Assembly (NCBI GenBank): GCA_035563535.1
Contig: DATMVD010000010.1
Coordinates: 186,222-250,221 of the forward strand
Reading direction: 5' to 3'
DNA: 64,000 nt
Source of the DNA: Pyrinomonadaceae bacterium
Lineage (GTDB): Bacteria > Acidobacteriota > Blastocatellia > Pyrinomonadales > Pyrinomonadaceae
Each line of letters begins with the position of its first letter. Position 1 is the first letter of the stretch. Below the pieces are notes generated by a model. The model worked only from the letters and a program-made list of their open reading frames with translations. It had not been told where the DNA came from and did no database searches. Below are positions 1-64,000 of the stretch, piece by piece. A program made the position numbers and the translations under genes.

Positions 1-66
1 AGCCTCGATGACGTAGAAGTCGTGGACGCGCCGGTCGAAGGCGGAGGTCGAGTAGTCGCGCCTCAC
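1..66 (-). CDS. 3' fragment of a small ORF downstream of the atuA-like gene (protein runs off the window start). Possible GTG start at 66. Function unknown.
   Basis: Open frame on the minus strand from position 137 to 1, with GC-rich third codon positions. The only in-frame start is GTG at 64-66. Not in the ORF track because no stop lies in the window. Confidence 0.25.
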   Translation of the reverse strand, partial: MRRDYSTSAFDRRVHDFYVIEA

Positions 67-137
67 CTTGAAGACGCGGCAGTCCGCGACCTGCTCCGAG
101 CGTTCGCGCCTCCAAAGGAGTGCAGAATTGTCGTCCT

Positions 138-1514
<1,377 letters not shown>

Positions 1515-1539
1515 AAAGTTACGGTTGGGAGAATACTAT

Positions 1540-1673
1540 CAGGCGTGGACGGTAAACCGTAAACCGTGAAGAGCCGTGAACCGTGAGCCGTAAACCGTGA
1601 CAAGTAAGAACTGCTTTCTTCTTGTCACGGTTTACGGCTCACGGTTCACGGCTCTTCACGGTTCACGCCTGAT
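1540..1673. repeat. Family-A palindromic element. Arms are built from tandem GTAAACCGTGA-like units. The core is GACAAG-loop-CTTGTC, with an outer 10-bp inverted repeat ATCAGGCGTG/CACGCCTGAT.
   Basis: Left arm GTAAACCGTAAACCGTGAAGAGCCGTGAACCGTGAGCCGTAAACCGTGACAAG is matched by a near-perfect reverse complement on the right, with a 16-nt loop. Lies between atuA-like (start 1514) and the secreted-protein gene (end 1683). Confidence 0.8.
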
Positions 1674-1682
1674 TTACTTCGG

Positions 1683-2318
1683 TCAGCGGCCACGGCCCTG
1701 CGTGAACGTCAGCCTGTTGCTGGTCTGGGGCGCGGGCCAGAGCCGCAGACTTTCGCCGCGCTTGCGCGCGCGGACGTTGAAGACGAGGGGCGTGGGCGGC
1801 GTCCCGACCGAGATGTCCGTGAAGTAGAAGGCCGCGCTGGCTTCGCCGCGCGTGAGCACGGCGTAGACGCGGCCGTTGTGGTTCATGCCCTCGCCCGTCA
1901 GCGTGAAGGTGTTGCCGGTGATGGTCAGCGTGGCCGGGCCGGCCATCTCGTGGCCGCCCGTCGTCGTGACGCGCCCCTCGTAGGTGCCGGACAGGTCAAC
2001 CTGTTCGCCGCTCAGGTCGCCGCGCGAGTCGTCGTCCTGCGCGGCGGCCGCAGCGCCCGAGGTCTCGGGCGTCGTGCCGGGCTCCATCGTCGTGTTGGCG
2101 TTGGCGTCGGCCGCGGCGGCGGGGCGGCGTCTCCCCCTCCGGCCGCGGCGCGGGGCGGTCATGTTGGCGTTCGCGTTGTCGTTCTGGACGCTCTCTTCGG
2201 TCGTGCTGGTGTTGGTGTTCTGCACGAGCGCGCCCGCGTCGGCCAGCACGAGCGCGGCGCTGGAGAAGGCCGCGAAGAGAAGGACGACGAAAAATCTCAC
2301 TGTGCTCTTGTTGCTCAC
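1683..2318 (-). CDS. Secreted hypothetical protein with an N-rich low-complexity region. Probable GTG start; the ORF-track N-terminal extension was rejected.
   Basis: Signal-peptide-like VSNKSTVRFFVVLLFAAFSSAALVLA immediately after a GTG at 2316-2318. AGGAGG lies 10 nt upstream. The ORF-track extension to 2801 is Arg/Gly-rich nonsense. Confidence 0.45.
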   Translation of the reverse strand: MSNKSTVRFFVVLLFAAFSSAALVLADAGALVQNTNTSTTEESVQNDNANANMTAPRRGRRGRRRPAAAADANANTTMEPGTTPETSGAAAAAQDDDSRGDLSGEQVDLSGTYEGRVTTTGGHEMAGPATLTITGNTFTLTGEGMNHNGRVYAVLTRGEASAAFYFTDISVGTPPTPLVFNVRARKRGESLRLWPAPQTSNRLTFTQGRGR

Positions 2319-2494
2319 GGATGGTTTGCCTCCTGTCTGCTGCTGCGCGCGCCGCGACTCGCGCCGGCACACGTCAGCGAAAGTGTGGAAACCCTCTGGA
2401 TTCGGATTGCTTGGTTGGGCCAAGTTTCGCACAACGGGGTGAGCGTTGCACGGATTTTTTTCAAAGGCTCGGACGGCCCCGGCCCCCCTCCACT

Positions 2495-4135
<1,641 letters not shown>

Positions 4136-4199
4136 TATAATTTTCCCGGGAGACTGGATCGGCTGGAAAATAACACAGCGCCCGACGACAAAACAATTG

Positions 4200-4345
4200 A
4201 ACGCCGGGGCGCGGGCATCCCTGCCCACCAAGAGCGCGCCGGCGCGAAGGCCGTGAGACTTTAAATCCAGGGTCGCGGGATGAAGCTTCACGGCTAGGCG
4301 TGCTCTCGCACGCTTTAGCGGGCAGGGATGCCCGCGCCCCCGGCT
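4200..4345. repeat. Long-range inverted repeat (23-bp arms CCGGGGCGCGGGCATCCCTGCCC / GGGCAGGGATGCCCGCGCCCCCGG) enclosing smaller hairpins
   Basis: Seen directly. The arms at 4200-4222 and 4322-4345 are reverse complements. An inner perfect hairpin GCGTGCTCTCGCACGC lies near 4300. Located in the divergent intergenic region between the carboxylase and HAD genes. Confidence 0.5.
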
Positions 4346-4477
4346 AAACTGTTGAAAACGCACGGCGGTTACAAAAACGGGTCGAAATAGGGTAAACTTT
4401 CCGCCCTGCAACAACTTTAAGCCGGAGCATTTGGGCCGCAGCAGTATTCCGACCCGTTTTGAGTTGGAGGACTCTTT

Positions 4478-5140
4478 TTGGCAGCCGCCGCTTTCTACGA
4501 CCTCGAAGGGACTCTGGTGAGCACGAACCTCGTGCACACGCTCGGCTTCTACGCGCGCAACCAGCAGGGGCTTCTGCGCTCCATCCAGAAGGGGGCCTCG
4601 ACCCTGGTGAGCATCCCCCTGTTCGCCGCGGCCGACGCCTACAGCCGCATGGTCTTCAACGACATCTTCTTCCGCCGCTACAAGGGGCAGTCGGAAGACC
4701 GCCTGCGCTTCTTCGCGCAGGACCTGTTCGAGGACGTTCTGAAGCCCGCCGTCTTCCCCGGCGCGAAGACGCTGATTCGGAAGTCGCGCAGCCTCGGGCT
4801 CCGGCAGGTCGTCGTCACCGGCGCGCTCGACTTCTCGGTCGCGCCCCTGATGGAGTACCTCGGCGTGGACGACTTCGTCGCCAACCGCCTTGAGTTCGTC
4901 AACGGCGTCGCCACGGGGCGGCTCCTCCCCCCCGTGCTCGCCTCCGCCACCAAGGCCTCCTGGATTCGCACCTACGCCGAGAAGCACGGCATCAACCTGA
5001 GCGACTCCTACGCCTACAGCGACAGCATGAGCGACCTGCCCATGCTCTCCATCGTCGGCCACCCGGCGGCCGTCAACCCGGACATGCGGCTCAAACAAAC
5101 GGCCATGCACCACGACTGGCCGATCCTGAACCTTAAGTAA
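4478..5140 (+). CDS. HAD-IB family hydrolase (phosphoserine-phosphatase-like)
   Basis: 220 aa with a TTG start 7 nt after GGAGG. N-terminal FYDLEGTLV is a DxDGT-like HAD motif I. SerB/HAD-IB-like throughout. Confidence 0.75.
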   Translation: MAAAAFYDLEGTLVSTNLVHTLGFYARNQQGLLRSIQKGASTLVSIPLFAAADAYSRMVFNDIFFRRYKGQSEDRLRFFAQDLFEDVLKPAVFPGAKTLIRKSRSLGLRQVVVTGALDFSVAPLMEYLGVDDFVANRLEFVNGVATGRLLPPVLASATKASWIRTYAEKHGINLSDSYAYSDSMSDLPMLSIVGHPAAVNPDMRLKQTAMHHDWPILNLK

Positions 5141-5166
5141 ATGGTAAATAGTAAATAGTGAATGGA
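5141..5166. repeat. Left inverted repeat flanking the four-helix-bundle gene (AT-rich variant of the family-A unit: GGTAAATAGTAAATAGTGAATGG)
   Basis: Matches in reverse complement the element at 5548-5578 (CCATTTACCATTTACTATTCACCATTTAC). Composition is AT-rich against the GC-rich background. Confidence 0.6.
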
Positions 5167-5178
5167 GGTTCTTTGACG

Positions 5179-5541
5179 ATGAGACCTCATGAAAAGCTGG
5201 AGGTGTGGAGTTCGGCAATGGATTTTGTTGTTGAGGTCTATCGTTCGACCGAGGCTTTCCCTAAAGAAGAGAAATTCGGATTGACTTCGCAGATACGGCG
5301 AGCAGCCGTCTCGGTTCCCGCGAACATCGCCGAGGGCGCGGCCCGGCAGTCGCCCAAAGTGTTCATGCACTTCTTATCCAACGCACAAGGGTCGGCCAGC
5401 GAGCCTGAAACTGAACTAACAATTGCATATCGGCTAGGGTATCTGGCGCAAGGCAGGTACTCCGAGTTGTCGGCGGCGGTCGATAAAATCGGCCGCATGC
5501 TCACCGGCCTTTCCCGACACCTGAAACGTAAAGCAACCTAG
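5179..5541 (+). CDS. Four-helix-bundle protein (TIGR02436 family; 23S rRNA intervening-sequence protein type)
   Basis: 120 aa from MRPHEKLEVW. GGAGG lies 10 nt upstream of ATG 5179; the track's alternative GTG is at 5158. Family similarity (EKxxVWxxAxxFxxxVY... NIAEGxxR). Flanked by inverted repeats. Confidence 0.75.
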   Translation: MRPHEKLEVWSSAMDFVVEVYRSTEAFPKEEKFGLTSQIRRAAVSVPANIAEGAARQSPKVFMHFLSNAQGSASEPETELTIAYRLGYLAQGRYSELSAAVDKIGRMLTGLSRHLKRKAT

Positions 5542-5547
5542 CTCTTT

Positions 5548-5578
5548 CCATTTACCATTTACTATTCACCATTTACTA
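5548..5578. repeat. Right inverted repeat flanking the four-helix-bundle gene
   Basis: Reverse-complement partner of 5141-5166. Lies between the 4HB stop (5541) and the larA-like start (5583). Confidence 0.6.
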
Positions 5579-5582
5579 AACC

Positions 5583-7181
<1,599 letters not shown>

Positions 7182-7220
7182 GTTGTGCGAGAATAGGCGG
7201 ACGTTCGGACATCCTCGCTA

Positions 7221-10200
7221 GTGACTATGAAATTTTCGCCCACAGAGACTTTTAACGGCCGGAACGTCTTCATCATCGGCGCGACGGGGTTCGTCGGGAA
7301 GGTGGCGCTCTCCATGCTGCTCGACCGCTTCCCCGGCATCGGGCGGGTCTACGTGACGGTGCGCGCGCGCGGGAAGGAAGAGTCCGAGGCCCGCTTCTGG
7401 AACAACGTCATCACCGCCCCGCCCTTCGACCCTCTGCGCGAGCGCTACGGCGCGGCCTTCGAGGACTTCATCCGCGACAAGGTCAGGCTCGTCAACGGCG
7501 ACATCAGCGAGGAGCGCCTCGGCTTCACCGAGGAGGAGGCCGAAGAGGTCGCCGGAGACATCGACGTGCTCGTCAACTCGGCGGGCAACGTCACCTTCAA
7601 CCCGCCCTTGGAGAGCGCGCTGCGCACCAACGTCGTCGGCACGCAGAACGTCATCAAGTTCGTCAAAAGGATGAAGCGCCCCGCGCTCGTCCACATCTCG
7701 ACCTGCTTCGTCGCGGGCAACCGTTCGGGGCCCGTCTGGGAGAGCGACCCCGTCCTCGGCTACTTCCCGCGCAAGGAGGAGCTGCCGGGCGTCGAGTTCA
7801 GCGCCGAGCAGGAGATACGCGACTGCGCGAAGCTGGCCGAGCGCGTCAGGGAGGAGGCGCGCGACGCCTTGCAGGCCGCGCGCTTCAGGGAGCTGGCGCG
7901 CAAGCGGCTCTACGAGGAGGGGCGCGACCCCGACGACCTCGACCAGATGGGGCTCGCCGTCGCGCGCGAGCGCAAGCTGTGGACGCGCGAGCGCCTGACC
8001 GAGCTGGGCACCGAGCGCGCCCTCTTCTGGGGCTGGCCCAACATCTACACCTACACCAAGAGCCTCGGCGAGCAGCTCGTCGCGGCCGAATCGGACATCG
8101 TCCGCTCCATCGTCCGCCCCTCCATCGTCGAGTCGGCGAAGGACTTCCCCTTCCCCGGCTGGAACGAGGGCTTCACGACGACCGCCCCCATCATCTTCAT
8201 CGCCCTCAAGGGGCAGCAGATGATTCCGGTCAACGACAAGCTCATCCTCGACATCACGCCGGTCGATCAGGTCGCCGCCGTCATGCTCGGCGCGGCGGCC
8301 GAGGCCATCGTGACCGACACGCCGCGGCTCGTCTACCAGGCCGCGACGGGCGACAGCAACCCGAACACGCTGGAGCGGATCGTCAACCTCGTCGGGCTCT
8401 ACAAGCGCAAGCACTTCCGGGAGAAGGAGACGGGCTTCCGGCTCCTCAACGAGCTGGCCGGGCGGATGGAGGCCAAGCCCGTCACCCCCGCGCGCTTCGA
8501 GGCGCTGTCCACGCCGATGGTCAACGCCGCGGCGAAGCGCGCCTCCTCGCTCCTCGACCGCGTGCGGCCGCGCTGGGGCGGCGGGAAGTTCACGCACCTC
8601 GTCGATCAGGCGAAGGCCACGGTCGAGCGCGTCGAGGCCGTGACGCGCGAGACCAAGGCGGCGTTCGAGCTCTTCCGCCCCTTCATGATCGAGAACGAGT
8701 ACATCTTCCGCGCCGACAACGTGCGGGCGCTCTTCGCCGAGGTGCCCGCGGACGAGCGGCGGCTGCTGCGCTGGGACCCGGAGGCGTTCGACTGGTACGA
8801 CTACATGATGAACGTCCACTTCCCCGGCCTCAAGAAGTGGGTCTTCCCGACGCTCGAAGAGGACATGCGCGCGCAGCCCCGCAGGGTCTACACCTACCGC
8901 GACCTGCTCGAACTCTTCGAGACCTCGGCCAAGCGCTACTCGACGCGCGTCGCCATGCGCATCGAGCGCGACGGGCAGAAGGAGCAGTACACCTACGCCG
9001 ACATACAGGAGCTTGCGACGCGCGCCGCCGCCTTCTTCGCTTCTCAAGGCGTGAAGCCCGCCGACCGCGTGCTGCTCGTCAGCCACAACGCGCCCGAGTG
9101 GGGCATCAGCTACTTCGGTGTCCTCAAGGCCGGCGCGACCTGCGTCCCCGTTGACCCCGAGAGCAAGACGGAAGAGCTCGTCAACTTCGTCCGCGCGAGC
9201 GGAGCCACCGGGCTCGTCCTCGGCGAGAAGGCCGACGATGAGCACGCCGACCTTCAGGAGAAGCTTCTCGAAGCGAGATTAGAGGCGCGCATCTGGCGCT
9301 ACGCGGAAGTCTTCGAGCTGACCGACGAACAGTCGGAAGACGAGCGCATCGCGCTCCTGCCGGCGAAGGTCTCGCCGAACGCGGTCGCGTCGCTCATCTT
9401 CACCTCCGGCACGACTGGGCAGCCGAAGGGCGTCATGCTCTCGCACAAGAACCTGACGAACATGGTCTCGATGCTCTCGTCGGTCTTCGAGATGGACACG
9501 GGCGACGGCATCCTCTCCGTGCTCCCGCTCTACCACACCTTCGAGTTCTCGACCGGCTTCCTCACGCCCTTCAGCCGCGGCACGCAGATAACGTACCTGG
9601 CCGACCTGAACGGCGAGGAACTCGCCCGCGCCATCAAGAACGGGCACGTCACGGGCATGGTCGGCGTCCCGGCGCTGTGGGAACTCCTGCACCGCCGCAT
9701 CATGAACCGCCTGCGCGAGCGCGGCGAGTGGGTCGGCAACGTCGCCGAGGCGCTCATCAAGTTCAACAGCCGCCTGCGCGACCGGACGCCCTTGAACCTC
9801 GGCTCGGTCATCTTCCGCCCCATCCACACCGGCCTGGGCGGGCAGATTCGCTACCTGATAAGCGGGGGCTCGGCGCTCAACGAGAAGGTGAAGCGCGACA
9901 TGCACGGCCTCGGGTTCACCATCCTCGAAGGCTACGGGCTGACCGAAGCCTCGCCCGTGCTAACCGTGACGCGCCCGCAGAACGCGCTCAACGCGGCGAG
10001 CGTCGGGCGGCCCCTGCCCGGCGTCGAGCTGCGCATCAGCGACCCGGACGCCAGCGGCATCGGCGAGGTCATCGCGCGCGGCCCCAACGTCATGCTCGGC
10101 TACTACCAGAACGAGCAGGCGACGCAGTCGGCCATCGTCTCGCGCTGGCTCCACACGGGCGACCTCGGCCGCATCGACGAGGACGGCAACCTCTACCTCG

Positions 10201-11660
10201 TCGGCCGCTCCAAGGAGATCATCGTCGATACGAACGGCAAGAACGTCTACCCCGACGAGATCGAGGAGCTCTACAAGGACTCGCCCTACGTCAAGGAGAT
10301 CGGCGTCGTGGGCCTGCCCGACGGCATCGGCGAGAAGGTCGCGGCGCTCGTCTTCCCCGACTACGACCACGACATCGCGCTTCAGCGCGACGAAGTCCAA
10401 CGCCGCGTCGAGAACCACTTCCGCGAAGTCTCCTCGACGCTCCCCTTCTACAAGCGGGTCAAGTCGCTCTACTTCGCCGAGGAGGAGCTGCCGCGCACGG
10501 CCACGCGCAAGGTGAAGCGGCGCGAAGTCGTCAGGCTCATCCAGTCGCTCGAAGAGTCGAAGCGCGCCGGCATCACCGAGAAGACCGCGCCGCGCGAGCA
10601 GCACCACGACGCCGACTGGCTGCTGGGGCTGGTCGCCAACGTCTCGTCGCGGCCGCGCGCGCAGGTCACTCTGGATTCGCGCCTCTCGGAACTCGGCTTC
10701 GACAGCCTGATGTTCGTCGAGCTGGCCTCGGCCATCGAGCAGGCGGGCGGCGCGCTCGTCTCGCCCGACACTTTGAACGAGGTGGTTGACGTGCGCGAGC
10801 TCTACTCGGTCGTCAAGCGGCGCGAGACGGCCGCCAACCGCCGCGCGGCTGAGGCGCGGGCCGAGGAGGACGCGCGAGAGTCGGAGAAGGAGATTTCCGT
10901 CCCCACGCTGCTGCGCTCGACCGGCAACCGCGTCATCGACGCGGCGCAGCGCGCGCTCTACGAGAACGTCCTCAAGGCGCACGTCGAGGGGCAGTCGAAC
11001 ATCCCGACGCACACCAACTTCATCTGCGCGACGAACCACACGTCGCACCTGGACACCGGTTTAATCAAGTACGCGCTCGGCGAGTACGGCCGCGACATGG
11101 TGGCGCTCGCGGCGGCCGACTACTTCTTCGACAACAAGTACAAGCGCGCCTACATGAACAACTTCACGAACATCGTGCCCATCGAGCGTTCGGGGAGCCT
11201 GCGGCAGTCGCTCCGGCACGCGCGCTCGTTCCTTGAGCGCGGCTACTCGGCGCTCATCTTCCCCGAGGGCACGCGCTCGATGACGGGGCAGATGGCGGAG
11301 TTCAAGTCGGGCTTCGCCTACCTCGCCTTGAACACGCGCACGGGCATCCTGCCCGCCTACCTCTGGGGCACGTACGAGGCTTTCCCGAAGGGCTCGACCT
11401 TCCTCAAGGGGCGCGAGGTCGGCGCGCGCATCGGCCGCTACCTCGACATCGAAGAGCTGGAGGGGCTGACGAAGGGCATGCCGCGCGCGGAAGCCTACCG
11501 CCTCGTCGCCGCGCTCGTCCGCCACGAGATCGAGAACCTCCGCGACGGCACGCGCCACGCCTTCGACGCCACGGCGCTGCGCCGCCGCTGGAAGGCCGAG
11601 CGCCGCCACGAGACCCCGGAGGCGCACGACGAGAGCGAGATGGCGACGACCGGCGATTAA
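7221..11660 (+). CDS. Four-domain lipid-metabolism enzyme. Domains in order: fatty acyl-CoA reductase (NAD-binding), AMP-dependent acyl ligase, phosphopantetheine carrier domain, and C-terminal PlsC/LPLAT acyltransferase.
   Basis: 1479 aa. Motifs seen: GATGFVG Rossmann and YTYTK (YxxxK) for the reductase; TSGTTGQPKG, GYGLTE, TGDLGR and PRTATRKVKR for the adenylation domain; LGFDSLMFVELA for the carrier Ser; NHTSHLD (HX4D) plus FPEGTRS for the acyltransferase. GTG start at 7221, with an alternative ATG at 7227. Confidence 0.85.
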   Translation: MTMKFSPTETFNGRNVFIIGATGFVGKVALSMLLDRFPGIGRVYVTVRARGKEESEARFWNNVITAPPFDPLRERYGAAFEDFIRDKVRLVNGDISEERLGFTEEEAEEVAGDIDVLVNSAGNVTFNPPLESALRTNVVGTQNVIKFVKRMKRPALVHISTCFVAGNRSGPVWESDPVLGYFPRKEELPGVEFSAEQEIRDCAKLAERVREEARDALQAARFRELARKRLYEEGRDPDDLDQMGLAVARERKLWTRERLTELGTERALFWGWPNIYTYTKSLGEQLVAAESDIVRSIVRPSIVESAKDFPFPGWNEGFTTTAPIIFIALKGQQMIPVNDKLILDITPVDQVAAVMLGAAAEAIVTDTPRLVYQAATGDSNPNTLERIVNLVGLYKRKHFREKETGFRLLNELAGRMEAKPVTPARFEALSTPMVNAAAKRASSLLDRVRPRWGGGKFTHLVDQAKATVERVEAVTRETKAAFELFRPFMIENEYIFRADNVRALFAEVPADERRLLRWDPEAFDWYDYMMNVHFPGLKKWVFPTLEEDMRAQPRRVYTYRDLLELFETSAKRYSTRVAMRIERDGQKEQYTYADIQELATRAAAFFASQGVKPADRVLLVSHNAPEWGISYFGVLKAGATCVPVDPESKTEELVNFVRASGATGLVLGEKADDEHADLQEKLLEARLEARIWRYAEVFELTDEQSEDERIALLPAKVSPNAVASLIFTSGTTGQPKGVMLSHKNLTNMVSMLSSVFEMDTGDGILSVLPLYHTFEFSTGFLTPFSRGTQITYLADLNGEELARAIKNGHVTGMVGVPALWELLHRRIMNRLRERGEWVGNVAEALIKFNSRLRDRTPLNLGSVIFRPIHTGLGGQIRYLISGGSALNEKVKRDMHGLGFTILEGYGLTEASPVLTVTRPQNALNAASVGRPLPGVELRISDPDASGIGEVIARGPNVMLGYYQNEQATQSAIVSRWLHTGDLGRIDEDGNLYLVGRSKEIIVDTNGKNVYPDEIEELYKDSPYVKEIGVVGLPDGIGEKVAALVFPDYDHDIALQRDEVQRRVENHFREVSSTLPFYKRVKSLYFAEEELPRTATRKVKRREVVRLIQSLEESKRAGITEKTAPREQHHDADWLLGLVANVSSRPRAQVTLDSRLSELGFDSLMFVELASAIEQAGGALVSPDTLNEVVDVRELYSVVKRRETAANRRAAEARAEEDARESEKEISVPTLLRSTGNRVIDAAQRALYENVLKAHVEGQSNIPTHTNFICATNHTSHLDTGLIKYALGEYGRDMVALAAADYFFDNKYKRAYMNNFTNIVPIERSGSLRQSLRHARSFLERGYSALIFPEGTRSMTGQMAEFKSGFAYLALNTRTGILPAYLWGTYEAFPKGSTFLKGREVGARIGRYLDIEELEGLTKGMPRAEAYRLVAALVRHEIENLRDGTRHAFDATALRRRWKAERRHETPEAHDESEMATTGD

Positions 11661-11678
11661 CCAAGACCCTCAAAGTTA

Positions 11679-12791
11679 ATGGCGACGACAAAGAAAACCG
11701 GCACAAAGAAGGCCGCGACGAAGACGAAGAAGGCCGACGCCGTCGCGCCCGAAAACACTTCCCTCACGAAGAGGGCGAAGCCGGTCACGCTCGTGACGGG
11801 CGGGACGGGTTTTCTGGGCTCGCACCTCGTGAGGCTTCTGGCCGAGGAGGGCGCGGGGTCGCTGCGCGTGCTTTCGACTTCGGCCCCGGCGTGGCTCGAA
11901 GAGCTGGGCGTGGAGACGGTCGTGGGCTCCATCACGTCGCCGGAGGACGTGCGGCGCGCGTGCGAGGGCGCGGGCGAGGTCTACCACCTCGCGGGGCGCG
12001 TCTCGCGCGAGCCGGGGGACGCGCACCTGATGTACGAGCTGCACGTGACGGGGACGCGCGTGCTGTGCGAGGCGGCCCTCCAGGCGGGCGTCAAGTCGAT
12101 CGTGATGGCCTCGACGAGCGGGACGGTGGCCGTCACCGAGGATGGCGGCGTGCTGCCCGACGAGGATTGGCCGACGCCTCTGGAGATCGTCTCGCGCTGG
12201 CCCTACTACGCGAGCAAGGTCTACCAGGAGCGCGCGGCGCTTGAGAGCTTCTCGGGGAAGGGGCGGCGGCTCGTCATCATGAACCCGTCGCTGCTGCTCG
12301 GCCCCGGCGACGAGCGCCTGAGTTCGACGAAGGTCGTGCTCGACTTCCTCGCGCGCAAGATTCCGACGGTGCCGAAGGGCGGGCTGAGTTTTGTTGACGC
12401 CCGCGACGCGGCCGCCAGCTTCCGCGCGGCGATGGAGCGCGGCGCGCACGGCGGGCGCTACCTTCTGGGTTCGGCCAACTGGACGTTCGACAAGTTCTTC
12501 GGCCGGCTGGAGCGCATCACGAAGGTTCCCGCGCCCTTCCTCTCGCTGCCGTCAAAGTTGACGCTCGCGGGCGCGCGCGGGCTAAGCTCACTCTACAAGC
12601 ACTGGAAGCTCGCGCCGCCCGTCGAGCCGGCCGAGATCGAGATGGCCGAATACTTCTGGTACCTCGACGCCTCGAAGGCGCACGCCGACCTCGGCTTCGA
12701 CCCGCGCGACCCGCAGGAGACTCTGCTCGACACCGTCACCTACGTCCGCGAAAACTTCCTCGGCAACGCCGCGTTTAAAACCGCCGGCTAA
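11679..12791 (+). CDS. NAD-dependent epimerase/dehydratase family protein (SDR-extended)
   Basis: 370 aa. Contains VTGGTGFLGSHLV Rossmann and a YASK motif. Starts 19 nt after the upstream stop and is probably co-transcribed with the four-domain enzyme. Confidence 0.8.
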   Translation: MATTKKTGTKKAATKTKKADAVAPENTSLTKRAKPVTLVTGGTGFLGSHLVRLLAEEGAGSLRVLSTSAPAWLEELGVETVVGSITSPEDVRRACEGAGEVYHLAGRVSREPGDAHLMYELHVTGTRVLCEAALQAGVKSIVMASTSGTVAVTEDGGVLPDEDWPTPLEIVSRWPYYASKVYQERAALESFSGKGRRLVIMNPSLLLGPGDERLSSTKVVLDFLARKIPTVPKGGLSFVDARDAAASFRAAMERGAHGGRYLLGSANWTFDKFFGRLERITKVPAPFLSLPSKLTLAGARGLSSLYKHWKLAPPVEPAEIEMAEYFWYLDASKAHADLGFDPRDPQETLLDTVTYVRENFLGNAAFKTAG

Positions 12792-12818
12792 ACAGTACCG
12801 CGAGCGGTTTGCGCGTGA
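12790..12818. repeat. Isolated half-arm of a family-D element (AACAGTACCGCGAGCGGT...)
   Basis: Matches the left arms at 48433 and 52197 but has no right-arm partner. Immediately followed by a family-C hairpin. Confidence 0.5.
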
Positions 12819-12831
12819 GCTTCCCTTCGTC

Positions 12832-12906
12832 CGTTTAGAGGCGGTCTCCGACCGCCGGCCCGAGTCACACCGCGGCACGCGGCGGGCACAGCCCGCCTCT
12901 AAACGG
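12832..12906. repeat. Family-C palindromic element (CGTTTAGAGGCGG...CCGCCTCTAAACGG)
   Basis: Inverted repeat seen directly. Sits between the convergent epimerase (+) and lipid kinase (-) genes. The same family occurs at 23979 and 26423. Confidence 0.75.
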
Positions 12907-12931
12907 GAGGTGAGTTGATACGCACACCGCT

Positions 12932-13870
12932 CTAGCACCTCACGCGCAACGCGCCCGGCAACAACTCGAACTCGGCGGGCAGGCGTCCGGCCAGCTCGCC
13001 GTCAACCTCTAATTTAACGACGGAGCCGTCGGCAGACTCGGCGCGGACGCGGCGGGCGTGTGCGTGGCGCACCTCCTGCATCCCGAGGTGCGTGCCGAGG
13101 TAGAGTTTGTATGAGTTGGCGAGCACGGTCAGCGCCGACACGTCGCCGACGGCGACCACGTCGAAGCGGCCGTCGTCCACCTTCGCGTCGGGCGCGATCT
13201 TCATCCCGCCGCCGAAGTAGCGCGCGTTGGCGACGCAGAAGTTGGCGACCGTCAGGTGCGTCTCCCTGCCTCCGTCGAGCGAGACGCGCACGCGAGGCTT
13301 CTCGAAGGTGGCGGCCGCCTGAAGGGCGGCGGCGGCGAAGGAGAGGCGGCCGCCGAGCAGTCGCGCGGCGCCCGCCGGCAGCCCCTCGCGCGACTTCACG
13401 CGCTTGATCACGTCGCCGCCCATGCCGAACGAGGCGACGTTGACGAAGAACCTCGACCCCTCCTCGCCCCGCTCGTTCGTGAACGTGACGCGCCCCGCGT
13501 CCATCACGCGCGTCGAGCCCTCGCGCAGAGCGCGCGCGGCGTCGGCTGCCCGCCGCGGGATGTCGAGCGTGCGCCGGAAGTCGCCGCCCGTCCCGCTCGG
13601 CAGGATGCCTAGTTCTGTTTCGGACTCCGCGCGCAGAATGCCATTCGCGACCTCGCTGATCGTGCCGTCGCCGCCGCAGGCGATGACGAACGGGCGGCCC
13701 GCGCGCGCCTCGCGCTCACCGATCTCGACGGCCTCGCCCGGCCTCTCGGTGAAGGCCGCCTCGAACGGGCCGAAGTGCTGCCGCACGGCGGAGGCCACGC
13801 CCGGCCAGGCCCTGCCCGTCGCGCCCGACGCCGACGCCGGGTTAACTATGATGAGTGGGAGCGAAGACAT
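12932..13870 (-). CDS. Diacylglycerol-kinase catalytic-domain lipid kinase (YegS/BmrU family)
   Basis: 312 aa with FVIACGGDGTISEVANG (GGDG motif). DAGK_cat-like. Confidence 0.8.
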   Translation of the reverse strand: MSSLPLIIVNPASASGATGRAWPGVASAVRQHFGPFEAAFTERPGEAVEIGEREARAGRPFVIACGGDGTISEVANGILRAESETELGILPSGTGGDFRRTLDIPRRAADAARALREGSTRVMDAGRVTFTNERGEEGSRFFVNVASFGMGGDVIKRVKSREGLPAGAARLLGGRLSFAAAALQAAATFEKPRVRVSLDGGRETHLTVANFCVANARYFGGGMKIAPDAKVDDGRFDVVAVGDVSALTVLANSYKLYLGTHLGMQEVRHAHARRVRAESADGSVVKLEVDGELAGRLPAEFELLPGALRVRC

Positions 13871-14759
13871 TTTCGACTGTCGGCTTTTGACTGAGGGCGA
13901 ACTGCGCGCGGTCTTGCTCGCCCAGCTCGGCGATCTTCGACATGACGAAGGCCGCTATCTCAAGGTAGGTGCGCGCCGAGTCGCGCCGCTCGTAGAAGTC
14001 GGAGAGGTCGATGGCCGGGCCGAAGCGCACGCGCACCGCCTCGCCCCCGCGCCAGTTCCCCAGCACCTGTTTCGGGAGGTCGTTGCCGAGCCCGGCGATG
14101 AAGACCGGGACGACCTGCGGGCGCGCGTCCTTAATCAGCTTGCCGACGCCGGGCTGCGGGCGGAGGTACGAGTACGGGTCGGAGCCCTTGTTGCGCGTGC
14201 CCTCGGGGTGGAAGCCGATGACGTTGCCCGCCCCCTCGCGGCACAGGTGCGCGAGGAGCCGCATCGAGAACCTGTCGAACTCGCGCTGCTCGGTCTTCGG
14301 GTTGTCGCCGCCCGCGAAGAAGGGCGGGAACATAGACCACCAGCCCATCAGGAGGTTGACGAGGAGGCCGCCGACCGTGTCGTAGAAGAAGCGCCCGCGC
14401 ACGGGGAAGAAGAGTTGCTTCCTCCACTTCGTCTTTCGGAAGAGCACGGTCGAGACGACGTACATGTCGAAGAACGAGCGGTGGTTGGCGACGAGCAGCA
14501 GCGGGCGCTCGCGCGAGACCGCCTCGACGTGTTCGAGCCCGCTCACTCTCATCAAATTGTAAGTCGAGACGTGAATCCAGCCCGCGCCGAGCGTCCGCTG
14601 GCAGAACGTCCAGAAGCGCTTCCAGGCCCCGCGGTTCATCCGCCATGTCAGGCGGAACGCGAACCGCTCGAACGGCGAGAGGACGGCCAACTCCTCGGCC
14701 GTCGGCACAGGGGCAGTCGTCTCCGCGGGGTTATCTGTCTCGGCGGTCGTTTCCATCAT
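13842..14759 (-). CDS. Lysophospholipid (1-acyl-glycerol-3-phosphate-type) acyltransferase, PlsC family. Start uncertain: MMETT at 14759 or the upstream M at 14801.
   Basis: Has HRSFFD (HX4D) and FHPEGTRN motifs. Its 3' end overlaps the lipid kinase start by 29 nt. Confidence 0.7.
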   Translation of the reverse strand: MMETTAETDNPAETTAPVPTAEELAVLSPFERFAFRLTWRMNRGAWKRFWTFCQRTLGAGWIHVSTYNLMRVSGLEHVEAVSRERPLLLVANHRSFFDMYVVSTVLFRKTKWRKQLFFPVRGRFFYDTVGGLLVNLLMGWWSMFPPFFAGGDNPKTEQREFDRFSMRLLAHLCREGAGNVIGFHPEGTRNKGSDPYSYLRPQPGVGKLIKDARPQVVPVFIAGLGNDLPKQVLGNWRGGEAVRVRFGPAIDLSDFYERRDSARTYLEIAAFVMSKIAELGEQDRAQFALSQKPTVENVFAPTHHS

Positions 14760-14814
14760 CGGCGAAGGATCAAAGTTAATCGACCGGGCGGAGTCGCGCA
14801 AGCGGGAACAGACA

Positions 14815-14905
14815 GGTCAGAACCACCCGCAGTAGCGGGTGGCCCTGTGCTAACCGAACGTGCCGGGTAACGAAGGGCCACCCGCTACCGCGGGTGGTTC
14901 TGACC
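14815..14905. repeat. Family-E palindromic element (GGTCAGAACCACCCGCAGTAGCGGGTGGCCC ... GGGCCACCCGCTACCGCGGGTGGTTCTGACC)
   Basis: 31-bp arms, each itself containing an internal palindrome. Lies between the metH stop and the acyltransferase start on the same strand. Confidence 0.8.
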
Positions 14906-14917
14906 GCTATAACGTCG

Positions 14918-17900
14918 TCAGTCTATCGAGAAATATTTCGCCTCCTCGTGGTGGACGATGATGGCGGAGGTGGACTGCTCGGGGACGAGCTGGAACTCTT
15001 CCGAAAGCTCGACACCGATGCGCTCGGGTTGGAGCAGCTCGAAGAGCTTGGTCTGGTCTTCGAGGTCGGGGCAGGCCGGGTAGCCGAAGCTGAAGCGCGA
15101 GCCCTGGTAGCCCTGGTGGAAGAGTTTCGCGAGTTCGGCGGCGTCGCGGCCGGCGATGCCGAGTTCTTCGCGGACGTGCTTGTGCCAGAGTTCGGCGAGC
15201 GCCTCGGCCGCCTCGACCGAGAGGCCGTGGAAGTAGAGGTAGTCGGAGTAGTTGTCCGTGCGAAACAGCTCGTGCGCGTACTCCGACGCGCGGCGGCCGA
15301 CCGTGACGAGCTGGAAGGCGACCACGTCCACGCGCCCCGACTCCTTCGAGGCGAAGAAGTCCGCGAGGCACAGCCGGCGGCCCCCGGGCTGGCGCGGGAA
15401 GGTGAAGCGCGTGCGCTCCGTGCGCCCGTCGTCGTGGTAGACGACGAGGTCGTTGCCTTCGGACTGGCAGGGGAAGTAGCCGTAAGTCACCTGCGGGACG
15501 AGCAGGTTCTCGCGCTCCGTTTGGAGCTTCAACTCGTCGTAGACGGGGCGCACCTTCTCCGCGACGAAGGCGCGGTACTCTTCCGCCGTCTTGCGCCCCT
15601 GCTTGAACTGCCACTGCCCCTTGAAGAGCGCCGTCTCGTTGACGAACCTGAAGACTCTTTCGAGCGGGACGTGCTCGACGACGCGCGAGCCGTAGAAGGG
15701 CGCGGTCGGAATCGGCGCGTTCGGGTTCACGTCCGAGCGCTCCGTGTGCGAGGCGGCCTCGCGCGACTTGAGCACGCCCCGAGGCCGCGCCCGCGCCGCA
15801 CGCACGCCGAGCTTCGCGTCCTCGCCGACAAGCTCCTCCGCGTCGTCGGACTCCGCATTGGTCGAGCCGTTCCCCGCCCCGGCCGCGGCCTTCGCCGCCT
15901 TCGGCGCGCCTTCGGCGTGCGCGCCCGAGCCGGTCAGCAAGTCCATCGTGTGCAGGCCGTCGAAGGCGTCGCGCGCGTAGAAGAGGCGGCCCTGGTAGAG
16001 CGACTCCAAGTCCTCCTCGACGTAACGCCGGGTCAGGGCCGCGCCGCCGAGCACGACGGGGACGTTGATGCCGCGCTCGTTCATCAGCTCAAGGTTCTCG
16101 CGCATGATGAGCGTGGACTTGACCAGCAGGCCGGACATGCCGATGGCGTCGGCCTTGTGCTCCTCGGACGACTGGAGGATGGCCTCGATGGGCTGCTTGA
16201 TGCCGAGGTTGACGACCTTGTAGCCGTTGTTCGTCAGGATGATGTCCACGAGGTTCTTGCCGATGTCGTGCACGTCGCCCTTGACCGTGGCGAGCACCAT
16301 CGTCCCCTTCGCCGTCGCGCCGCCCTTCTTCTCCATGAACGGTTCGAGGAAGCGCACCGCCGCCTTCATCACCTCGGCCGACTGCAAGACGAACGGCAAC
16401 TGCATCTGCCCGCTGCCGAAGAGTTCGCCGACCACCTTCATGCCGTCGAGCAGGATGTTGTTGATGATGTCGAGCGCGCTGTAGCTCTGGAGCGCGAGCT
16501 TGAGGTTGTCTTCGAGCCCTATCTTCTCGCCGTCGATGATGTGCTGCTTGAGGCGCTCCTCGACGGGCAGGTTGTCGTCAACCTTGTGCTCCTTCTTCGC
16601 CTTGACGCCCTCGAAGAGCTTCGTGAACTCTGCGAGCGGGTCGTAGGTGCACACGTCGCCCTCGAACTTCCGCTCGTCGTAGATGAGTTGGCGCGCCACC
16701 TCGCGCTCGCGCTCGGGGATGCGGTTGAGCGGGACGATCTTCGAGGCGTTGACGATGGCCGAGTCGAGCCCCGCCTCGACGGCCTCGTGCAGGAAGACGG
16801 AGTTGAGGACGACGCGCGAGGCGGCGTTCAGGCCGAACGAGATGTTCGAGACGCCGAGGATGGTGTAGCAGCCGGGCAGCTCCGACTTTATCCTCCGCAG
16901 CGCCTCGACGGTCTCGGCGGCGTTGCGGCGGTCTTCCTCGATGCCGGTCGAGATGGGCAGCGCCAGCGGGTCGAAGAAGATGTCGTGCGCCGGGAACCCG
17001 AGTTCCTTCGTCGCCTGCTCGTAGGCGCGCTTCGCCATCCTGAGCTTGCCCTCGGCCGTGCGCGCCATGCCCTCCTCGTCGATGGTTCCGACGACGACGG
17101 CCGCGCCGTACTCCTGAGCGAGCCCGACGACTTTCTTGAAGCGCGGCTCGCCGTCCTCGTAGTTCGTCGAGTTGAGGATCGACTTGCCGCCCGCGTGCTG
17201 GAGGCCGGCCTCCATCTTCTCCCACTCGGTCGAGTCGAACATGAGCGGGATGCGCACCTGCGTGACGAGGCGGGAGGCCAGCTCGTGCATGTCGCGGACG
17301 CCGTCGCGGCCGACGAAGTCCACGTTCACGTCGAGGACGTGCGCGCCCTCGCGCTCCTGCTCGCGCGCGAGCGAGACGAGGCCGTCCCAGTCCTCGGCGT
17401 TCAATAGGTCGCGCATCTTCTTCGAGCCCGAGGCGTTGACCCGCTCGCCGACGATGAGGAACGAGGCGTCCTGCACGTAGGGCTGCTGGACGTAGATGGA
17501 CGAGGCCGCGGGGAGCACCGAACCCCGGCGCCGCTTCGGCGTGAGGTTGCCGAGCCTTTCGACCAGCAGCCCGATGTGCGCGGGCGTCGTGCCGCAGCAG
17601 CCGCCGACGACGCTGGCGCCGAAGTCTTTCGCGAAGTGCTCGACCTGCGCGGCGAAACTCTCGGGCGTCTCATCGTAGTGCATCTTGCCGTCTTTAACTT
17701 CCGGCAGGCCGGCGTTCGGCAGCACGGAGACGGGCAGGCGCGCGTTCTCGCAGAGGTAGCGCAGGCTCTCGGTCATGTTGCGCGGCCCCGTGCCGCAGTT
17801 CATGCCGATGACGTCAATCGGGAAGGGCTCGAGCGCGGTGAGCGCGGCGCTGATCTCAGTGCCGGGCAGCATCGTGCCCCACGGCTCAATCGTCACCTGC

Positions 17901-18466
17901 GCGAAGACGGGCACGCGCGCGCCTCGGCGCTTGAACTCCTCGAAGATGGCCGCGAGCGTCGCCTTCGTCTGGAGCAAGTCCTGGCAGGTCTCGACGACGA
18001 GCAGGTCGCAGCCGCCGTCGAGCAGGCCGCGCGCCTGTACGGCGTAAGCCTCCTTCACCTGCCGGTAGGTGACGTGGCCGAGCGTGGGCGACTTCGTCCC
18101 CGGCCCCATCGAGCCGGCGACCCAGCGCGGGCGCTCGCGTGTCGAGAAGTCCGAGGCGATGCGTTTGGCGAGTTGCGCGGCCTTGACGTTGAGGTCGTAG
18201 GCCATGTGGCCGATGCCGTACTCGTCGAGGACGTAGGGGATGCCGCCGAACGAGTCGGTCTCGACCACGTCGCAGCCGGCCTCGAAGAAGTCCGCGTGGA
18301 CGCGCTCGACCGCCTCGGGCTTGCTGACGAGCAGGTACTCGGGGCAGCCCTCGAACTGCGCCCCGCCGTAGTCGTCCACCGACAGGTTCTGCACCTGTAA
18401 GTTCGTGCCCATCGCGCCGTCGAAGATGATGACGCGCTCGTTTAAGGTCTTCAGAAAATCGCTCAT
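14918..18466 (-). CDS. metH: Cobalamin-dependent methionine synthase
   Basis: 1182 aa from MSDFLKTLNERVIIFDGAMGT. Homocysteine-binding, pterin-binding, B12-binding (DVHDIGKN = DxHxxG) and AdoMet-activation domains are all present. The track ORF's extra 25 N-terminal residues were rejected. Confidence 0.9.
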   Translation of the reverse strand: MSDFLKTLNERVIIFDGAMGTNLQVQNLSVDDYGGAQFEGCPEYLLVSKPEAVERVHADFFEAGCDVVETDSFGGIPYVLDEYGIGHMAYDLNVKAAQLAKRIASDFSTRERPRWVAGSMGPGTKSPTLGHVTYRQVKEAYAVQARGLLDGGCDLLVVETCQDLLQTKATLAAIFEEFKRRGARVPVFAQVTIEPWGTMLPGTEISAALTALEPFPIDVIGMNCGTGPRNMTESLRYLCENARLPVSVLPNAGLPEVKDGKMHYDETPESFAAQVEHFAKDFGASVVGGCCGTTPAHIGLLVERLGNLTPKRRRGSVLPAASSIYVQQPYVQDASFLIVGERVNASGSKKMRDLLNAEDWDGLVSLAREQEREGAHVLDVNVDFVGRDGVRDMHELASRLVTQVRIPLMFDSTEWEKMEAGLQHAGGKSILNSTNYEDGEPRFKKVVGLAQEYGAAVVVGTIDEEGMARTAEGKLRMAKRAYEQATKELGFPAHDIFFDPLALPISTGIEEDRRNAAETVEALRRIKSELPGCYTILGVSNISFGLNAASRVVLNSVFLHEAVEAGLDSAIVNASKIVPLNRIPEREREVARQLIYDERKFEGDVCTYDPLAEFTKLFEGVKAKKEHKVDDNLPVEERLKQHIIDGEKIGLEDNLKLALQSYSALDIINNILLDGMKVVGELFGSGQMQLPFVLQSAEVMKAAVRFLEPFMEKKGGATAKGTMVLATVKGDVHDIGKNLVDIILTNNGYKVVNLGIKQPIEAILQSSEEHKADAIGMSGLLVKSTLIMRENLELMNERGINVPVVLGGAALTRRYVEEDLESLYQGRLFYARDAFDGLHTMDLLTGSGAHAEGAPKAAKAAAGAGNGSTNAESDDAEELVGEDAKLGVRAARARPRGVLKSREAASHTERSDVNPNAPIPTAPFYGSRVVEHVPLERVFRFVNETALFKGQWQFKQGRKTAEEYRAFVAEKVRPVYDELKLQTERENLLVPQVTYGYFPCQSEGNDLVVYHDDGRTERTRFTFPRQPGGRRLCLADFFASKESGRVDVVAFQLVTVGRRASEYAHELFRTDNYSDYLYFHGLSVEAAEALAELWHKHVREELGIAGRDAAELAKLFHQGYQGSRFSFGYPACPDLEDQTKLFELLQPERIGVELSEEFQLVPEQSTSAIIVHHEEAKYFSID

Positions 18467-18505
18467 CGGGTTCAGCCTTTCCGCCTGCGCGCTTCCCTCG
18501 CAAAG

Positions 18506-18541
18506 AGAAACCCCGCGCCGAACAACGCGGGGCTCACTCAC
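18506..18541 (-). terminator. Terminator/attenuator-like hairpin in the metH leader (GCCCCGCGUUGUUCGGCGCGGGG followed by UUUCUCUUU on the transcribed strand), about 40 nt upstream of the metH start
   Basis: GC stem CCCCGCG/CGCGGGG seen at 18518-18540 on the plus strand, followed on the minus strand by a U-rich run. Confidence 0.4.
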
Positions 18542-18741
18542 GAAAGCCTTTCTTTACGGGCCTCTTCAGGGGAAGCGCCCCGAGCTGTTTAGCGGTTTAT
18601 TTTACGTGGCCGCAAGTCGCCTTAACTCACCACGTTCGCCGAGCATTGAAACACCGCCTGCCGGACATGTCAAGGAAGCCGTCGGCGCGCCGGCGGGCTT
18701 CGGCGGCGGCGGCTCGTCCGACACGACCTTCGGCGTCGCGC

Positions 18742-19197
18742 CTACTTCGTGGGCCTCCTGAAGTCGCGGCGCAGGGCCTCGGCCACCTCCTCGGCGCGGC
18801 GCTTGGTCGGCTCCTGGAAGCTGAGCGGGTTGACAATGCGCTTGTGGCCGAAGTCCTTCGCCCAGACGACCTGCCCTTCGGGGGAGGTGAGCCGGACGGC
18901 GACCCGCGCCTCCGACTTGCGGTCGTAGGTGCGCACCGAGAGCGCGCCGCTCAGCACGGCGTCGGCGTCCTCGGGGCGGAGCACCACGTCGAAGCCCCGC
19001 TTGAGGAGCTGTTCTTCGAGCAGGAGGCGGAAGCGGTCGGCCTCGTCGGCGTTGCCCATGTCGCCGATGTAGATCTTCTGCACGGACGGCAGCGTCCCCA
19101 TCTTCCGGGGCCGGCTCTGGCCGGCGGCGGCCGCCGCCGTAAGTAGCAGGCAGAGCGTGGCGGCGGTGGTTATTTTCAGGTGCGAGCGTTTCATCAT
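18742..19197 (-). CDS. Secreted hypothetical protein (signal peptide KRSHLKITTAATLCLLLTAAAAAGQ)
   Basis: AAGGAG followed by three tandem ATG codons; the start was chosen at the second ATG (19197). About 151 aa with no recognised domain. Confidence 0.45.
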   Translation of the reverse strand: MMKRSHLKITTAATLCLLLTAAAAAGQSRPRKMGTLPSVQKIYIGDMGNADEADRFRLLLEEQLLKRGFDVVLRPEDADAVLSGALSVRTYDRKSEARVAVRLTSPEGQVVWAKDFGHKRIVNPLSFQEPTKRRAEEVAEALRRDFRRPTK

Positions 19198-19418
19198 CGT
19201 CATCTCCTTTCGTCCGCAAGAGCTTTGGGTCGAATCTTCACGGCGTGCGGGGCTTCGGGGCCTCCCCGGCGAAGTCTGGAAGTCGTTCAGCCCTTGGAAG
19301 GCGGCGGCGCGGCCGCGCGTTGGCCGGAATGTTTTGGAAACTTCTCGGCCGCGCGCTTTTGTGTTAACTTCGCCGCTGACATCCCCATCCTTCGCCCGCG
19401 GCCCGCAGCCCAACGCCT

Positions 19419-19913
19419 ATGCGACGCGCCATCTACCCCGGCTCCTTCGACCCCGTGACGAACGGCCACCTCGACATCATCGAGCGCGGCTCGAAGCTCT
19501 TCGACGAGATCATCATCGCCGTCCTCGTCAACCCGGAGAAGCGCGCGCTCTTCACGGTCGAGGAGCGGCGCGAGATGCTTGAAGAGGTCTTAAAGCTCGT
19601 CGAGTCGGGCGGCTGCCGCCTGCGCGTCGGCTCGTTCCAGGGCCTTCTGATGCGCTACGCCGTCGAGCAGCAGGCGCACGCCGTCGTGCGCGGCATCCGC
19701 GCCATCTCGGACTACGAGTACGAGTTGCAGATGGCTTTGATGAACCGGCGGCAGGAGCCCGCCATCGAGACCGTCTTCATGCTCGCGGCCGAGTCGTACT
19801 CGTACGTCAGCTCGCGCCTCGTCAAAGAGGTCTACTCGCTCGGCGGCACCATCGAGGGCTTAGTCCCCGCCGCCGTCGAGGAGCGCATGCGCGTCAAGCT
19901 CGGCAAAAAGTGA
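19419..19913 (+). CDS. coaD: Phosphopantetheine adenylyltransferase
   Basis: 164 aa with the PGSFDPVTNGHLDII motif. Similar to CoaD over its full length. Confidence 0.9.
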   Translation: MRRAIYPGSFDPVTNGHLDIIERGSKLFDEIIIAVLVNPEKRALFTVEERREMLEEVLKLVESGGCRLRVGSFQGLLMRYAVEQQAHAVVRGIRAISDYEYELQMALMNRRQEPAIETVFMLAAESYSYVSSRLVKEVYSLGGTIEGLVPAAVEERMRVKLGKK

Positions 19914-19992
19914 AAACGGCCCGCGCCCCCCGGTGCTATACTCACGCCCGAACCCCCCCCCAACACTTTCGACCGACACGGAGGAGCGAAGT

Positions 19993-20334
19993 ATGCCTAG
20001 AGGTGACAAGGGCGCCTACACAGACAAGCAGAAGCGGCAGGCCGAGCACATCGAGGAGGGCTACGAGGAGCGGGGCGTCTCGGAAGAGGAGGCCGAGCGG
20101 CGCGCCTGGGCCACGGTCAACAAGTCGTCGGGCGGCGGCAAGAAGAGCGGCTCGGGGCGCGGCAAGAAGGAGAACAAAGGCCCCGCCAAGAAAGGCGGCA
20201 AGAAGGGCGGCAAGGCTTCCAAGGGCGGCGCGAAGAAAGGCGCGAGTAAGAAGGGCGGAAGCAAGAAGGGCGGAGCGAAGAAGGGCGGCAGTAAGAAAGG
20301 CGGAAGCAAGAAGGGCAGTTCAAAGAAGCGCTGA
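19993..20334 (+). CDS. Small conserved protein with a KKGG-repeat basic tail (KGAYTDKQKRQAEHIEEGYEERG...AWATVNK family)
   Basis: ATG at 19993 lies 7 nt after GGAGGA. The track ORF is N-terminally extended. The C-terminal 60 aa are tandem KKGGS/KKGGA repeats. Confidence 0.55.
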   Translation: MPRGDKGAYTDKQKRQAEHIEEGYEERGVSEEEAERRAWATVNKSSGGGKKSGSGRGKKENKGPAKKGGKKGGKASKGGAKKGASKKGGSKKGGAKKGGSKKGGSKKGSSKKR

Positions 20335-20348
20335 CTCTCGACTCTGAT

Positions 20349-20423
20349 TTAACCACGGGGACACGGAGGCACAGCTTGAAGAGGATGACTCGACGGGCTG
20401 TGTCTCCGTGTCTCCGTGGTTAA
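20349..20423. repeat. 26-bp inverted repeat hairpin (TTAACCACGGGGACACGGAGGCACAG / CTGTGTCTCCGTGTCTCCGTGGTTAA), probably a terminator for the upstream small gene
   Basis: Seen directly. Two mismatches and a 23-nt loop, starting 15 nt after the stop codon. Confidence 0.65.
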
Positions 20424-20505
20424 TGTCTTGTACTGTTGCGCACGCACGTGAATGCGGATACCATCGCACCTTCGCTCGTCATAGTTCTGAACAGCAGGCA
20501 ACAGG

Positions 20506-21717
20506 ATGACAGAGACCGCAGTCAAAATCCCCTTCCCCGTCTCGCCGAACGTCGCGCGGATGCAGCCCTCCTCGACTCTGGCCGCGATGCAGGCGGCCAT
20601 CGCCCTGCGCCACGAGGGGCACGACGTGGTGGACTTCGGCCCCGGCGAGCCCGACTTCGACACGCCCGCGCACATCAAGGAGGCCGCCGCCCGCGCCATG
20701 CGCGACGGCCAGACCAAGTACACGCCGACGGGCGGGACGAAGAAGTTTCAGGAGTCGGTCGCCGCCTACTACGAGCGCGAGTTCGGCGCGCGGGTCAACC
20801 CCTCGGAGGTGACGGCGACCGCGGGCGGCAAGCAGGGCATCTTCAACGCCGTCGTCACGCTCTGCGGCCCCGGCGACGACGTGCTCATCCCGAAGCCCTA
20901 CTGGGTGACCTTCCCCGAGATCGCCACCTTCGCCGGCGCGCGCCCCGTCTTCGTTGAGACCGAGGAGACCGGCTTCCAACTGACGGCCGAGCAGGTCGAG
21001 GCGGCCATCACGCCGAACACCAGGCTCATCATCATCAACTCGCCCTCGAACCCCTCGGGGCGCGTCATCCCGCCCGCCGAGTTCGAGCGCATCCTGCGCG
21101 TCGCCGCCGAGCGCGGCGTCTACGCCGTCTCGGACGAGTGTTACTTAAAATTCGTCTACGAGCCGGCCGAGGTCTTCAGCGCGGCGACGCTCGACCGGAG
21201 CTTGCGCGAGCGGCTCTGCATCGCGGGCTCCTTCTCGAAGACCTACGCGATGACGGGCTGGCGCATCGGCTACACCATCGCGCCCGCCGAATGGACGCGC
21301 GAGATGGGGAAGGTGCAGAGCCACTCGACCAGCAACCCCAGCTCCATCTCGCAGGCCGCGGCCGTCGCCGCCTTCGAGTCGTCGCAGGAATGCGTCGGCG
21401 AGATGCTGGCCGAGTACCGCCGCCGCCGCGACTGGCTCATTGGCGCCATCGAAGAGATTCCCGGGCTGGGGTGCGCGACGCCCGAGGGAGCCTTCTACGT
21501 CTTCCCCTGCGTGCGCGGCTGCCTGGGCGGCGAGCTGAAGACCTCGGCCGACTTCGCCGACCGCCTCCTGCGCGAGGCGCACACCGTCGTCACCGACGGC
21601 GCGGGCTTCGGCTCCGAAGGCTACGTCCGCGTCTCCTACGCTACCTCGATGGAGAGGTTAGAGGAGGGCATCCGCCGCATCCGCCGGGTCGCGGAGAAGT
21701 ACGCGGAAGGAAAGTAG
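20506..21717 (+). CDS. Pyridoxal-phosphate-dependent aminotransferase class I (aspartate/aromatic aminotransferase type)
   Basis: 403 aa. Contains NSPSNPSG and SFSKTYAMTGWRIGY (PLP lysine). Confidence 0.85.
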   Translation: MTETAVKIPFPVSPNVARMQPSSTLAAMQAAIALRHEGHDVVDFGPGEPDFDTPAHIKEAAARAMRDGQTKYTPTGGTKKFQESVAAYYEREFGARVNPSEVTATAGGKQGIFNAVVTLCGPGDDVLIPKPYWVTFPEIATFAGARPVFVETEETGFQLTAEQVEAAITPNTRLIIINSPSNPSGRVIPPAEFERILRVAAERGVYAVSDECYLKFVYEPAEVFSAATLDRSLRERLCIAGSFSKTYAMTGWRIGYTIAPAEWTREMGKVQSHSTSNPSSISQAAAVAAFESSQECVGEMLAEYRRRRDWLIGAIEEIPGLGCATPEGAFYVFPCVRGCLGGELKTSADFADRLLREAHTVVTDGAGFGSEGYVRVSYATSMERLEEGIRRIRRVAEKYAEGK

Positions 21718-21826
21718 TCAGTAGTCAGTAGTCAGTAGAAAAGAAAGGGGCGGCGCGTCCGGTTGGCTACCGAGACGCGCCGCTTAGTTTTTCCTACTGA
21801 CTACTGTCTACTGACTACTGACTACT
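21714..21826. repeat. Family-B palindromic element (arms of tandem AGTAGTCAGTAG units, with a nested GC hairpin in the loop)
   Basis: Left arm AGTAGTCAGTAGTCAGTAGTCAGTAG and right arm CTACTGACTACTGTCTACTGACTACTGACTACT. Overlaps the stop codons of the convergent aminotransferase and TonB-C genes. Confidence 0.8.
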
Positions 21827-23209
21827 TCAATAAATGTTGAAGTTGTACTCCAGCACCACGTACTGCGAGACGGAGCGGCCGTCCTTCTGGGCGGGGCGGA
21901 ATTTGATCTGGCGGGAGGCGGCGATGGCCTTCTCGGTCAGGCCGTCGGGCAGGCCCTTGATGATGGTGATGTTCGTCACCGCGCCGTTGGCGGAGAGGAC
22001 GGCGCGGAGCCTGACCGTGCCGGTCACGTTGTTCTTGCGCGCCTCCTCGGTGAAGCCCGGCTCCGGCTTGTAGGTGATGACGGCGCGGGAGGTCACCTCG
22101 TCCGACTTGAAGGGGCGGGAGTAGTCAACGCCGCCGCCGCTGCCGCCGGGGCCGCCGCCGCCCTCGCGCGCGTCGCCGCCGCCCGTGTTGTAGCCGCGGC
22201 CGGGGCCGTAGCCCGTCCCGTCTCCGGAGCCCACGCCGCCGCCCGTGCCCTCGCCAATCCCGCCTCCTTTGCCGGAACCGGACGAGGGCGTCGAAGCCGT
22301 CGAGCGCGGGTCGCCGTAAGGCAGCGGCCGGTCGTCGGCCTTAATCAGCGCCGGGTCGGCCTGGATGATAGAAGGCACCGGCAGGTGCGCGTTCATCACC
22401 GGAGGCTTCGGCGATGGCGGGTTGATGGGCGGCTGGTCGAGTTGTGCCGGCGGGAGTTTACCCGCGGAAGCCTGCGTCTGCTCTTGGCGTCCGCCGCCGC
22501 CGCCGCCGCCCGGCTTCTCGTACTTCGGCTTCGAGCCGCCGCCGCGCCCTTCGTTCGTGCCCGCGGGGCCTCTGTCCGGCTGCGGCTGCTCCTTCGGAAT
22601 CTCGTTCTCGACGTAGCCGATGACCTCAAGGTTCACGTAAGGATTGGCGGACGCTACGTATCGCGCGCGCATCCGCTCAAGCGCGAAGACCGTGCCGAGC
22701 AGCAGCGTGACGAAGACGAAGGCGCTCGTCGTCGCCAGCGCGACGTTGCGCTGCGAGAAGAAGGCCCACCCGGCGCGGCCGTACGCCTCGACCGAGCGCC
22801 CAACGAAGCCGAAGGGGTCGCGCTTGAACTCGGGGAGCGTGAGCCCCGCCTCGCGCCCGACGGCCTTCAGCTCTCTGACGAGCCGCCGTGTGAGCCCCTC
22901 GTCCTCGACGAAGGTCAGGCGGTACTCGCCGCGCGCGAACTCGGGCCGCCCCCAGAAGTCTGTCCGAATCTCTTGTGCCATACGTCGCCTCAGTCTTTCT
23001 TCGTAGCCGTCCCAGAAACTTTCCGCCGGGAGAGACGTTTCGGCGGCCTCGTCGAAGACGCGCAGCGTCTCGGCCATCCCTCGGTACCGAGCCGCGCAGC
23101 GCTCGCAGCGCACGACCTCTTCGAGCAGCGCCTCGCGCGCGCCGCCCTCCACCTCGCCGAACAGCAGCTCGACGAGTGACTCTTCGGTCGCCTGGCAATC
23201 GTGTCTCAT
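21827..23209 (-). CDS. Anti-sigma factor with an N-terminal zinc-finger-like domain, fused to a TM helix, a Gly-rich periplasmic linker and a C-terminal TonB-like domain
   Basis: 460 aa from MRHDCQATEE (ATG 23209), 2 nt after the sigma-factor stop (TAGTGATG). Has a CxxC motif, one TM helix and a C-terminal TonB_C-like fold (YKPEPGFTEEARKNNVTG...VLEYNFNIY). Confidence 0.7.
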   Translation of the reverse strand: MRHDCQATEESLVELLFGEVEGGAREALLEEVVRCERCAARYRGMAETLRVFDEAAETSLPAESFWDGYEERLRRRMAQEIRTDFWGRPEFARGEYRLTFVEDEGLTRRLVRELKAVGREAGLTLPEFKRDPFGFVGRSVEAYGRAGWAFFSQRNVALATTSAFVFVTLLLGTVFALERMRARYVASANPYVNLEVIGYVENEIPKEQPQPDRGPAGTNEGRGGGSKPKYEKPGGGGGGGRQEQTQASAGKLPPAQLDQPPINPPSPKPPVMNAHLPVPSIIQADPALIKADDRPLPYGDPRSTASTPSSGSGKGGGIGEGTGGGVGSGDGTGYGPGRGYNTGGGDAREGGGGPGGSGGGVDYSRPFKSDEVTSRAVITYKPEPGFTEEARKNNVTGTVRLRAVLSANGAVTNITIIKGLPDGLTEKAIAASRQIKFRPAQKDGRSVSQYVVLEYNFNIY

Positions 23210-23211
23210 CA

Positions 23212-23820
23212 CTAACTCTTGCCGCCCGCCCCGAGCGGCAGCTCTTCGCCCACGCCCAGGGCGGCGCGCAGCTTCTCGACCGAGCGGAACAGGGACTTCT
23301 TGACCGTGCCCGCCGAGCAGTTCAAAGCCTCGGCGATCTCCTGGCTCGTCATCCCCTCTCGATGCTTGAGGAGGAAGATGAGCCGCTGCTGCTCGGTCAG
23401 CTCGCCGAGCGCGCGCATGACGCGCCCGGCCATGATCCGGTTGTGATAACCGTCCTCGGCCCTTTCGTCGGCCAACCCCCGCGCGAGCGTCTGCTCTTCG
23501 AGGAGTTCTTCGAGGCTGTCGAGCTTGACCCTGGTCTTCACCTCGTCCCGCGTTACCTCCTGCGCCCGCCTGTGGTTGAGAAAAGCGTTGACCATGATCC
23601 GCCGCAGCCACGTGTGGAAGCTCGACTCGAAGCGGAACCCTTTGAGCGAGCGGAACGCCTTGAGCCAGACCTCCTGCGAGAGGTCTTCGGCGTCCTCGGG
23701 CCGCCGGCAGTAGTGGAGCGCCAGCGCGTAGACGCGCCGCTCGTACTCTCGCGCGAGTCGGCAGAAGGCTTCGAGGTCGCCGCCCTGCGCGCGCCGGATC
23801 AGTTCGTTCTCGCTGGTCAA
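23212..23820 (-). CDS. ECF (sigma-70 family) RNA polymerase sigma factor
   Basis: 202 aa with a TTG start. Region 2 (DLSQEVWLKAF) and region 4 HTH (MTSQEIAEALNCSAGTVKKSL) are present. Confidence 0.85.
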   Translation of the reverse strand: MTSENELIRRAQGGDLEAFCRLAREYERRVYALALHYCRRPEDAEDLSQEVWLKAFRSLKGFRFESSFHTWLRRIMVNAFLNHRRAQEVTRDEVKTRVKLDSLEELLEEQTLARGLADERAEDGYHNRIMAGRVMRALGELTEQQRLIFLLKHREGMTSQEIAEALNCSAGTVKKSLFRSVEKLRAALGVGEELPLGAGGKS

Positions 23821-23838
23821 CGGTTAGAGTCCCCGGGC

Positions 23839-23859
23839 GAGCCCGCTCCCCGCGGGCTC
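23839..23859. promoter_or_regulatory. Perfect 8-bp stem hairpin (GAGCCCGC-loop-GCGGGCTC) in the sigma-factor 5' leader, about 18 nt upstream of the TTG start
   Basis: Seen directly. Function as an attenuator or RBS occluder is inference. Confidence 0.3.
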
Positions 23860-23978
23860 ACAGGAAAAGACACCGCGGCGCCGGATTCGGTTGGCGAGCG
23901 CCGCAGAAATTTTGTGCTCAGATGAGGAGGAAGGCTGGGAGGGTTGGTTTGGGCAGAGAACGCAGACTTATTACCTAT

Positions 23979-24056
23979 CGTTTAGAGGCGGGCTCCGCCC
24001 GCCGGCCCGACTGACATCGCAGGGCGGGCCGGCGGGCGGAGCCCGCCTCTAAACGG
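23979..24056. repeat. Family-C palindromic element
   Basis: CGTTTAGAGGCGGGCTCCGCCCGCCGGCCCG ... CGGGCCGGCGGGCGGAGCCCGCCTCTAAACG. Lies between the ABC permease stop and the sigma-factor promoter. Confidence 0.8.
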
Positions 24057-24084
24057 TCGTCGGTAAATTCAAACACAAACCGCT

Positions 24085-24825
24085 CTAAGCCACGTCGCGC
24101 CGCACGAACTCAAGGCAGCCGAGCAGCGCCGCCAGCGCCCCGCCCGCGCCGCCGAGCAGGAGCGCCGTCGTCAACCTCTCATCCTTGAAGACGTTCATCG
24201 GCAGCAGCCACGGGTAGAACTCGCCCGCCGACGCGCTCGCCGCAAAGAGCGCGAAGAACGTCCCGCCGATGCCGACGCCGAGCGCCACCGCGAAGCTCGA
24301 CCAGCGGACGCTGACCCACGTGTGGATGGCGATAATCAGCCACGCCGCCACCCAGACCAGCCCCGCGTACTTCGCCAGCCAGCCGAAGGGGACGGGGCCG
24401 GCGTGGGCCAGCTCCGGCCGCAGGCGCATGACCGCCACGCCGACCAGCGCGGCCAGCACGCAGAGGAACAGAGTGCTGGCGGCGGCCAGGCCCTGTGCGG
24501 CGACGAACTTGGCGAGGTAGACGGCGTGGCGCGGGACGGGCAGCGCGCAGATGTGCTTCCACTGCCGGTCGCCGTGCTCGATGCCGTTGAGCAGCGCCGT
24601 CTCAAGCGTGATGAGCAGGGGCATCATGAAGACCGCCCAGACGGCGAGCATGTTCGACGGCAAAGTCTCCCACAGCTTGAAGTCCGCGCCGAACTTCTTC
24701 GTCCGCAGCAGGGCGAAGAATTGCAGCAGCGCGACCAGCAGCGGCAGGACGAAGATGACGCGGAAGGCCAGCGTACGCCTCAGCTTCAGAAGCTCTGCGT
24801 GCAGCACACGGAGCAGAGGCATCAT
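24085..24825 (-). CDS. ABC-2 family transporter permease
   Basis: 246 aa from MMPLLRVLH with 6 predicted TM segments. Its start overlaps the ATPase stop (ATGA). Confidence 0.7.
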   Translation of the reverse strand: MMPLLRVLHAELLKLRRTLAFRVIFVLPLLVALLQFFALLRTKKFGADFKLWETLPSNMLAVWAVFMMPLLITLETALLNGIEHGDRQWKHICALPVPRHAVYLAKFVAAQGLAAASTLFLCVLAALVGVAVMRLRPELAHAGPVPFGWLAKYAGLVWVAAWLIIAIHTWVSVRWSSFAVALGVGIGGTFFALFAASASAGEFYPWLLPMNVFKDERLTTALLLGGAGGALAALLGCLEFVRRDVA

Positions 24826-25751
24826 GCGGCCCTCCTCGCGGCTTCCGGGCCGCCCGTCAGCGTCAGGAAGATGTCTTCGAGCGAGACCTGCGCCGGCGAG
24901 AGGTGGAAGACTTCGACGTGCTGGCCGACCAGCAGTCGGTTGACGCGGGCGGCCTCTTCGGCGGTCACGGCCGAGACGCTCAGCATCCCGTCGGGGCGCG
25001 TCTCGACGCCCCACCCGGCGGCCGTCAGGTATCGGACGGCTTGCTCCGTCTGTCCCACGCCGAGGGTCAGACGGGCGCGGTGCGCCGCCTGCAACTCGGA
25101 GAGCGTGCCCTGAAAGAGCAGGCGGCCTTCGTGGATGATGCCGATGTGGGTGGCGGTCTGCTCGACCTCGCCGAGCAGGTGGCTGGAGAGGAAGACCGTG
25201 ACGCCGAACTCCTTGGGCAGTCGGCGCAGCAGGTCGCGCATCTCGTGGATGCCCGCCGGGTCGAGGCCGTTGGTCGGCTCGTCGAGGATGAGCAGGTCGG
25301 GCTTGTTCAGCAGCGCCAGGGCCAGCCCCAGACGCTGCCGCATCCCGAGCGAATACTCGCGCACGCGCCGGCCGGCGTCCTGCGCCAGTCGCACGACCTC
25401 AAGCGCGGGGTCGATGAAGGCCCGCGGCGCGCCGAGCAGCCGGCGTGTGACTTCGAGATTCTCGCGGCCGGTCAGGTGCGGGTAGAGCGAGGGCGCTTCG
25501 ACCAGCGCGCCCACGCGCCGCATCAGCGCTCGACGGTTCGCGGCCAAAGGCTCGCCGAACAGGAGCACCTCGCCCGCGTCGGGCCGGATGAGGCCGAGCA
25601 GCATGCGGATGGCCGTCGTCTTGCCCGCGCCGTTCGGCCCGAGGAACCCGTAGATGCCCGCCTCCGGGGCCTGCAAGCTCAGGTCGTCCACGGCGAGCCG
25701 CGCCCCGAAGCGGCGCGTCAGCTGCCGCGTCTCAATCAAGTGTGTTGGCAT
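24822..25751 (-). CDS. ABC transporter ATP-binding protein
   Basis: 309 aa. Walker A GPNGAGKTT, signature LSLGMRQRL and Walker B LILDEPT present. Confidence 0.85.
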   Translation of the reverse strand: MPTHLIETRQLTRRFGARLAVDDLSLQAPEAGIYGFLGPNGAGKTTAIRMLLGLIRPDAGEVLLFGEPLAANRRALMRRVGALVEAPSLYPHLTGRENLEVTRRLLGAPRAFIDPALEVVRLAQDAGRRVREYSLGMRQRLGLALALLNKPDLLILDEPTNGLDPAGIHEMRDLLRRLPKEFGVTVFLSSHLLGEVEQTATHIGIIHEGRLLFQGTLSELQAAHRARLTLGVGQTEQAVRYLTAAGWGVETRPDGMLSVSAVTAEEAARVNRLLVGQHVEVFHLSPAQVSLEDIFLTLTGGPEAARRAA

Positions 25752-25759
25752 CTTTGCCT

Positions 25760-25790
25760 CTTACCAAACAGAACCGCGAACGGTGTTGGG
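25760..25790. repeat. Short hairpin (AACCGCGA ... TCGCGGTT), a family-D-like mini element between the beta-lactamase-fragment gene and the ABC ATPase start
   Basis: 8-bp stem seen directly. Confidence 0.4.
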
Positions 25791-25803
25791 CGCGTCGCGG
25801 TTA

Positions 25804-26355
25804 TCAGCGCTCGCTCACCCGCGTGAACCTGAAGTTGCGGATCAGCGGATTGCTGTAGTCGAAGGCCGAGACTTTCCCGGCACTGTCCCGAACGAAGCGT
25901 ATGGTCACCGGGCCTATCTGAAAGGTGTCGCGGTAGACGGGCTTCAACTCGGAACCCTTGCCTCCCGAACCCTCCCGGTGGAACATCAGGCTGCCCTGTC
26001 CGGCCACGACCTTGAAGACCGAGCCGACCTCGTCGCTTTCATACCGGCCCGCGAAGGCTTGCAGGTCGGCCGCGGCGACGAACTGCTTCCGCACCGACCC
26101 GATGTCGAGGATCGAGTTCGGGCTCAAAGGAACGTCGCGCTCGAGGTCGGCCGAGCCGTAAGCGCGGTTTACGACCAGCTTCCCGCGCTGCGAGACGGCG
26201 ACCGCGGACCCGGGCGTGGAGGGAGTGGCCCAGCCGAAGACCCTGTCGATCTCGCCGGTCTTGTCCTGCGCGTAAGCCCGCGCGCCGACAAGCAGGGCGA
26301 CGACCACGAACGATACGAGAAGGGGAAAGCGTCTATTTTTAGCGAGGTACTTCAT
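25804..26355 (-). CDS. Truncated beta-lactamase/serine-hydrolase family protein: signal peptide plus an SxxK-motif N-terminal segment joined directly to a DUF3471-like C-terminal module. Possibly a degenerate or domain-deleted gene.
   Basis: 183 aa. Contains NRAYGSADLERDVPLSPNSILDIGSVRKQF (class C/PBP-like N-terminus with SVRK). The rest of the catalytic domain (YxN, KTG motifs) is absent. Confidence 0.45.
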   Translation of the reverse strand: MKYLAKNRRFPLLVSFVVVALLVGARAYAQDKTGEIDRVFGWATPSTPGSAVAVSQRGKLVVNRAYGSADLERDVPLSPNSILDIGSVRKQFVAAADLQAFAGRYESDEVGSVFKVVAGQGSLMFHREGSGGKGSELKPVYRDTFQIGPVTIRFVRDSAGKVSAFDYSNPLIRNFRFTRVSER

Positions 26356-26422
26356 TCACTTCCTCATTTCAGTATTTTCCAAGAGTCCATACCTGGAGCA
26401 GTCTGCCGATCAGTTCAACCCC

Positions 26423-26501
26423 CTGTTTAGAGGCGGGCTCTGCCCGCCGGCTCAAGCTGCGATGTATCGCGCTCCGGCGGGCAGAGCCCGCCTCTAAACG
26501 G
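26423..26501. repeat. Family-C palindromic element
   Basis: CCTGTTTAGAGGCGGGCTCTGCCCGCCGGC ... CGGCGGGCAGAGCCCGCCTCTAAACGG. Confidence 0.8.
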
Positions 26502-26784
26502 TAGAAGGTAAGCTACGGACGGACAGTAGAAGCTCACCGAAGCACAACTCACGAAGAGTAGGCGATGCCCACGCAGGCGCACGCCCGCCGCTCATCGACC
26601 CGTGGTGCTTTGAGGGGATACTCTGTGTTCTGTGGACGGGGGCGACGTGGAGCGCCCCCGAGGTACGGCTCGTTACGAGTGCGTGGGTGAGACTGGGCGC
26701 GGCGAGGGGGCGGAGCTTATGGTTCCGGGCTCGTTTGAAGTAACCCGGAAACGCTCGCCGCCGCCCCCTGTTCCGTGTGCGGTC

Positions 26785-28500
26785 TTACTCCGCGCCGCCT
26801 TCCTTCTTCTGCTCCTCGCCGCCGAGCCTTGACGAGACGGCCGTCAGCAGGCGCGGGAAGGTGCCGAGCGGCGTGCGGCTCTCGACGTAGAAGCCGTCCG
26901 CGCGCGTCACGCCGAAGGCGAAGCTCGGGCGCAGGTTGGCGATCTGACCCTCAGTCTTGAAGGTCTGCTCGCCGCCCTGGAGCGTGCGGCCGAGGCGGTT
27001 GAGGTAGTCGGAGTTCGTGTTGAAGTAGACGAACTGCGCCGGCCCCTGCAACCGCGCCGCGGCCGACTGGTAGGCCGCGCTGTCCTTCAGAGAGCGTCCG
27101 CCCTGCGCCGTGTCGATGACCCGCTCGACGTTCTCGGGCCTGCCGCTCCCGACGAAGTTGCCGCCCACGAAGGCGTACTCGAGCCCGCGACCCTCCTTGC
27201 CCGCGACGCGGCGCACCTTCACGCCCTTGTACTCGCGCTCGGTCGTCTCGCGCCCGTTCTTCTCGGCGAACTTCGCCAGCGCGCCCGCGAACGCCGCCTC
27301 GTCCTTCAGGTTGACGAGGATGACGCCGCTCGGCCCCCCCTCGGAGCCGACCGCGGTCAACTGCGCCACGCAGACCTCTGTGCCGACCGCGCCCACGACC
27401 TCCGAGCGGAAGTCGATGCCGGTCTTCTCGGTGAACAGGGCGAGCCCCTCTTCGGGCCCCTTCTTGCCCGCCTGGTTCGAGATGGCGGAGGCGAGCGCGA
27501 ACATCTGGTCGAAGGTCTGCGGCGCGTTGGCGACCGAGGCGTCGAACGCCTGCACGGCCGTCTCCGGCACGAGCGCGAGCAGCCTCGCCTCGGTCGGCGG
27601 GTTCGCGGCGATTGTGGCGAGCACGCCCTCGCGCGTCGGGGCGACGACCTGGAAGCGCTCGACGACGCGGCCGTCCTCGAACGCCGAGGTGAACGAGGCC
27701 GACTGCACGCTCGCCGCGCCGAGGCCGTGGAAGAGCTGGCGGAAGGCCGCGACGCGCTCGGCCGCCTTCTCGTCGCCGCCCACCTGCGCGTTGTCCACAA
27801 TCGCCGTCAGCGCCGCGCCGTCGAGGTAGCCGAACATGCCGTCCACCGCGCCGGAGCCCGCGCGCGCCTGCTTGAACTTCTCGCTCGTTTCGAGCGAGGG
27901 CGCCCGGCCCGCGCGCACGTCGAGCACGCGCCGGACGGCCGCGTCGGTGTTCGAGACGACGAGCAGCGAGTCCTTCGCCGCGTAGGTGAAGCGCTGGACC
28001 CCGAGCCTCTTGACCGTGACGACGCGCACGCCGTCCACCTCCTCGGTCTTGGCCTCGACGCCCTTCGACTTGCCGTCCTTGACGAAGCGCAGCACGCGGT
28101 TCTCGAAGGTGTAGCGCGAGTCCCAGTCGTCGAACTGCCCGACGATGACGAACTGCGGCGCGGGCTTGCCGTCCTCGGTCTGCGAGACGCCCAGGAGCGC
28201 CAGGGCGTAGCTCGCGTCGAGCGTGCCGGCGTGGTTGGCCCCGATCATGAAGAGCGAGCTGGCCGCCGAGTTCTCGCGCGAGAACTCGCGCCACGCCTCG
28301 CTCTCGATGACCTTGAGCGCCTGCGCGCGCAGGTCGTTGACCTCGACGAAGCCGACCGTGTCGGCCGGCAGCAGCCGCTCCAGCCGCGGGTTCTCGGCCT
28401 TCGTCGGCCGCGCGATCTCCACCGCCGCCGCCACGCCAACGATCAAGAGCACCGCCGCCGCAAACAGTATGAAACCTTTGCTCTTCAGTCTTTCCATCAT
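26785..28500 (-). CDS. Membrane-anchored hypothetical protein (DUF3352-like)
   Basis: 571 aa from MMERLK. GGAGG lies immediately upstream and there is an N-terminal TM helix. The family assignment is from memory. Confidence 0.55.
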   Translation of the reverse strand: MMERLKSKGFILFAAAVLLIVGVAAAVEIARPTKAENPRLERLLPADTVGFVEVNDLRAQALKVIESEAWREFSRENSAASSLFMIGANHAGTLDASYALALLGVSQTEDGKPAPQFVIVGQFDDWDSRYTFENRVLRFVKDGKSKGVEAKTEEVDGVRVVTVKRLGVQRFTYAAKDSLLVVSNTDAAVRRVLDVRAGRAPSLETSEKFKQARAGSGAVDGMFGYLDGAALTAIVDNAQVGGDEKAAERVAAFRQLFHGLGAASVQSASFTSAFEDGRVVERFQVVAPTREGVLATIAANPPTEARLLALVPETAVQAFDASVANAPQTFDQMFALASAISNQAGKKGPEEGLALFTEKTGIDFRSEVVGAVGTEVCVAQLTAVGSEGGPSGVILVNLKDEAAFAGALAKFAEKNGRETTEREYKGVKVRRVAGKEGRGLEYAFVGGNFVGSGRPENVERVIDTAQGGRSLKDSAAYQSAAARLQGPAQFVYFNTNSDYLNRLGRTLQGGEQTFKTEGQIANLRPSFAFGVTRADGFYVESRTPLGTFPRLLTAVSSRLGGEEQKKEGGAE

Positions 28501-28516
28501 GAACCTCCGTTAAGAC

Positions 28517-28596
28517 CGTAAACCGTGACAAGTTAATGAGCCGTTAATCATGACCCGCGATTAGAGAAAGACAGTTCTTTCCTGTCACGGTTTACG
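28517..28596. repeat. Family-A palindromic element (single-unit arms CGTAAACCGTGACAAG / CCTGTCACGGTTTACG, 43-nt loop)
   Basis: Lies between the ABC-2 permease stop (28608) and the DUF3352 start (28500). Confidence 0.7.
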
Positions 28597-28607
28597 CGCT
28601 ATCACTC

Positions 28608-29408
28608 CTACCTCATCTCCTTGCGCGCGAAGACGTACTGCGACGCTAAGTACAGGCCCGCCGAAATCATCAGCATGGCGAGGATCGGCATGACTTCGAG
28701 CCGGCCGTATAACTCCAGGTTGATGTTGTCCGAGCTGGGCGCGGCCTTGCTGATGACCCAGTCGATGAGGTTGCTGCCGAAGAAGTAGAACATCAGGACG
28801 AGCGAGACGGCCCCGGCGATGACCGCGATCCACCACTTCTCGAACCAGACCGAGAAGAGGAACGTCCCCGAGTAGACCATCAGGGCGATGACCGTCGTCC
28901 ACACGGCCCCCCGCGCGCCGTTCGCCACGACGAGCGCGAACGTCTCCCACGACCCGGCCAGCGTGACGTTGGTCGCGGCCGCGGCCACCACCAGGTAGAC
29001 GGCCGTCAGCGTCGTCAGCAGCGAGAGCCCGACGCACGTCGTCGTCTGCACCGCCCCCACGGCATACTTGAAGAGGAGAATCTGCCAGCGGTGGACGGGG
29101 CGCTCGAAGAGGAAGAACATGCTCTGGTTGTCCAGCTCCGCGCCGATGGAGCCGACCGCGAAGAAGGCCAGCAGGAAGAGCCCCGCCGTGATGAGGAAGC
29201 CCGACTGGAAGACGAGCGCGAACTCGAAGGCGTACGCCACCACCGAGTCCGAGAGCGCGTAGAGGTCGAAGCGCGCCTCCTCGCGGAAGGCCATGACCAG
29301 CGTCGCGATGCAGAGCGGGATGTGAAACGCGACGGCGAACGCCAGCCACTTCCAGCGCGTCTCGCGCCACTCCTTCCAGAGCATCGCCTTGAGGATGTTC
29401 TTCGTCAC
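28608..29408 (-). CDS. ABC-2 family transporter permease
   Basis: 266 aa with a GTG start overlapping the ATPase stop (GTGA). GGAGGG lies 7 nt upstream. 6 TM segments. The 476-aa track ORF is a read-through. Confidence 0.75.
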   Translation of the reverse strand: MTKNILKAMLWKEWRETRWKWLAFAVAFHIPLCIATLVMAFREEARFDLYALSDSVVAYAFEFALVFQSGFLITAGLFLLAFFAVGSIGAELDNQSMFFLFERPVHRWQILLFKYAVGAVQTTTCVGLSLLTTLTAVYLVVAAAATNVTLAGSWETFALVVANGARGAVWTTVIALMVYSGTFLFSVWFEKWWIAVIAGAVSLVLMFYFFGSNLIDWVISKAAPSSDNINLELYGRLEVMPILAMLMISAGLYLASQYVFARKEMR

Positions 29409-30334
29409 GAGTTCGCCCTCCGCTCGCGCTCCGCGCGCACAGTGTTCACGAAGATGTCTTCCAGGGAGATGGGCAACACCTCCGGGTTCTTCACGCCGCG
29501 CTCGCTCAGAGTCCGCAGCGTCTCGTCGCCCCACGTGCTGACCATCAGCACCTGCTCGTGCCGCCCGTTCTCGACGGCCAGCACGCCGGGGACGCCCGCC
29601 ACCTCGGGCCGCGTCCCGTTCGTCGCGTAGCGCACGCGCTTGTAGCTGGCCTTGATGTCGTCGAGCGTGGAGACGAGCAGCAGCTCGCCCTCGTTGATGA
29701 TGCCGACGTAGTCCGCCACGCGCTCGACCTCTTCGACGATGTGCGACGAGAAGAGGACGGTCTTCCCCTCGTCCGCGATCTCGGTGACGATGTTCTCGAT
29801 GAAGTCGCGGCGGACGATGGGGTCGAGGCCCGAGGTCGGCTCGTCGAGGATGATCAGCTCCGGGTTGAAGGAGAGCGCGAGCAGCAGGCAGAGGCGCGCG
29901 CGGTTGCCGCGCGAGAGCTGGCGCACCTTCTTCTCGGGCGGGAGGCTGAAGCGCTTCAGGAGGTCTGAAGCCTTCCTGTCGTCCCACGTCCCGTGGAAGG
30001 CGCGCGTGAAGCGCACGCTCTCTTCGACCGTCATCCACTCGTAGAGGTAGCGGTTCTCCGAGACGTACGCGACCCGGCTCCGTATGCCGAGCAGGTCTTC
30101 GCCGAGCGCGCGGCCGAGGACTTTAATCTCGCCGGTCGTCGGCCGCAGGTGGCCCATGACCATCTTGATGATGGTGGACTTCCCCGCCCCGTTCACGCCG
30201 AGCAGGCCGAAGACCGTCCCCCTCGGCACGCGCAGGGAGACGTTCTTCACGGCCTCGAACTTCCCGAACTTGCGCCCGAGGTTCCGCGTCTCGATGGCGT
30301 TGTCTTCCAATACGTTATCGAAGTCTAGGGTCAT
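29405..30334 (-). CDS. ABC transporter ATP-binding protein
   Basis: 309 aa. Walker A GVNGAGKST, signature LSRGNRARL and Walker B LIILDEPTSGLD present. Confidence 0.85.
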   Translation of the reverse strand: MTLDFDNVLEDNAIETRNLGRKFGKFEAVKNVSLRVPRGTVFGLLGVNGAGKSTIIKMVMGHLRPTTGEIKVLGRALGEDLLGIRSRVAYVSENRYLYEWMTVEESVRFTRAFHGTWDDRKASDLLKRFSLPPEKKVRQLSRGNRARLCLLLALSFNPELIILDEPTSGLDPIVRRDFIENIVTEIADEGKTVLFSSHIVEEVERVADYVGIINEGELLLVSTLDDIKASYKRVRYATNGTRPEVAGVPGVLAVENGRHEQVLMVSTWGDETLRTLSERGVKNPEVLPISLEDIFVNTVRAERERRANS

Positions 30335-30353
30335 GACTCTCTCTCGTGATGCC

Positions 30354-30761
30354 TCACCTGCCGACCGCCTCGGGCGCGTGCGCGTTCAGAATCTTTTCGA
30401 GTACGCGCTCGAACGCCTGGCGCAGCTCGCGCTCCGTCAGCCCGAGGTTGACGCCCTCGACCAGGGCCTTTTCGAGCAGCTCGTTCAAGACCCGCCGGCG
30501 CTCGCCCTTCGTCATCTCGACGCCCTGGCCTGAGACGAACGTGCCCGCGCCCTGCCGCTTGTAGATGACGCCCTCAATCTCAAGGTCGAGGTAGGCGCGC
30601 GCCACCGTGTTCGGGTTAACCGCCAGCTCGACCGCCAACTGCCGAACGGACGGCAGCGGGTCCTCCGGCTGAAGCCGCCCCATGGCGACCGCCGTCTTAA
30701 TCTGCTGAGCGATCTGGATGTATATCGGCAGACCGCTCGACGGGTCGATGTTTATGAACAA
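30354..30761 (-). CDS. GntR-family transcriptional regulator (short, YtrA-like, HTH only)
   Basis: 135 aa. N-terminal winged HTH (LPSVRQLAVELAVNPNTVARAY). Confidence 0.85.
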   Translation of the reverse strand: MFINIDPSSGLPIYIQIAQQIKTAVAMGRLQPEDPLPSVRQLAVELAVNPNTVARAYLDLEIEGVIYKRQGAGTFVSGQGVEMTKGERRRVLNELLEKALVEGVNLGLTERELRQAFERVLEKILNAHAPEAVGR

Positions 30762-30779
30762 CTCTCCCCCCGACCGCGA

Positions 30780-30801
30780 CTGTATCAGTCAACTAATACA
30801 G
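30780..30801. promoter_or_regulatory. Candidate GntR operator: perfect inverted repeat CTGTAT-N10-ATACAG, 19 nt upstream of the gntR start
   Basis: Palindrome seen directly. AT-rich against the GC background. Autoregulatory function is inference. Confidence 0.4.
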
Positions 30802-30835
30802 TGACACAGAGTACGGGTCAGGTCAAGCGGAGGTT

Positions 30836-30873
30836 TCAAAAAAATTTCGGCCGCCCGTCGCCGAGCGGCCGAA
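30836..30873 (-). terminator. Rho-independent terminator for the flotillin operon (stem TTCGGCCGC/GCGGCCGAA followed on the transcribed strand by UUUUUUUG)
   Basis: Hairpin plus T-tract seen on the minus strand, 26 nt after the flotillin stop. Confidence 0.55.
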
Positions 30874-30898
30874 AGTCATTTTGAGCCTTTTTACGGAC

Positions 30899-33103
30899 TT
30901 ACTTGACCGTTTTCACGCCATTGCCGGCGGCGCCGTTGCCGGCGCCGTCGATGCCGAGGCGCTCTTTGAAGAGGCTCAGGAGGAGCAGCGTGCCGATGCC
31001 GCCGCCGCCGTCGCCGGTGCCGCCGGAGGCGAGGATGTCGGGGGTGATGCGGACGCCCTTCTCGCCGATGACCTTGAGGGTCTCGACGAGCGCGACGCCC
31101 TGCGGGCCCAGAGCGTTGACCTGCTCGTGGTAGGCGACGCCCTGCGCCTCGCCCATCAGGCGCACCTTCTCGGCCTCGGCCTTGCCCGTGGCGAGGATGT
31201 AGTGCGCCTCGCCCTCGGCCTCGGCCTTGCGCTGCTCGGCGCGGCGCGAGGAGATTTCGACGCCGACCGTCGCCGCCATCAGGTCGCGCTGGTTGTCGGC
31301 GTGCGCCTTGGTCTTCTCCAACTGGATGCGCTTCTCCTCGGCCTCGCGCTGCGCGTTGAACATGTTCTGGCGCTGCTCGGCGAGAATCTTCTCGGTCTGC
31401 GTCTTCATCAGCTCCTCGGGGAGGTGGATGTGGCAGATGAGCACGTTGACCACGTCCACGTGGTACTTCAGGAGGTGCATGCGGACGCGCGCCTCGGCCC
31501 GCTCCTGCTCCTCGTGGCGGTTCTGGAGGTAGGCCATCGCCGAAGACTCCGACGCCTGGTTGCGGAAGATGGAGTCGATGAGCGGGTGCATCACGTTCTG
31601 GATGAGCTTGTCGGTGTTGCCGATCTTGGCGACCATGAAGGGCGCGTCCTCGGGCTTGACGCGGAAGACGACGCGCACTTCGAGCTTCATCGTGAAGCCG
31701 TCCTTCGAGATGACCTCGAAGGGGTCGAAGGTGTTGTCAACTTCTTCCGCCGTCCACTCGACTGTCATGTTGGTGGTCGGGATGACGATGGGCGACATCG
31801 CCAGCGTGTTGATGTAGTACTTGCCGGGGCCGACGACCGTCTCCTGTATGCCGCGGAAGCCTTCGGGGACGACGTACGCCTCGTGCGCGCCCTGGTCGAG
31901 CCGGGCGTCGGCCGGGTCGCTCGTCATCAGCTCCTCCTGAATCTCGGAGAGGCCGCGCTGCTCGCCGGCGATCTGGTCGAGGCGCTGGACGGCCTTCGTC
32001 ACCTGCTCATGCTCCTCCTTCTCAAGACGCAGGCGCACCTTGTCGGCCATCTCGCGCCGTATCTCCTCGGTCGGGTCCTTGCCGACGTTCGAGACGATGA
32101 CGGCTACCTCGCCCGGCTTCACCTCGCGCGCCGTCTCGGGGATGATCTTGAAGACGAGCGGGTTGATGTAGTAGGTGCCGGGCAGGAGGATGTCGCGCTG
32201 CGGGCCGCGCTGGCCGCCGCGGCTGATGAACTCGTTGCAGTCCTGGAAGTTGTCGTGGCCGACGATCTCGGTCGCCACGTAATCGCGCGGGTCGAGCGGC
32301 GCGCCGTCCAAAGCCTCGACGAGGCCGATGTTGTTCTCGTTGATGACGGTCGCGTCGTAGAGGCGGATGAAGAAGAGGCCGGGCTTCGGGTCGCCGCCTT
32401 CGAGCGGCACCGATTGGGTGTGGATGCGGTAGGTGCCCGGCGTCAGGATTTCGACCTGCGGCCCCTTCTGCCCGCGGTTGGCGATGAACTGCTCGGCGTC
32501 CTGGTAATTGCGGTGGCCCTGGACTGCCTTGCCGTGCAGGCGCCCGGCGTCGAGCTGGTCGCCGTCGGAGGCCGTGACGATGCCGACCTTGCCGGGGGGG
32601 ATGACCGTCATCTTCGAGACCGAGACGCGGAAGAGGTAAGGGTGGATCGGCCAGAGGCCCGGCGGCAGCGTGCGGAGTTGGATGCCCTTGACGCCGCCCT
32701 GCTTGATGAAGGCGATGGGGTCCTGAAAGTTGTTGTGCGCGTTCTGCGCGCGGTCGGGCGCGAAGTTTCTTCCGGGGGGCATCGGCTCGCCGTCGATGGC
32801 CTCGACGACGCCCAGCTCGTCCGGGCCGATCTCGATGAGCGGCACCTTGCGCACGACCTTCTCGAACGGCCACTTGACGAAGTGGAGGCCGGGCTTGAGC
32901 ACGTCGGCCTGGATGCCGACCTCGCCTTCGGTGGCGACGACGCGACCCGGCGGCATCTTCGCGCCGATGTAGCGCCGCTCCTTGATGGCGATCTCGCGCG
33001 CGCCGACGTTGACCAGCCAGCGCCGGATCAGCACGACCAGCACGATGAACGCGATGAAGCCGATCACGAGGATCGGCACTAACCCGAGAAGTGTTTCGTT
33101 CAT
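30899..33103 (-). CDS. SPFH/flotillin-like membrane protein with three tandem ~85-aa N-terminal repeats
   Basis: 734 aa from MNETLLGLVPILVIGFIAFIV (ATG 33103). Internal repeats each contain a HNNFQDxxAFIxxGGxKGxQ ... LxPGxYxINP motif. The C-terminal half is a band-7/flotillin coiled-coil region. The 1071-aa track ORF is a read-through. Confidence 0.8.
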   Translation of the reverse strand: MNETLLGLVPILVIGFIAFIVLVVLIRRWLVNVGAREIAIKERRYIGAKMPPGRVVATEGEVGIQADVLKPGLHFVKWPFEKVVRKVPLIEIGPDELGVVEAIDGEPMPPGRNFAPDRAQNAHNNFQDPIAFIKQGGVKGIQLRTLPPGLWPIHPYLFRVSVSKMTVIPPGKVGIVTASDGDQLDAGRLHGKAVQGHRNYQDAEQFIANRGQKGPQVEILTPGTYRIHTQSVPLEGGDPKPGLFFIRLYDATVINENNIGLVEALDGAPLDPRDYVATEIVGHDNFQDCNEFISRGGQRGPQRDILLPGTYYINPLVFKIIPETAREVKPGEVAVIVSNVGKDPTEEIRREMADKVRLRLEKEEHEQVTKAVQRLDQIAGEQRGLSEIQEELMTSDPADARLDQGAHEAYVVPEGFRGIQETVVGPGKYYINTLAMSPIVIPTTNMTVEWTAEEVDNTFDPFEVISKDGFTMKLEVRVVFRVKPEDAPFMVAKIGNTDKLIQNVMHPLIDSIFRNQASESSAMAYLQNRHEEQERAEARVRMHLLKYHVDVVNVLICHIHLPEELMKTQTEKILAEQRQNMFNAQREAEEKRIQLEKTKAHADNQRDLMAATVGVEISSRRAEQRKAEAEGEAHYILATGKAEAEKVRLMGEAQGVAYHEQVNALGPQGVALVETLKVIGEKGVRITPDILASGGTGDGGGGIGTLLLLSLFKERLGIDGAGNGAAGNGVKTVK

Positions 33104-33840
33104 GGCCTTTCTTTCTGTGCGGCGGCCCCCCCGTGGAGTCCCGCGTCTGTTGTGGTCTCCGGCCCGCCGCGCGCGCGCGCCGAAAGTCTGCGCCGCACGT
33201 CGGCGAGTTTCTGCTTGAGGACGAAGCCCGCCCCCGAGCGCTTGGCCTCCGAGGAGAGCAGCCAGTACTCGGCCTCGAAGAGCGAGCGCAAGTCCTCCGC
33301 GGCGAGCCGGTCGAGCCCGCCCGCCTCCCAAAGCTGTAAGACCTCCGTGACGGCGCGGCCGAACGTACCGGCGTCGTCCGAGAGGGCCGAGACGCGGAGC
33401 AGCTCGGCGGTCGAGGAGGCGGTCGGCCCTTCGCGCCAGACGCCGAGCAGCATCTCGGCCAGCTCGGGCGAGGCGCGCAAGCTCCGCCCCCCCGCGACGT
33501 GTGCGGCCAGCTCGCGGACGCGCGCCGGGTCGCCCGAGGCGCGGCCGACCAGCCCGTCGAGGACGAAGCGGTAGAGCGCGGCGTCGCCGGTGTCGTGCGC
33601 CTCCGAGAGCGCCGAGAGTTCGCCGCGCTCGGCGCGCTCGCGCAGCCGGCCGCGCCTGACTTGCTCGGGGCTCTCTTTGGGAGTTTCGTCGTCCTGCGGG
33701 GCCGGGTCGAAGAGCCCGCGCGGGCTGACGCCCGGCGGAAGCTCGCCCGCGACCTCTTGAGACCTGGAGCGTTTCGTGCGGAGGATTGCGAAGGAGGCTA
33801 CGAAGAGCAGGAAGACTGAGATGATGAGAATGGCGCTCAC
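33100..33840 (-). CDS. Hypothetical membrane-anchored protein, translationally coupled (ATGA overlap) to the flotillin gene
   Basis: 246 aa with a GTG start and an N-terminal TM helix. No recognised domain. Confidence 0.45.
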   Translation of the reverse strand: MSAILIISVFLLFVASFAILRTKRSRSQEVAGELPPGVSPRGLFDPAPQDDETPKESPEQVRRGRLRERAERGELSALSEAHDTGDAALYRFVLDGLVGRASGDPARVRELAAHVAGGRSLRASPELAEMLLGVWREGPTASSTAELLRVSALSDDAGTFGRAVTEVLQLWEAGGLDRLAAEDLRSLFEAEYWLLSSEAKRSGAGFVLKQKLADVRRRLSARARGGPETTTDAGLHGGAAAQKERP

Positions 33841-34028
33841 TGTTAACGCCTGAACACCGCGGCCGGCACGTTGAAAACTCTCGGCTCCCTCCGAGCCATC
33901 GGCCTCGGCGCTGTCCGTCGTTGTTATACGAAAAAACCGTCAGAAGGTTGCGGGGCGGCCCGACACTCCGGCGAGGGCGGCCGCCCCCGGAAACGTCGGG
34001 CGACGCATCATACATCCAGGAGGCGTAA

Positions 34029-34135
34029 GCCGTAAACCGTAAACCGTGACGGGAGCGTAAACCGCGAACCGTAAACCGTGACAAGAGAAAGGCGACTTGC
34101 CTTCTTCCTGTCACGGTTTACGGTTCACGGTTTAC
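34029..34135. repeat. Family-A palindromic element
   Basis: GCCGTAAACCGTAAACCGTGAC...CGTAAACCGTGACAAG loop CCTGTCACGGTTTACGGTTCACGGTTTAC. Ends 5 nt before the stop of the OMP gene. Confidence 0.75.
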
Positions 34136-34139
34136 AGCT

Positions 34140-36746
34140 TTAGAAGCTTCTTCTGAAGAGGTACGAGGCTTTGATGAAGAAGCTGCGGGAGTTGCGCAGG
34201 AGGCCCTGCTCGGGTTGCCCCGAGTAGCGGTTGTAGTAGTTGCGGTTGAGGTCGTCGTTGTAGCCGACGTAGAAGGCCGTGCCCGGGTTGGGCGTCCAGC
34301 CGAAGAGGAACTGCCCGCTGTAGCGCAAGGTGGTCGAGTCGTAGTCGATGCGCGCGCGCGTGAAGGCGAAGCGCGTGAACTGGTAGGTCGTCCGCAGGCT
34401 GAGGATGTTCGTGTCGAAGGCGACCTCCCCCGTGTCTTCGCGCACCAGGCGGTTCTTCGAGAAGTTCAACGTCATGTTGAGGTCTTTCGTCGCCTTATAC
34501 GTGACGTTGCCGTTCGTGTAGAGGTAGTCGCCGCCGCCCGGCTGCAAGAGGTCGGCGCAGTCGGCCGGCGCGACGAAGTCCTCGGCGTCGCCCGCGCAGC
34601 GCCCGGCCGCGCTCGCCTCGCGCGCGGCGAGGGCCGAGGGGCTGACGCGCGGGAAGCGGCGGCCCGCGCCGAAGTCGTAGTCGAGCTGCCCCCAGCGGTA
34701 GCCGAAGAAGTAGAAGAAGTTGATCCGCTTGGTCGGCGTCGAGCCGGCGTAGGCGAAGACGTTCTTCGAGGTCTCCGAAGTCTCCGGGAGCCCGCTGGCG
34801 AAGCGATCGGCCCCGAACTCCGAGGCGAAGACGCGCTCGTAGCCGGTGTTGTAGCCGACGCGGATGAAGCTCTGGCGCTGGAGGTTCGGCCCGACCTGCC
34901 CCTCGTACGTCCAGTTCTGCGAGCGCCCCTGCCAGTCGAAGCTGCCGCCCGCGTAGTGGTACGTCTCCCACTGCGTGACCTTCGCCTTCGGCTTCGGCTC
35001 CGTCCACCAGCCGAAGTTGAGGTTGTGCCCGTTCGTGTTGACGCGGCGCGTGAAGCCGACGAGCGCGTGGTAGCCGGGGGTGCGGCCGACGCCGTTGACG
35101 TTGAAGTTCGTGTGGCGCGTATTCTTGTTGAAGTTGTAGGCGTAGACGAAGCCGTTCTGCGTCCGGCAACTGTCGTCGGCCTCATCCTTCGCCAGCGAGC
35201 AGAAGTTGGCGTTGGTGCCGAGCACCTGGAAGTCGAGCGAGGTCTGCTTGTCGAACTTCAGGCGCATGTCGAAGCCGCCGACGTAGTTGCTCTTGTCGGC
35301 GAAGTTGTAGGACGTGGCGAGGAAGCCGAAGAAGTTCTCCTTGCCGAAGTCGCGCTTGACGCGGAGGATGCCGACCTTCGAGTTCTGCCCGTTCAGGCGG
35401 TCGAAGGCCGAGGGCAGGCGCTCGGGGTCGTAGCGGACGTCGTCCTCGTAGTTGCCCGGCGCGTTGTCCGAGGCGTAGAGCAGGCCGTAGGTGTACTTGC
35501 CCTTGCGCCCCGTCACCTTCGCCGCCACGTCCGGGTCAACGATGGTGCGCGTGTGGACGGCCGCGATCTGCGTGCGGAAGATTTCGATGCCTTCGAGGAA
35601 GAAGGGGCGCTTCTCCTCGAAGAAGATGGGGAAGCGCTGGTTGGCCGTGACGACCGTCGCGTCGGCCTCGACCTGCGCGAAGTCGGGGTTGACGGCGAGG
35701 TCTAAGGTGAGCGCGGAGGAGGCGACGAACTTCGCCGTCAGACCCGGGTCGAACACGACGGGCTGGTTGACGAAGACGCCGCTGTCTGGGACGCCGAGCG
35801 CGCTCGCCTGCGCGTGGCTCATCGCGCGGACGTGCCTCCCGGTCTCGGAGACGATGAAGCTCGGGATGAGTTCGAGGGAGCGCTCGGTCGAGATGCCTTC
35901 GAGGCCGGTGATGTAGCCGGCCTGGTTGAGCAGGCCCGTCACCTCGCGCGAGATGGGCATCCAAGAGTCCTGCTCGCCGTTCAGGCGCTGGATGATGCGA
36001 AAGACGTTCACGCCCCACAGCTTGTCCTTGCCCGCCTCGTAGCGCAGAGACTTGAACGGCACCGCCACCTCGACGACCCAGCCGTCCGAGGTGATCGTGC
36101 CCTTCGACTCCATCACGATGTCCGGCGTGAAGTCCGCGCCCACGCCCTCGGTGCGGATGCCGTCCTGCTGCACCCCGAGCGGGTTGAAGACCAGCACGTA
36201 AGCCTTGCGCCGGTCGTTGAAGGTGTCGAGCATGATGCGGACGCTGTCGTCGTTGTTCATCACGTCGTCGCGCTTCGGGAGAGTGGCGCGCACCTTGTCC
36301 GGCTCGTCGAAGCAGTGGAACGCGATATAGAGGAACTTCGAGTCGAAGCCGAGCATCGTCTCGGTCGGCTTGGACGGCGCGATGTTGTCGCCCGGGTTGA
36401 TCTGGTAGAAGTCCTTCAGCACCGCCGCCGACTTCCAGATTTCGTCGTCGAGCTTGCCGTCGATGACGGGCGCTTTGTCGAAGCGCGCGATGCGGACGGG
36501 CTGCGTCTTCTCGGGCGGGAGCGGGGGCAGGCCCCTCGGCACGGCCTTCGGGGCCGCAACCGGCGCGGCCGCGGAGGCGGCGGCTGGCGTCGCCGAAGCG
36601 GCGGGCGAAGAGGCGGGGACGGGCGTCGGAGTGACGGCCTTTGCCACCTGCGGCGTCGGTGAGGTGCTTGCTGACTGCGCGGCCGCCGCGGCCGTGAGGG
36701 TGAGGACGACGGCGCAAAGCAGCGCGACTCTCTGAAGGTTGTTCAT
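34140..36746 (-). CDS. Outer-membrane protein with an N-terminal CBM9-like domain and a DUF5916-like beta-barrel
   Basis: 868 aa from MNNLQRVALLCAVVLTLTAAAAAQ (signal peptide). Contains DGKLDDEIWKSAAVLKDFYQINPGDN, typical of CBM9-like proteins. C-terminal aromatic residues (RRSF) are beta-barrel-like. Confidence 0.6.
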   Translation of the reverse strand: MNNLQRVALLCAVVLTLTAAAAAQSASTSPTPQVAKAVTPTPVPASSPAASATPAAASAAAPVAAPKAVPRGLPPLPPEKTQPVRIARFDKAPVIDGKLDDEIWKSAAVLKDFYQINPGDNIAPSKPTETMLGFDSKFLYIAFHCFDEPDKVRATLPKRDDVMNNDDSVRIMLDTFNDRRKAYVLVFNPLGVQQDGIRTEGVGADFTPDIVMESKGTITSDGWVVEVAVPFKSLRYEAGKDKLWGVNVFRIIQRLNGEQDSWMPISREVTGLLNQAGYITGLEGISTERSLELIPSFIVSETGRHVRAMSHAQASALGVPDSGVFVNQPVVFDPGLTAKFVASSALTLDLAVNPDFAQVEADATVVTANQRFPIFFEEKRPFFLEGIEIFRTQIAAVHTRTIVDPDVAAKVTGRKGKYTYGLLYASDNAPGNYEDDVRYDPERLPSAFDRLNGQNSKVGILRVKRDFGKENFFGFLATSYNFADKSNYVGGFDMRLKFDKQTSLDFQVLGTNANFCSLAKDEADDSCRTQNGFVYAYNFNKNTRHTNFNVNGVGRTPGYHALVGFTRRVNTNGHNLNFGWWTEPKPKAKVTQWETYHYAGGSFDWQGRSQNWTYEGQVGPNLQRQSFIRVGYNTGYERVFASEFGADRFASGLPETSETSKNVFAYAGSTPTKRINFFYFFGYRWGQLDYDFGAGRRFPRVSPSALAAREASAAGRCAGDAEDFVAPADCADLLQPGGGDYLYTNGNVTYKATKDLNMTLNFSKNRLVREDTGEVAFDTNILSLRTTYQFTRFAFTRARIDYDSTTLRYSGQFLFGWTPNPGTAFYVGYNDDLNRNYYNRYSGQPEQGLLRNSRSFFIKASYLFRRSF

Positions 36747-37033
36747 GGGCTCTTGTTTCGACGCCGGCAGGCGCGGCGCACACCGCGGCCCTCGGCACAC
36801 GCAGACCTCTGCGCGCTGCGGCCCGCGCCTTCGCGGCCGATTCTGCCTTTCAGTTTTGCTTTGTAGTCCGGGAGCGATGCGGAGGGGTTTGGTCGTCCCG
36901 GCCTGCGTCCCGCCTGTTCACGGGGGCGTCGGCGTGTTCGCCTCCGGCCCCGAATCCAGTCCGCGGCGCTTGAGCGACGCCGCAAAGAGTTGTTAAGGGG
37001 TGAGGCGGTCGGTCGCCTCACCCCTCGAAGCTG

Positions 37034-37852
37034 CTACTCGCCCAGAGACTCGGCCGGCGCGACCGGCGCGGGCAGCGGCATGGTCAACGCGGCCTGGCGC
37101 GGCAGGCGCGTCAGACGCGGCGCGGTCGCGGGGCACTCGTTGCACTTGAGCTTGAGCACCTTCCCCTTCGCGCCGTCGCGCACGAGGCGGAACTCGTAGG
37201 TGCCGGGCAGCGAACCGTTGAGCCTGCGGAAAGCCTCCTCGGTGGCCTTCTGCCACTCGGGGCCGTTCGCCTGGACGCGCGCCGCCGTGACGTAGGCCGC
37301 GCGCAGGCTGACGGCCTCGGCGCGGAGTTTGTCGGCTTCGGCGCGCGCCGCGTCGGTCACGACGAGAGTGTCGGCCGGGGCGCGCGGATCCATGCGGGAG
37401 TCCGGCGGGACGAGCATCGCGACCTCGGCCGTCTCGACCTCGATCTCGGGCAGCGACGCGACGACCACGTCGGCGGCCTCCTTCACCCCGGCGCTCGCCA
37501 CGTGCTTGTTGACGGGGTCGTGCGCGGGGTCGCCGATCATCGCGCTCTCCTCAGAAGTCTTCCCCGAGGCGCGCCCTTCGGCGCGGCCGTACGCTCCGAC
37601 CTTGCCGGACTTCGCGGCCGCCGCGTCCGACTTCTCCTTCGTGCAGGAGGCGAGAAGATTGTCGGACGGGCTCTGGACGATGACGGCGGAGGTCGGCTCG
37701 CCCGCGGGCAGACTCAGGAACGCGTGCAGGAGTTCGCGGTGCAGCCGCGCGCCGGCCGCGCCCTTCAGCGCCTGTAGGTCGTGCGAGAGCTGCGGCAGCG
37801 CGAAGAGCGCCGCGGCGACGATGACGAACGCGATGACTGATCTGTGCTTCAT
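37034..37852 (-). CDS. Secreted hypothetical protein
   Basis: 272 aa from MKHRSVIAFVIVAAALFAL. GGAG-type Shine-Dalgarno upstream. No recognised domain. Confidence 0.45.
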   Translation of the reverse strand: MKHRSVIAFVIVAAALFALPQLSHDLQALKGAAGARLHRELLHAFLSLPAGEPTSAVIVQSPSDNLLASCTKEKSDAAAAKSGKVGAYGRAEGRASGKTSEESAMIGDPAHDPVNKHVASAGVKEAADVVVASLPEIEVETAEVAMLVPPDSRMDPRAPADTLVVTDAARAEADKLRAEAVSLRAAYVTAARVQANGPEWQKATEEAFRRLNGSLPGTYEFRLVRDGAKGKVLKLKCNECPATAPRLTRLPRQAALTMPLPAPVAPAESLGE

Positions 37853-38317
37853 AACTCCACCCGCTTTTTCCGTAGGCCCGTGCGGCCTCAAAACTTGAAT
37901 CAGCCTCGACTGCTTGACCGGCTGTAACTACCCCCGAAACACCACCCGCCCGGATTTCGTGGCAACTTTTTTTGGCTTACAATGTCGCCCGGCGTTCACC
38001 AATAAGAGTTCATGGCTTTAAACGCGCGGGCCGCCCCCTCGGTTCCTTCTCGCGTCCGGCGACGCCAGGGCTTTCGGCCTTACTCGTCACTGTTAGTGGC
38101 GCGGCCTGACAGTAGGTTTCAAAAAATCTTCGGGGGCGGTTCCTTTTTTCGTAAGGCGCACGCCCGACCTTATTAACGCGTAAGATGCGGCCTTTTCGGA
38201 TAACGGCCAATCCATTTGTGACGAAACGATACGGCCTGTGACGGGCGGCGCACTCGGCGTGACGAGGCGGCCTGCGGCGGGGACGAAATCGCGGACAATA
38301 TCATCCACGGAGGGACG

Positions 38318-39292
38318 ATGAGGTACAGAAGATTCGGGCGGGCGGGCTGGGAGGTGAGCGAGGTCGGCTACGGCATGTGGGGCATGGGCGGGTGGAGCGG
38401 CTCGGACGACGAGGAGTCGATGCGCTCGCTCCAGCGCGCGGTCGAGTTGGGCGTCAACTTCTTCGACACGGCCTGGGGCTACGGCGAGGGTCACAGCGAG
38501 GGGCTTCTGGGTCGGCTCGTCCGCGCGAACCCGGACAGGAGGCTCTACACGGCGTCGAAGATACCGCCCAGGAATTTCAAGTGGCCGAGCCAGCGCGGCT
38601 TCACGCTCGACGAGACGTTCCCGCCCGACCACATCGAGGAGTACGTCCACAGCAGCCTGAAGAACTCCGGCCTTGAGAAGTTCGACCTGATGCAGTTCCA
38701 CGTCTGGGAGGACGACTGGGTCGGGGACGAACGCTGGGCGAAGAAGATGGACGAGCTGCGCTCTCAAGGTCTGGTCGGGGCCGTCGGCATCAGCATCAAC
38801 CGCTGGGAGCCCTGGAACGGCGTGCGCGCCGTCCGCACGGGACTCATCGACGCCGTGCAGGTCATCTACAACATCTTCGACCAGAACCCGGAGGACGAGC
38901 TGTTCCCTGCTTGTCAGGAGCACGACGTGGCTGTCATCGCGCGCGTGCCCTTCGACGAGGGGACTCTGACGGGCACGCTCACGAAGGAGAGCATCTGGCC
39001 CGAGGGTGACTGGCGCAACACCTACTTCGTCCCCGAGAACCTCATCCCGAGCGTCGAGCGCGCCGACGCCCTGAAGCCTGTGGCCGAGCGCGCGGGGCTT
39101 TCGATGCCCGAGATGGCTTTGCGCTTCATCCTCTCGAACCCGACGGTCTCGACCATCATCCCCGGGATGCGCAAGCTCAGGAACGTCGAGTCGAACGCCG
39201 CCGCGAGCGACGCCGGCCCGCTCGGCGACGAGCTGCTCGAAGAGCTGCGCCCCCACCGCTGGGAGCGCAAGCCGAAGCCCTGGTCGCAGTGA
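38318..39292 (+). CDS. Aldo/keto reductase
   Basis: 324 aa. Family-wide similarity (GYGMWGMGG ... LGVNFFDTAWGYG). Confidence 0.85.
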   Translation: MRYRRFGRAGWEVSEVGYGMWGMGGWSGSDDEESMRSLQRAVELGVNFFDTAWGYGEGHSEGLLGRLVRANPDRRLYTASKIPPRNFKWPSQRGFTLDETFPPDHIEEYVHSSLKNSGLEKFDLMQFHVWEDDWVGDERWAKKMDELRSQGLVGAVGISINRWEPWNGVRAVRTGLIDAVQVIYNIFDQNPEDELFPACQEHDVAVIARVPFDEGTLTGTLTKESIWPEGDWRNTYFVPENLIPSVERADALKPVAERAGLSMPEMALRFILSNPTVSTIIPGMRKLRNVESNAAASDAGPLGDELLEELRPHRWERKPKPWSQ

Positions 39293-39321
39293 GGACGCAG
39301 GTGAGACACACGCCGAACTTC

Positions 39322-40011
39322 ATGCGCGCGCGGCGGACGTTGGCGGCGCTGCTGTGCGCGCTCGCCCTCCTGTCCGCGCGCGCGCAAGACCGCCCCCCCA
39401 AACAGGAGGGCACGTTCCGCGAGCCCGACCTGGTCGAGCTGGTGAAGCTCGACAAGAGGATCAAGCTCGACATGCGCTACGCGACCGAGAACAACTTCAC
39501 GGGGCGGGCGGTCTACACGGAGGCGCGGGCGTTCTTACAGCGCCCGGCCGCGGAGGCGCTCGTGCGCGCGGGCCGGGCTCTGAGAAAGAAGGGCTACGGG
39601 CTCACGGTCTTCGACGGCTACCGCCCCTGGTCTGTGACGAAGCTCTTCTGGGAGATCACGCCCGCGGACAAGAAGCATTTCGTCGCAGACCCCGCGAAGG
39701 GCTCGCGCCACAACCGCGGCTGCGCCGTAGACCTCACGCTCTACGACCTGAAGACCGGCCGCCAGGTCTCGATGCCCGGCGAGTACGACGAGATGTCGGA
39801 GCGCTCGCACATCAACTACGCGGGCGGCACGCCCGAACAGCGCCGCCTCCGCGACCTGCTCCGCGCCGCGATGGAGGCCGAAGGCTTCACCCCTTACGAA
39901 CCCGAGTGGTGGCACTACGACTACAAAGACTGGCGCCAGTACCCCATCCTCAACCTCAGCTTTTCCGAACTCACCACAGGTGCCGGAGCGGCGGGCGGGG
40001 CGCGGCACTGA
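39322..40011 (+). CDS. D-alanyl-D-alanine dipeptidase (M15D, VanX-like). Start uncertain: ATG at 39322, or GTG at 39289 overlapping the upstream stop.
   Basis: Has a signal peptide, an SRHNRGCAVDLT zinc motif and an EWWHYD motif. Confidence 0.75.
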   Translation: MRARRTLAALLCALALLSARAQDRPPKQEGTFREPDLVELVKLDKRIKLDMRYATENNFTGRAVYTEARAFLQRPAAEALVRAGRALRKKGYGLTVFDGYRPWSVTKLFWEITPADKKHFVADPAKGSRHNRGCAVDLTLYDLKTGRQVSMPGEYDEMSERSHINYAGGTPEQRRLRDLLRAAMEAEGFTPYEPEWWHYDYKDWRQYPILNLSFSELTTGAGAAGGARH

Positions 40012-40198
40012 GGGCTCGGCCGCTGTTGACTTGGCGGCCGGTCCTGGCTTAGCTTCTTAGCCCTCTTGCCCGTGGGCTGAAGTCCCCGCGCCCGTGCTCC
40101 CCGAGCGCGCTGGCAGTTTCAGTCTCTCGAATGCACCACCATCTGACAGGCCCCGGATGAGTCCTTACCGGGCCTTGACCCGCTTCAGAGGAGTCTAC

Positions 40199-41740
40199 AT
40201 GAACACGCAGAGAAGTCGGAGACTAATCACCCCAACCATCATCCTGCTAATTCTCTGCGCGGCCGTCCCCGCCCGCCCGCAGGGGGGCGCGCGCCGCGCC
40301 GAAGACGTTTGGGGGCCGCGCTACAAGCCCGCGGCGGTTCAGCCGGCCAAGCCGAAACACCCTTCGCCGCACGACACGCTCACGATGCTCCGCCACTGGA
40401 ACGAAGTCGCCATCAACTCCAGCGGCCTTGACCACACGCCCGTCCTCCCCGGCGACCCGCGCGTCTTCGGCGAGCAGCTCGGGCCGGCCCGCGCCAGCCG
40501 CGCCATCGCCATCGTCCACATCGCCGTCTTCGAGGCCGTCAACGCCATCAAGGGCGGCTACCGGAGTTACGTCGGGGTCCCGAAGGGCAGCCCCAGCGCC
40601 TCCGTGGACGCCGCCATCGCGCAGGCCGCGCACGACACGCTGAACGCACTCTTCCCCTCGCAGGCCGCGGCCTGCACCCAGCTTCTCATCGAAGACCTCG
40701 CGCGCATCAAGGAAGGAAAGCAGAAGGCGGAAGGCATTCGCATCGGCCAGCAGGCGGCGGCGGCGACCCTGGCGCTGCGCGCCGGCGACGGCTCGCTGCA
40801 CGACGAGCCGCGCGTCGGCTTCGAGTTCATTACGAGCGACGACCCGGGTAAGTGGCGCCGGGACCCCATCAGCATGATCCCGCTCGCGCTCGGCGCGCAC
40901 TGGTCTGAGGTCACGCCGTTCGTCATGCAGTCCGCGTCGCAGTTCCGCACCCCGCCCCCGCCGGCGCTCGACAGTCCCGAGTACGCCGCGGCCTTCGAGG
41001 AGGTGCAGCGGCTCGGCGGCGACGGCATCAACACGCCCACCGTGCGGACGCCCGAGCAGACCGAGATCGGCATCTACTGGGCCTACGACGGCACGCCGAG
41101 CCTTTGCGCGCCGCCGCGCCTCTACAACCAGATCGCCGTCCAGATCGCCCGGCAGATGCGCTCCGACGCCGTCGAGACGGCGCGCCTGCTCGCGCTCCTC
41201 AACACGGCGCTGGCCGACGCCGGGGTGGCCTCGTGGGAGTCGAAGTACTACTACCAGTTCTGGCGCCCCATCACGGGCATCCGCGAGTCGGACGCCGGGA
41301 CGGGGCCGACGGGCCTGGGCGACGGCAACGGCGCGACGTTCGGCGACCCGAACTTTACGCCGCTGGGCGCGCCCGCCTCGAACCTGACGGGGCCGAACTT
41401 CACGCCGCCGTTCCCCGCCTACCCCTCGGGGCACGCCGTCTTCGGCGGCGCGCTCTTCCAGACGCTGCGCAAGTTCTACGGCACAGACCGCATACCCTTC
41501 ACCTTCGTCTCCGACGAGTTGAACGGCGTCACGGTCGGCAACGACGGGGTGACGCGCGCGTTTTCGCCGCGCAGCTTCGAGACGCTCTCCGAGGCGGAGG
41601 AGGAGAACGGCCAGAGCCGCATCTACCTCGGCATCCACTGGGCCTTCGACAAGACCGAGGGCATCACACAGGGGAGGCGCGTGGCCGACTACGTCTTCGC
41701 CAATGCCTTCACGCCCCTGCGCGGGCCGAACAAGAAGTGA
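40199..41740 (+). CDS. Secreted vanadium-dependent haloperoxidase-like / PAP2-superfamily protein
   Basis: 513 aa from MNTQRS. AGGAG lies 7 nt upstream and a signal peptide is present. PAP2 motifs KYYYQFWRP (KX6RP), PSGH and SRIYLGIHWAFD (SRX5HX3D) are present. Confidence 0.7.
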   Translation: MNTQRSRRLITPTIILLILCAAVPARPQGGARRAEDVWGPRYKPAAVQPAKPKHPSPHDTLTMLRHWNEVAINSSGLDHTPVLPGDPRVFGEQLGPARASRAIAIVHIAVFEAVNAIKGGYRSYVGVPKGSPSASVDAAIAQAAHDTLNALFPSQAAACTQLLIEDLARIKEGKQKAEGIRIGQQAAAATLALRAGDGSLHDEPRVGFEFITSDDPGKWRRDPISMIPLALGAHWSEVTPFVMQSASQFRTPPPPALDSPEYAAAFEEVQRLGGDGINTPTVRTPEQTEIGIYWAYDGTPSLCAPPRLYNQIAVQIARQMRSDAVETARLLALLNTALADAGVASWESKYYYQFWRPITGIRESDAGTGPTGLGDGNGATFGDPNFTPLGAPASNLTGPNFTPPFPAYPSGHAVFGGALFQTLRKFYGTDRIPFTFVSDELNGVTVGNDGVTRAFSPRSFETLSEAEEENGQSRIYLGIHWAFDKTEGITQGRRVADYVFANAFTPLRGPNKK

Positions 41741-41753
41741 GCTAAAGAGCCCG

Positions 41754-41790
41754 GGTCAGGGCCACCCGCGGTAATGGGTGGCCCTGACCA
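41754..41790. repeat. Short family-E-like palindrome (GGGTCAGGGCCACCCGCGGTAATGGGTGGCCCTGACC) after the haloperoxidase-like gene; likely a terminator
   Basis: Perfect 15-bp stem seen directly. Confidence 0.7.
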
Positions 41791-42084
41791 TTATGGCGTT
41801 CTCACTCGACGAACCGACCCCCGAGCCTCCTCATACCAAATAGTGCTCGGCCTGCACCATCTGGCATAGGCGCGTCGATGCCGTCCCGCTTCATTCCATG
41901 AAAATGTCCTGACAAGCTTCTTCACGTTCTCAAACTTCGACGACGGGCACGTGCTTTGCACCGGCCGCGGGCAAAGGACGAAAGCCCCCGCGAGTTCTCT
42001 TCCCGCCGGGGAAGCAAGGCTTCGTCCGCCCTGAATCTGCCCCCAAGCAGAGCCCGTTTCGTTCGCAACGAAGGAGCGTCCAGT

Positions 42085-44373
42085 ATGCGTTCTCGTCTCT
42101 CCGGGCCGACCGTTCTCCTCCTGTTTCTCTTAACAATCTTTCTGCTGAGCGCGGTGGCGCGCGCCGAAGACACCGTCAACGACGAAGACGAGTACGAGGA
42201 GCGCGCGCGCGTCATGCGCATCAGCCTCCTCAAGGGCGAGGTCAGCCTCAAGCGCGCGGGCAACGACGAGTGGGAGGACGCGCGCCTGAACGCGCCGCTC
42301 GTCGAGGGCGACGTGCTCTCCACGGGCCGCGACGCGCGCCTGGAGATACAGGCCGACGCGCGCAACTTCGTCCGCGTCGGCCCCGACTCCGTCATCCGCG
42401 TCGTCACGCTCCGCGACGAGGGCGTCGCGCTCAGCCTCTCCGAAGGCACGGCCACCGTCCGCCTCTCGCGCCTGGACAAGGCCAAGGAATACTTCGAGCT
42501 TGACGCGCCCGGCGTGACCGTCGCCCCCGAGCGCGTCGGCCAGTACCGCGTCGATGTCGAGCAGGGCGGCGCGGTGCGCGTCACCGTGCGCGAGGACGGG
42601 CGCGCGCGCATCTACTCGCAGAACTCGGGCTTCGTCCTGCGCAACAACCGCACGGCGCGGCTCGCGCCCGACGGCTCGGGCGAGAGCGACTGGGAGTTCG
42701 CGTCGGCCGCGGGGTTCGACGAGTGGGACACATGGAACGACGACCGCGAGCGCTACCTCGCCGAGCGCCTGAAGTTCGAGGGGCGCGAGCGCTACTACGA
42801 CTCGGACGTGTACGGCGCGGAGGAGCTGGACGCCTACGGCGACTGGACGTACCACAAAGACTACGGCTACATCTGGCGGCCGCACACGACCGCCGTCAAC
42901 GTCTATAACGACTGGGCCCCGTACCGCTACGGGCGCTGGGTCTGGTGCCCGCCTTACGGCTGGACGTGGGTGGCGGACGAGCCCTGGGGCTGGGCCCCCT
43001 ATCACTACGGCCGCTGGGTCTACGTCAACAACAACTGGTGCTGGGCCCCGCGCGGCTACGGCTACCGCTACCGGCGCGCGTGGTGGAGGCCGGCGCTCGT
43101 CGTCTTCGTCACGCTCGACTTCGGGCGCGACCGGCACGTCTGCTGGTATCCGCTCACCTACGGCCAGCGCGACCCGCGCGGCCGCCACTGGGCGCGCGGC
43201 TACGACCGCCTTTCGCCGCTGCGCGGGCGCGACCTCGCACACCTACGCCGACAGAACCCGCACTGGCTGCGCGCCGTCTCGCACGCGCCCGCGCGAGAGT
43301 TCGGCGACCGTGCTTTAAGAGCGAGACCCGCGGCCCGCGACATCGCCGAGCGCGCACTCACGGGCGAGCCCGTGCGCGGGCACCTGCCCGTCGAGCGCGC
43401 AGGCTCCGTGCGCGGCGGGCCGCGCGTGGGGGGCGCGAGGACGGCCGGCGGGGACGGGCGCGACACTCTGACGATCAACCGCCCGACTCCCGTCATGCCC
43501 CCGCGCGCCGTCGCAGACCGCCCGACCGGAGCCGCCGCGCGCACGCCCGGCGTCCCCCTCGACGGCGAGTTGCGCCGCACGCGCGTCTTCAACAACCGCG
43601 AGCCGCGCGTGCCTTCGACGCCCGACGTGACGAGCGGCAGCAGCACGACGCCCGTCGGCGGCGACCCGGGCGTGAGCACCGGCGCGTTCGAGCGCCCGCG
43701 CTCCTCCGGCACTCCCGGCACAAGCCCGGGCGGCGAATCGGCGCGCCCCGCGCGCGTGCGTCCCACACGCCCCGACGTGCCCACGGAGTCCGCGCCCGGC
43801 GGCGGGGGCGCGTCCAATGACGACGCCGTGTCGCCCAAGCGCCGCGTGCGTAACACCGGAGGTGGCGGAGACAACGGCGAGCCGCGCGTCCGACCCACGC
43901 AGCCTTCGTCCGACCAGCCGACCTCCGAAGCCCCGCGCGAGACGCGGCCTCGGGAAGACGGCTCAAGCCCCGTCTACCGCCCGCGCCACGAGCCGCGCAT
44001 ACGGCCGCGCGAAGATGACGGCGGCGGCTCCTCCGCCCCGCCGCGACGCGAGGAGTCTGCGCCGCGACGCGAAGCGCCCTCCTACAACCCCGAGCCTTCG
44101 CCGCCGCGCGAGTCGCCCGCGCCCCGGCGCGAAGCCCCCGCCGAGCCGAGACGCGAGTCGCCGCGCTACGAAGCGCCGCGCTCCGAGCCGCGCCGCGAAC
44201 AGCCGCGACAGGAGTCGCCGCGCTACGAGGCCCCGCGGCAGGAGGCTCCGCGCCACGACCCTCCTCCCCGTAATGACCCGCCGCCCCGTCAGGAGGCCCC
44301 TCGACAAGAGGCCCCGCGCCAGCGCGACCCGGACGCGCCGCGGCCGGGTAAGGTGAGGCCGGACAACCGCTGA
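42085..44373 (+). CDS. FecR-domain protein with a Trp/Tyr-rich DUF6600-like domain and a long Pro/Arg/Glu-rich repetitive tail
   Basis: 762 aa from MRSRLSGPTVLLLF. AAGGAG lies 8 nt upstream and a signal peptide is present. A FecR-like segment is followed by YGYIWRPH...WAPYRYGRWVW...WGWAPYHYGRWVY. The tail is tandem ESPRYEAPR-type repeats. Confidence 0.65.
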   Translation: MRSRLSGPTVLLLFLLTIFLLSAVARAEDTVNDEDEYEERARVMRISLLKGEVSLKRAGNDEWEDARLNAPLVEGDVLSTGRDARLEIQADARNFVRVGPDSVIRVVTLRDEGVALSLSEGTATVRLSRLDKAKEYFELDAPGVTVAPERVGQYRVDVEQGGAVRVTVREDGRARIYSQNSGFVLRNNRTARLAPDGSGESDWEFASAAGFDEWDTWNDDRERYLAERLKFEGRERYYDSDVYGAEELDAYGDWTYHKDYGYIWRPHTTAVNVYNDWAPYRYGRWVWCPPYGWTWVADEPWGWAPYHYGRWVYVNNNWCWAPRGYGYRYRRAWWRPALVVFVTLDFGRDRHVCWYPLTYGQRDPRGRHWARGYDRLSPLRGRDLAHLRRQNPHWLRAVSHAPAREFGDRALRARPAARDIAERALTGEPVRGHLPVERAGSVRGGPRVGGARTAGGDGRDTLTINRPTPVMPPRAVADRPTGAAARTPGVPLDGELRRTRVFNNREPRVPSTPDVTSGSSTTPVGGDPGVSTGAFERPRSSGTPGTSPGGESARPARVRPTRPDVPTESAPGGGGASNDDAVSPKRRVRNTGGGGDNGEPRVRPTQPSSDQPTSEAPRETRPREDGSSPVYRPRHEPRIRPREDDGGGSSAPPRREESAPRREAPSYNPEPSPPRESPAPRREAPAEPRRESPRYEAPRSEPRREQPRQESPRYEAPRQEAPRHDPPPRNDPPPRQEAPRQEAPRQRDPDAPRPGKVRPDNR
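44000..44340 (+). repeat. Tandem coding repeats (PRREAP / ESPRYEAPR / QEAPR units) in the tail of the FecR-domain protein
   Basis: Direct nucleotide and peptide repeats seen. Confidence 0.7.
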
Positions 44374-44486
44374 CCCGAGAGTCGGAGGCGCGAGACGGGG
44401 CCTCGCGCCTCCGCTTGGCGGCGGCCGCAGCGCCGCGCGGACACGACCGACGCAACTCGTCGCACGACGCCGCGGCCGCCGCAGAA

Positions 44487-44606
44487 ACAGTAGGCAGTAG
44501 GCAGATGGCAGTAGGCAGTCGCTCCGCGCCAAGGGTGTTGTAGGGAAACTCGCGTCTTGACCGCAGGGCTTCCAACTGCCTACTGCCTTCTGCCTACTGC
44601 CTACTC
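44487..44606. repeat. Family-B variant palindromic element (arms of GTAGGCAGTAGGCAG units)
   Basis: Left arm CAGTAGGCAGTAGGCAGATGGCAGTAGGCAGTC and right arm CTGCCTACTGCCTTCTGCCTACTGCCTACT. Lies between the FecR-protein stop and the next gene's start. Confidence 0.75.
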
Positions 44607-44631
44607 TCCTTTACAGCCGAAAGGATTTTCG

Positions 44632-46710
44632 ATGCGCGCCCGCTCACACCTCGTCGTGCTCGTCTCTGCCCTGTCACTCCTGTGCGTCGCTGCCCCGCCC
44701 CCGCGCGTCGGCAGCGCGCAGGCTCCGTCGGTGAAGAAGTACAGACCCGACCGCCGACGCGCGCTCGCCTCGCGCGTAAGCATCGGCGAGACGCCGTCGC
44801 GCCCCAACGCTTACACGCCCAAAGGCAGACGTACGGACAGACAGACGGTCGCGCGGCCTTTGAATCAGAACGCGGGGTCAAGACAGCGCCCGCCCGCGCG
44901 CGCCATGCGAGCCACGAAGGGCGCGGGGAAAGAGAAGGCACGCGCTTCGACCCAGACCTTACGCGCGAACCCTTCGGCGGCCATCGCGCCGGGGACGCCT
45001 CTGAGCCGCGTGCTGCACGTCTCGCAGTTGAGCCTTGTGAGTCCCGATGGCACGCACGAAGAGTTCGTTGACCGCGACGGCGACCTGCGGGCGGACGACC
45101 GAGCGACCTTCGACGCGGACGGCGGCTCCTACGACATCGCCGTCGGCCGCACGGGCGCGCGCTACGAAGTCTTCACCGCCATCGACGACCGCGGAACCTC
45201 CACGACCTCGGACGACGTTGCGACCGGCATCCTCGTCCTCGCCTTAGACACCAACGGCGACTACGTGCGCGACGCCGCCTCGACCTACGACCTCGGCCGC
45301 GACTTCGGACTGCCTTCGGCCGTCGCCGTCGTCGCCGGCACGTCGAAGGCGGGGCGCGAGTTCGTCGTCGTCTCCTCAAGCGGCTTCTACAACAACGAAG
45401 ACCCAAACGACCCGGACAACGAAGAGTCGCCCGGCGTCGTCCTGCTCGTGCGCGACCCCTCGACCGGCGGCTTCGACCCCTCGCGCTCGCGCACGCTCGT
45501 CGAGGTAGGCAGTGACCGCCTCTTCAACGCCAACGGCCTCGCGCTCCTCCCCGACGGCGACCTCCTCGTCGCAGACTTCGAGTCGAACGAGCTGCGCGTC
45601 GTCCGCGACACGAACGACGACGGCGTGCCCGACACGCTCGACGCGCAGCCCTTCTACTCGTTCCCCTTCGACACCGACGCGCCGCTCGACGTGGCGGCCA
45701 ACTCGCGCGGCGTCGTCTTCACGCACTCGACGGGCAACGACACCTACATGCTCGCCCTCTACGACACGGACGGCGACGGCTACGCCGACGTAGACGAAAT
45801 TTGCGTCGAGGGACTGTCAATCGACAACAACCTCGTCCTCCACGGCCTGACGGTCTCACGCGAGGGGACGGTCTTCGTCATCCAGGACGCGATGGGCGAG
45901 AGCGACCTCGCGGAAGACGGCGGCAACGGAGGCATCCCGCACGTCTACGCCTTCCCCGACCCGGCGCTCAACGGCGTGCTGCGCGACGGGGCCGCCTTCG
46001 TCCTCGCCGACGACGAGTTCACGCAGGCTTACTCCGGGCTCGCCTTCGGCGTCGAGACCGTGCTCCCTTCGGTCGCGCGCCTCTCGGCGACCAACAGCGC
46101 GAGCCTGCAAGGCGACCCGCCGACCGGCGGCCTCGCGACCATCACGGGCGCGGGGCTGACGCGCGGCTTCAGCGGCGCGACGCAGGCCGAGGCGACGACG
46201 CGCGCCGTCCGCGTGACGATTGAAGGACTGGAAGTCCCCGTCCTCTCCTTCGACGACTCGAAGGTTCACGTCCACGTCCCCGACGCGCTCGGCACGGGCG
46301 TCGGCTCCGTGATCGTCACAGTCAACGGCAACGTGACGGCCGCCGACGACGCGACATTCGTCAGCGCCAACCCCGGCCTCTTCACCGTCCCGCAGACGGG
46401 CACGGGCGAGGCGGTCGCGCTGCTCGTCTCCGGCATGCTCTACACGAGCGCGCCCTTCCCCGCGCGCACCGCAGGCGCCGCGTCCGAGGTCGCGCTCTTC
46501 GGCACGGGCTGGCGCAACTCTTTGCCCGTCACGGTGCAGATCGGCGGCAAGGCGGCCAAGGTCAACTACGCCGGCCCCTCCGGCGGCTTCGGCGGCCTCG
46601 ACCAGATCAACGCCGTCATCCCCGACGGCGTCAACGGCCCGGCCGCCGTCGTCGTCACCACCTCCAACGGCGCGACCGGCCGCACAGGCGTCTTCATCAC
46701 CGTGCAATGA
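44632..46710 (+). CDS. Secreted repeat protein (DxDGDG / NHL-like propeller-type repeats) with a C-terminal TIGR03437/Soli_Cterm-like domain
   Basis: 692 aa from MRARSHLVVLVSALSLLCVAAP. AAAGGA lies 8 nt upstream. The C-terminus (...AVIPDGVNGPAAVVVTTSNGATGRTGVFITVQ) resembles the Solibacter-type C-terminal domain, an assignment made from memory. Confidence 0.55.
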   Translation: MRARSHLVVLVSALSLLCVAAPPPRVGSAQAPSVKKYRPDRRRALASRVSIGETPSRPNAYTPKGRRTDRQTVARPLNQNAGSRQRPPARAMRATKGAGKEKARASTQTLRANPSAAIAPGTPLSRVLHVSQLSLVSPDGTHEEFVDRDGDLRADDRATFDADGGSYDIAVGRTGARYEVFTAIDDRGTSTTSDDVATGILVLALDTNGDYVRDAASTYDLGRDFGLPSAVAVVAGTSKAGREFVVVSSSGFYNNEDPNDPDNEESPGVVLLVRDPSTGGFDPSRSRTLVEVGSDRLFNANGLALLPDGDLLVADFESNELRVVRDTNDDGVPDTLDAQPFYSFPFDTDAPLDVAANSRGVVFTHSTGNDTYMLALYDTDGDGYADVDEICVEGLSIDNNLVLHGLTVSREGTVFVIQDAMGESDLAEDGGNGGIPHVYAFPDPALNGVLRDGAAFVLADDEFTQAYSGLAFGVETVLPSVARLSATNSASLQGDPPTGGLATITGAGLTRGFSGATQAEATTRAVRVTIEGLEVPVLSFDDSKVHVHVPDALGTGVGSVIVTVNGNVTAADDATFVSANPGLFTVPQTGTGEAVALLVSGMLYTSAPFPARTAGAASEVALFGTGWRNSLPVTVQIGGKAAKVNYAGPSGGFGGLDQINAVIPDGVNGPAAVVVTTSNGATGRTGVFITVQ

Positions 46711-46719
46711 AGCGGAAGC

Positions 46720-46754
46720 GCGTTAGTGTTATAGTCGCCCTCAACACTAACGCG
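46720..46754. promoter_or_regulatory. Hairpin (CGCGTTAGTGTT-loop-AACACTAACGCG) ending 2 nt before the ATG of the DSD1 gene
   Basis: 12-bp perfect stem seen directly. It could terminate the upstream gene, mask the RBS region, or both. Confidence 0.45.
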
Positions 46755-46755
46755 T

Positions 46756-47877
46756 ATGGACTTGAACAACATCAAGACGCCGTCCCTCGTCCTCGACGTG
46801 GAGCGTGTGCGGCGCAACGCCGCGCGGATGTCCGAGCGCATCAGGGGGCTCGGCGCGAGCCTGCGCCCGCACGTCAAGACGCACAAGTGCGTGGAGGTGG
46901 CGCGCATCCAGACCGAAGGGCAGACGGGCGGCATCACCGTCTCGACGCTCGCCGAGGCTCACGCCTTCGCGGCGCACGGCTTTAAGGACATCACCTACGC
47001 GGTGCCCGTCGAGCCGGGGAAGTTCGACGAGGCGATTGAGTTGTCGAAGCTCTGCGAACGTTTCGCGCTCCTCACGGACGACGTGAGCATCCCGCCGCTG
47101 CTCGACGACGCGGCGCGGGGCGCGGGCGTCGTGCTCGACCTATTCATGAAGGTTGACTGCGGCTACCACCGCGTCGGCGTCGAGCCCGACCGGCCCGAAG
47201 CGCTCGAAATCCCGCGCCGCATCGACGACGCGGCGAACCTCCGCTTCGCCGGCATCCTCACGCACGCCGGCCACTCCTACCACGCGCGCTCGCGCGAAGA
47301 GCTTCTCGCAATCGCGCGCCGCGAGCGCGACGTGATGACGGAGTTCGCCGCGCGCCTGCGTGCGGACGGCGTCGAAGTCCCCGTCGTCAGCGTCGGCTCG
47401 ACCCCGACCGCGACCCACTACGACCACCTCGAAGGCGTGGACGAGGCGCGCCCCGGAAACTACATCTTCTTCGACGCCTTCCAGGCCACGCTCGGCAGTT
47501 GCACGTTCGCGGACTGCGCGCTGACGGTGCTCGCGGCGGTCGTCCACCGCGACCGCGCGCGCCGCAAGGTCGTCCTCGACGCCGGAGCCATCGCGCTCTC
47601 GAAAGACCGCGGCCCCGTCGAGTTCGACGCCTCGTGCGGCTACGGTCGCGTGCTCGACCTTGAAGGCGCGGAGACGGGCCTGCGCGTCGGCGCTCTCTCG
47701 CAGGAGCACGGCGAGGTCTCGGTCGAAGACGGCCGTCTGCTCGACGCGCTCCGCGTCGGCGCGCGCGTCAGAATCTTAGCCAATCACTCGTGCCTCTCCG
47801 CCGCGCAGCACGCGCACTACCACGTCGTCGAAGGCTCGCGCGTCGTTGACCGCTGGGAGATTCAACGCGGGTGGTGA
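46756..47877 (+). CDS. DSD1-family PLP-dependent enzyme (alanine-racemase-N-domain; D-serine deaminase / D-threo-3-hydroxyaspartate dehydratase type)
   Basis: 373 aa. Has the PLP-lysine context RPHVKTHKC and family-wide similarity. Confidence 0.8.
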   Translation: MDLNNIKTPSLVLDVERVRRNAARMSERIRGLGASLRPHVKTHKCVEVARIQTEGQTGGITVSTLAEAHAFAAHGFKDITYAVPVEPGKFDEAIELSKLCERFALLTDDVSIPPLLDDAARGAGVVLDLFMKVDCGYHRVGVEPDRPEALEIPRRIDDAANLRFAGILTHAGHSYHARSREELLAIARRERDVMTEFAARLRADGVEVPVVSVGSTPTATHYDHLEGVDEARPGNYIFFDAFQATLGSCTFADCALTVLAAVVHRDRARRKVVLDAGAIALSKDRGPVEFDASCGYGRVLDLEGAETGLRVGALSQEHGEVSVEDGRLLDALRVGARVRILANHSCLSAAQHAHYHVVEGSRVVDRWEIQRGW

Positions 47878-47879
47878 GA

Positions 47880-48434
47880 ATGGCGGGGACTAATCTTCTA
47901 ACGCTCGAAGCTTTTCACGACGACGAAGAGCTGAACGTCGTCATCGAGACGCCGAAGGGGAGCCGCAACAAGTACGACTACGACGAGAGGCTCGGGCTCT
48001 TCAAGCTGGGCGGCGTGCTGCCGTCGGGGGCGTCTTTCCCTTTCGACTTCGGCTTCGTGCCTTCGACCTTGGGCGGCGACGGCGACCCGCTCGACGTGCT
48101 GGTGCTGATGGACGAGCCGGCGTTCGCTGGCTGCCTCGTCCGCACGCGGCTCGTCGGCGTCATCGAGGCCGAGCAGACCGAGCGCGACGGCGAGACGACG
48201 CGCAACGACCGCCTCGTCGGCGTCGCCGCCGACTCGCGCCTGCACACGCGCGTCCGCGGGCTCGAATCTTTAGGCGCGACCCTCCTCGAAGAGATCGAGC
48301 ATTTCTTCGTCTCCTACAACCAGGTCAAGGGCAAGGAGTTCAAACCCCTCGCACGCTCCGGCCCCGCGCGCGCGCGGGAGCTGGTCGAGGAAGGGATGAA
48401 GAAGTTTCGTCGGTCGAAGAGAAAAAAGCGCTAA
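47880..48434 (+). CDS. ppa: Inorganic pyrophosphatase
   Basis: 184 aa from MAGTNLL. Contains DGDPLDVLVL and the FF..Y.K region. Full-length similarity to family I PPases. Confidence 0.9.
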   Translation: MAGTNLLTLEAFHDDEELNVVIETPKGSRNKYDYDERLGLFKLGGVLPSGASFPFDFGFVPSTLGGDGDPLDVLVLMDEPAFAGCLVRTRLVGVIEAEQTERDGETTRNDRLVGVAADSRLHTRVRGLESLGATLLEEIEHFFVSYNQVKGKEFKPLARSGPARARELVEEGMKKFRRSKRKKR

Positions 48435-48527
48435 CAGAACCGCGAGCGGTAGCGAGCGGGTGCGTGATACAGCACAGAGGCATCTGCGTGTATCCCGCAC
48501 CCGCTCGCTACCGCTCGCGGTTCTGTT
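48433..48527. repeat. Family-D palindromic element (AACAGAACCGCGAGCGGTAGCGAGCGGGTGCG ... CGCACCCGCTCGCTACCGCTCGCGGTTCTGTT)
   Basis: 32-bp perfect arms overlapping the stop codons of convergent ppa and the esterase gene. Likely a bidirectional terminator. Confidence 0.85.
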
Positions 48528-49350
48528 ACTGCTTCGGGTACAGGTAGCGAAGTATCGGATCGACGCGCTGCGCCCAGGCGGTTTCGGTGTGGCGTGCGCC
48601 GTGGGCTTCGTGGTAGCGGAGGTCTCGGTCGAGGTTCCAGCCCTTGGCGAGGAGCGCGTCGCGCAGGAGCCGGGCGTCGTTGACGGCGCGCGGGCCTTCT
48701 TCCGTTCCCATGTCGAGCCAGATGCGCGCGCCGGTCTTTGACTCCAGCGACTTCACGTCGTTCAGGATGCGCCGGCCGTCCCACCAGACCGAAGGCGAGA
48801 CCACGGCTAGCTTGCCGAAGACGCCCGGGTGTCGCAGGCCGAGGTAGGCCGTCACCAGCCCGCCCAGGCTCGACCCGCCCAGCCCCGTGTCGCACGCGCC
48901 CGCGAGCGTGCGGTAGTGCGAGTCGATGAACGGCTTCAGCTCATCGACGATCAGGCGGCCGTAGAGGTCTGCCTTGCCGCCGACCTTCAGCCGCGGGCAG
49001 GTGCTCGGCGTGTACTCCTCGACGCGCGCGTGGCCGGTGTTGTAGATGCCGACGACGATGACGGGCTCGATGGCCTGTTCGCGGATGAGCGCGCCGGCCG
49101 TCTGCCCGACGCGCCAGTCCTGCCCCGGGATGTAGGCGGTCGCGCCGTCAAAGAGGTTCTGCCCGTCGTGCAGGTAGAGCACGGGGTAGCGCCGCGGCGC
49201 CTCCCGCTCGTAGCCGGGCGGCAGGTAGACGAGCACGTCGCGCGCGGTCGGCAGGAACTTCGAGCGGAACCTTGGGTGCTTGCGGAACTCGCCGTCCGGC
49301 ACGGGCGGCGCGGCGCAGTCGGTCTGCGATGTCGGGGTCGGGACGAGCAT
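48526..49350 (-). CDS. Esterase family protein (alpha/beta hydrolase, enterochelin-esterase-like)
   Basis: 274 aa from MLVPTPTSQ. Contains YLHDGQNLFD and GLGGSSLGG (GxSxG). The track ORF is extended upstream. Confidence 0.75.
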   Translation of the reverse strand: MLVPTPTSQTDCAAPPVPDGEFRKHPRFRSKFLPTARDVLVYLPPGYEREAPRRYPVLYLHDGQNLFDGATAYIPGQDWRVGQTAGALIREQAIEPVIVVGIYNTGHARVEEYTPSTCPRLKVGGKADLYGRLIVDELKPFIDSHYRTLAGACDTGLGGSSLGGLVTAYLGLRHPGVFGKLAVVSPSVWWDGRRILNDVKSLESKTGARIWLDMGTEEGPRAVNDARLLRDALLAKGWNLDRDLRYHEAHGARHTETAWAQRVDPILRYLYPKQ

Positions 49351-49442
49351 CGGTTTCGTTAAAGGCGCGCGCCCGACGGCCGCGGGCGTCGGGCGGCCCC
49401 GCAGGTGCTTATCGGCTTCGGTGTGCTTCCGGTCGAATCGGT

Positions 49443-49700
49443 TTAGCCCTCGGCCTCGCGGTCGATGACGGCTTCGCCGCCGACGCGGGCCGCGGCGCTG
49501 CCGAGGATGAGGAGCACGACGACGGCGATGAGCGTCGCCAGGATGGCGTAGATGAGGAGGCCGGCGAGGCTGTCGTCCTCGCCCAGGACTCTTCTGATGA
49601 GGGCCTTGATGGCCTCGTTCCACGCGAGCGCCGCCACCAGCCCGAGCGAGGCCGAGGCGAGCGTGATCATCGTCTGAAGGAGGACGCGCGTTCTGTTCAT
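49443..49700 (-). CDS. Small two-TM membrane protein (DUF5654-like)
   Basis: 85 aa. Contains ITLASASLGLVAALAWNEAIKALI, matching a conserved small-protein family recognised from memory. Lies between two same-strand genes. Confidence 0.5.
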   Translation of the reverse strand: MNRTRVLLQTMITLASASLGLVAALAWNEAIKALIRRVLGEDDSLAGLLIYAILATLIAVVVLLILGSAAARVGGEAVIDREAEG

Positions 49701-49821
49701 CGGATTCTCCGCGGGAGGGTGACGACTGTGCGCGCGTTGTCGGGCGCGCGCGTACGACCGCTTCCACTTCTACGCGACGGCGCGCCGCGCGTCAACCGAA
49801 AATTTTTATCCCCTGCTTAGC

Positions 49822-50511
49822 TCAGAGGGCGCGGCACATCTCCGCGCCCCAGGGGGTGGAGACCGCGCGCTGGATGGAGGCGCGCACCTCGGCGTAGCTC
49901 CAGCCCTTGCGCTGCCAGATGGAGCCGTCGTCGTACTCGACGCGGTTGATGAGGACGCGCTCGGCGAAGGGGTCGGCCGACCCGTTGGCGAGGCTCGCGG
50001 CGCTGACGACCCCGGCCGGCCCCGAGCCGCCGAAGGCCCGCACCTCCTTCTCCTTGCCGCCCTTGATCTGGACGCCGCAGAGGAACTGCCGCCGCGTGAG
50101 GTTGGAAGGGTTCGCCGTCTCCTCGAACTGGTACTCCCAGAAGACGACGTCCACGTTCTTCCGCGCGGGGTTCTGCAACTTGACGCGGTAGACGTAGCCC
50201 TCGACCTCGACGACCTGCGAGCGCGACTCGCGCACGGCCTTCTCTATGGCGGCGCTGCGGGCGTCGATGGTGTCGGCGTTGGGGTCAAGGACTGCGGAGG
50301 GTTGGTTGGCGCGGCGGTTGCGCGCGTAGTTCTTGTCCGCCGCCGTCATGGCCGCCGCGGGCGCCGAGCCCTGCGTGTCGGGCCTCTCCACCTTCTGCCG
50401 GGTCTTCGTCCACTTCGCGCTGACCACGTTCAAGGGCGGGCCCTCGCCCGCGCCGTGCTGGAAGGGCGAGACCGGCGTCAACAGGAGCGGCAGGAGCAGG
50501 AGTGTTCTCAT
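49822..50511 (-). CDS. Secreted hypothetical protein
   Basis: 229 aa. Signal peptide MRTLLLLPLLLTPVSP. No recognised domain. Confidence 0.5.
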   Translation of the reverse strand: MRTLLLLPLLLTPVSPFQHGAGEGPPLNVVSAKWTKTRQKVERPDTQGSAPAAAMTAADKNYARNRRANQPSAVLDPNADTIDARSAAIEKAVRESRSQVVEVEGYVYRVKLQNPARKNVDVVFWEYQFEETANPSNLTRRQFLCGVQIKGGKEKEVRAFGGSGPAGVVSAASLANGSADPFAERVLINRVEYDDGSIWQRKGWSYAEVRASIQRAVSTPWGAEMCRAL

Positions 50512-50608
50512 GATTCGCCTCCGGCGCTGGGCTGCTGCGGAGAAGATTAGAGACGCCCGCCCCGGCTGTCAACGAACATTTTCCTTGAGCCGCGGGCCGG
50601 ACGCGCCC

Positions 50609-51175
50609 TCACCCGCCGGCCTTCAATCGTCGCCGGTGCTCGGCCAGCATGTTGCAGAAGAGCGCGCCCTGCGAGACGGCGTCGTCGAGCGCCTTGTGCG
50701 TGTAGGGCAGGTCGTCGAACCAGTCGCGGGGCATGTTGCGCTTGACGGTGTTGAGGAAGTCGCGGCCCGTCAGGGCCATCGCGAAGGTCTTGATGTCGAG
50801 GGCGTGCCAGCCGAAGGGGTTCTCGCCGGTGAAGCGGTTGAGGTACCAGCAGACGAACATGAAGTCGAAGGCCGCCGGGTAGGCGACGAAGACCGGCTCG
50901 CCCGGCAACGCCTTGAGCCATTCGAGGTAGCGCCGCATCGCCTCCTCGGGCGGCTGCACGTCTTGGCGGCAGGCGGCCCACGCCTCGGGCTGCGTCTTCC
51001 ACCACTTCATCGTGTCGGGGTGCTGCTGCGCGCCGGGCAGCGTCTCGAGGTTCGCGGTGAACCCGCCGTGGAGCGTCTTGTCCGGCAGGTAGGCCGCCGA
51101 CCCGATTGACAGCATCGAGTAGACGCCGGGGATCGGCCCGTCGGTCTCCACGTCCGTGCTGACGTAAATTTCCAA
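50609..51175 (-). CDS. 3'-5' exonuclease, DEDD/DnaQ-like family
   Basis: 188 aa. Exo I motif [10 protein letters not shown]. Confidence 0.7.
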
Positions 51176-51270
51176 ATCGGTTCCCTCCTCTGGCTCGCGT
51201 GACGGCCCCGGCCCCGCGCGCGCGGCGTCGGCGTTGCCGGCGCGCGCGGCGGCGTGCTAAAAGGTCAAAC

Positions 51271-52197
51271 ATGATGAAGTGCGGAGCGAGACGCCTCGGC
51301 AGCATACTACTTTTCGCGGCCCTCACGGCACAACTCGCCGAGGGTGCGCAGGCGCCCGCCGCGCACTACCGCGCCTTCGACGCGAAGGGCAGCGCCGTCA
51401 CGCTGCAAAACATTATCAACTCGCTCGAACGCGCCGACGTGCTCTTCGTCGGCGAGACGCACGACAACCCCGTAGCGCACACGTTGGAGGCTGAGCTGCT
51501 GCGCCTTACGGACGAGGCTTACGGCCCCTCCTCTCCGAAGAGGCGCGCCGTCGCGCTCTCGCTTGAGATGTTCGAGCGCGACGTGCAGACGGTGCTGGAC
51601 GAGTACCTCGCGGGACTCATCAGCGAGAGGCATTTTCTTCTGAGCAGCCGGCCGTGGAGGAACTACGAGACGGACTACAGGCCGCTCGTCGAGTACGCGC
51701 GCGCGCACAAGCTGCCCGTCATCGCGGCCAACGCCCCCGCGCGCTACGTCTCGCGCGTGTCGAGCCGGGGGCCGGACTCGCTCACAGCGCTCCCGCAGGT
51801 CGCGGTCAAGTCGTGGCTCCCGCCGCTGCCCTTCCCCCCGGCGTCTGAAGGATACGCGGCGAAGTTCAACCGCTTCATGGGCGGCGCGGGCGCGGGGCCG
51901 AGCGCGCACGGCGGCCTCCACCTGCTCGAAGCGCAGACGCTGCGCGACGCTTCGATGGCCCACGCCATCTCTGAGTACCTGAAGCGCGTTCGCGACCCGC
52001 TGGTCGTGCAGGTCAACGGCACCTTCCACAGCGAGGAGCGCATGGGCGTCCCCGAACAGCTCGCGCGCTACCGGTCGAAGGCACGCGCCGTCGTCCTCAC
52101 CATCGTCCCCGCCGAAACCTTTCCCAACTTCGACGCCGCCCTCGGCCGACTCGGCGACTTCGTGATAATTACAGACCCCGCCGTCAAAGGCTCCTAA
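51271..52197 (+). CDS. ChaN-family lipoprotein / haem-binding uptake protein (Tiki/TraB superfamily)
   Basis: 308 aa from MMKCGARRLGSILLFAALTAQLAEG. Has the LFVGETHDNPVAH motif. Confidence 0.7.
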   Translation: MMKCGARRLGSILLFAALTAQLAEGAQAPAAHYRAFDAKGSAVTLQNIINSLERADVLFVGETHDNPVAHTLEAELLRLTDEAYGPSSPKRRAVALSLEMFERDVQTVLDEYLAGLISERHFLLSSRPWRNYETDYRPLVEYARAHKLPVIAANAPARYVSRVSSRGPDSLTALPQVAVKSWLPPLPFPPASEGYAAKFNRFMGGAGAGPSAHGGLHLLEAQTLRDASMAHAISEYLKRVRDPLVVQVNGTFHSEERMGVPEQLARYRSKARAVVLTIVPAETFPNFDAALGRLGDFVIITDPAVKGS

Positions 52198-52289
52198 CAG
52201 TACCGCGAGCGGTAGCGAGCGGGTCAGAGTTACTTTGAAAGGGCTTTTGTCGTAGCGCGCACCCGCTCGCTACCGCTCGCGGTTCTGTT
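52196..52289. repeat. Family-D palindromic element
   Basis: AACAGTACCGCGAGCGGTAGCGAGCGGGT ... CACCCGCTCGCTACCGCTCGCGGTTCTGTT. Begins inside the ChaN stop codon. Confidence 0.85.
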
Positions 52290-52479
52290 GACTTGCCAGA
52301 ACTCGATTCGGCAGGCAAAATAGCTGTTGCTTTTGTCGTCGCTATTCGCGACCGAGAGGCGGGTGTTGCGGATTTAACGGATAGAGTTTAAGAGAGAAAC
52401 AGACGCAGAGTCTTGAGTCTTCGCCGGGCGCCGGGTCGCCGGGCGCGAGTTTCATCAGTCTTTAGAACGGAGAAATGTA

Positions 52480-52683
52480 ATGGCAACAGTCGTCGTCAAC
52501 CAGGGCGAGTCCATCGAGAGCGCGCTGCGCCGCTTCAAGCGCAAGGTGATGTCCGAGGAGATCATCAAGGACGCGAAGAAGCACGCCTTCTTCATGTCCC
52601 GCGGCCAGAAGGCCAAGCTCAAGTCGGCCCTCGCCCGCAAGCGCAACAAGCGCAAGTCGCGCCCGATGCGCCCCCGGAGCTAA
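52480..52683 (+). CDS. rpsU: 30S ribosomal protein S21
   Basis: 67 aa (MATVVVNQGESIESALRRFKRKV...). GGAGA lies upstream. Confidence 0.9.
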   Translation: MATVVVNQGESIESALRRFKRKVMSEEIIKDAKKHAFFMSRGQKAKLKSALARKRNKRKSRPMRPRS

Positions 52684-52694
52684 ACCGGAAAAGC

Positions 52695-52776
52695 ACGTAA
52701 ACCGTAAACCGTGAACCGTGACAAGAAGGAGTCATCTCCTCTCTCGTCACGGTTCACGGTTTACGGTTTACGGCTC
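52695..52776. repeat. Family-A palindromic element (27-bp perfect arms CGTAAACCGTAAACCGTGAACCGTGAC / GTCACGGTTCACGGTTTACGGTTTACG)
   Basis: Lies between convergent rpsU and the S9 peptidase gene. Likely a bidirectional terminator. Confidence 0.85.
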
Positions 52777-54720
52777 TTACAGGTTTTCAATCTCGACCGG
52801 CTCGACGTTGTCCGCGAGCGGGAAGCCAAAGACGCGGGAGTAGAAGTAGAGTTCGCCGTCGAGGGCGCGCTTGATGTTCTCGGCCTTGCGGAAGCCGTGC
52901 TGCTCGCCCTCGAAGGCGACGTAGGCAACGGGCAGCCGCTTCTTCCGCAGGGCCTCGACCATCAGCTCGGCCTGGTTCGGCGGCACGATCTTGTCCTCCA
53001 AGCCCTGGAAGAAGATGACCGGGCACGAGAGCCGCTCGGTGAAGTTGATCGAGGAGCGCTCGTGGTAGAGGTCTTTGCGCTCGGGGTAGGGGCCGATGAG
53101 CCGTTCGAGGTAGCGCGACTCGAACTTGTGCGTGTCGCCGACGAAGACCGTCAGGTCGCCGATGCCGAAGTGGCTCGCGCCCGCGCGGAAGGTGTCGCGG
53201 AAGGTGAGCGCGTTGAGGGTCGTGTAGCCTCCCGCGCTCCCGCCCGTGATGACGCAGCGCGCCGGGTCAACGTCGCCCCGCTCTATCAAAAACTTCGCGC
53301 CGTTGACGCTGTCGTCAACGTCCACCACGCCCCACTCGCCGTTCAGACGCTGCCTGTACTCGCGCCCGTAGCCGGTGCTGCCGCCGTAGTTCACGTCGAG
53401 GACGGCGATGCCGCGGCTCGTCCAATACTGCGTCTCCATCCGCAGGGTCGAAAAGGCCGCGGAGGTCGGGCCGCCGTGGCACTTGACCAGCAGCGGCGGG
53501 CGCTCGCCCGCGGGCGCGACGAAGTCGGGGTTGCGCGGCGGGTAGTAGAAGGCGTGCGCGGTGCGCCCCCCCTCGGTCGGGAACTCGACGGCGCGCGGCG
53601 TCGAGAAGTACGCCGGGTCTACGTCGGTCTCGCTGGCGCGGCGGAGCACCTGCGCCTCAAGAGTCTTCAGGTCGAGTTCGACGACCGCCGCGCGCATCGT
53701 CGGCGAGCCCGCGCGGAAGACGGCGCGCGTCGCGTCGGCGCGGACGTAGGTGATGTCCGTGTAGGGCAGCTCGACGCGCTCTAAGGTCTTGCGGCGCGTG
53801 TCGAGCAGCCCCAGGCTCCAGTCGCCGCGCCGCGCGTAGGCGCAGACGATGAGGTCGTCCGAAGCGAAGGCGTAGGCGGACATGGCGAAGAGCCACTGCG
53901 GCAGCCCGAACTCCGCGTCCGCCTCGTGGACTGCCTCCGTCGCGCCGTCCTCGTTCAGCCGGTAGATGTTCCACCAGTTGTTCCGGTCGGAGACGAAGTA
54001 GAGCGTGCCCGCGGGCGACCACTCGGGCTGAAAGATGGACTCGTCGTCCCCCCCCGCCACGCGGCGCGACTCGCCCAACGTGCCGTCCGCGTTCAGCTCG
54101 CCGACCCACAACTCGCTCCCGTCCCAGGGCATGTTCGGGTGGCTCCACGTGAGCCAGGCGAGACGCCTCCCGTCCGGGCTCAGGCGCGGCGACGAGTAGA
54201 AGTCGTTGCCCGAGGCGATGACCCGCCCGCCGTCCTCGCCCGACGCTCCGTCAACGTTAACCGTGACGAGCGTGTTGACGGCCTCGCCCCCCTCTCCGGT
54301 GTGTTCTTCGCGCACGGCGTAGAGGAGGCGGCGCGCGGCGTCGAGATGGAAGTCGCTGTAACGGAACTTGCCCTCGGGCGTTAAGGCTTGCGGCGCGGCC
54401 TCGAACCGCTGGCGGTAGACGCGCTGGTCGGCGAAGTTGGCGAAGTAGACCACGCCGTCGCCGACGGCGAAGTCGCCGCCGCCGTACTCGTGCACGCGCG
54501 TGCGCGCGTTGAAGCCCTGCGGCGTCACGTCCGAGAGGTGGCCGTCCGGCGTCCTGCGCACGACGCAGTTGCGCCCGCCCTCCGACGGCCGCAGCTCGAC
54601 CCAGTAGGTGTTCGCGCCGTCGAGCGCGATCTGCCCGAGCCCGACCGTCGCCGTCACGATGAGGTCGGACGTGATCGGCGACTTCCACGAACCGTAAGGC
54701 GCGACATGAGGCTGAGTCAT
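52777..54720 (-). CDS. S9 family serine peptidase (acylaminoacyl-peptidase / dipeptidyl aminopeptidase type; N-terminal beta-propeller plus alpha/beta hydrolase)
   Basis: 647 aa. Contains GGSAGGY (GxSxG) and C-terminal Asp/His regions. Confidence 0.85.
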   Translation of the reverse strand: MTQPHVAPYGSWKSPITSDLIVTATVGLGQIALDGANTYWVELRPSEGGRNCVVRRTPDGHLSDVTPQGFNARTRVHEYGGGDFAVGDGVVYFANFADQRVYRQRFEAAPQALTPEGKFRYSDFHLDAARRLLYAVREEHTGEGGEAVNTLVTVNVDGASGEDGGRVIASGNDFYSSPRLSPDGRRLAWLTWSHPNMPWDGSELWVGELNADGTLGESRRVAGGDDESIFQPEWSPAGTLYFVSDRNNWWNIYRLNEDGATEAVHEADAEFGLPQWLFAMSAYAFASDDLIVCAYARRGDWSLGLLDTRRKTLERVELPYTDITYVRADATRAVFRAGSPTMRAAVVELDLKTLEAQVLRRASETDVDPAYFSTPRAVEFPTEGGRTAHAFYYPPRNPDFVAPAGERPPLLVKCHGGPTSAAFSTLRMETQYWTSRGIAVLDVNYGGSTGYGREYRQRLNGEWGVVDVDDSVNGAKFLIERGDVDPARCVITGGSAGGYTTLNALTFRDTFRAGASHFGIGDLTVFVGDTHKFESRYLERLIGPYPERKDLYHERSSINFTERLSCPVIFFQGLEDKIVPPNQAELMVEALRKKRLPVAYVAFEGEQHGFRKAENIKRALDGELYFYSRVFGFPLADNVEPVEIENL

Positions 54721-54736
54721 TAAGCTTCCTCCAAGT

Positions 54737-55975
54737 TCACAAGTTAACTCCGCGGCGCTCGGGCGGCGCGATGACGGCGCTGAAGTCCCGGGCGAAGCGC
54801 TCCGAGTAGTCTTCGAGCAGACCGCGCACGCGCGCGAGGTCGGGGGAGCGGACGACGAGGCCGACGTGGTACGGCTTCTCCACGCGGAAGACGATCTCGG
54901 GGTCGTCGTATCGGGAGGTGTCGGGGTGCTCCTGGCGCGCGAGCGAGAGGGCGAGGCCGCCGTACTCGCGCCTCGGTTCGAGCCTCCCTATTCGCTCGCC
55001 GCGCGCGTGCGCCACCTCCACTCGCGCCCACTCGCGCCAGAGGTTGTGCCCCGTCGCGGCCTCCAGGGTCTCGGCGATGAAGGCCCCGCCGACGCGCGCG
55101 GCCACTTCGAGGAAGTAGAACTCGCCGTCCTCCGCGCCACGGATGAACTCGGCGTGCGCCGCCCCGCGTTCGAGGCCGAGCGCGCGGAGCAGCTCCGCGT
55201 TGAGCCGCGTCAGCTCCCGGTACTCCTGCGAGTCGTAGTCGAGCGTGTGCGTGGTGAAGACGCCGCCGCCCTGCGCCACATCGAGCGGCGGCCGCCCGTA
55301 GCGGCTCGCGCCGTTGAAGATGACCTCGCCCCCCTCCGAGACCGAATCGACGTGGAAGACTTCGCCGCGGACGAACTTTTCGAGCAGGTAGTAGGAGGAC
55401 TTGTCCTGCAAAGCCTCGCGCGCGTCGAGGGCTTCGATGGCGCGCCAGACGTGCTCCGACTCCTCCAGCCTTCGGATGCCGGACGCGGACACGTCCGAGC
55501 GCGGCTTGACGACCCACGGCGGCGGCACGTGCTCCATGTACTCGCCGACCTCCTGGTAGTTGAAGAGCGGCACGAAGTCGGGGACGCGCAGGGATGCGTC
55601 GCGCGCCCGCTGCCGCATGGCGAGCTTGTCGCGGAAGAGGCGCGCTCGCGCGCTGTCGAAGCCGGGCAGGCGCAGGTGCTCGCGCGCGAGCGCCGTGGTC
55701 ACCACGTCGAACTCTTCGAGCGCGACGAGCGCGTCGATCTTCTGCTCGCGCGAGAGGTAGGCGGCCGCGTGGGCGACGAGTTCGCCGCCCGCGTCGTCCG
55801 GCAGGTAATGGACGGCGTCGAGCGAGTCGTGCGGCCAGGGCTCGCCCCTCGTGCGCTCGCGCGTCAGCAGCTCGACACGCGCCCCCTGCCGCTTGCACTC
55901 GCGCAGGAAGTCCGCGCCCTTGAAGTGGCTCGCCACGCAGACGACCTTCACAGCCCTCTGTGACGCTTCCGCCAA
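54737..55975 (-). CDS. ATP-grasp domain protein
   Basis: 412 aa. ATP-grasp fold similarity (VVKPRSDVSASGI ... EFYFLEVAARVGG). Starts 16 nt after the upstream stop. Confidence 0.7.
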   Translation of the reverse strand: MAEASQRAVKVVCVASHFKGADFLRECKRQGARVELLTRERTRGEPWPHDSLDAVHYLPDDAGGELVAHAAAYLSREQKIDALVALEEFDVVTTALAREHLRLPGFDSARARLFRDKLAMRQRARDASLRVPDFVPLFNYQEVGEYMEHVPPPWVVKPRSDVSASGIRRLEESEHVWRAIEALDAREALQDKSSYYLLEKFVRGEVFHVDSVSEGGEVIFNGASRYGRPPLDVAQGGGVFTTHTLDYDSQEYRELTRLNAELLRALGLERGAAHAEFIRGAEDGEFYFLEVAARVGGAFIAETLEAATGHNLWREWARVEVAHARGERIGRLEPRREYGGLALSLARQEHPDTSRYDDPEIVFRVEKPYHVGLVVRSPDLARVRGLLEDYSERFARDFSAVIAPPERRGVNL

Positions 55976-56027
55976 ACGCGACTCCTTAGTTTAAGGATGA
56001 AGCTTTCGCGGGAGAGTATAGCAGGAG

Positions 56028-56141
56028 AAAGTAGACAGTAGTCAGTAGTCGGTAGGAAAACAGAGGCGGCGCGTTCCGGTTATAAGCCGAGCGCGCCGCC
56101 TCTCTTTTCTACTGGCTACTGACTACTGTCTACTGTCTACT
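56028..56141. repeat. Family-B palindromic element, near-identical to the one at 21714-21826
   Basis: Left arm GTAGACAGTAGTCAGTAGTCGGTAG and right arm CTACTGGCTACTGACTACTGTCTACTGTCTACT, with a nested GC hairpin in the loop. Confidence 0.8.
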
Positions 56142-57512
56142 TCAGTAAATGTTGAAGTTGTACTCCAGCACCACGTACTGCGAGACGCTTCGGCCGTCCT
56201 TCTCGGCCGGGGTGAAGCGTATCTGGCGCGCGGCCGAGATGGCCTTCTCGGTCAGGCCGTCGGGCAGGCCCTTGACGACGCTGATGCCCTGGATGCCGCC
56301 GGAGGAGTGGAGGATCGCGCGGAGCCGCACGACGCCTGTCACGTTGTTCTTGCGCGCCTCCTCGGTGAAGCCCGGCTCCGGCTTGAAGGTGATGATCGCC
56401 TTGCGCGTCACCTCGTTCTGCCGGAAGGGGCGCGAGTAGTCAACGCCGCCACCGCCGCCTCCGCCGCCGGGGCCGCCGCCGCCTTCGCGCGCGTCGCCGC
56501 CGCCCGTGTTATACCCGCGGCCGGGGCCGTAGCCCGTCCCGTCGCCCGTGCCGATGCCGCCACCGGTGCCGTCACCCATGCCGCCGCCGCGGCCCTGGCC
56601 CGAAGAGGGTATCGTCGCCGTCGAGCGCGGGTCGCCGTAAGGCAGCGGCCGGTCGTCGGCCTTAATCAGCGCCGGGTCGGCCTGGATGATGGAAGGCACC
56701 GGCAGGTGCGCGTTCATCACCGGAGGCTTCGGCGATGGCGGGTTGATGGGCGGCTGATCCAACTGCGCGGGGGGCAGCTTGCCCGCGGAAGCGGGGGTCT
56801 GCTCCTGGCGGCCGCCGCCGCCGCCGCCGCCCGGCTTCTCATACTTCGGCTTCGAGCCGCCGCCCTTCCCCTCGTTCGTCCCCGCCGGGCCCTTGTCGGG
56901 CGTCGGCTGCTCCTTCGGAATCTCGTTCTCGACGTAGCCGACGATCTCAAGATTCTCGTAAGGGTTGGTGCTGGCCGCCGCGTTCCGCAGCCGGAGCTGC
57001 TCCAGGACGGCGACGATGCCGATGATGCCGAAGGTGACGACGATGCCCGCCGAGATCGCAAGCGCCACGTTGCGCTGCGAGATGAACTTCCAGCCCGCCG
57101 TGCCGTAAGCCCTGGCCGACCGCTTCGTGAACCCGACGGGGTCGCGCTTGAACTCGGGCCACGTCAGCTCGGCGTCGTGCCCGACGGCCTTCAGCTCTTT
57201 GATGAGGCGGCGCGTCAGGCCCTCGTCTTCGAGGAAGGTCAGGTGGAGTTCTTCGCGCTCGTTCGGGGTCGGCGGTAGACCTGCGCCCGCCGCGGTCGCT
57301 TCGGAGGTCTCCGAACCGTTCGCGCCGTTCGCGCCGCCCGCGCCGTTAGACGAGGACGCGCCGACAGGCGGAGCCGCCGCGGTCACGACCGACTCGTCCG
57401 CCGCGCGGAAGGCGGCAGCCCCCTCGGCGTGGACGCCCAAAGGCGTCCCGTCCACCGGGCAGAAACCGAACTTATCCGCGAACTCCTCTTGGCACGTAGG
57501 ACACTGTTTCAT
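56142..57512 (-). CDS. Zinc-ribbon / TM / Gly-rich / TonB-C-domain protein, a paralogue of the anti-sigma-TonB-C protein at 21827-23209
   Basis: 456 aa. N-terminal MKQCPTCQEEFADKFGFCPVDG. The C-terminal ~360 aa are almost collinear with the other copy, and the 3' DNA is near-identical. Confidence 0.7.
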   Translation of the reverse strand: MKQCPTCQEEFADKFGFCPVDGTPLGVHAEGAAAFRAADESVVTAAAPPVGASSSNGAGGANGANGSETSEATAAGAGLPPTPNEREELHLTFLEDEGLTRRLIKELKAVGHDAELTWPEFKRDPVGFTKRSARAYGTAGWKFISQRNVALAISAGIVVTFGIIGIVAVLEQLRLRNAAASTNPYENLEIVGYVENEIPKEQPTPDKGPAGTNEGKGGGSKPKYEKPGGGGGGGRQEQTPASAGKLPPAQLDQPPINPPSPKPPVMNAHLPVPSIIQADPALIKADDRPLPYGDPRSTATIPSSGQGRGGGMGDGTGGGIGTGDGTGYGPGRGYNTGGGDAREGGGGPGGGGGGGGVDYSRPFRQNEVTRKAIITFKPEPGFTEEARKNNVTGVVRLRAILHSSGGIQGISVVKGLPDGLTEKAISAARQIRFTPAEKDGRSVSQYVVLEYNFNIY

Positions 57513-57818
57513 TTTCTTAAGGAACCTCCCGTCGAACCACGCGGGGAAAGGGTAGCCCGTGCTGTACCCAAGTTACAAACTTTTTCCGAACCATTCAAGC
57601 CCCGGAGCGGAGCCTTGCGTGCGGCTGGCGGGCGGGCGGGTCGTCCGCAAGGTGCTCTCTGAACAGCTTTTGATGCCCCGCCCGCCCGAATCGCTGCCAT
57701 CTGACCGCCCGCCGCCCCGAAAAAAGACGGCCCGCCCCGCCCCGCCCGAAGGCATTTGACGCCTCCCGCGCCTGCATCTAAGATTTCCGGGAACTGCTCC
57801 CCGTTGCCGTAAAAAACC

Positions 57819-57911
57819 GGGTCAGTACCGCCTGCGGTAGCGGGTGGGACTCCGGCGACACGGCGCCCTCGGGTTATGACGACCCACCCGCTACCGCAGG
57901 TGGTACTGACC
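57819..57911. repeat. Family-E palindromic element
   Basis: GGGTCAGTACCGCCTGCGGTAGCGGGTGGG ... CCCACCCGCTACCGCAGGTGGTACTGACC. Ends 9 nt before the M16 gene's ATG. Confidence 0.8.
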
Positions 57912-57920
57912 TGATTAGCT

Positions 57921-59336
57921 ATGAAAAGCCCAAAACTTTCGCTGCGAGCCCTGACCGCGCTCCTCCTGCTCTGCTCCGCCTGGGTCGCCGCGCCGGCGCA
58001 GTCCGCGCCCGAGCCGCGCCGCGAACAGCTCCTCAACGGACTGCGGATCCTGATGTGGAGCCGTCCGGCCGACCAGAACGTGCTCATCCGGCTCCGCGTC
58101 CACAGCGGCGCGGCCTTCGACCTCGCCGGCAAAGAGGGGCTGATGGCGACCCTGGTTGACGCCATGTTCGACCAGCAGACGCGCGACTACGTGACGGAGG
58201 AGTTGGGCGGCCGCATCGAGGTCGTCCTCGGCTACGACGCCATCGACATCACCCTGGCCGGGCGCTCGACGGACTTCGACCGCCTGCTCGAACTCGCGCG
58301 CAACGCCGTCACCAACCCGCAGCTCACGCCCGAGAACTTCGAGCGCGTCCGCGCGGCGCGCGTCAAGGCCCTCCGCGAGAAGACGCAGACGGCCGCGGCG
58401 GCGGCCGACCTCGCCGCCGCCGCGCGACTCTTCGGCGCGTACCCTTACGGCCGCGGCACGGCGGGCACGCCCGAGTCGCTCGCGGCCGCCCAGCGCGGGG
58501 ACATCCTGCTCCTGCGCGAGCGCTTCCTCAACCCCGACAACACGACCCTCGTCATCGTCGGCGGCTTCGAGCCGAAGCGCGTGATGCGTTCGATGCGCGA
58601 GTCCTTCGGCGGCTGGCGCAAGAGCGACCGCGCCGTCCCCGCCACTTTCAAGCTTCCCGAGCCGCCCGACGAGCGCACGCTCGTCGTCAACCGCGCGGAC
58701 GCCGCGGGCGTCGAGCTGCGCCTCGCCCTGCGCGGCTTCGCGCGCACGGACATCGACTCGCCGGCCGCGCAGGTCATCGCGCAGGTCGTGCGCGCGCGCT
58801 GGCTCGCCGCGATGCCCGAGCTGCGGGAGCGCTCGGCCTACGCGGGCCACGACGCTTACAGGGAGAACGGCATCTTCCGCATGGGCGCTACGCTTCAGTC
58901 CCCGGCCGAGGCCGCGAAGGCGCTCGAAGCCGCGCGCAAAATTCTGAACGACCTTTCGACGAATGCGCCCACGGCCGCGGAGCTTGACGCGGCGAAGCAG
59001 GCGGCCGCCTCCGCGCTCGGCGCGAACGTCTCGGGCGACGAGGCCGCGGCCTCAGCATGGCTCGACGAGCACACGTACAAGAACAAGGCCGCCACGGCCG
59101 ACGCACTCGCGCGCGCGGCGCAGGCGCTCCCGCCGGGCGACGCACAGCGCGTCGCGGCGCGCCTCTTCCTGCACGCGCCCGTCGCCACGGTCGCGCTCGG
59201 CGACGCCGCGCAGCTCAGGACTGAGCTGGCGCGCGTCGGCACGGTCGAAGTCTTCGGCGAGGCGGCCGCCAAGCCCCCGCAGCCGCAGCCCACGCCCAAG
59301 CCGCAGCAGCCGACGCTCCAGTTGAAACGGCCGTGA
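57921..59336 (+). CDS. M16 (insulinase/pitrilysin) family peptidase-like secreted protein; no HxxEH motif seen, so possibly a non-catalytic subunit
   Basis: 471 aa with a signal peptide. M16 fold similarity. C-terminal PQPQPTPKPQQPT tail. Confidence 0.65.
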   Translation: MKSPKLSLRALTALLLLCSAWVAAPAQSAPEPRREQLLNGLRILMWSRPADQNVLIRLRVHSGAAFDLAGKEGLMATLVDAMFDQQTRDYVTEELGGRIEVVLGYDAIDITLAGRSTDFDRLLELARNAVTNPQLTPENFERVRAARVKALREKTQTAAAAADLAAAARLFGAYPYGRGTAGTPESLAAAQRGDILLLRERFLNPDNTTLVIVGGFEPKRVMRSMRESFGGWRKSDRAVPATFKLPEPPDERTLVVNRADAAGVELRLALRGFARTDIDSPAAQVIAQVVRARWLAAMPELRERSAYAGHDAYRENGIFRMGATLQSPAEAAKALEAARKILNDLSTNAPTAAELDAAKQAAASALGANVSGDEAAASAWLDEHTYKNKAATADALARAAQALPPGDAQRVAARLFLHAPVATVALGDAAQLRTELARVGTVEVFGEAAAKPPQPQPTPKPQQPTLQLKRP

Positions 59337-59418
59337 AGGGGCGTACAAGTCGCCCCCAACTCGCAAAGAAACTGCAAGTCAACTGCAACCAAAGGCCCCA
59401 CGCCTTCACATAACCTAT

Positions 59419-60150
59419 TTGCGTAATTCCCCTGAAACAGAGGTGTCAAAGGTCGAGCACGCGCGACGCGTGCGGGCGATGTTTGCCGGGATTGCCGGCC
59501 GCTACGACCTTCTGAACCACCTGCTTTCGGGGAACGTTGACAAACGTTGGCGGCGCGAGGTCGCGCGCAGTTTACGTTCTTCGCTCGTCGGTGAAGCGCG
59601 CGTCCTCGACGTCGCCTGCGGGACAGGCGACCTCTCGTTCGTGCTCGCGGACGCGGGCGCGGGGCGAGTCGTCGGGCTCGACTTCTGCCGCCCGATGCTT
59701 GAGGTCGCGCGGCGCAAGGCCGACGCAGACTCCCGCGCGGTCCCATTCGTCGAGGGCGACGCGCTCAGTCTCCCGTTCGCGGACGAGACGTTCGACGCCG
59801 TCACCATCGCCTTCGGGCTGCGGAACCTCGCGGGCGTGCGCGAGGGCCTGCGCGAGCTGCGGAGGGTCTTGAGGCCGGGGGGCCGTCTGGCCGTCCTCGA
59901 ATTTTCGAGCCCCGTCGTGCCGGGCTTCCGCTCGCTGTTCCGTTTCTATTTCACGCGAGTGCTGCCGCGCGTCGGCGGCTGGGTGAGCGGCTCGCGCGGG
60001 GCGTACGAGTATCTGCCCGACTCCGTGTCGCGCTTCCCTGACCAGAAGCGTCTGGTTGAGCTGATGCGCGAGGAGGGCTTTGAGGGGGTCGGTTATAAGA
60101 ATCTGACGGGCGGGATCGCCGCGCTGCACACGGGCTCCCGCGCCGCCTGA
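59419..60150 (+). CDS. ubiE: Demethylmenaquinone / ubiquinone-menaquinone biosynthesis C-methyltransferase
   Basis: 243 aa. SAM motif VLDVACGTGD with UbiE/MenG-like similarity. TTG start at 59419 is uncertain; an internal ATG at 59479 is also possible. Confidence 0.8.
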   Translation: MRNSPETEVSKVEHARRVRAMFAGIAGRYDLLNHLLSGNVDKRWRREVARSLRSSLVGEARVLDVACGTGDLSFVLADAGAGRVVGLDFCRPMLEVARRKADADSRAVPFVEGDALSLPFADETFDAVTIAFGLRNLAGVREGLRELRRVLRPGGRLAVLEFSSPVVPGFRSLFRFYFTRVLPRVGGWVSGSRGAYEYLPDSVSRFPDQKRLVELMREEGFEGVGYKNLTGGIAALHTGSRAA

Positions 60151-60323
60151 AATTATGGGCTTGGCCGCGCCTCGCATACGCTGCGGCCACTGAACTAGCC
60201 CGGCGAATTCTGCCTCTTTGGTGGTTGTCGGGGCCGCCGTCGAGGATTTGAGTTCGTCGGGCTAGGTTTATTTGCTATCATCTCTCCGCAATCCGACTTC
60301 CCTTCTAAGTTAAGTCAGGTTCG

Positions 60324-61319
60324 ATGAAGCGCAAGCTGCTCGACATCGCGCGCCGTCTGCTCATCCTGCTGCTGGTGGTGTGGACGGTGGTGAGCCTGGT
60401 GACGATTCTGATTGAACTCGTCCCCGGCGACCCCGCGACCGCCATCCTCGGCGACGCCGCGACGCCCGAGGCGCTCGCGCAGTTCCGGCAGAAGCACGGC
60501 CTCGACCGCCCTGCCTTCTTCTTCACTTACGCCGCGGACGAGGAGGGCGGCCCGCGCCGCTTCAAGTGGAACGGCGCGGACAACCGCTACGTCGATTACT
60601 GGCGCGGCATCCTGCGCGGCGACATGGGGAACTCGTTCCGCACAGACCGCCCCGTGCGCGACCTGATCCTCTCGCGCTACGGCGCGACGATACAGCTCGC
60701 CGTCGCCGCGCTGCTCGTCGCCGTCGCCATCGCGGTGCCTCTGGGCGTGGTGGCGGGGACGAACCGCGGGAACCTCTTGGACAACGCGCTCTCGGTCGTC
60801 GCGCTCGTCGGCATCTCTCTGCCGAGCTTCGTCGTGGGGCCGCTGCTCATCTACATCTTCGCCGTGTGGCTCGGGTGGCTCGACCCCTCGGGGCGCTTCG
60901 GCTGGTCGAGCATCATCCTGCCGGCCGTCACGCTCGGCGCGGCGCTCTCGGCGCTCCTCACGCGCATGGTGCGCTCCTCTGTGATCGAAGAGATGAGCGA
61001 AGACTACGTCCGCACGGCGCGCGCGAAGGGCTTGGGCGAGCGCACGGTCGTCTACAAGCACGTCCTGAAGAATGGCCTCATCCCCGTCGTCACCGTCCTC
61101 GGCCTGCAACTCGGCGTGCTCCTCGCCGGGGCCATCATCACCGAGAAGATTTTCAACTGGCCCGGCATCGGCCTGCTGTTAGTAGAAGAGGGCATCAACA
61201 AGCGCGACTACCGCCTGGTACAGGGCTGCGTCCTCGTCATCAGCGTCACGTACATCCTGGCGAACACGCTGACCGACCTGCTCTACCGTCGGCTCGACCC
61301 TCGGATCAGAGTCTCATGA
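60324..61319 (+). CDS. ABC transporter permease, oligopeptide/dipeptide DppB/OppB-like
   Basis: 331 aa with 6 TM segments. EAA-like motif EDYVRTARAKGL. Confidence 0.8.
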   Translation: MKRKLLDIARRLLILLLVVWTVVSLVTILIELVPGDPATAILGDAATPEALAQFRQKHGLDRPAFFFTYAADEEGGPRRFKWNGADNRYVDYWRGILRGDMGNSFRTDRPVRDLILSRYGATIQLAVAALLVAVAIAVPLGVVAGTNRGNLLDNALSVVALVGISLPSFVVGPLLIYIFAVWLGWLDPSGRFGWSSIILPAVTLGAALSALLTRMVRSSVIEEMSEDYVRTARAKGLGERTVVYKHVLKNGLIPVVTVLGLQLGVLLAGAIITEKIFNWPGIGLLLVEEGINKRDYRLVQGCVLVISVTYILANTLTDLLYRRLDPRIRVS

Positions 61320-62131
61320 ACCGGCTGGCCTACTTCGGACTCGTCTTCATCGTGCTGCTGGTTTTGGTGGCGCTGTTTGCGCCGTGGATCGCGACGCACG
61401 ACGTGGGGGCGACAGACCTTCTGGCGCGCTACAAGGGGCCTTCGGCCGAGCACTGGCTGGGGACGGACGCGACGGGGCGCGACGTCTTCTCAAGGGTCGT
61501 GTTCGGGGCGCGCATCTCTTTGCAGGTGGGGCTCGTCGTGGTCGGGGTGTCGGCCGCGGTGGGGACTCTCATCGGCGCGCTCGCGGGCTTCTACGGCGGC
61601 TGGATCGACCGTGTCGTGTCGGGCTACGTCTTCAACGTCTTCCTCGCCTTTCCGGGGCTGCTGCTCGCCATCGCGATTGTCGCGTTCCTCGGCCAGGGGC
61701 TGAACAAGCTCATCTTCGCGCTGTGCATCATCGGCTGGGTTGGCTACGCGCGCGTGATGCGCGGGCAGGTCTTGAAGGTGCGCGAGTACGACTTCGTGCA
61801 GGCCGCCCGCGCCCTGGGCGCGCGCGACTGGCGGATACTTCTCTTCCACGTGCTGCCCAACGCCGTCCAGCCACTCATCGTGCAGGCGAGCCTCGGGATG
61901 GCGGGCGCGGTGCTGTCGGAGGCGGCGCTCTCGTTCCTGGGACTCGGCGTGCCGCCGCCCGCGCCCTCGTGGGGCGTGATGCTCGAAGAGGCGCGCGACC
62001 TCGCCACGCTCAGCCGCGCGCCGCACGCGATGCTCGCGCCGGGGCTCGCCATCGCGCTCACCGTCCTCGCCTTCAACTTCCTCGGCGACGGCCTGCGCGA
62101 ATACCTCGACCCGCGCCAGCGCAAGCGCTGA
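61316..62131 (+). CDS. ABC transporter permease, DppC/OppC-like
   Basis: 271 aa from MNRLAYFGLVFIVLL. ATGA overlap with the upstream permease. EAA-like motif FVQAARALGA. Confidence 0.8.
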   Translation: MNRLAYFGLVFIVLLVLVALFAPWIATHDVGATDLLARYKGPSAEHWLGTDATGRDVFSRVVFGARISLQVGLVVVGVSAAVGTLIGALAGFYGGWIDRVVSGYVFNVFLAFPGLLLAIAIVAFLGQGLNKLIFALCIIGWVGYARVMRGQVLKVREYDFVQAARALGARDWRILLFHVLPNAVQPLIVQASLGMAGAVLSEAALSFLGLGVPPPAPSWGVMLEEARDLATLSRAPHAMLAPGLAIALTVLAFNFLGDGLREYLDPRQRKR

Positions 62132-62249
62132 GCGCCTCCTCCTCGTTCGAGGGGGCTGCAAAATTCTTTACATCCTCACGCGGCTGGTTTAGACTCTGCC
62201 GCACTGAAGTTCTTTGCCCGACTTTCCCGACTGTTCGGCCATCCTCCTT

Positions 62250-64000
62250 ATGCGCCGGGTGAACTCACGAACCCACGGCCGTGAAGCGCCGCCGCCGGGC
62301 GGCTTCACAAGAATCGCTCGCCTCCTACTCGTCGCGACGCCCTTCCTCTTCGCCTTGTCGGCACCGCCCACGCTCGAAGCGCAGAAAGGCTCGGAACAGA
62401 ACCGCGGGGCGGGCGTCCGCATCGAGGCCAGCTCGGCCATCGCCAACGTCTGCCCCGGCCCTGAGTCTTCTTCGGCGCGCGTGCGGCTGAGGGCCGCGGG
62501 CGTCGGCGCCGGCTGCAAGGCGCGCTACACGTGGGGCGTCACGGGCGGGCGCATCGTCGGCGAAGGCCCGGAGGTCGTCTGGGACTTCACGGGAACGCAG
62601 GTGGACTTCTCGGGCGAGCGGCCGAGCAGGAACTTCTACGACGTGACGCTCACGGTCGAAGGCGGCCCGGGCTGCGACGTGCGGCGCGCGGTGTCGGCCC
62701 CGGCGCGCGTCGTCGTGTGGGGCTGCCCGCCGAGACTTGAGCCGGAGCCGCCCGCGTCGAGGCGCGCGGGCGCGGCCTTCCGCTGCCCGAACATCGCGCT
62801 CTGCTGCCACGCCGCCGTCAGGCGCGGGCTACTCGGGCCTTTCACCGCCACGCTCGGCGAGGCGGGCGGCGTCACGCCCTCCTTCAACTGGAAGCTCTCG
62901 GCGGGACAGGTCGCCGAAGGCCAGGGCACGAAAGAGATACTCATCGACACGAAGGGGCTGAAGGCCGGGCCGCTCATCGCGACGGTCGAGGTGGGCGGCT
63001 ACGGCCCGCGTTGCAGCGCCACGTGCCTCGCGGAGGTGCCCGACGTGCGCGGCGAGCCCGCCCCGCAGTACGCCACCCTCAACGTGTCTGTAAAGAACGC
63101 GCTCGACGGCCGCCCGGTGCCGGGCGCGCTGGTCAAGGTCTACCGGGCCGACGGCGCAATCGGCGGCCAGGCCGAGACGGACGACCGGGGCCGGTTCATG
63201 CGCGGCGGCTGGACGCCCGGCGCGTACCGCGTCGAGGTGAGCGCGCGCAGGTTCGAGGGGCTGTGGATGAACGTGACCCTCGACGCCTACTCGGCCGGCT
63301 CCGTCGCCCTCTCCCTGCTGCCGGTCGCCGCGCCGACCGCGACGCCCACGCCGACTCCGACTCCCTCGCCGACCGCGACGCCCGCGCCAGAGCCGACCGT
63401 CGAGATGACGCCGCCCCCGCGTAAAGGTGATCAGGTCGTTGACACGTTCAAGGTGAGTCCGCTCACCTGGCTCGTGCTCGGGGTGCTCGCGTTGCTCGCC
63501 ACGGCGGGCTGGCTGCTCGCGCCGAGGCTGTCAGGGGGAGCGGCCGCCGACGCGGGCGAGGCCGCCGCCCCGGCCGAAGCGTCGCCCGTCGCCGCGGCCG
63601 CCGCGACGACGCGGGCCGACGAGGTTCACTGCACCGCGTACGCGCCCCCTTCGGCACAGCCGGACGACAGCTTTCTGGTGCAGGTCTTCGCGCACCTCCA
63701 AGCGCAGGCCGGCGAGTTGGACGCGCTCGCCTGCGGCCCCGACCCGACCGCACGCCGCTACGACTCGAAGAAGCTGAGCGAAACCATCGAGCGCGGCCGC
63801 GAGCTGTTCTTAACACTCCAGATGCCCGGCCTCGAAATCGACGAGCCGACGCAGTCAATCGTTTGGGACGGCGAGGTTCAGTGCGTCGCCTACGGCGTCA
63901 CCGTCCCCGCGGACTTCAAGCCGAAGACCATCCTCAGCAAGGTCGTCGTCGCCGTCGTGAACGCGGACGGCGCGCGCGTCCCCGTCGGCCACCTCAAGTT
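62250..64000 (+). CDS. 3'-truncated gene for a large secreted/membrane protein. Signal peptide, Cys-rich N-terminal region, a carboxypeptidase-regulatory-like (CarbopepD_reg) beta-sandwich domain, a Pro/Thr linker, a TM helix, then more sequence. Absent from the ORF track.
   Basis: Frame 62250 is open with no stop to the window end (>580 codons), with strongly GC-biased third positions. ATG at 62250 is followed by a hydrophobic stretch. The domain motif is LNVSVKNALDGRPVPGALVKVYRADG...TDDRGRFMRGGWTPGAYRVEVSARRFEG. The linker is PTATPTPTPTPSPTATPAPEPT. Confidence 0.5.
   Translation, partial: MRRVNSRTHGREAPPPGGFTRIARLLLVATPFLFALSAPPTLEAQKGSEQNRGAGVRIEASSAIANVCPGPESSSARVRLRAAGVGAGCKARYTWGVTGGRIVGEGPEVVWDFTGTQVDFSGERPSRNFYDVTLTVEGGPGCDVRRAVSAPARVVVWGCPPRLEPEPPASRRAGAAFRCPNIALCCHAAVRRGLLGPFTATLGEAGGVTPSFNWKLSAGQVAEGQGTKEILIDTKGLKAGPLIATVEVGGYGPRCSATCLAEVPDVRGEPAPQYATLNVSVKNALDGRPVPGALVKVYRADGAIGGQAETDDRGRFMRGGWTPGAYRVEVSARRFEGLWMNVTLDAYSAGSVALSLLPVAAPTATPTPTPTPSPTATPAPEPTVEMTPPPRKGDQVVDTFKVSPLTWLVLGVLALLATAGWLLAPRLSGGAAADAGEAAAPAEASPVAAAAATTRADEVHCTAYAPPSAQPDDSFLVQVFAHLQAQAGELDALACGPDPTARRYDSKKLSETIERGRELFLTLQMPGLEIDEPTQSIVWDGEVQCVAYGVTVPADFKPKTILSKVVVAVVNADGARVPVGHLK

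Follow-up and report, generated by a model that had tools for sequence, protein, structure and literature searches.

The gene at positions 7221–11660 of the 64-kb window, the whole stretch of DNA from an uncultured member of the Pyrinomonadaceae that we analysed, encodes an enzyme with the domain identity and intact catalytic motifs of ElbD, and both orthology and synteny tie it to the myxobacterial elb cluster. Judging from sequence, we consider it very probable that this gene serves as the elbD of an elbB-elbC-elbD-elbE cluster and provides the glycerol ether lipids that typify its group with their 1-O-alkyl (ether) chain. The genes and domains of the locus are as follows.

4478–5140, + strand: elbB ortholog, HAD-IB family phosphohydrolase (220 aa, TTG start)
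5583–7181, + strand: elbC ortholog, LarA-like, nickel-pincer-nucleotide superfamily, LarAH14/15/16 family (532 aa)
7221–11660, + strand: elbD ortholog, four-domain enzyme (1479 aa from GTG 7221; 1477 aa from ATG 7227 in public calls)
7275–8285, + strand: ElbD domain 1, fatty-acyl reductase Rossmann domain (NAD_binding_4; GATGFVG aa 20–26, Y276/K280)
8628–8846, + strand: C-terminal 'Sterile' domain of the ElbD reductase (FAR; Pfam PF03015)
8916–10511, + strand: ElbD domain 2, adenylating acyl ligase (Pfam AMP-binding and AMP-binding_C)
10614–10805, + strand: ElbD domain 3, phosphopantetheine carrier (predicted attachment at Ser1162 in GFDSL)
10977–11363, + strand: ElbD domain 4, PlsC/AGPAT-type acyltransferase (NHTSHLD 1272–1278, PIER 1320–1323, FPEGTR 1347–1352)
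11679–12791, + strand: elbE ortholog, extended SDR (NAD-dependent epimerase/dehydratase, 3-beta-HSD/HpnA-like; 370 aa)
12932–13870, − strand: YegS/DAG-kinase-type lipid kinase, convergent (Pfam DAGK_cat E 1.6e-26, YegS_C E 1.1e-34)
13842–14801, − strand: second PlsC-type acyltransferase (Pfam Acyltransferase E 1e-12; HRSFFD and HPEGTR motifs)

The ElbD polypeptide

The first-pass annotation had described a 1479-aa polypeptide with reductase, AMP-ligase, carrier and PlsC acyltransferase domains in that order. The reading frame is real from the GTG at 7221, although public calls begin at the ATG at 7227, and its third-position GC of 0.95, against 0.43 at second positions, matches the expectation for a real gene in a genome of 68% GC. 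Pfam searches recovered every domain in the proposed order: NAD_binding_4 (aa 19–355, E 1.6e-52), Sterile (aa 470–542, E 2.3e-09; 37.7 bits against a cutoff of 35.4), AMP-binding (aa 566–962, E 3.3e-81), AMP-binding_C (aa 1013–1097, E 1.8e-08), PP-binding (aa 1132–1195, E 3.3e-10) and Acyltransferase (aa 1253–1381, E 7.6e-23). A protein of identical sequence has been annotated in Pyrinomonadaceae MAGs.

All the motifs quoted at first are present, each at a single position. The reductase carries GATGFVG (20–26) and YTYTK (276–280) at one site each; the ligase has A3 TSGTTGQPKG (728–737), A5 GYGLTE (904–909), TGDLGR (979–984, with A7 at 979–981) and PRTATRK (1091–1097); the carrier motif LGFDSLMF, which contains Ser1162, and the acyltransferase motifs HTSHLD (1273–1278) and FPEGTR (1347–1352) likewise occur once. 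No catalytic residue in any of the four domains varies across 16 homologs at 31–83% identity, whose named members belong to Acidobacteriota, Myxococcota, Planctomycetota and Binataceae; the invariant positions include G20, T22, G23, G26, Y276 and K280 of the reductase, D1161 and S1162 of the carrier and the motif residues of the acyltransferase. Among solved structures, the reductase best matches a fatty acyl-CoA reductase (7eoz, E 2.2e-50), and the only meaningful relative of the acyltransferase is Thermotoga maritima PlsC (5kym, E 3.1e-16). One other chain matched the acyltransferase (E 0.083) and is unrelated.

Orthology and the elb cluster

The Myxococcus identity figures given here use the Myxococcus stipitatus ortholog as comparator rather than the mutated M. 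xanthus DK1622 protein. Window ElbD is 47% identical to M. stipitatus ElbD and collinear with it across 1457 aa, an end-to-end alignment that, together with the flanking elbB, elbC and elbE orthologs, bears out the likeness to ElbD first suggested; in the reverse direction, tblastn matches to the window were confined to gene 7221–11660. The N-terminal reductase had been raised as a possible departure from ElbD. It is not one, because M. xanthus ElbD itself has a FAR1-like domain at its N-terminus, after which come ACS, ACP and an acyltransferase of AGPAT-like type (PMC9131029), and the M. stipitatus ortholog shares this FAR-ACS-ACP-AT order with its reductase domain N-terminal. In M. xanthus, most of the alkyl and vinyl ether lipids disappear when elbD is lost, ElbE is genetically required and ElbA is dispensable (PMC9131029).

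Beyond the shared domain order of ElbD, the window resembles the M. xanthus elbABCDE operon (MXAN_1531-1527; MIBiG BGC0000871) in gene content: elbB (HAD), elbC (Lar_N), elbD and elbE (SDR) are all present in the same order and strand, and their products share 50%, 61%, 47% and 50% identity with their Myxococcus counterparts. The same HAD-Lar_N-ElbD-SDR order recurs on one Anaeromyxobacteraceae contig and two further metagenomic contigs, and each of the 80 Blastocatellia loci that had sufficient flanking sequence contains the LarA-like, ElbD and SDR genes together. The window differs from Myxococcus in lacking elbA from the cluster, in carrying a 23S-rRNA-IVP/four-helix-bundle gene (5158–5541) between elbB and elbC, in an 18-nt gap between elbD and elbE where the Myxococcus genes overlap, in a Lys/Thr-rich N-terminal tail on ElbE and in the adjoining convergent lipid kinase and second acyltransferase, which stand outside the myxobacterial operon.

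The LarA-like protein upstream, the NAD-epimerase/SDR downstream, the convergent kinase and the second acyltransferase had all been named in the first-pass annotation, and domain matches confirmed each of them. ElbC (NCBIfam NF052592, 816.9 bits against a cutoff of 740; Pfam Lar_N, E 8.8e-34) is the best-conserved protein of the cluster, its 61% identity extending across 520 aa. Its top solved structures are the single-histidine LarA homologs 9q2u and 9q3j (E 5.5e-35); His130 aligns with the catalytic His, Lys205 with the cofactor-linking Lys, His220/221 with the Ni-binding His and Asp88 with the ribose-binding Asp, and in this alignment to LarA-family residues the second catalytic His has no counterpart.

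ElbE matches Pfam Epimerase (E 7e-29) and 3Beta_HSD (E 2e-17), and its identity to the Myxococcus protein spans 319 aa. In 41 Blastocatellia loci its 36-aa tail shows conservation starting at residue 1, and public annotation likewise gives a protein of 370 aa. The kinase (TIGR00147, 154.3 bits against a cutoff of 118.65) accompanies the cluster in most Blastocatellia loci; its gene overlaps that of the second acyltransferase by 29 nt, the latter being publicly called at 305 aa (~13842–14759).

The elbB-type HAD phosphatase gene had been overlooked; an over-extended antisense ORF (2495–5218) covers it. In tblastn the M. stipitatus protein aligns over 217 of 221 aa at 4487–5137, and the product matches Pfam HAD (E 2.2e-33) and TIGR01490 HAD-IB (123.5 bits against a cutoff of 98.3).

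Proposed pathway and alternative readings

From these assignments we infer the individual chemical steps and substrates, along with roles for ElbB, ElbC, ElbE, the kinase and the second acyltransferase; the order of steps is our proposal because the biochemistry is unsettled even in M. xanthus (PMC9131029). The adenylation domain would convert a free long-chain fatty acid, probably iso-branched, to acyl-AMP and pass the acyl group as a thioester to the phosphopantetheine arm at Ser1162 of the in-cis carrier. With NADPH, the FAR1-type reductase could then reduce part of the tethered chains to an aldehyde or alcohol destined to become the ether-linked chain, and the acyltransferase would transfer others of the tethered acyl chains to an acceptor at the glycerol-phosphate level. 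Partner proteins would be needed to attach the reduced chain to the glycerol backbone and to set the redox state at C2, and ElbE, and possibly ElbC and ElbB, are candidates for this. Alkylglycerol-type products may finally enter phospholipid synthesis via the adjacent kinase and second acyltransferase.

The locus had originally been offered as a candidate for ether-lipid, fatty-alcohol or wax-ester synthesis. Making wax esters or storage lipids would mean that ligase, carrier and reductase yield free fatty alcohol and that the acyltransferase esterifies it with no ether bond, and a FAR domain with a Sterile part does belong to the alcohol-forming reductase family. We regard this as very unlikely: the acyltransferase is PlsC/AGPAT-type with glycerolipid motifs I–III rather than a WS/DGAT wax synthase, the gene shares its orthology and synteny with the elb cluster, whose disruption in M. 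xanthus removes ether lipids (PMC9131029), and ether lipids characterise the host family (PMC4644332). Of the options first proposed, ether-lipid synthesis is upheld by ElbD orthology and synteny, whereas the wax-ester and free-fatty-alcohol options lack specific support.

Equally improbable is an Aas-like membrane repair enzyme, whose acyl-carrier synthetase and acyltransferase would re-acylate lysophospholipids with recycled fatty acids, the reductase being accessory or unrelated. A lysophosphatidate acyltransferase is indeed the nearest relative of the acyltransferase domain, and the protein matches NCBIfam PRK08633 (acyl-[ACP]--phospholipid O-acyltransferase, Aas), but at 229.9 bits this falls far under the family cutoff of 1221 and covers the ligase part only. 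Aas itself lacks both a reductase and an in-cis carrier. Within the ElbD family the reductase motifs do not vary, so the reductase domain is under selection, and the genetics of the ortholog indicate ether lipids (PMC9131029).

Least probable of all is a role in secondary metabolism as a loading enzyme of NRPS/PKS-like type with adenylation, thiolation and reductase logic, the label that genome-mining tools are prone to give it. In its favour, the ligase domain also matches NRPS adenylation domains (TIGR01733, 181.5 bits) and gramicidin synthase structures (E about 1e-39), and sponge studies detected elb-like clusters with antiSMASH/MIBiG. Against it, the best ligase matches in PDB and NCBIfam are fatty acyl-CoA ligases, condensation, ketosynthase and thioesterase domains are all absent, the adjoining genes encode glycerolipid enzymes and the MIBiG entry resembled is the ether-lipid elb cluster itself (bioRxiv 10.64898/2026.06.23.733905).

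Host lineage and known systems

The lineage had been thought one where such chemistry is poorly described. That view does not hold: ether and membrane-spanning lipids exceed 40% in the Pyrinomonadaceae type species, the lipids reported from Acidobacteriota subdivision 4 are alkyl ethers (PMC4644332), and the whole elb operon has already been reported in subdivision 4 genomes (PMC10087280; PMC11868695; bioRxiv 10.64898/2026.06.23.733905). An elb-type locus in Pyrinomonadaceae (Acidobacteriota subdivision 4) is thus a correct find and not a new one. A genome with an elbD homolog need not yield ether lipids: Pontiella strains carry one, and ether lipids were not detected in them (PMC11868695). 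One remaining lead is ElbC, catalogued under 'unknown function', a LarAH14/15/16-family protein that combines the missing second catalytic His with the highest conservation in the cluster.

The anaerobic PlsA/PlsR (Ger) route yields the same product class as elb, bacterial glycerol ether lipids (PMC10087280; bioRxiv 10.64898/2026.06.23.733905). Its proteins, an oxygen-sensitive reductase/activase system, are unrelated to ElbD, and the window genes scanned contain no PlsA/PlsR domains. In carboxylic acid reductases and NRPS-like A-T-R enzymes, as proposed for ElbD, a carboxylic acid is adenylated and attached to phosphopantetheine, and an NAD_binding_4 reductase then acts on the thioester. ElbD differs in that its reductase, a FAR1-type one with a Sterile domain, lies at the N-terminus and in that it carries an appended glycerolipid acyltransferase. 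Aas, a bifunctional 2-acyl-GPE acyltransferase/acyl-ACP synthetase, shares with ElbD an ANL-type fatty-acid-activating domain, a PlsC-type acyltransferase and a carrier-protein thioester relay, whereas the in-cis carrier and the reductase belong to ElbD.

The FARAT/AGPS pathway (M. xanthus MXAN_1676-1675-1674; eukaryotic FAR1, GNPAT, AGPS and acyl/alkyl-DHAP reductase) likewise combines, on one polypeptide, a FAR at the N-terminus with a glycerolipid acyltransferase at the C-terminus, an SDR gene lies downstream, and the common logic is that one fatty acyl chain is reduced and another esterified. The ElbD acyltransferase is nearest PlsC, the upstream gene in the window is LarA-like rather than AGPS, and no AGPS-type ether-forming enzyme or domain was found in the 64-kb window. 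Only ElbD carries an acyl ligase and a carrier domain between FAR and AT, and it can therefore begin from free fatty acid and act on a tethered thioester.

A four-domain ElbD protein

The open reading frame at 7221..11660 (+) begins at a GTG and encodes 1479 aa in the mechanical ORF list, whereas public gene calls of the identical protein start at ATG 7227 and give 1477 aa. Its codon-position GC contents of 0.65, 0.43 and 0.95, in a window of ~68% GC, mark it as a genuine gene. The first-pass annotation had read it as a fusion of reductase, adenylating ligase, carrier and acyltransferase; a Pfam search recovers all four activities as six domains in the order given there, and each of the motifs quoted is found once, in its expected place. 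The fusion is thus real.

Pfam domains of ElbD (residue range, strand of the gene, domain)
aa 19-355, +, NAD_binding_4 (E 1.6e-52)
aa 470-542, +, Sterile
aa 566-962, +, AMP-binding (E 3.3e-81)
aa 1013-1097, +, AMP-binding_C
aa 1132-1195, +, PP-binding (E 3.3e-10)
aa 1253-1381, +, Acyltransferase (E 7.6e-23)

The N-terminal region has the GxxGxxG motif, the catalytic YxxxK and the C-terminal domain of a fatty-acyl reductase (FAR; NAD_binding_4 plus Sterile), and it matches the fatty acyl-CoA reductase in PDB 7eoz (E 2.2e-50). The ligase shows the core ANL motifs, the set considered being A3, A5, A7, A8 and A10, and judged by its closest relatives it looks more like a fatty acyl-CoA ligase than a FAAL: the 60 best solved relatives, like the highest-ranking NCBIfam models, are CoA ligases, none of them named FAAL. 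In the C-terminal domain, NHTSHLD (1272-1278), PIER (1320-1323) and FPEGTR (1347-1352) represent motifs I-III of the PlsC/AGPAT (LPLAT) acyltransferases, and the best-matching structure is T. maritima PlsC (5kym, E 3.1e-16). With GxxGxxG, YxxxK, A3/A5/A7/A10, the DSL serine, HX4D and FPEGTR in place, the catalytic residues of the four domains are intact.

As comparator we used the Myxococcus stipitatus ElbD ortholog (P0354), standing in for the M. xanthus DK1622 protein; it was found by searching a representative library and then running a second homology search with a representative sequence (P0149) that is nearest to Planctomycetota sequences. The two proteins are collinear over 1457 aa (47% identity, 63% positives), and in the reverse search the ElbD gene was the only match to P0354 in the window. 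According to a 2022 review, M. xanthus ElbD starts with a FAR1-like domain, after which come ACS, ACP and an AGPAT-like acyltransferase (PMC9131029), the same FAR-ligase-carrier-acyltransferase order as in the window protein and in its M. stipitatus ortholog. The P0354 locus reads SDR-HAD-Lar_N-four-domain protein-SDR, which corresponds to elbABCDE, the ether-lipid operon whose M. xanthus genes carry the locus tags MXAN_1531 to MXAN_1527. From its architecture, its homology over the full length, its catalytic motifs and its operon context, we assign the window protein to ElbD itself, beyond mere resemblance. The earlier functional reading of an ElbD-like protein in a candidate ether-lipid locus is borne out.

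The four-domain architecture is widespread: among the best 150 representatives at 50% identity, 61 have lengths of 1350-1750 aa, and for the majority of them the alignment extends over most of the 1200-residue query. In an alignment of 16 ElbD homologs (31-83% identity; named members from Acidobacteriota, Myxococcota, Planctomycetota and Binataceae), the invariant positions are the Rossmann glycines, Y276/K280, the A3/A5/A7 motifs, D1161-S1162, N1272-H1273...D1278 and P1348-E1349-G1350-R1352, the A10 lysine being the exception among the core motif residues; all four activities are thus under selection. Readings of ElbD as a wax-ester synthase, an Aas-type repair enzyme or an NRPS-like loader were rejected.

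The elb cluster and its surroundings

Four co-oriented, adjacent genes of the window have counterparts in the M. stipitatus cluster.

elb genes of the window, with identity to the M. stipitatus proteins
4478-5140, +, elbB, HAD-IB hydrolase by Pfam and NCBIfam (50%, 217 aa)
5583-7181, +, elbC (61%, 520 aa)
7221-11660, +, elbD (47%, 1457 aa collinear)
11679-12791, +, elbE (50%, 319 aa)

In M. xanthus, elbC (unknown function) lies upstream of elbD and elbE (NAD-dependent epimerase/dehydratase) downstream, and elbB encodes a HAD phosphohydrolase (PMC9131029). All the neighbours named in the first-pass annotation were verified, namely the LarA-like gene, the SDR, the convergent DAG-kinase-type lipid kinase and the second PlsC-type acyltransferase; elbB had been overlooked and came to light through the match to M. 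stipitatus ElbB. It is covered by an antisense ORF (2495..5218, -, 907 aa) that we reject as a whole gene, its carboxyltransferase domain spanning residues 401-887 only. This ORF is an over-extension of a real carboxyltransferase gene at ~2495-4060 (-), and longest-ORF gene calling would therefore miss elbB. The gene for the second SDR at the 5' end, elbA, was not found, as M. stipitatus ElbA matches nothing in the window beyond the elbE region, and that weakly (33%, 187 aa); ElbA is reported to be dispensable or uninvolved in ether-lipid synthesis (PMC9131029). A promoter and terminator scan of 5100-15000 returned sites no more frequently than in shuffled sequence.

The sole interruption of the elb run is a four-helix-bundle/23S rRNA IVP gene (PF05635, bAvd-like) at 5158-5541 (+), between elbB and elbC. 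A second PF05635 gene lies at 5011-5337 of one compared locus (L087), just 5' of an unrelated Planctomycetota ElbD-like gene, which may be coincidence.

A genome scan gave 328 related loci, 80 of which were kept (69-94% identity), with titles naming Pyrinomonadaceae, Blastocatellia, Chloracidobacterium or unclassified Acidobacteriota/bacterium. In all of these 80 Blastocatellia loci that have enough flank, the genes for the LarA-like protein, ElbD and the SDR are found together, and an elbB homolog is present in 63 of these loci; in most, the lipid kinase and the second acyltransferase come next, whereas in some they are displaced or missing. The HAD-Lar_N-ElbD-SDR order recurs in one Anaeromyxobacteraceae contig and two metagenomic contigs. 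The cluster is not a constant companion of ElbD-like genes, however: two Planctomycetota four-domain homologs (L082, 8001-12356; L087, 6001-10785) stand alone, with no elbB, elbC or elbE adjoining, so the accessory genes are not universally linked to the four-domain architecture.

Other features of the window
138-1514, -, AtuA-family gene
2495-4060, -, acyl-CoA carboxyltransferase (MmdA/PccB-like)
14918-18541, -, MetH, cobalamin-dependent methionine synthase
19419-19913, +, CoaD, pantetheine-phosphate adenylyltransferase
20506-21717, +, class I/II aminotransferase
30899-34114, -, 1071-aa protein whose sole recognised domain is a C-terminal SPFH/Band-7
40094-41740, +, 548-aa protein with a weak PAP2 (lipid phosphatase) domain
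41956-44373 (+) and 56142-57512 (-), genes of a FecR/DUF6600 protein and of another TonB_C protein

The AtuA-family and carboxyltransferase genes lie upstream of the elb cluster in divergent orientation, the former keeping its position only in the closest relatives, and the pair could conceivably be tied to branched-chain (iso) acyl-CoA metabolism. MetH, CoaD and the aminotransferase flank the lipid genes, in an order kept in most Blastocatellia loci. At 21827-23820 (-), the gene for an ECF-type sigma factor and the long ORF of a TonB_C protein overlap, and one or the other start codon must be wrong.

ElbC as a nickel-pincer nucleotide family enzyme

ElbC scores 816.9 bits against NCBIfam NF052592 ('NPN-dependent hydroxyacid isomerase, LarAH14/15/16 family'; NPN, nickel-pincer nucleotide), above the equivalog cutoff of 740, and the ElbC proteins of the window, M. 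stipitatus, Anaeromyxobacteraceae and two other contigs all score 817-849 bits. By this family model, ElbC is assigned to the nickel-pincer-nucleotide enzymes of the LarA superfamily, in the LarAH14/15/16 family.

ElbC genes of the window and compared loci
5583-7181, +, window
8382-9992, L081
6391-8004, L083
4393-5991, L086
893-2491, L088

Among solved structures, ElbC comes closest to 9q2u/9q3j (E 5.5e-35), single-histidine LarA homologs that were described recently. In the 9q2u alignment, ElbC His130 (first catalytic), Lys205 (cofactor-linking) and His220/221 (Ni-binding) align to residues of LarA_Sp. The second catalytic histidine (His174 of L. plantarum LarA) has no ElbC counterpart: the aligned NFNFVPMN segment before Lys205 holds no histidine, and the phmmer alignment places an ElbC deletion opposite LarA_Sp Asn185. 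This agrees with the statement that LarA groups 14/15 lack the residue. Two-base racemisation by LarA needs the second catalytic histidine, so ElbC is probably not a racemase. Of proteins bearing these family names, one called LarAH15, from Phytophthora (P. nicotianae), is a gluconate/mannonate 2-epimerase, and Frankia LarAH14 was inactive on every hydroxy acid tried.

ElbC is also the best-conserved protein of the cluster, at 61% identity between Acidobacteriota and Myxococcus as against 47-50% for ElbD, ElbE and ElbB, and at 75-97% within Blastocatellia. In every full cluster its gene lies directly 5' of elbD, the position held by alkylglycerone-phosphate synthase (AGPS) in the parallel M. 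xanthus operon AGPS-FARAT-SDR, where FARAT denotes a FAR plus acyltransferase protein (PMC9131029). The ether-lipid literature lists ElbC as 'unknown function' (PMC9131029).

Proposed ether-lipid synthesis and known systems

M. xanthus loses most of its alkyl and vinyl ether lipids when elbD is deleted; inactivation of elbE lowers them, an effect that extra elbD does not rescue, and the AGPS route plays a minor part (PMC9131029). A loss-of-function ether-lipid phenotype of ElbD is known for M. xanthus and Stigmatella only, and for no acidobacterium (PMC11868695). As for an AGPS-dependent (eukaryote-like) pathway, none of the scanned genes of the 64-kb window encodes a FAD_binding_4 or FAD-oxidase domain, though an AGPS gene may lie elsewhere in the genome.

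From domain logic, the ElbD ligase would activate a free fatty acid and load it onto the in-cis carrier at Ser1162. The tethered acyl would then be partitioned, one share passing to the FAR1-type reductase to give the aldehyde or alcohol of the future ether chain and the other to the PlsC-type acyltransferase to form an ester on a glycerol-phosphate-level acceptor. Because the only solved relative of this acyltransferase is a lysophosphatidate acyltransferase, the comparison slightly favours 1-alkyl (or 1-acyl) glycerol phosphate, acylated at sn-2, as the acceptor rather than DHAP. ElbE, an extended SDR of 3-beta-HSD/HpnA-like type, could plausibly serve as a backbone C2 keto/hydroxyl oxidoreductase. 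ElbB is a phosphatase. The adjoining YegS-type kinase and second acyltransferase (no significant solved relative by sequence; only two matches, E 0.5-1) would convert alkylglycerol-type intermediates into one another and acylate them; a sponge-symbiont preprint likewise places DAG kinases and glycerol-3-phosphate acyltransferases beside elb-like clusters (bioRxiv 10.64898/2026.06.23.733905).

ElbE begins with a Lys/Thr-rich tail of 36 residues (MATTKKTGTKKAATKTKKADAV...; 11679-11786, +), which is kept in Blastocatellia loci and absent in Myxococcus ElbE, and which may be membrane- or lipid-binding.

None of the activities assigned to the cluster explains the ether-forming step itself. It is a speculation, and in our estimate an improbable one, that ElbC could perform the missing backbone step of aerobic, AGPS-independent ether bonding, by transiently abstracting a hydride at the C2 hydroxyl of glycerol to create a DHAP-like intermediate. 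Two points weigh against such a role: an M. xanthus elbB insertion, assumed polar, is partly rescued by elbD alone (PMC9131029), and no larB, larC or larE is present among the scanned genes of the 64-kb window. If ElbC did act in this way, aerobic bacterial ether-lipid synthesis would depend on nickel and the NPN cofactor, as, possibly, would ether bonding in the acidobacterial precursors of branched GDGTs. The ether-linked lipids of Acidobacteria are the presumed precursors of branched GDGTs, which are used as palaeotemperature and pH proxies.

The database protein that is 100% identical to ElbD carries the annotation 'AMP-binding protein [Pyrinomonadaceae bacterium]'. The Pyrinomonadaceae lie within Blastocatellia, that is, Acidobacteriota subdivision 4, and Pyrinomonas methylaliphatogenes is already known to hold >40% glycerol-ether and membrane-spanning lipids (PMC4644332). 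The lineage is therefore not obscure for such chemistry, and we reject the claim of novelty made when the locus was first read. Homologs of the elb operon had also been reported from subdivision 4 genomes, in papers that regard their link to ether formation as unproven so far (bioRxiv 10.64898/2026.06.23.733905; PMC11868695; PMC10087280). In practical terms, the window provides a clean elbBCDE example that is complete and has a lipid kinase and an acyltransferase attached, and its one new handle is to point to ElbC, a member of the nickel-pincer family, as a testable candidate for the missing chemistry. Overall, the right system was recognised from raw sequence, but it is already known, and neither surprising nor new to a specialist: with this window a catalogued cluster gains a further copy, from an uncultured member of the Pyrinomonadaceae, and the picture stays unchanged.

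Follow-up and report, generated by a model that had tools for sequence, protein, structure and literature searches.

Class I anti-sigma factors of the single-pass kind (RsiW, RslA, ChrR, RseA and MucA) are encoded immediately 3' of an ECF sigma gene and combine an N-terminal helical domain of about 80 residues, in which a CxxC is conserved, with one transmembrane helix and an extracytoplasmic sensor. FecR/PupR cell-surface signalling, as in FecIRA, instead relies on regulators with a FecR domain, on TonB-dependent, FecA-type transducers with a signalling domain, and on FecI-type sigma factors, while the TonB_C domain is normally the energiser's. TonB, HasB and TonB2 are anchored in the membrane at the N-terminus, cross the periplasm with a Pro-rich spacer and end in a TonB_C domain. 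In energy transducers of the TonB family, the N-terminal transmembrane anchor has a conserved Ser/His motif (SxxxH), known from TonB and TolA, for coupling to ExbB-ExbD.

TonB-like domains also occur in other settings. For instance, GltJ and GltG are TonB-like proteins of the Myxococcus gliding machinery, where GltJ couples a cytoplasmic switch to the envelope (PMC11135422). VreA, from the PUMA3 system of Pseudomonas aeruginosa, brings a TolA/TonB-C-terminal-like domain into ECF sigma signalling without a barrel receptor (PMC2729926). The literature searched contained no account of an anti-sigma factor that bears a TonB_C domain, nor any work on the sigma factors of Pyrinomonadaceae, although such an absence is no proof. 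Here, we describe a pair of paralogues, A and B, and favour with moderate confidence the reading that A is a TonB-bodied anti-sigma factor and B its zinc-ribbon paralogue, forming an old pair with modular heads that undergoes short-tract gene conversion.

The window, meaning the whole 64-kb stretch of DNA that was analysed, comes from a metagenome-assembled genome (MAG) of Pyrinomonadaceae (Acidobacteriota) and has a G+C content of 67.8%; all comparison genomes are MAGs too. Gene A (HWS86167.1; 21827-23209, 460 aa) and gene B (HWS86195.1; 56142-57512, 456 aa) are intact open reading frames spaced 34 kb apart and are both publicly named 'energy transducer TonB'. These genes, the sigma gene next to A, and the promoters, protein segments and hairpins located below all lie on the minus strand. 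The order of parts common to both proteins is a helical cytoplasmic module, a transmembrane helix, a Gly/Pro spacer and TonB_C. Residues 93-460 of A and 86-456 of B share 76% amino acid identity over 371 aa (BLASTP, E 1e-161) and 81.5% nucleotide identity, in agreement with the common C-terminal portion of about 360 residues claimed in a preliminary description. That description also held the N-termini to be completely different, and indeed the first ~90 residues do not align (BLASTP), the two heads being unrelated. A frameshift as the source of this difference was ruled out, as both heads are intact reading frames in dozens of genomes, and a search of all frames of A and B for remnants of the other gene's head found none.

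Neighbouring genes are of the housekeeping kind. A protein with FecR and DUF6600 domains is encoded at 41956-44373 and has no relation to the A locus. Among the ~40 genes of the 64-kb window, no ExbB/D, TolQ/R or TonB-dependent receptor (Plug, TonB_dep_Rec) was found, extending to the whole window the earlier remark that no such receptor lies nearby.

The gene 5' of A and co-oriented with it encodes an ECF sigma factor of 202 aa (HWS86168.1; 23212-23820; Pfam Sigma70_r2 6e-19 and r4_2 1.2e-16; NCBIfam sigma70-ECF 115 bits). Its TAG stop codon is followed by TG and then by the ATG of A (TAGTGATG), leaving a gap of 2 nt. The adjacency had been recognised from the start, and the same sigma gene sits immediately 5' of the A-type gene in 27/27 loci. 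Upstream of the sigma gene, a candidate ECF-type promoter, CCAACC-N16-GTGTCT, spans 23868-23894; its blocks GCCAACC and GTGTCT were defined at ≥80% consensus in 24 aligned upstream regions (the window and 23 loci; 12 rows displayed). It is the single intergenic match in the window, and a search 5' of B and elsewhere in the window gave no other intergenic copy. The sigma factor probably autoregulates through this promoter and, because the sole intergenic copy is the autoregulatory one, B is not obviously part of the sigma regulon.

The N-terminal head of A (aa 1-92; 22934-23209) is a predicted anti-sigma domain. AlphaFold2 models it as four helices (residues 5-16, 22-34, 36-59 and 69-80), with pLDDT 86-96 across the first 50 residues, and in a Foldseek search its best fold matches are anti-sigma domains of the RsiW, RslA, ChrR and RseA/MucA class. 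The predicted structure is thus a helical anti-sigma fold. Sequence profiles say less: the sole PDB profile match in this region is RsiW at E 0.54, which is not significant alone, and the head has no Pfam match even at E<=1, zf-HC2 and RseA included, and no match to an NCBIfam anti-sigma model. An alignment of 66 orthologues shows H3, C5, E31, C35 and C38 to be invariant, and the head is 96-100% identical between species. A shares the conserved CxxC of class I factors and departs from their HxxxCxxC motif, reading E31-x3-C35-x2-C38 with Glu in place of the canonical His and with H3 and C5 invariant instead. These two residues could complete a metal site with C35 and C38, and such a site is probable in the four-helix head. 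Because the sigma gene adjoins A-type genes at every locus and the fold matches are to anti-sigma domains, we read the head as an anti-sigma domain, an assignment that draws on predicted fold and synteny. For the 'CxxC anti-sigma module' proposed earlier, the association with a sigma gene stands, and Pfam offers no match.

As a whole, A resembles a class I anti-sigma factor in its position immediately 3' of an ECF sigma gene, in its ~80-aa helical N-terminal domain and in its one transmembrane helix followed by a presumed extracytoplasmic sensor. However, outside the cytoplasm A consists of a TonB-type spacer and TonB_C, and an extra conserved module of 60 aa stands between the anti-sigma domain and the membrane. 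Unlike FecR and PupR, A has no FecR domain, a TonB-dependent transducer with a signalling domain is absent from the 64 kb, and TonB_C sits on the anti-sigma factor itself. It also differs from VreA, which is soluble in the periplasm, has a signalling domain and acts on a separate FecR-type regulator, in that A has the domain fused to the anti-sigma factor (PMC2729926).

The juxtamembrane module of A (aa 93-156; 22742-22933; LTFVEDEGLTRRL...EFKRDP...SQRN) forms three helices and is 72% identical to aa 86-149 of B, being helical in both AlphaFold2 models; the consensus in either protein is LTF.EDEGLTRRL...WPEFKRDP...SQRN. A profile of its 64 residues recovered only 121 representative clusters among 1.84 billion proteins. 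GYF and other known domains were considered as identities for the module and rejected, with no match found. The transmembrane helix of A (aa 156-188; 22646-22744), a helix in the AlphaFold2 model, is the least alike of the shared segments, with 42% amino acid identity between A and B in the window and 33% on average (52% at the nucleotide level on average). Neither the sequence of A (NVALATTSAFVFVTLLLGTVFAL) nor that of B (NVALAISAGIVVTFGIIGIVAVL) contains His or SxxxH, and the alignments of A and B show no conserved His in this segment.

The periplasmic Gly/Pro-rich spacer (aa 189-382; 22064-22645), which is unusually conserved for such a linker, is the zone of concerted evolution with B. It leads to the TonB_C domain (aa 383-459; 21833-22063; PF03544 1.2e-13), which scores 51.8 bits in A and 46.5 in B against a PF03544 gathering cut-off of 24.6, and 38.8 and 34 bits against a TIGR01352 cut-off of 27.1. 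The nearest solved relative of the domain in A is TonB2 (PDB 2k9k). In B, the shared part and stop codon occupy 56142-57257, with the module at aa 86-149, the transmembrane helix at 147-180, the spacer, and TonB_C at 379-455.

The head of B (aa 1-25; 57438-57512; MKQCPTCQEEFADKFGFCPVDGTPL) is a putative zinc ribbon, an invariant 25-residue CPxC...FCPVDG motif in which alignments show C4, C7, C18 and D21 to be invariant. Assignment as a zinc ribbon follows from this motif and from Pfam zinc-ribbon matches that are all sub-threshold; the AlphaFold2 model of the head is of low confidence (pLDDT about 59), a PDB sequence search with the head gave no zinc-ribbon match, and searching it alone against a large protein database returned short fragments only. 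The ~60 residues that follow (aa 26-85; 57258-57437) form a low-complexity, disordered cytoplasmic linker that varies in the alignment, with pLDDT <50 for aa 27-94. B is monocistronic, as had been supposed when it was described as a stand-alone zinc-ribbon gene, and has a conserved sigma-70-like promoter candidate of its own, TTGAAT-N17-TAACTT (57570-57598). Both this candidate and the 5'UTR after it are kept in alignments of 16-19 upstream regions.

The layout of B recalls that of GltJ, which has an N-terminal zinc ribbon, a flexible linker, a transmembrane helix, a flexible periplasmic region and TonB-C (PMC11135422). However, B lacks the GYF domain and has the ligands C4/C7/C18/D21 rather than four Cys. 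No GltJ match for B was found in NCBIfam or among PDB zinc-ribbon entries, GltJ's own if present there, and no Agl/Glt genes lie near B, which places it outside the ZnR-GYF-TonB_C family.

Relatives of the shared body carry further heads. Among 114 newly returned module clusters, 59 have a zinc-ribbon motif, 7 an A-type head and 20 an N-terminal extension with the pattern L..LL..W..P..P..L..RV. This conserved extension, with or without a zinc ribbon, makes up a third head type that is coupled to a different ECF sigma factor. For example, in a deeper clade the extension and zinc ribbon start at an ATGA overlap with the gene for an ECF sigma factor that has 28% identity to the one in the window. 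A locus of this kind, L056, occupies the place beside the aminotransferase gene where sigma-A is found here, and therefore the sigma gene and the head seem to have been replaced as a unit while the body stayed the same. The zinc-ribbon head is the more frequent form and may also be the older one. The 'head-swapping' of the preliminary description is right in that different heads occur on one body; the arrangement is modular and long-standing and did not arise as a local event.

Could A and B simply be ordinary TonB energy transducers, with the sigma gene a mere neighbour and the head of A no anti-sigma domain? The public annotation, the TonB_C domain, single transmembrane helix and Pro-rich spacer, and the lack of an anti-sigma HMM match for the head of A would all fit. 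However, the transmembrane helix has no SxxxH or any His, no exbBD gene lies near A or B in the 64-kb window, and both proteins have large, conserved cytoplasmic heads within cytoplasmic regions of 150 aa. They further differ from TonB, HasB and TonB2 in their Gly-rich, highly conserved spacer and their narrow, family-specific juxtamembrane module. The 2-nt gap to the sigma gene conserved across the A-type loci, the anti-sigma fold matches, and the overlap between a different sigma gene and the paralogue's start codon in deeper relatives also count against ordinary transducers, which we regard as an improbable account of the pair.

At the DNA level, the two loci are alike over 22922-21710 (A) and 57246-56027 (B), with 82% identity over 1233 nt including hairpins of ~115 nt. 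The hairpin 3' of A (21710-21826; dG -75 kcal/mol, z -12.6) directly follows the stop codon at 21827-21829; its arms are made of the heptamer repeat (AGTAGTC)n and enclose an inner stem rich in G+C. The hairpin 3' of B (56027-56141; dG -75.6 kcal/mol, z -11.9) belongs to the same family and is 82% identical to it. An Rfam search of both intergenic regions gave no match. The 3' coding ends and the palindrome had been called almost identical; at 82.3% (21827-21990 vs 56142-56305) and 82%, they are no more alike than the genes as a whole.

Instead, identity between A and B is a mosaic that ranges from 53 to 100% in 60-nt windows. A mismatch map built at an offset of 34321 nt delimits the most recent gene-conversion tract, which is internal rather than at the 3' end: 22296-22435 differs from 56617-56756 by 1 mismatch in 140 nt. 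Its edges are sharp: the adjoining 73 nt at one end contain 25 mismatches, and the adjoining 25 nt at the other end contain 10. In the window, aa 186-245 of A are closest to B-type sequences, those of other genomes included, which points to conversion from B to A.

To place the pair in a wider context, one genome per species was scanned, which yielded 79 loci. A and B occupy conserved positions in at least 14 Pyrinomonadaceae species, often on one contig and 19-58 kb apart. Most complete A loci have a convergent aminotransferase gene and a cytidylyltransferase gene downstream, while B-type loci in the window's clade are preceded by divergent genes for UbiE and an M16 peptidase and followed by genes for an ATP-grasp enzyme and an S9 peptidase. 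Because both genes keep these flanks and their spacing on the same contig, the synteny indicates that the duplication is old and predates the radiation of the window's Pyrinomonadaceae clade.

This leaves little room for a recent duplication followed by replacement of one head, in which the likeness would be that of a young duplicate. Such an event would explain the overall identity of the shared part (76% amino acid, 81.5% nucleotide) and the similar 3' hairpins. However, both paralogues with their own heads and flanks recur in those 14 or more species-level genomes, identity is mosaic, divergence is evident outside the tracts, and the transmembrane and module segments group by orthology. Independent duplications in other genomes are likewise excluded by the orthologous clustering of heads, module and transmembrane helix. 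We therefore consider recent duplication very improbable. Where the preliminary description offered 'duplication or gene conversion', conversion is upheld, though for the spacer and not for the 3' end or palindrome, and the recency of the duplication is not.

The conversion signal was followed across the 14 genomes with complete A and B, the window's counted (28 sequences). In the module (aa 93-152), amino acid identity is 0.67 for A and B of the same genome, 0.76 for A-A, 0.74 for B-B and 0.63 for A-B across genomes. The transmembrane segment (aa 153-185) gives 0.33, 0.69, 0.38 and 0.30 in the same order, such that orthologues are closer than same-genome paralogues in both segments. In the spacer (aa 246-305), the reverse is true, with 0.87 within genomes against 0.61 for A-A, 0.68 for B-B and 0.64 for A-B across genomes. 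Nucleotide identity of this segment is 0.87 within a genome vs 0.70-0.72, and identical residues use the same codon at a rate of 0.79 within genomes vs 0.62-0.64 between them. The same-genome paralogue is the nearest neighbour for 11-13 of the 28 spacer sequences, compared with 3/28 for module and transmembrane helix and 4/28 for TonB_C.

Since synonymous sites show the same within-genome excess as amino acids, the comparison indicates recurrent short-tract gene conversion that homogenises the periplasmic spacers of A and B, with the signal mainly within aa 186-365. The TonB_C domain and 3' hairpin appear to be homogenised to a lesser degree. Exact runs of 221 and 107 nt are shared by A and B in MAGs with Mb-scale contigs, presumed to be long-read assemblies. 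In genome JBJMGQ (L001/L027), the ~170 nt displayed of the non-coding 3' hairpin regions seem almost the same after A and B, as judged by inspection only.

A different view would dispense with conversion and attribute the likeness of the spacers to purifying or co-evolutionary selection for a lineage-specific partner, combined with strong codon bias. The unusual conservation of a Gly/Pro-rich linker would suit this view, as would a GC3 of about 90%, which raises the chance of identical codons. However, it is difficult to reconcile with the excess of synonymous codon identity within genomes over that between orthologues, with the abrupt edges of the 140-nt tract, with exact shared runs of up to 221 nt or with the seemingly near-identical non-coding elements in JBJMGQ, and we judge it unlikely as a substitute for conversion. 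Selection by a shared partner could nonetheless add to same-genome likeness beyond what conversion produces.

Flanking genes point to exchanges on a larger scale. A sigma-A-ATPgrasp-S9 arrangement is found at L010 and L029 and an M16-B-aminotransferase arrangement at L040 and L043, while M16-paralogue-aminotransferase and sigma-paralogue-ATPgrasp are the consistent arrangements of a deeper Pyrinomonadales clade. As these flank combinations differ between clades, with the 3' flanks of the window's clade exchanged relative to the others, at least one reciprocal crossover, within the region that A and B have in common, appears to have swapped 3' flanks in the past. For L010 and L029, which are short contigs with about 1x coverage, the combinations could be misassemblies through the repeat.

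Might assembly artefacts also account for the near-identical tract and for the odd flank combinations generally? Many MAG contigs end inside the A and B genes because of the repeat, and the quality of L010 and L029 is a further reason for caution. However, the arrangement on both sides of the window's loci is shared by over 20 other genomes; spacer identity is as strong or stronger in MAGs whose contigs reach Mb scale (876 kb and 5 Mb; presumed long-read); and at least 5 independent MAGs, including one with a contig of 2.1 Mb, have the arrangement of the deeper clade. An artefactual origin is thus very improbable.

Under the favoured reading of an anti-sigma factor and its zinc-ribbon paralogue, the cytoplasmic head of A would bind the ECF sigma factor whose gene ends 2 nt before A, and this sigma factor probably drives its own CCAACC-N16-GTGTCT promoter. 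The head would have arrived together with its sigma gene, and is linked through the three-helix module and one transmembrane helix to the ~190-aa spacer and TonB_C. With neither ExbBD nor a TonB-dependent receptor in the window, TonB_C may act as a sensor or anchor that touches a partner in the outer membrane or cell wall. The sigma factor would be released when this contact is made or broken, most likely via proteolysis of the anti-sigma factor. B would have a housekeeping-type promoter for its own expression and probably binds periplasmic partners of the same class as A does. Its cytoplasmic partner, to which it would report or by which it would be recruited, is probably a different one. Meanwhile, heads, juxtamembrane module and transmembrane helix would evolve as separate orthologous lineages.

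In summary, A and B are a modestly unusual variant of known signalling parts. A bolder and rather doubtful extension is that the body of module, transmembrane helix, spacer and TonB_C is an unrecognised trans-envelope device, in which a TonB-type domain docks on an outer-membrane partner and reports to interchangeable heads, providing FecR-independent cell-surface signalling with stalks kept matched by conversion. Docking targets might include TonB boxes that transporters expose once loaded with ligand. The heads would be an anti-sigma domain for one ECF sigma factor, a zinc ribbon alone for another partner and, for a second ECF sigma factor, the N-terminal extension with or without a zinc ribbon, which may itself be a new type of anti-sigma module. 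The stalks would stay matched as the paralogues compete for, or co-assemble on, the same partner.

Should A be an anti-sigma factor that senses through TonB_C, signals from the outer membrane or cell wall could reach an ECF sigma factor without a FecR-type regulator or a signalling-domain receptor. This would take place in Acidobacteria, a phylum that is abundant in soil and has been little studied, and the name 'energy transducer TonB' would be wrong for dozens of database entries that are in fact regulators. The pair also offers a clean natural case of concerted evolution limited to one segment, with a homogenised stalk beside heads and membrane segments that remain different, and it may be used to ask which parts of signalling proteins must remain matched between paralogues.

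Three near-perfect hairpins of about 120 nt lie in the window (21710-21826, 56027-56141 and 44487-44606). Their long arms are built from a 7-nt unit repeated in tandem (AGTAGTC or AGTAGGC), and folding gives a dG of about -75 kcal/mol for the three elements, with z from -8.6 to -12.6. Two of them enclose a GC-rich stem-loop; the inner part of 44487-44606 is irregular and of lower GC. Elements of the same type, with different heptamers (AGGAGTC, AGAGGTC), occur 3' of both TonB_C paralogues, genes A (21827-23209, -) and B (56142-57512, -), in related genomes. Such hairpins may act as terminators, or they may be REP-like mobile elements. The third copy (44487-44606) sits 3' of a plus-strand gene (41956-44373) whose 805-aa product combines a FecR domain with DUF6600; this gene apparently adjoins neither a sigma factor nor a receptor gene.

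Other non-coding elements were found in the window. Between gene B and a divergent M16 peptidase gene (57600-57800), a comparison of 16 genomes revealed strongly kept blocks, namely AAATCTTAGATGC, GGCGTCAAATGCC, a T-run and GGCATCAAAAGC.GTTCAGAGAG, including two similar TCAAA.GC boxes. These blocks, which had no match in Rfam, could be a pair of operators or a small RNA. A separate inverted repeat with 28-nt arms (GTCAGTACCACCTGCGGTAGCGGGTGGG ... CCCACCCGCTACCGCAGGCGGTACTGAC; about 57822-57912) lies directly upstream of the peptidase start codon, and is resembled by a GTACCGC/GGTAGCG palindrome 3' of gene A at one related locus (L013). Elsewhere, Rfam matched a SAM_alpha (SAM-II) riboswitch at 18568-18643 (-; 47.2 bits, gathering score 36), directly upstream of a B12-dependent methionine synthase gene (14918-18541, -). 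SAM_alpha takes its name from Alphaproteobacteria; the host here is an acidobacterium.

Among the loci (L-numbers) from a scan of related genomes, with one genome per species, many metagenome-assembled contigs stop within A- or B-type genes (L012, L015, L019, L020, L042, L045, L064, L070-L079), ending at about residues 182-310 or starting at about residue 361. Such intragenic ends are as expected if converted, near-identical tracts break short-read assemblies.

Further variation in the cytoplasmic heads of these proteins is possible. Longer relatives at the position of gene B (L049 5677-7614, L055, L063 2818-5055 and L032 5635-7104), of about 490-746 aa when counted as stop-to-stop ORFs, have both the TonB_C domain and the spacer. 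Their N-terminal regions matched neither head type and had no Pfam hit, and are possibly further head types. In addition, paralogues joined by an ATGA overlap to an ECF sigma gene other than that of A carry a conserved extension of about 45 aa N-terminal to the zinc ribbon (L039 5620-5765; also L051, L056, L059, L068 and L076), with the consensus EEQALKLLL..W..P..P..L..RV..SYRRQ. One database protein (P0292) has this extension without the zinc ribbon. The extension may represent a minimal or new sigma-binding element.
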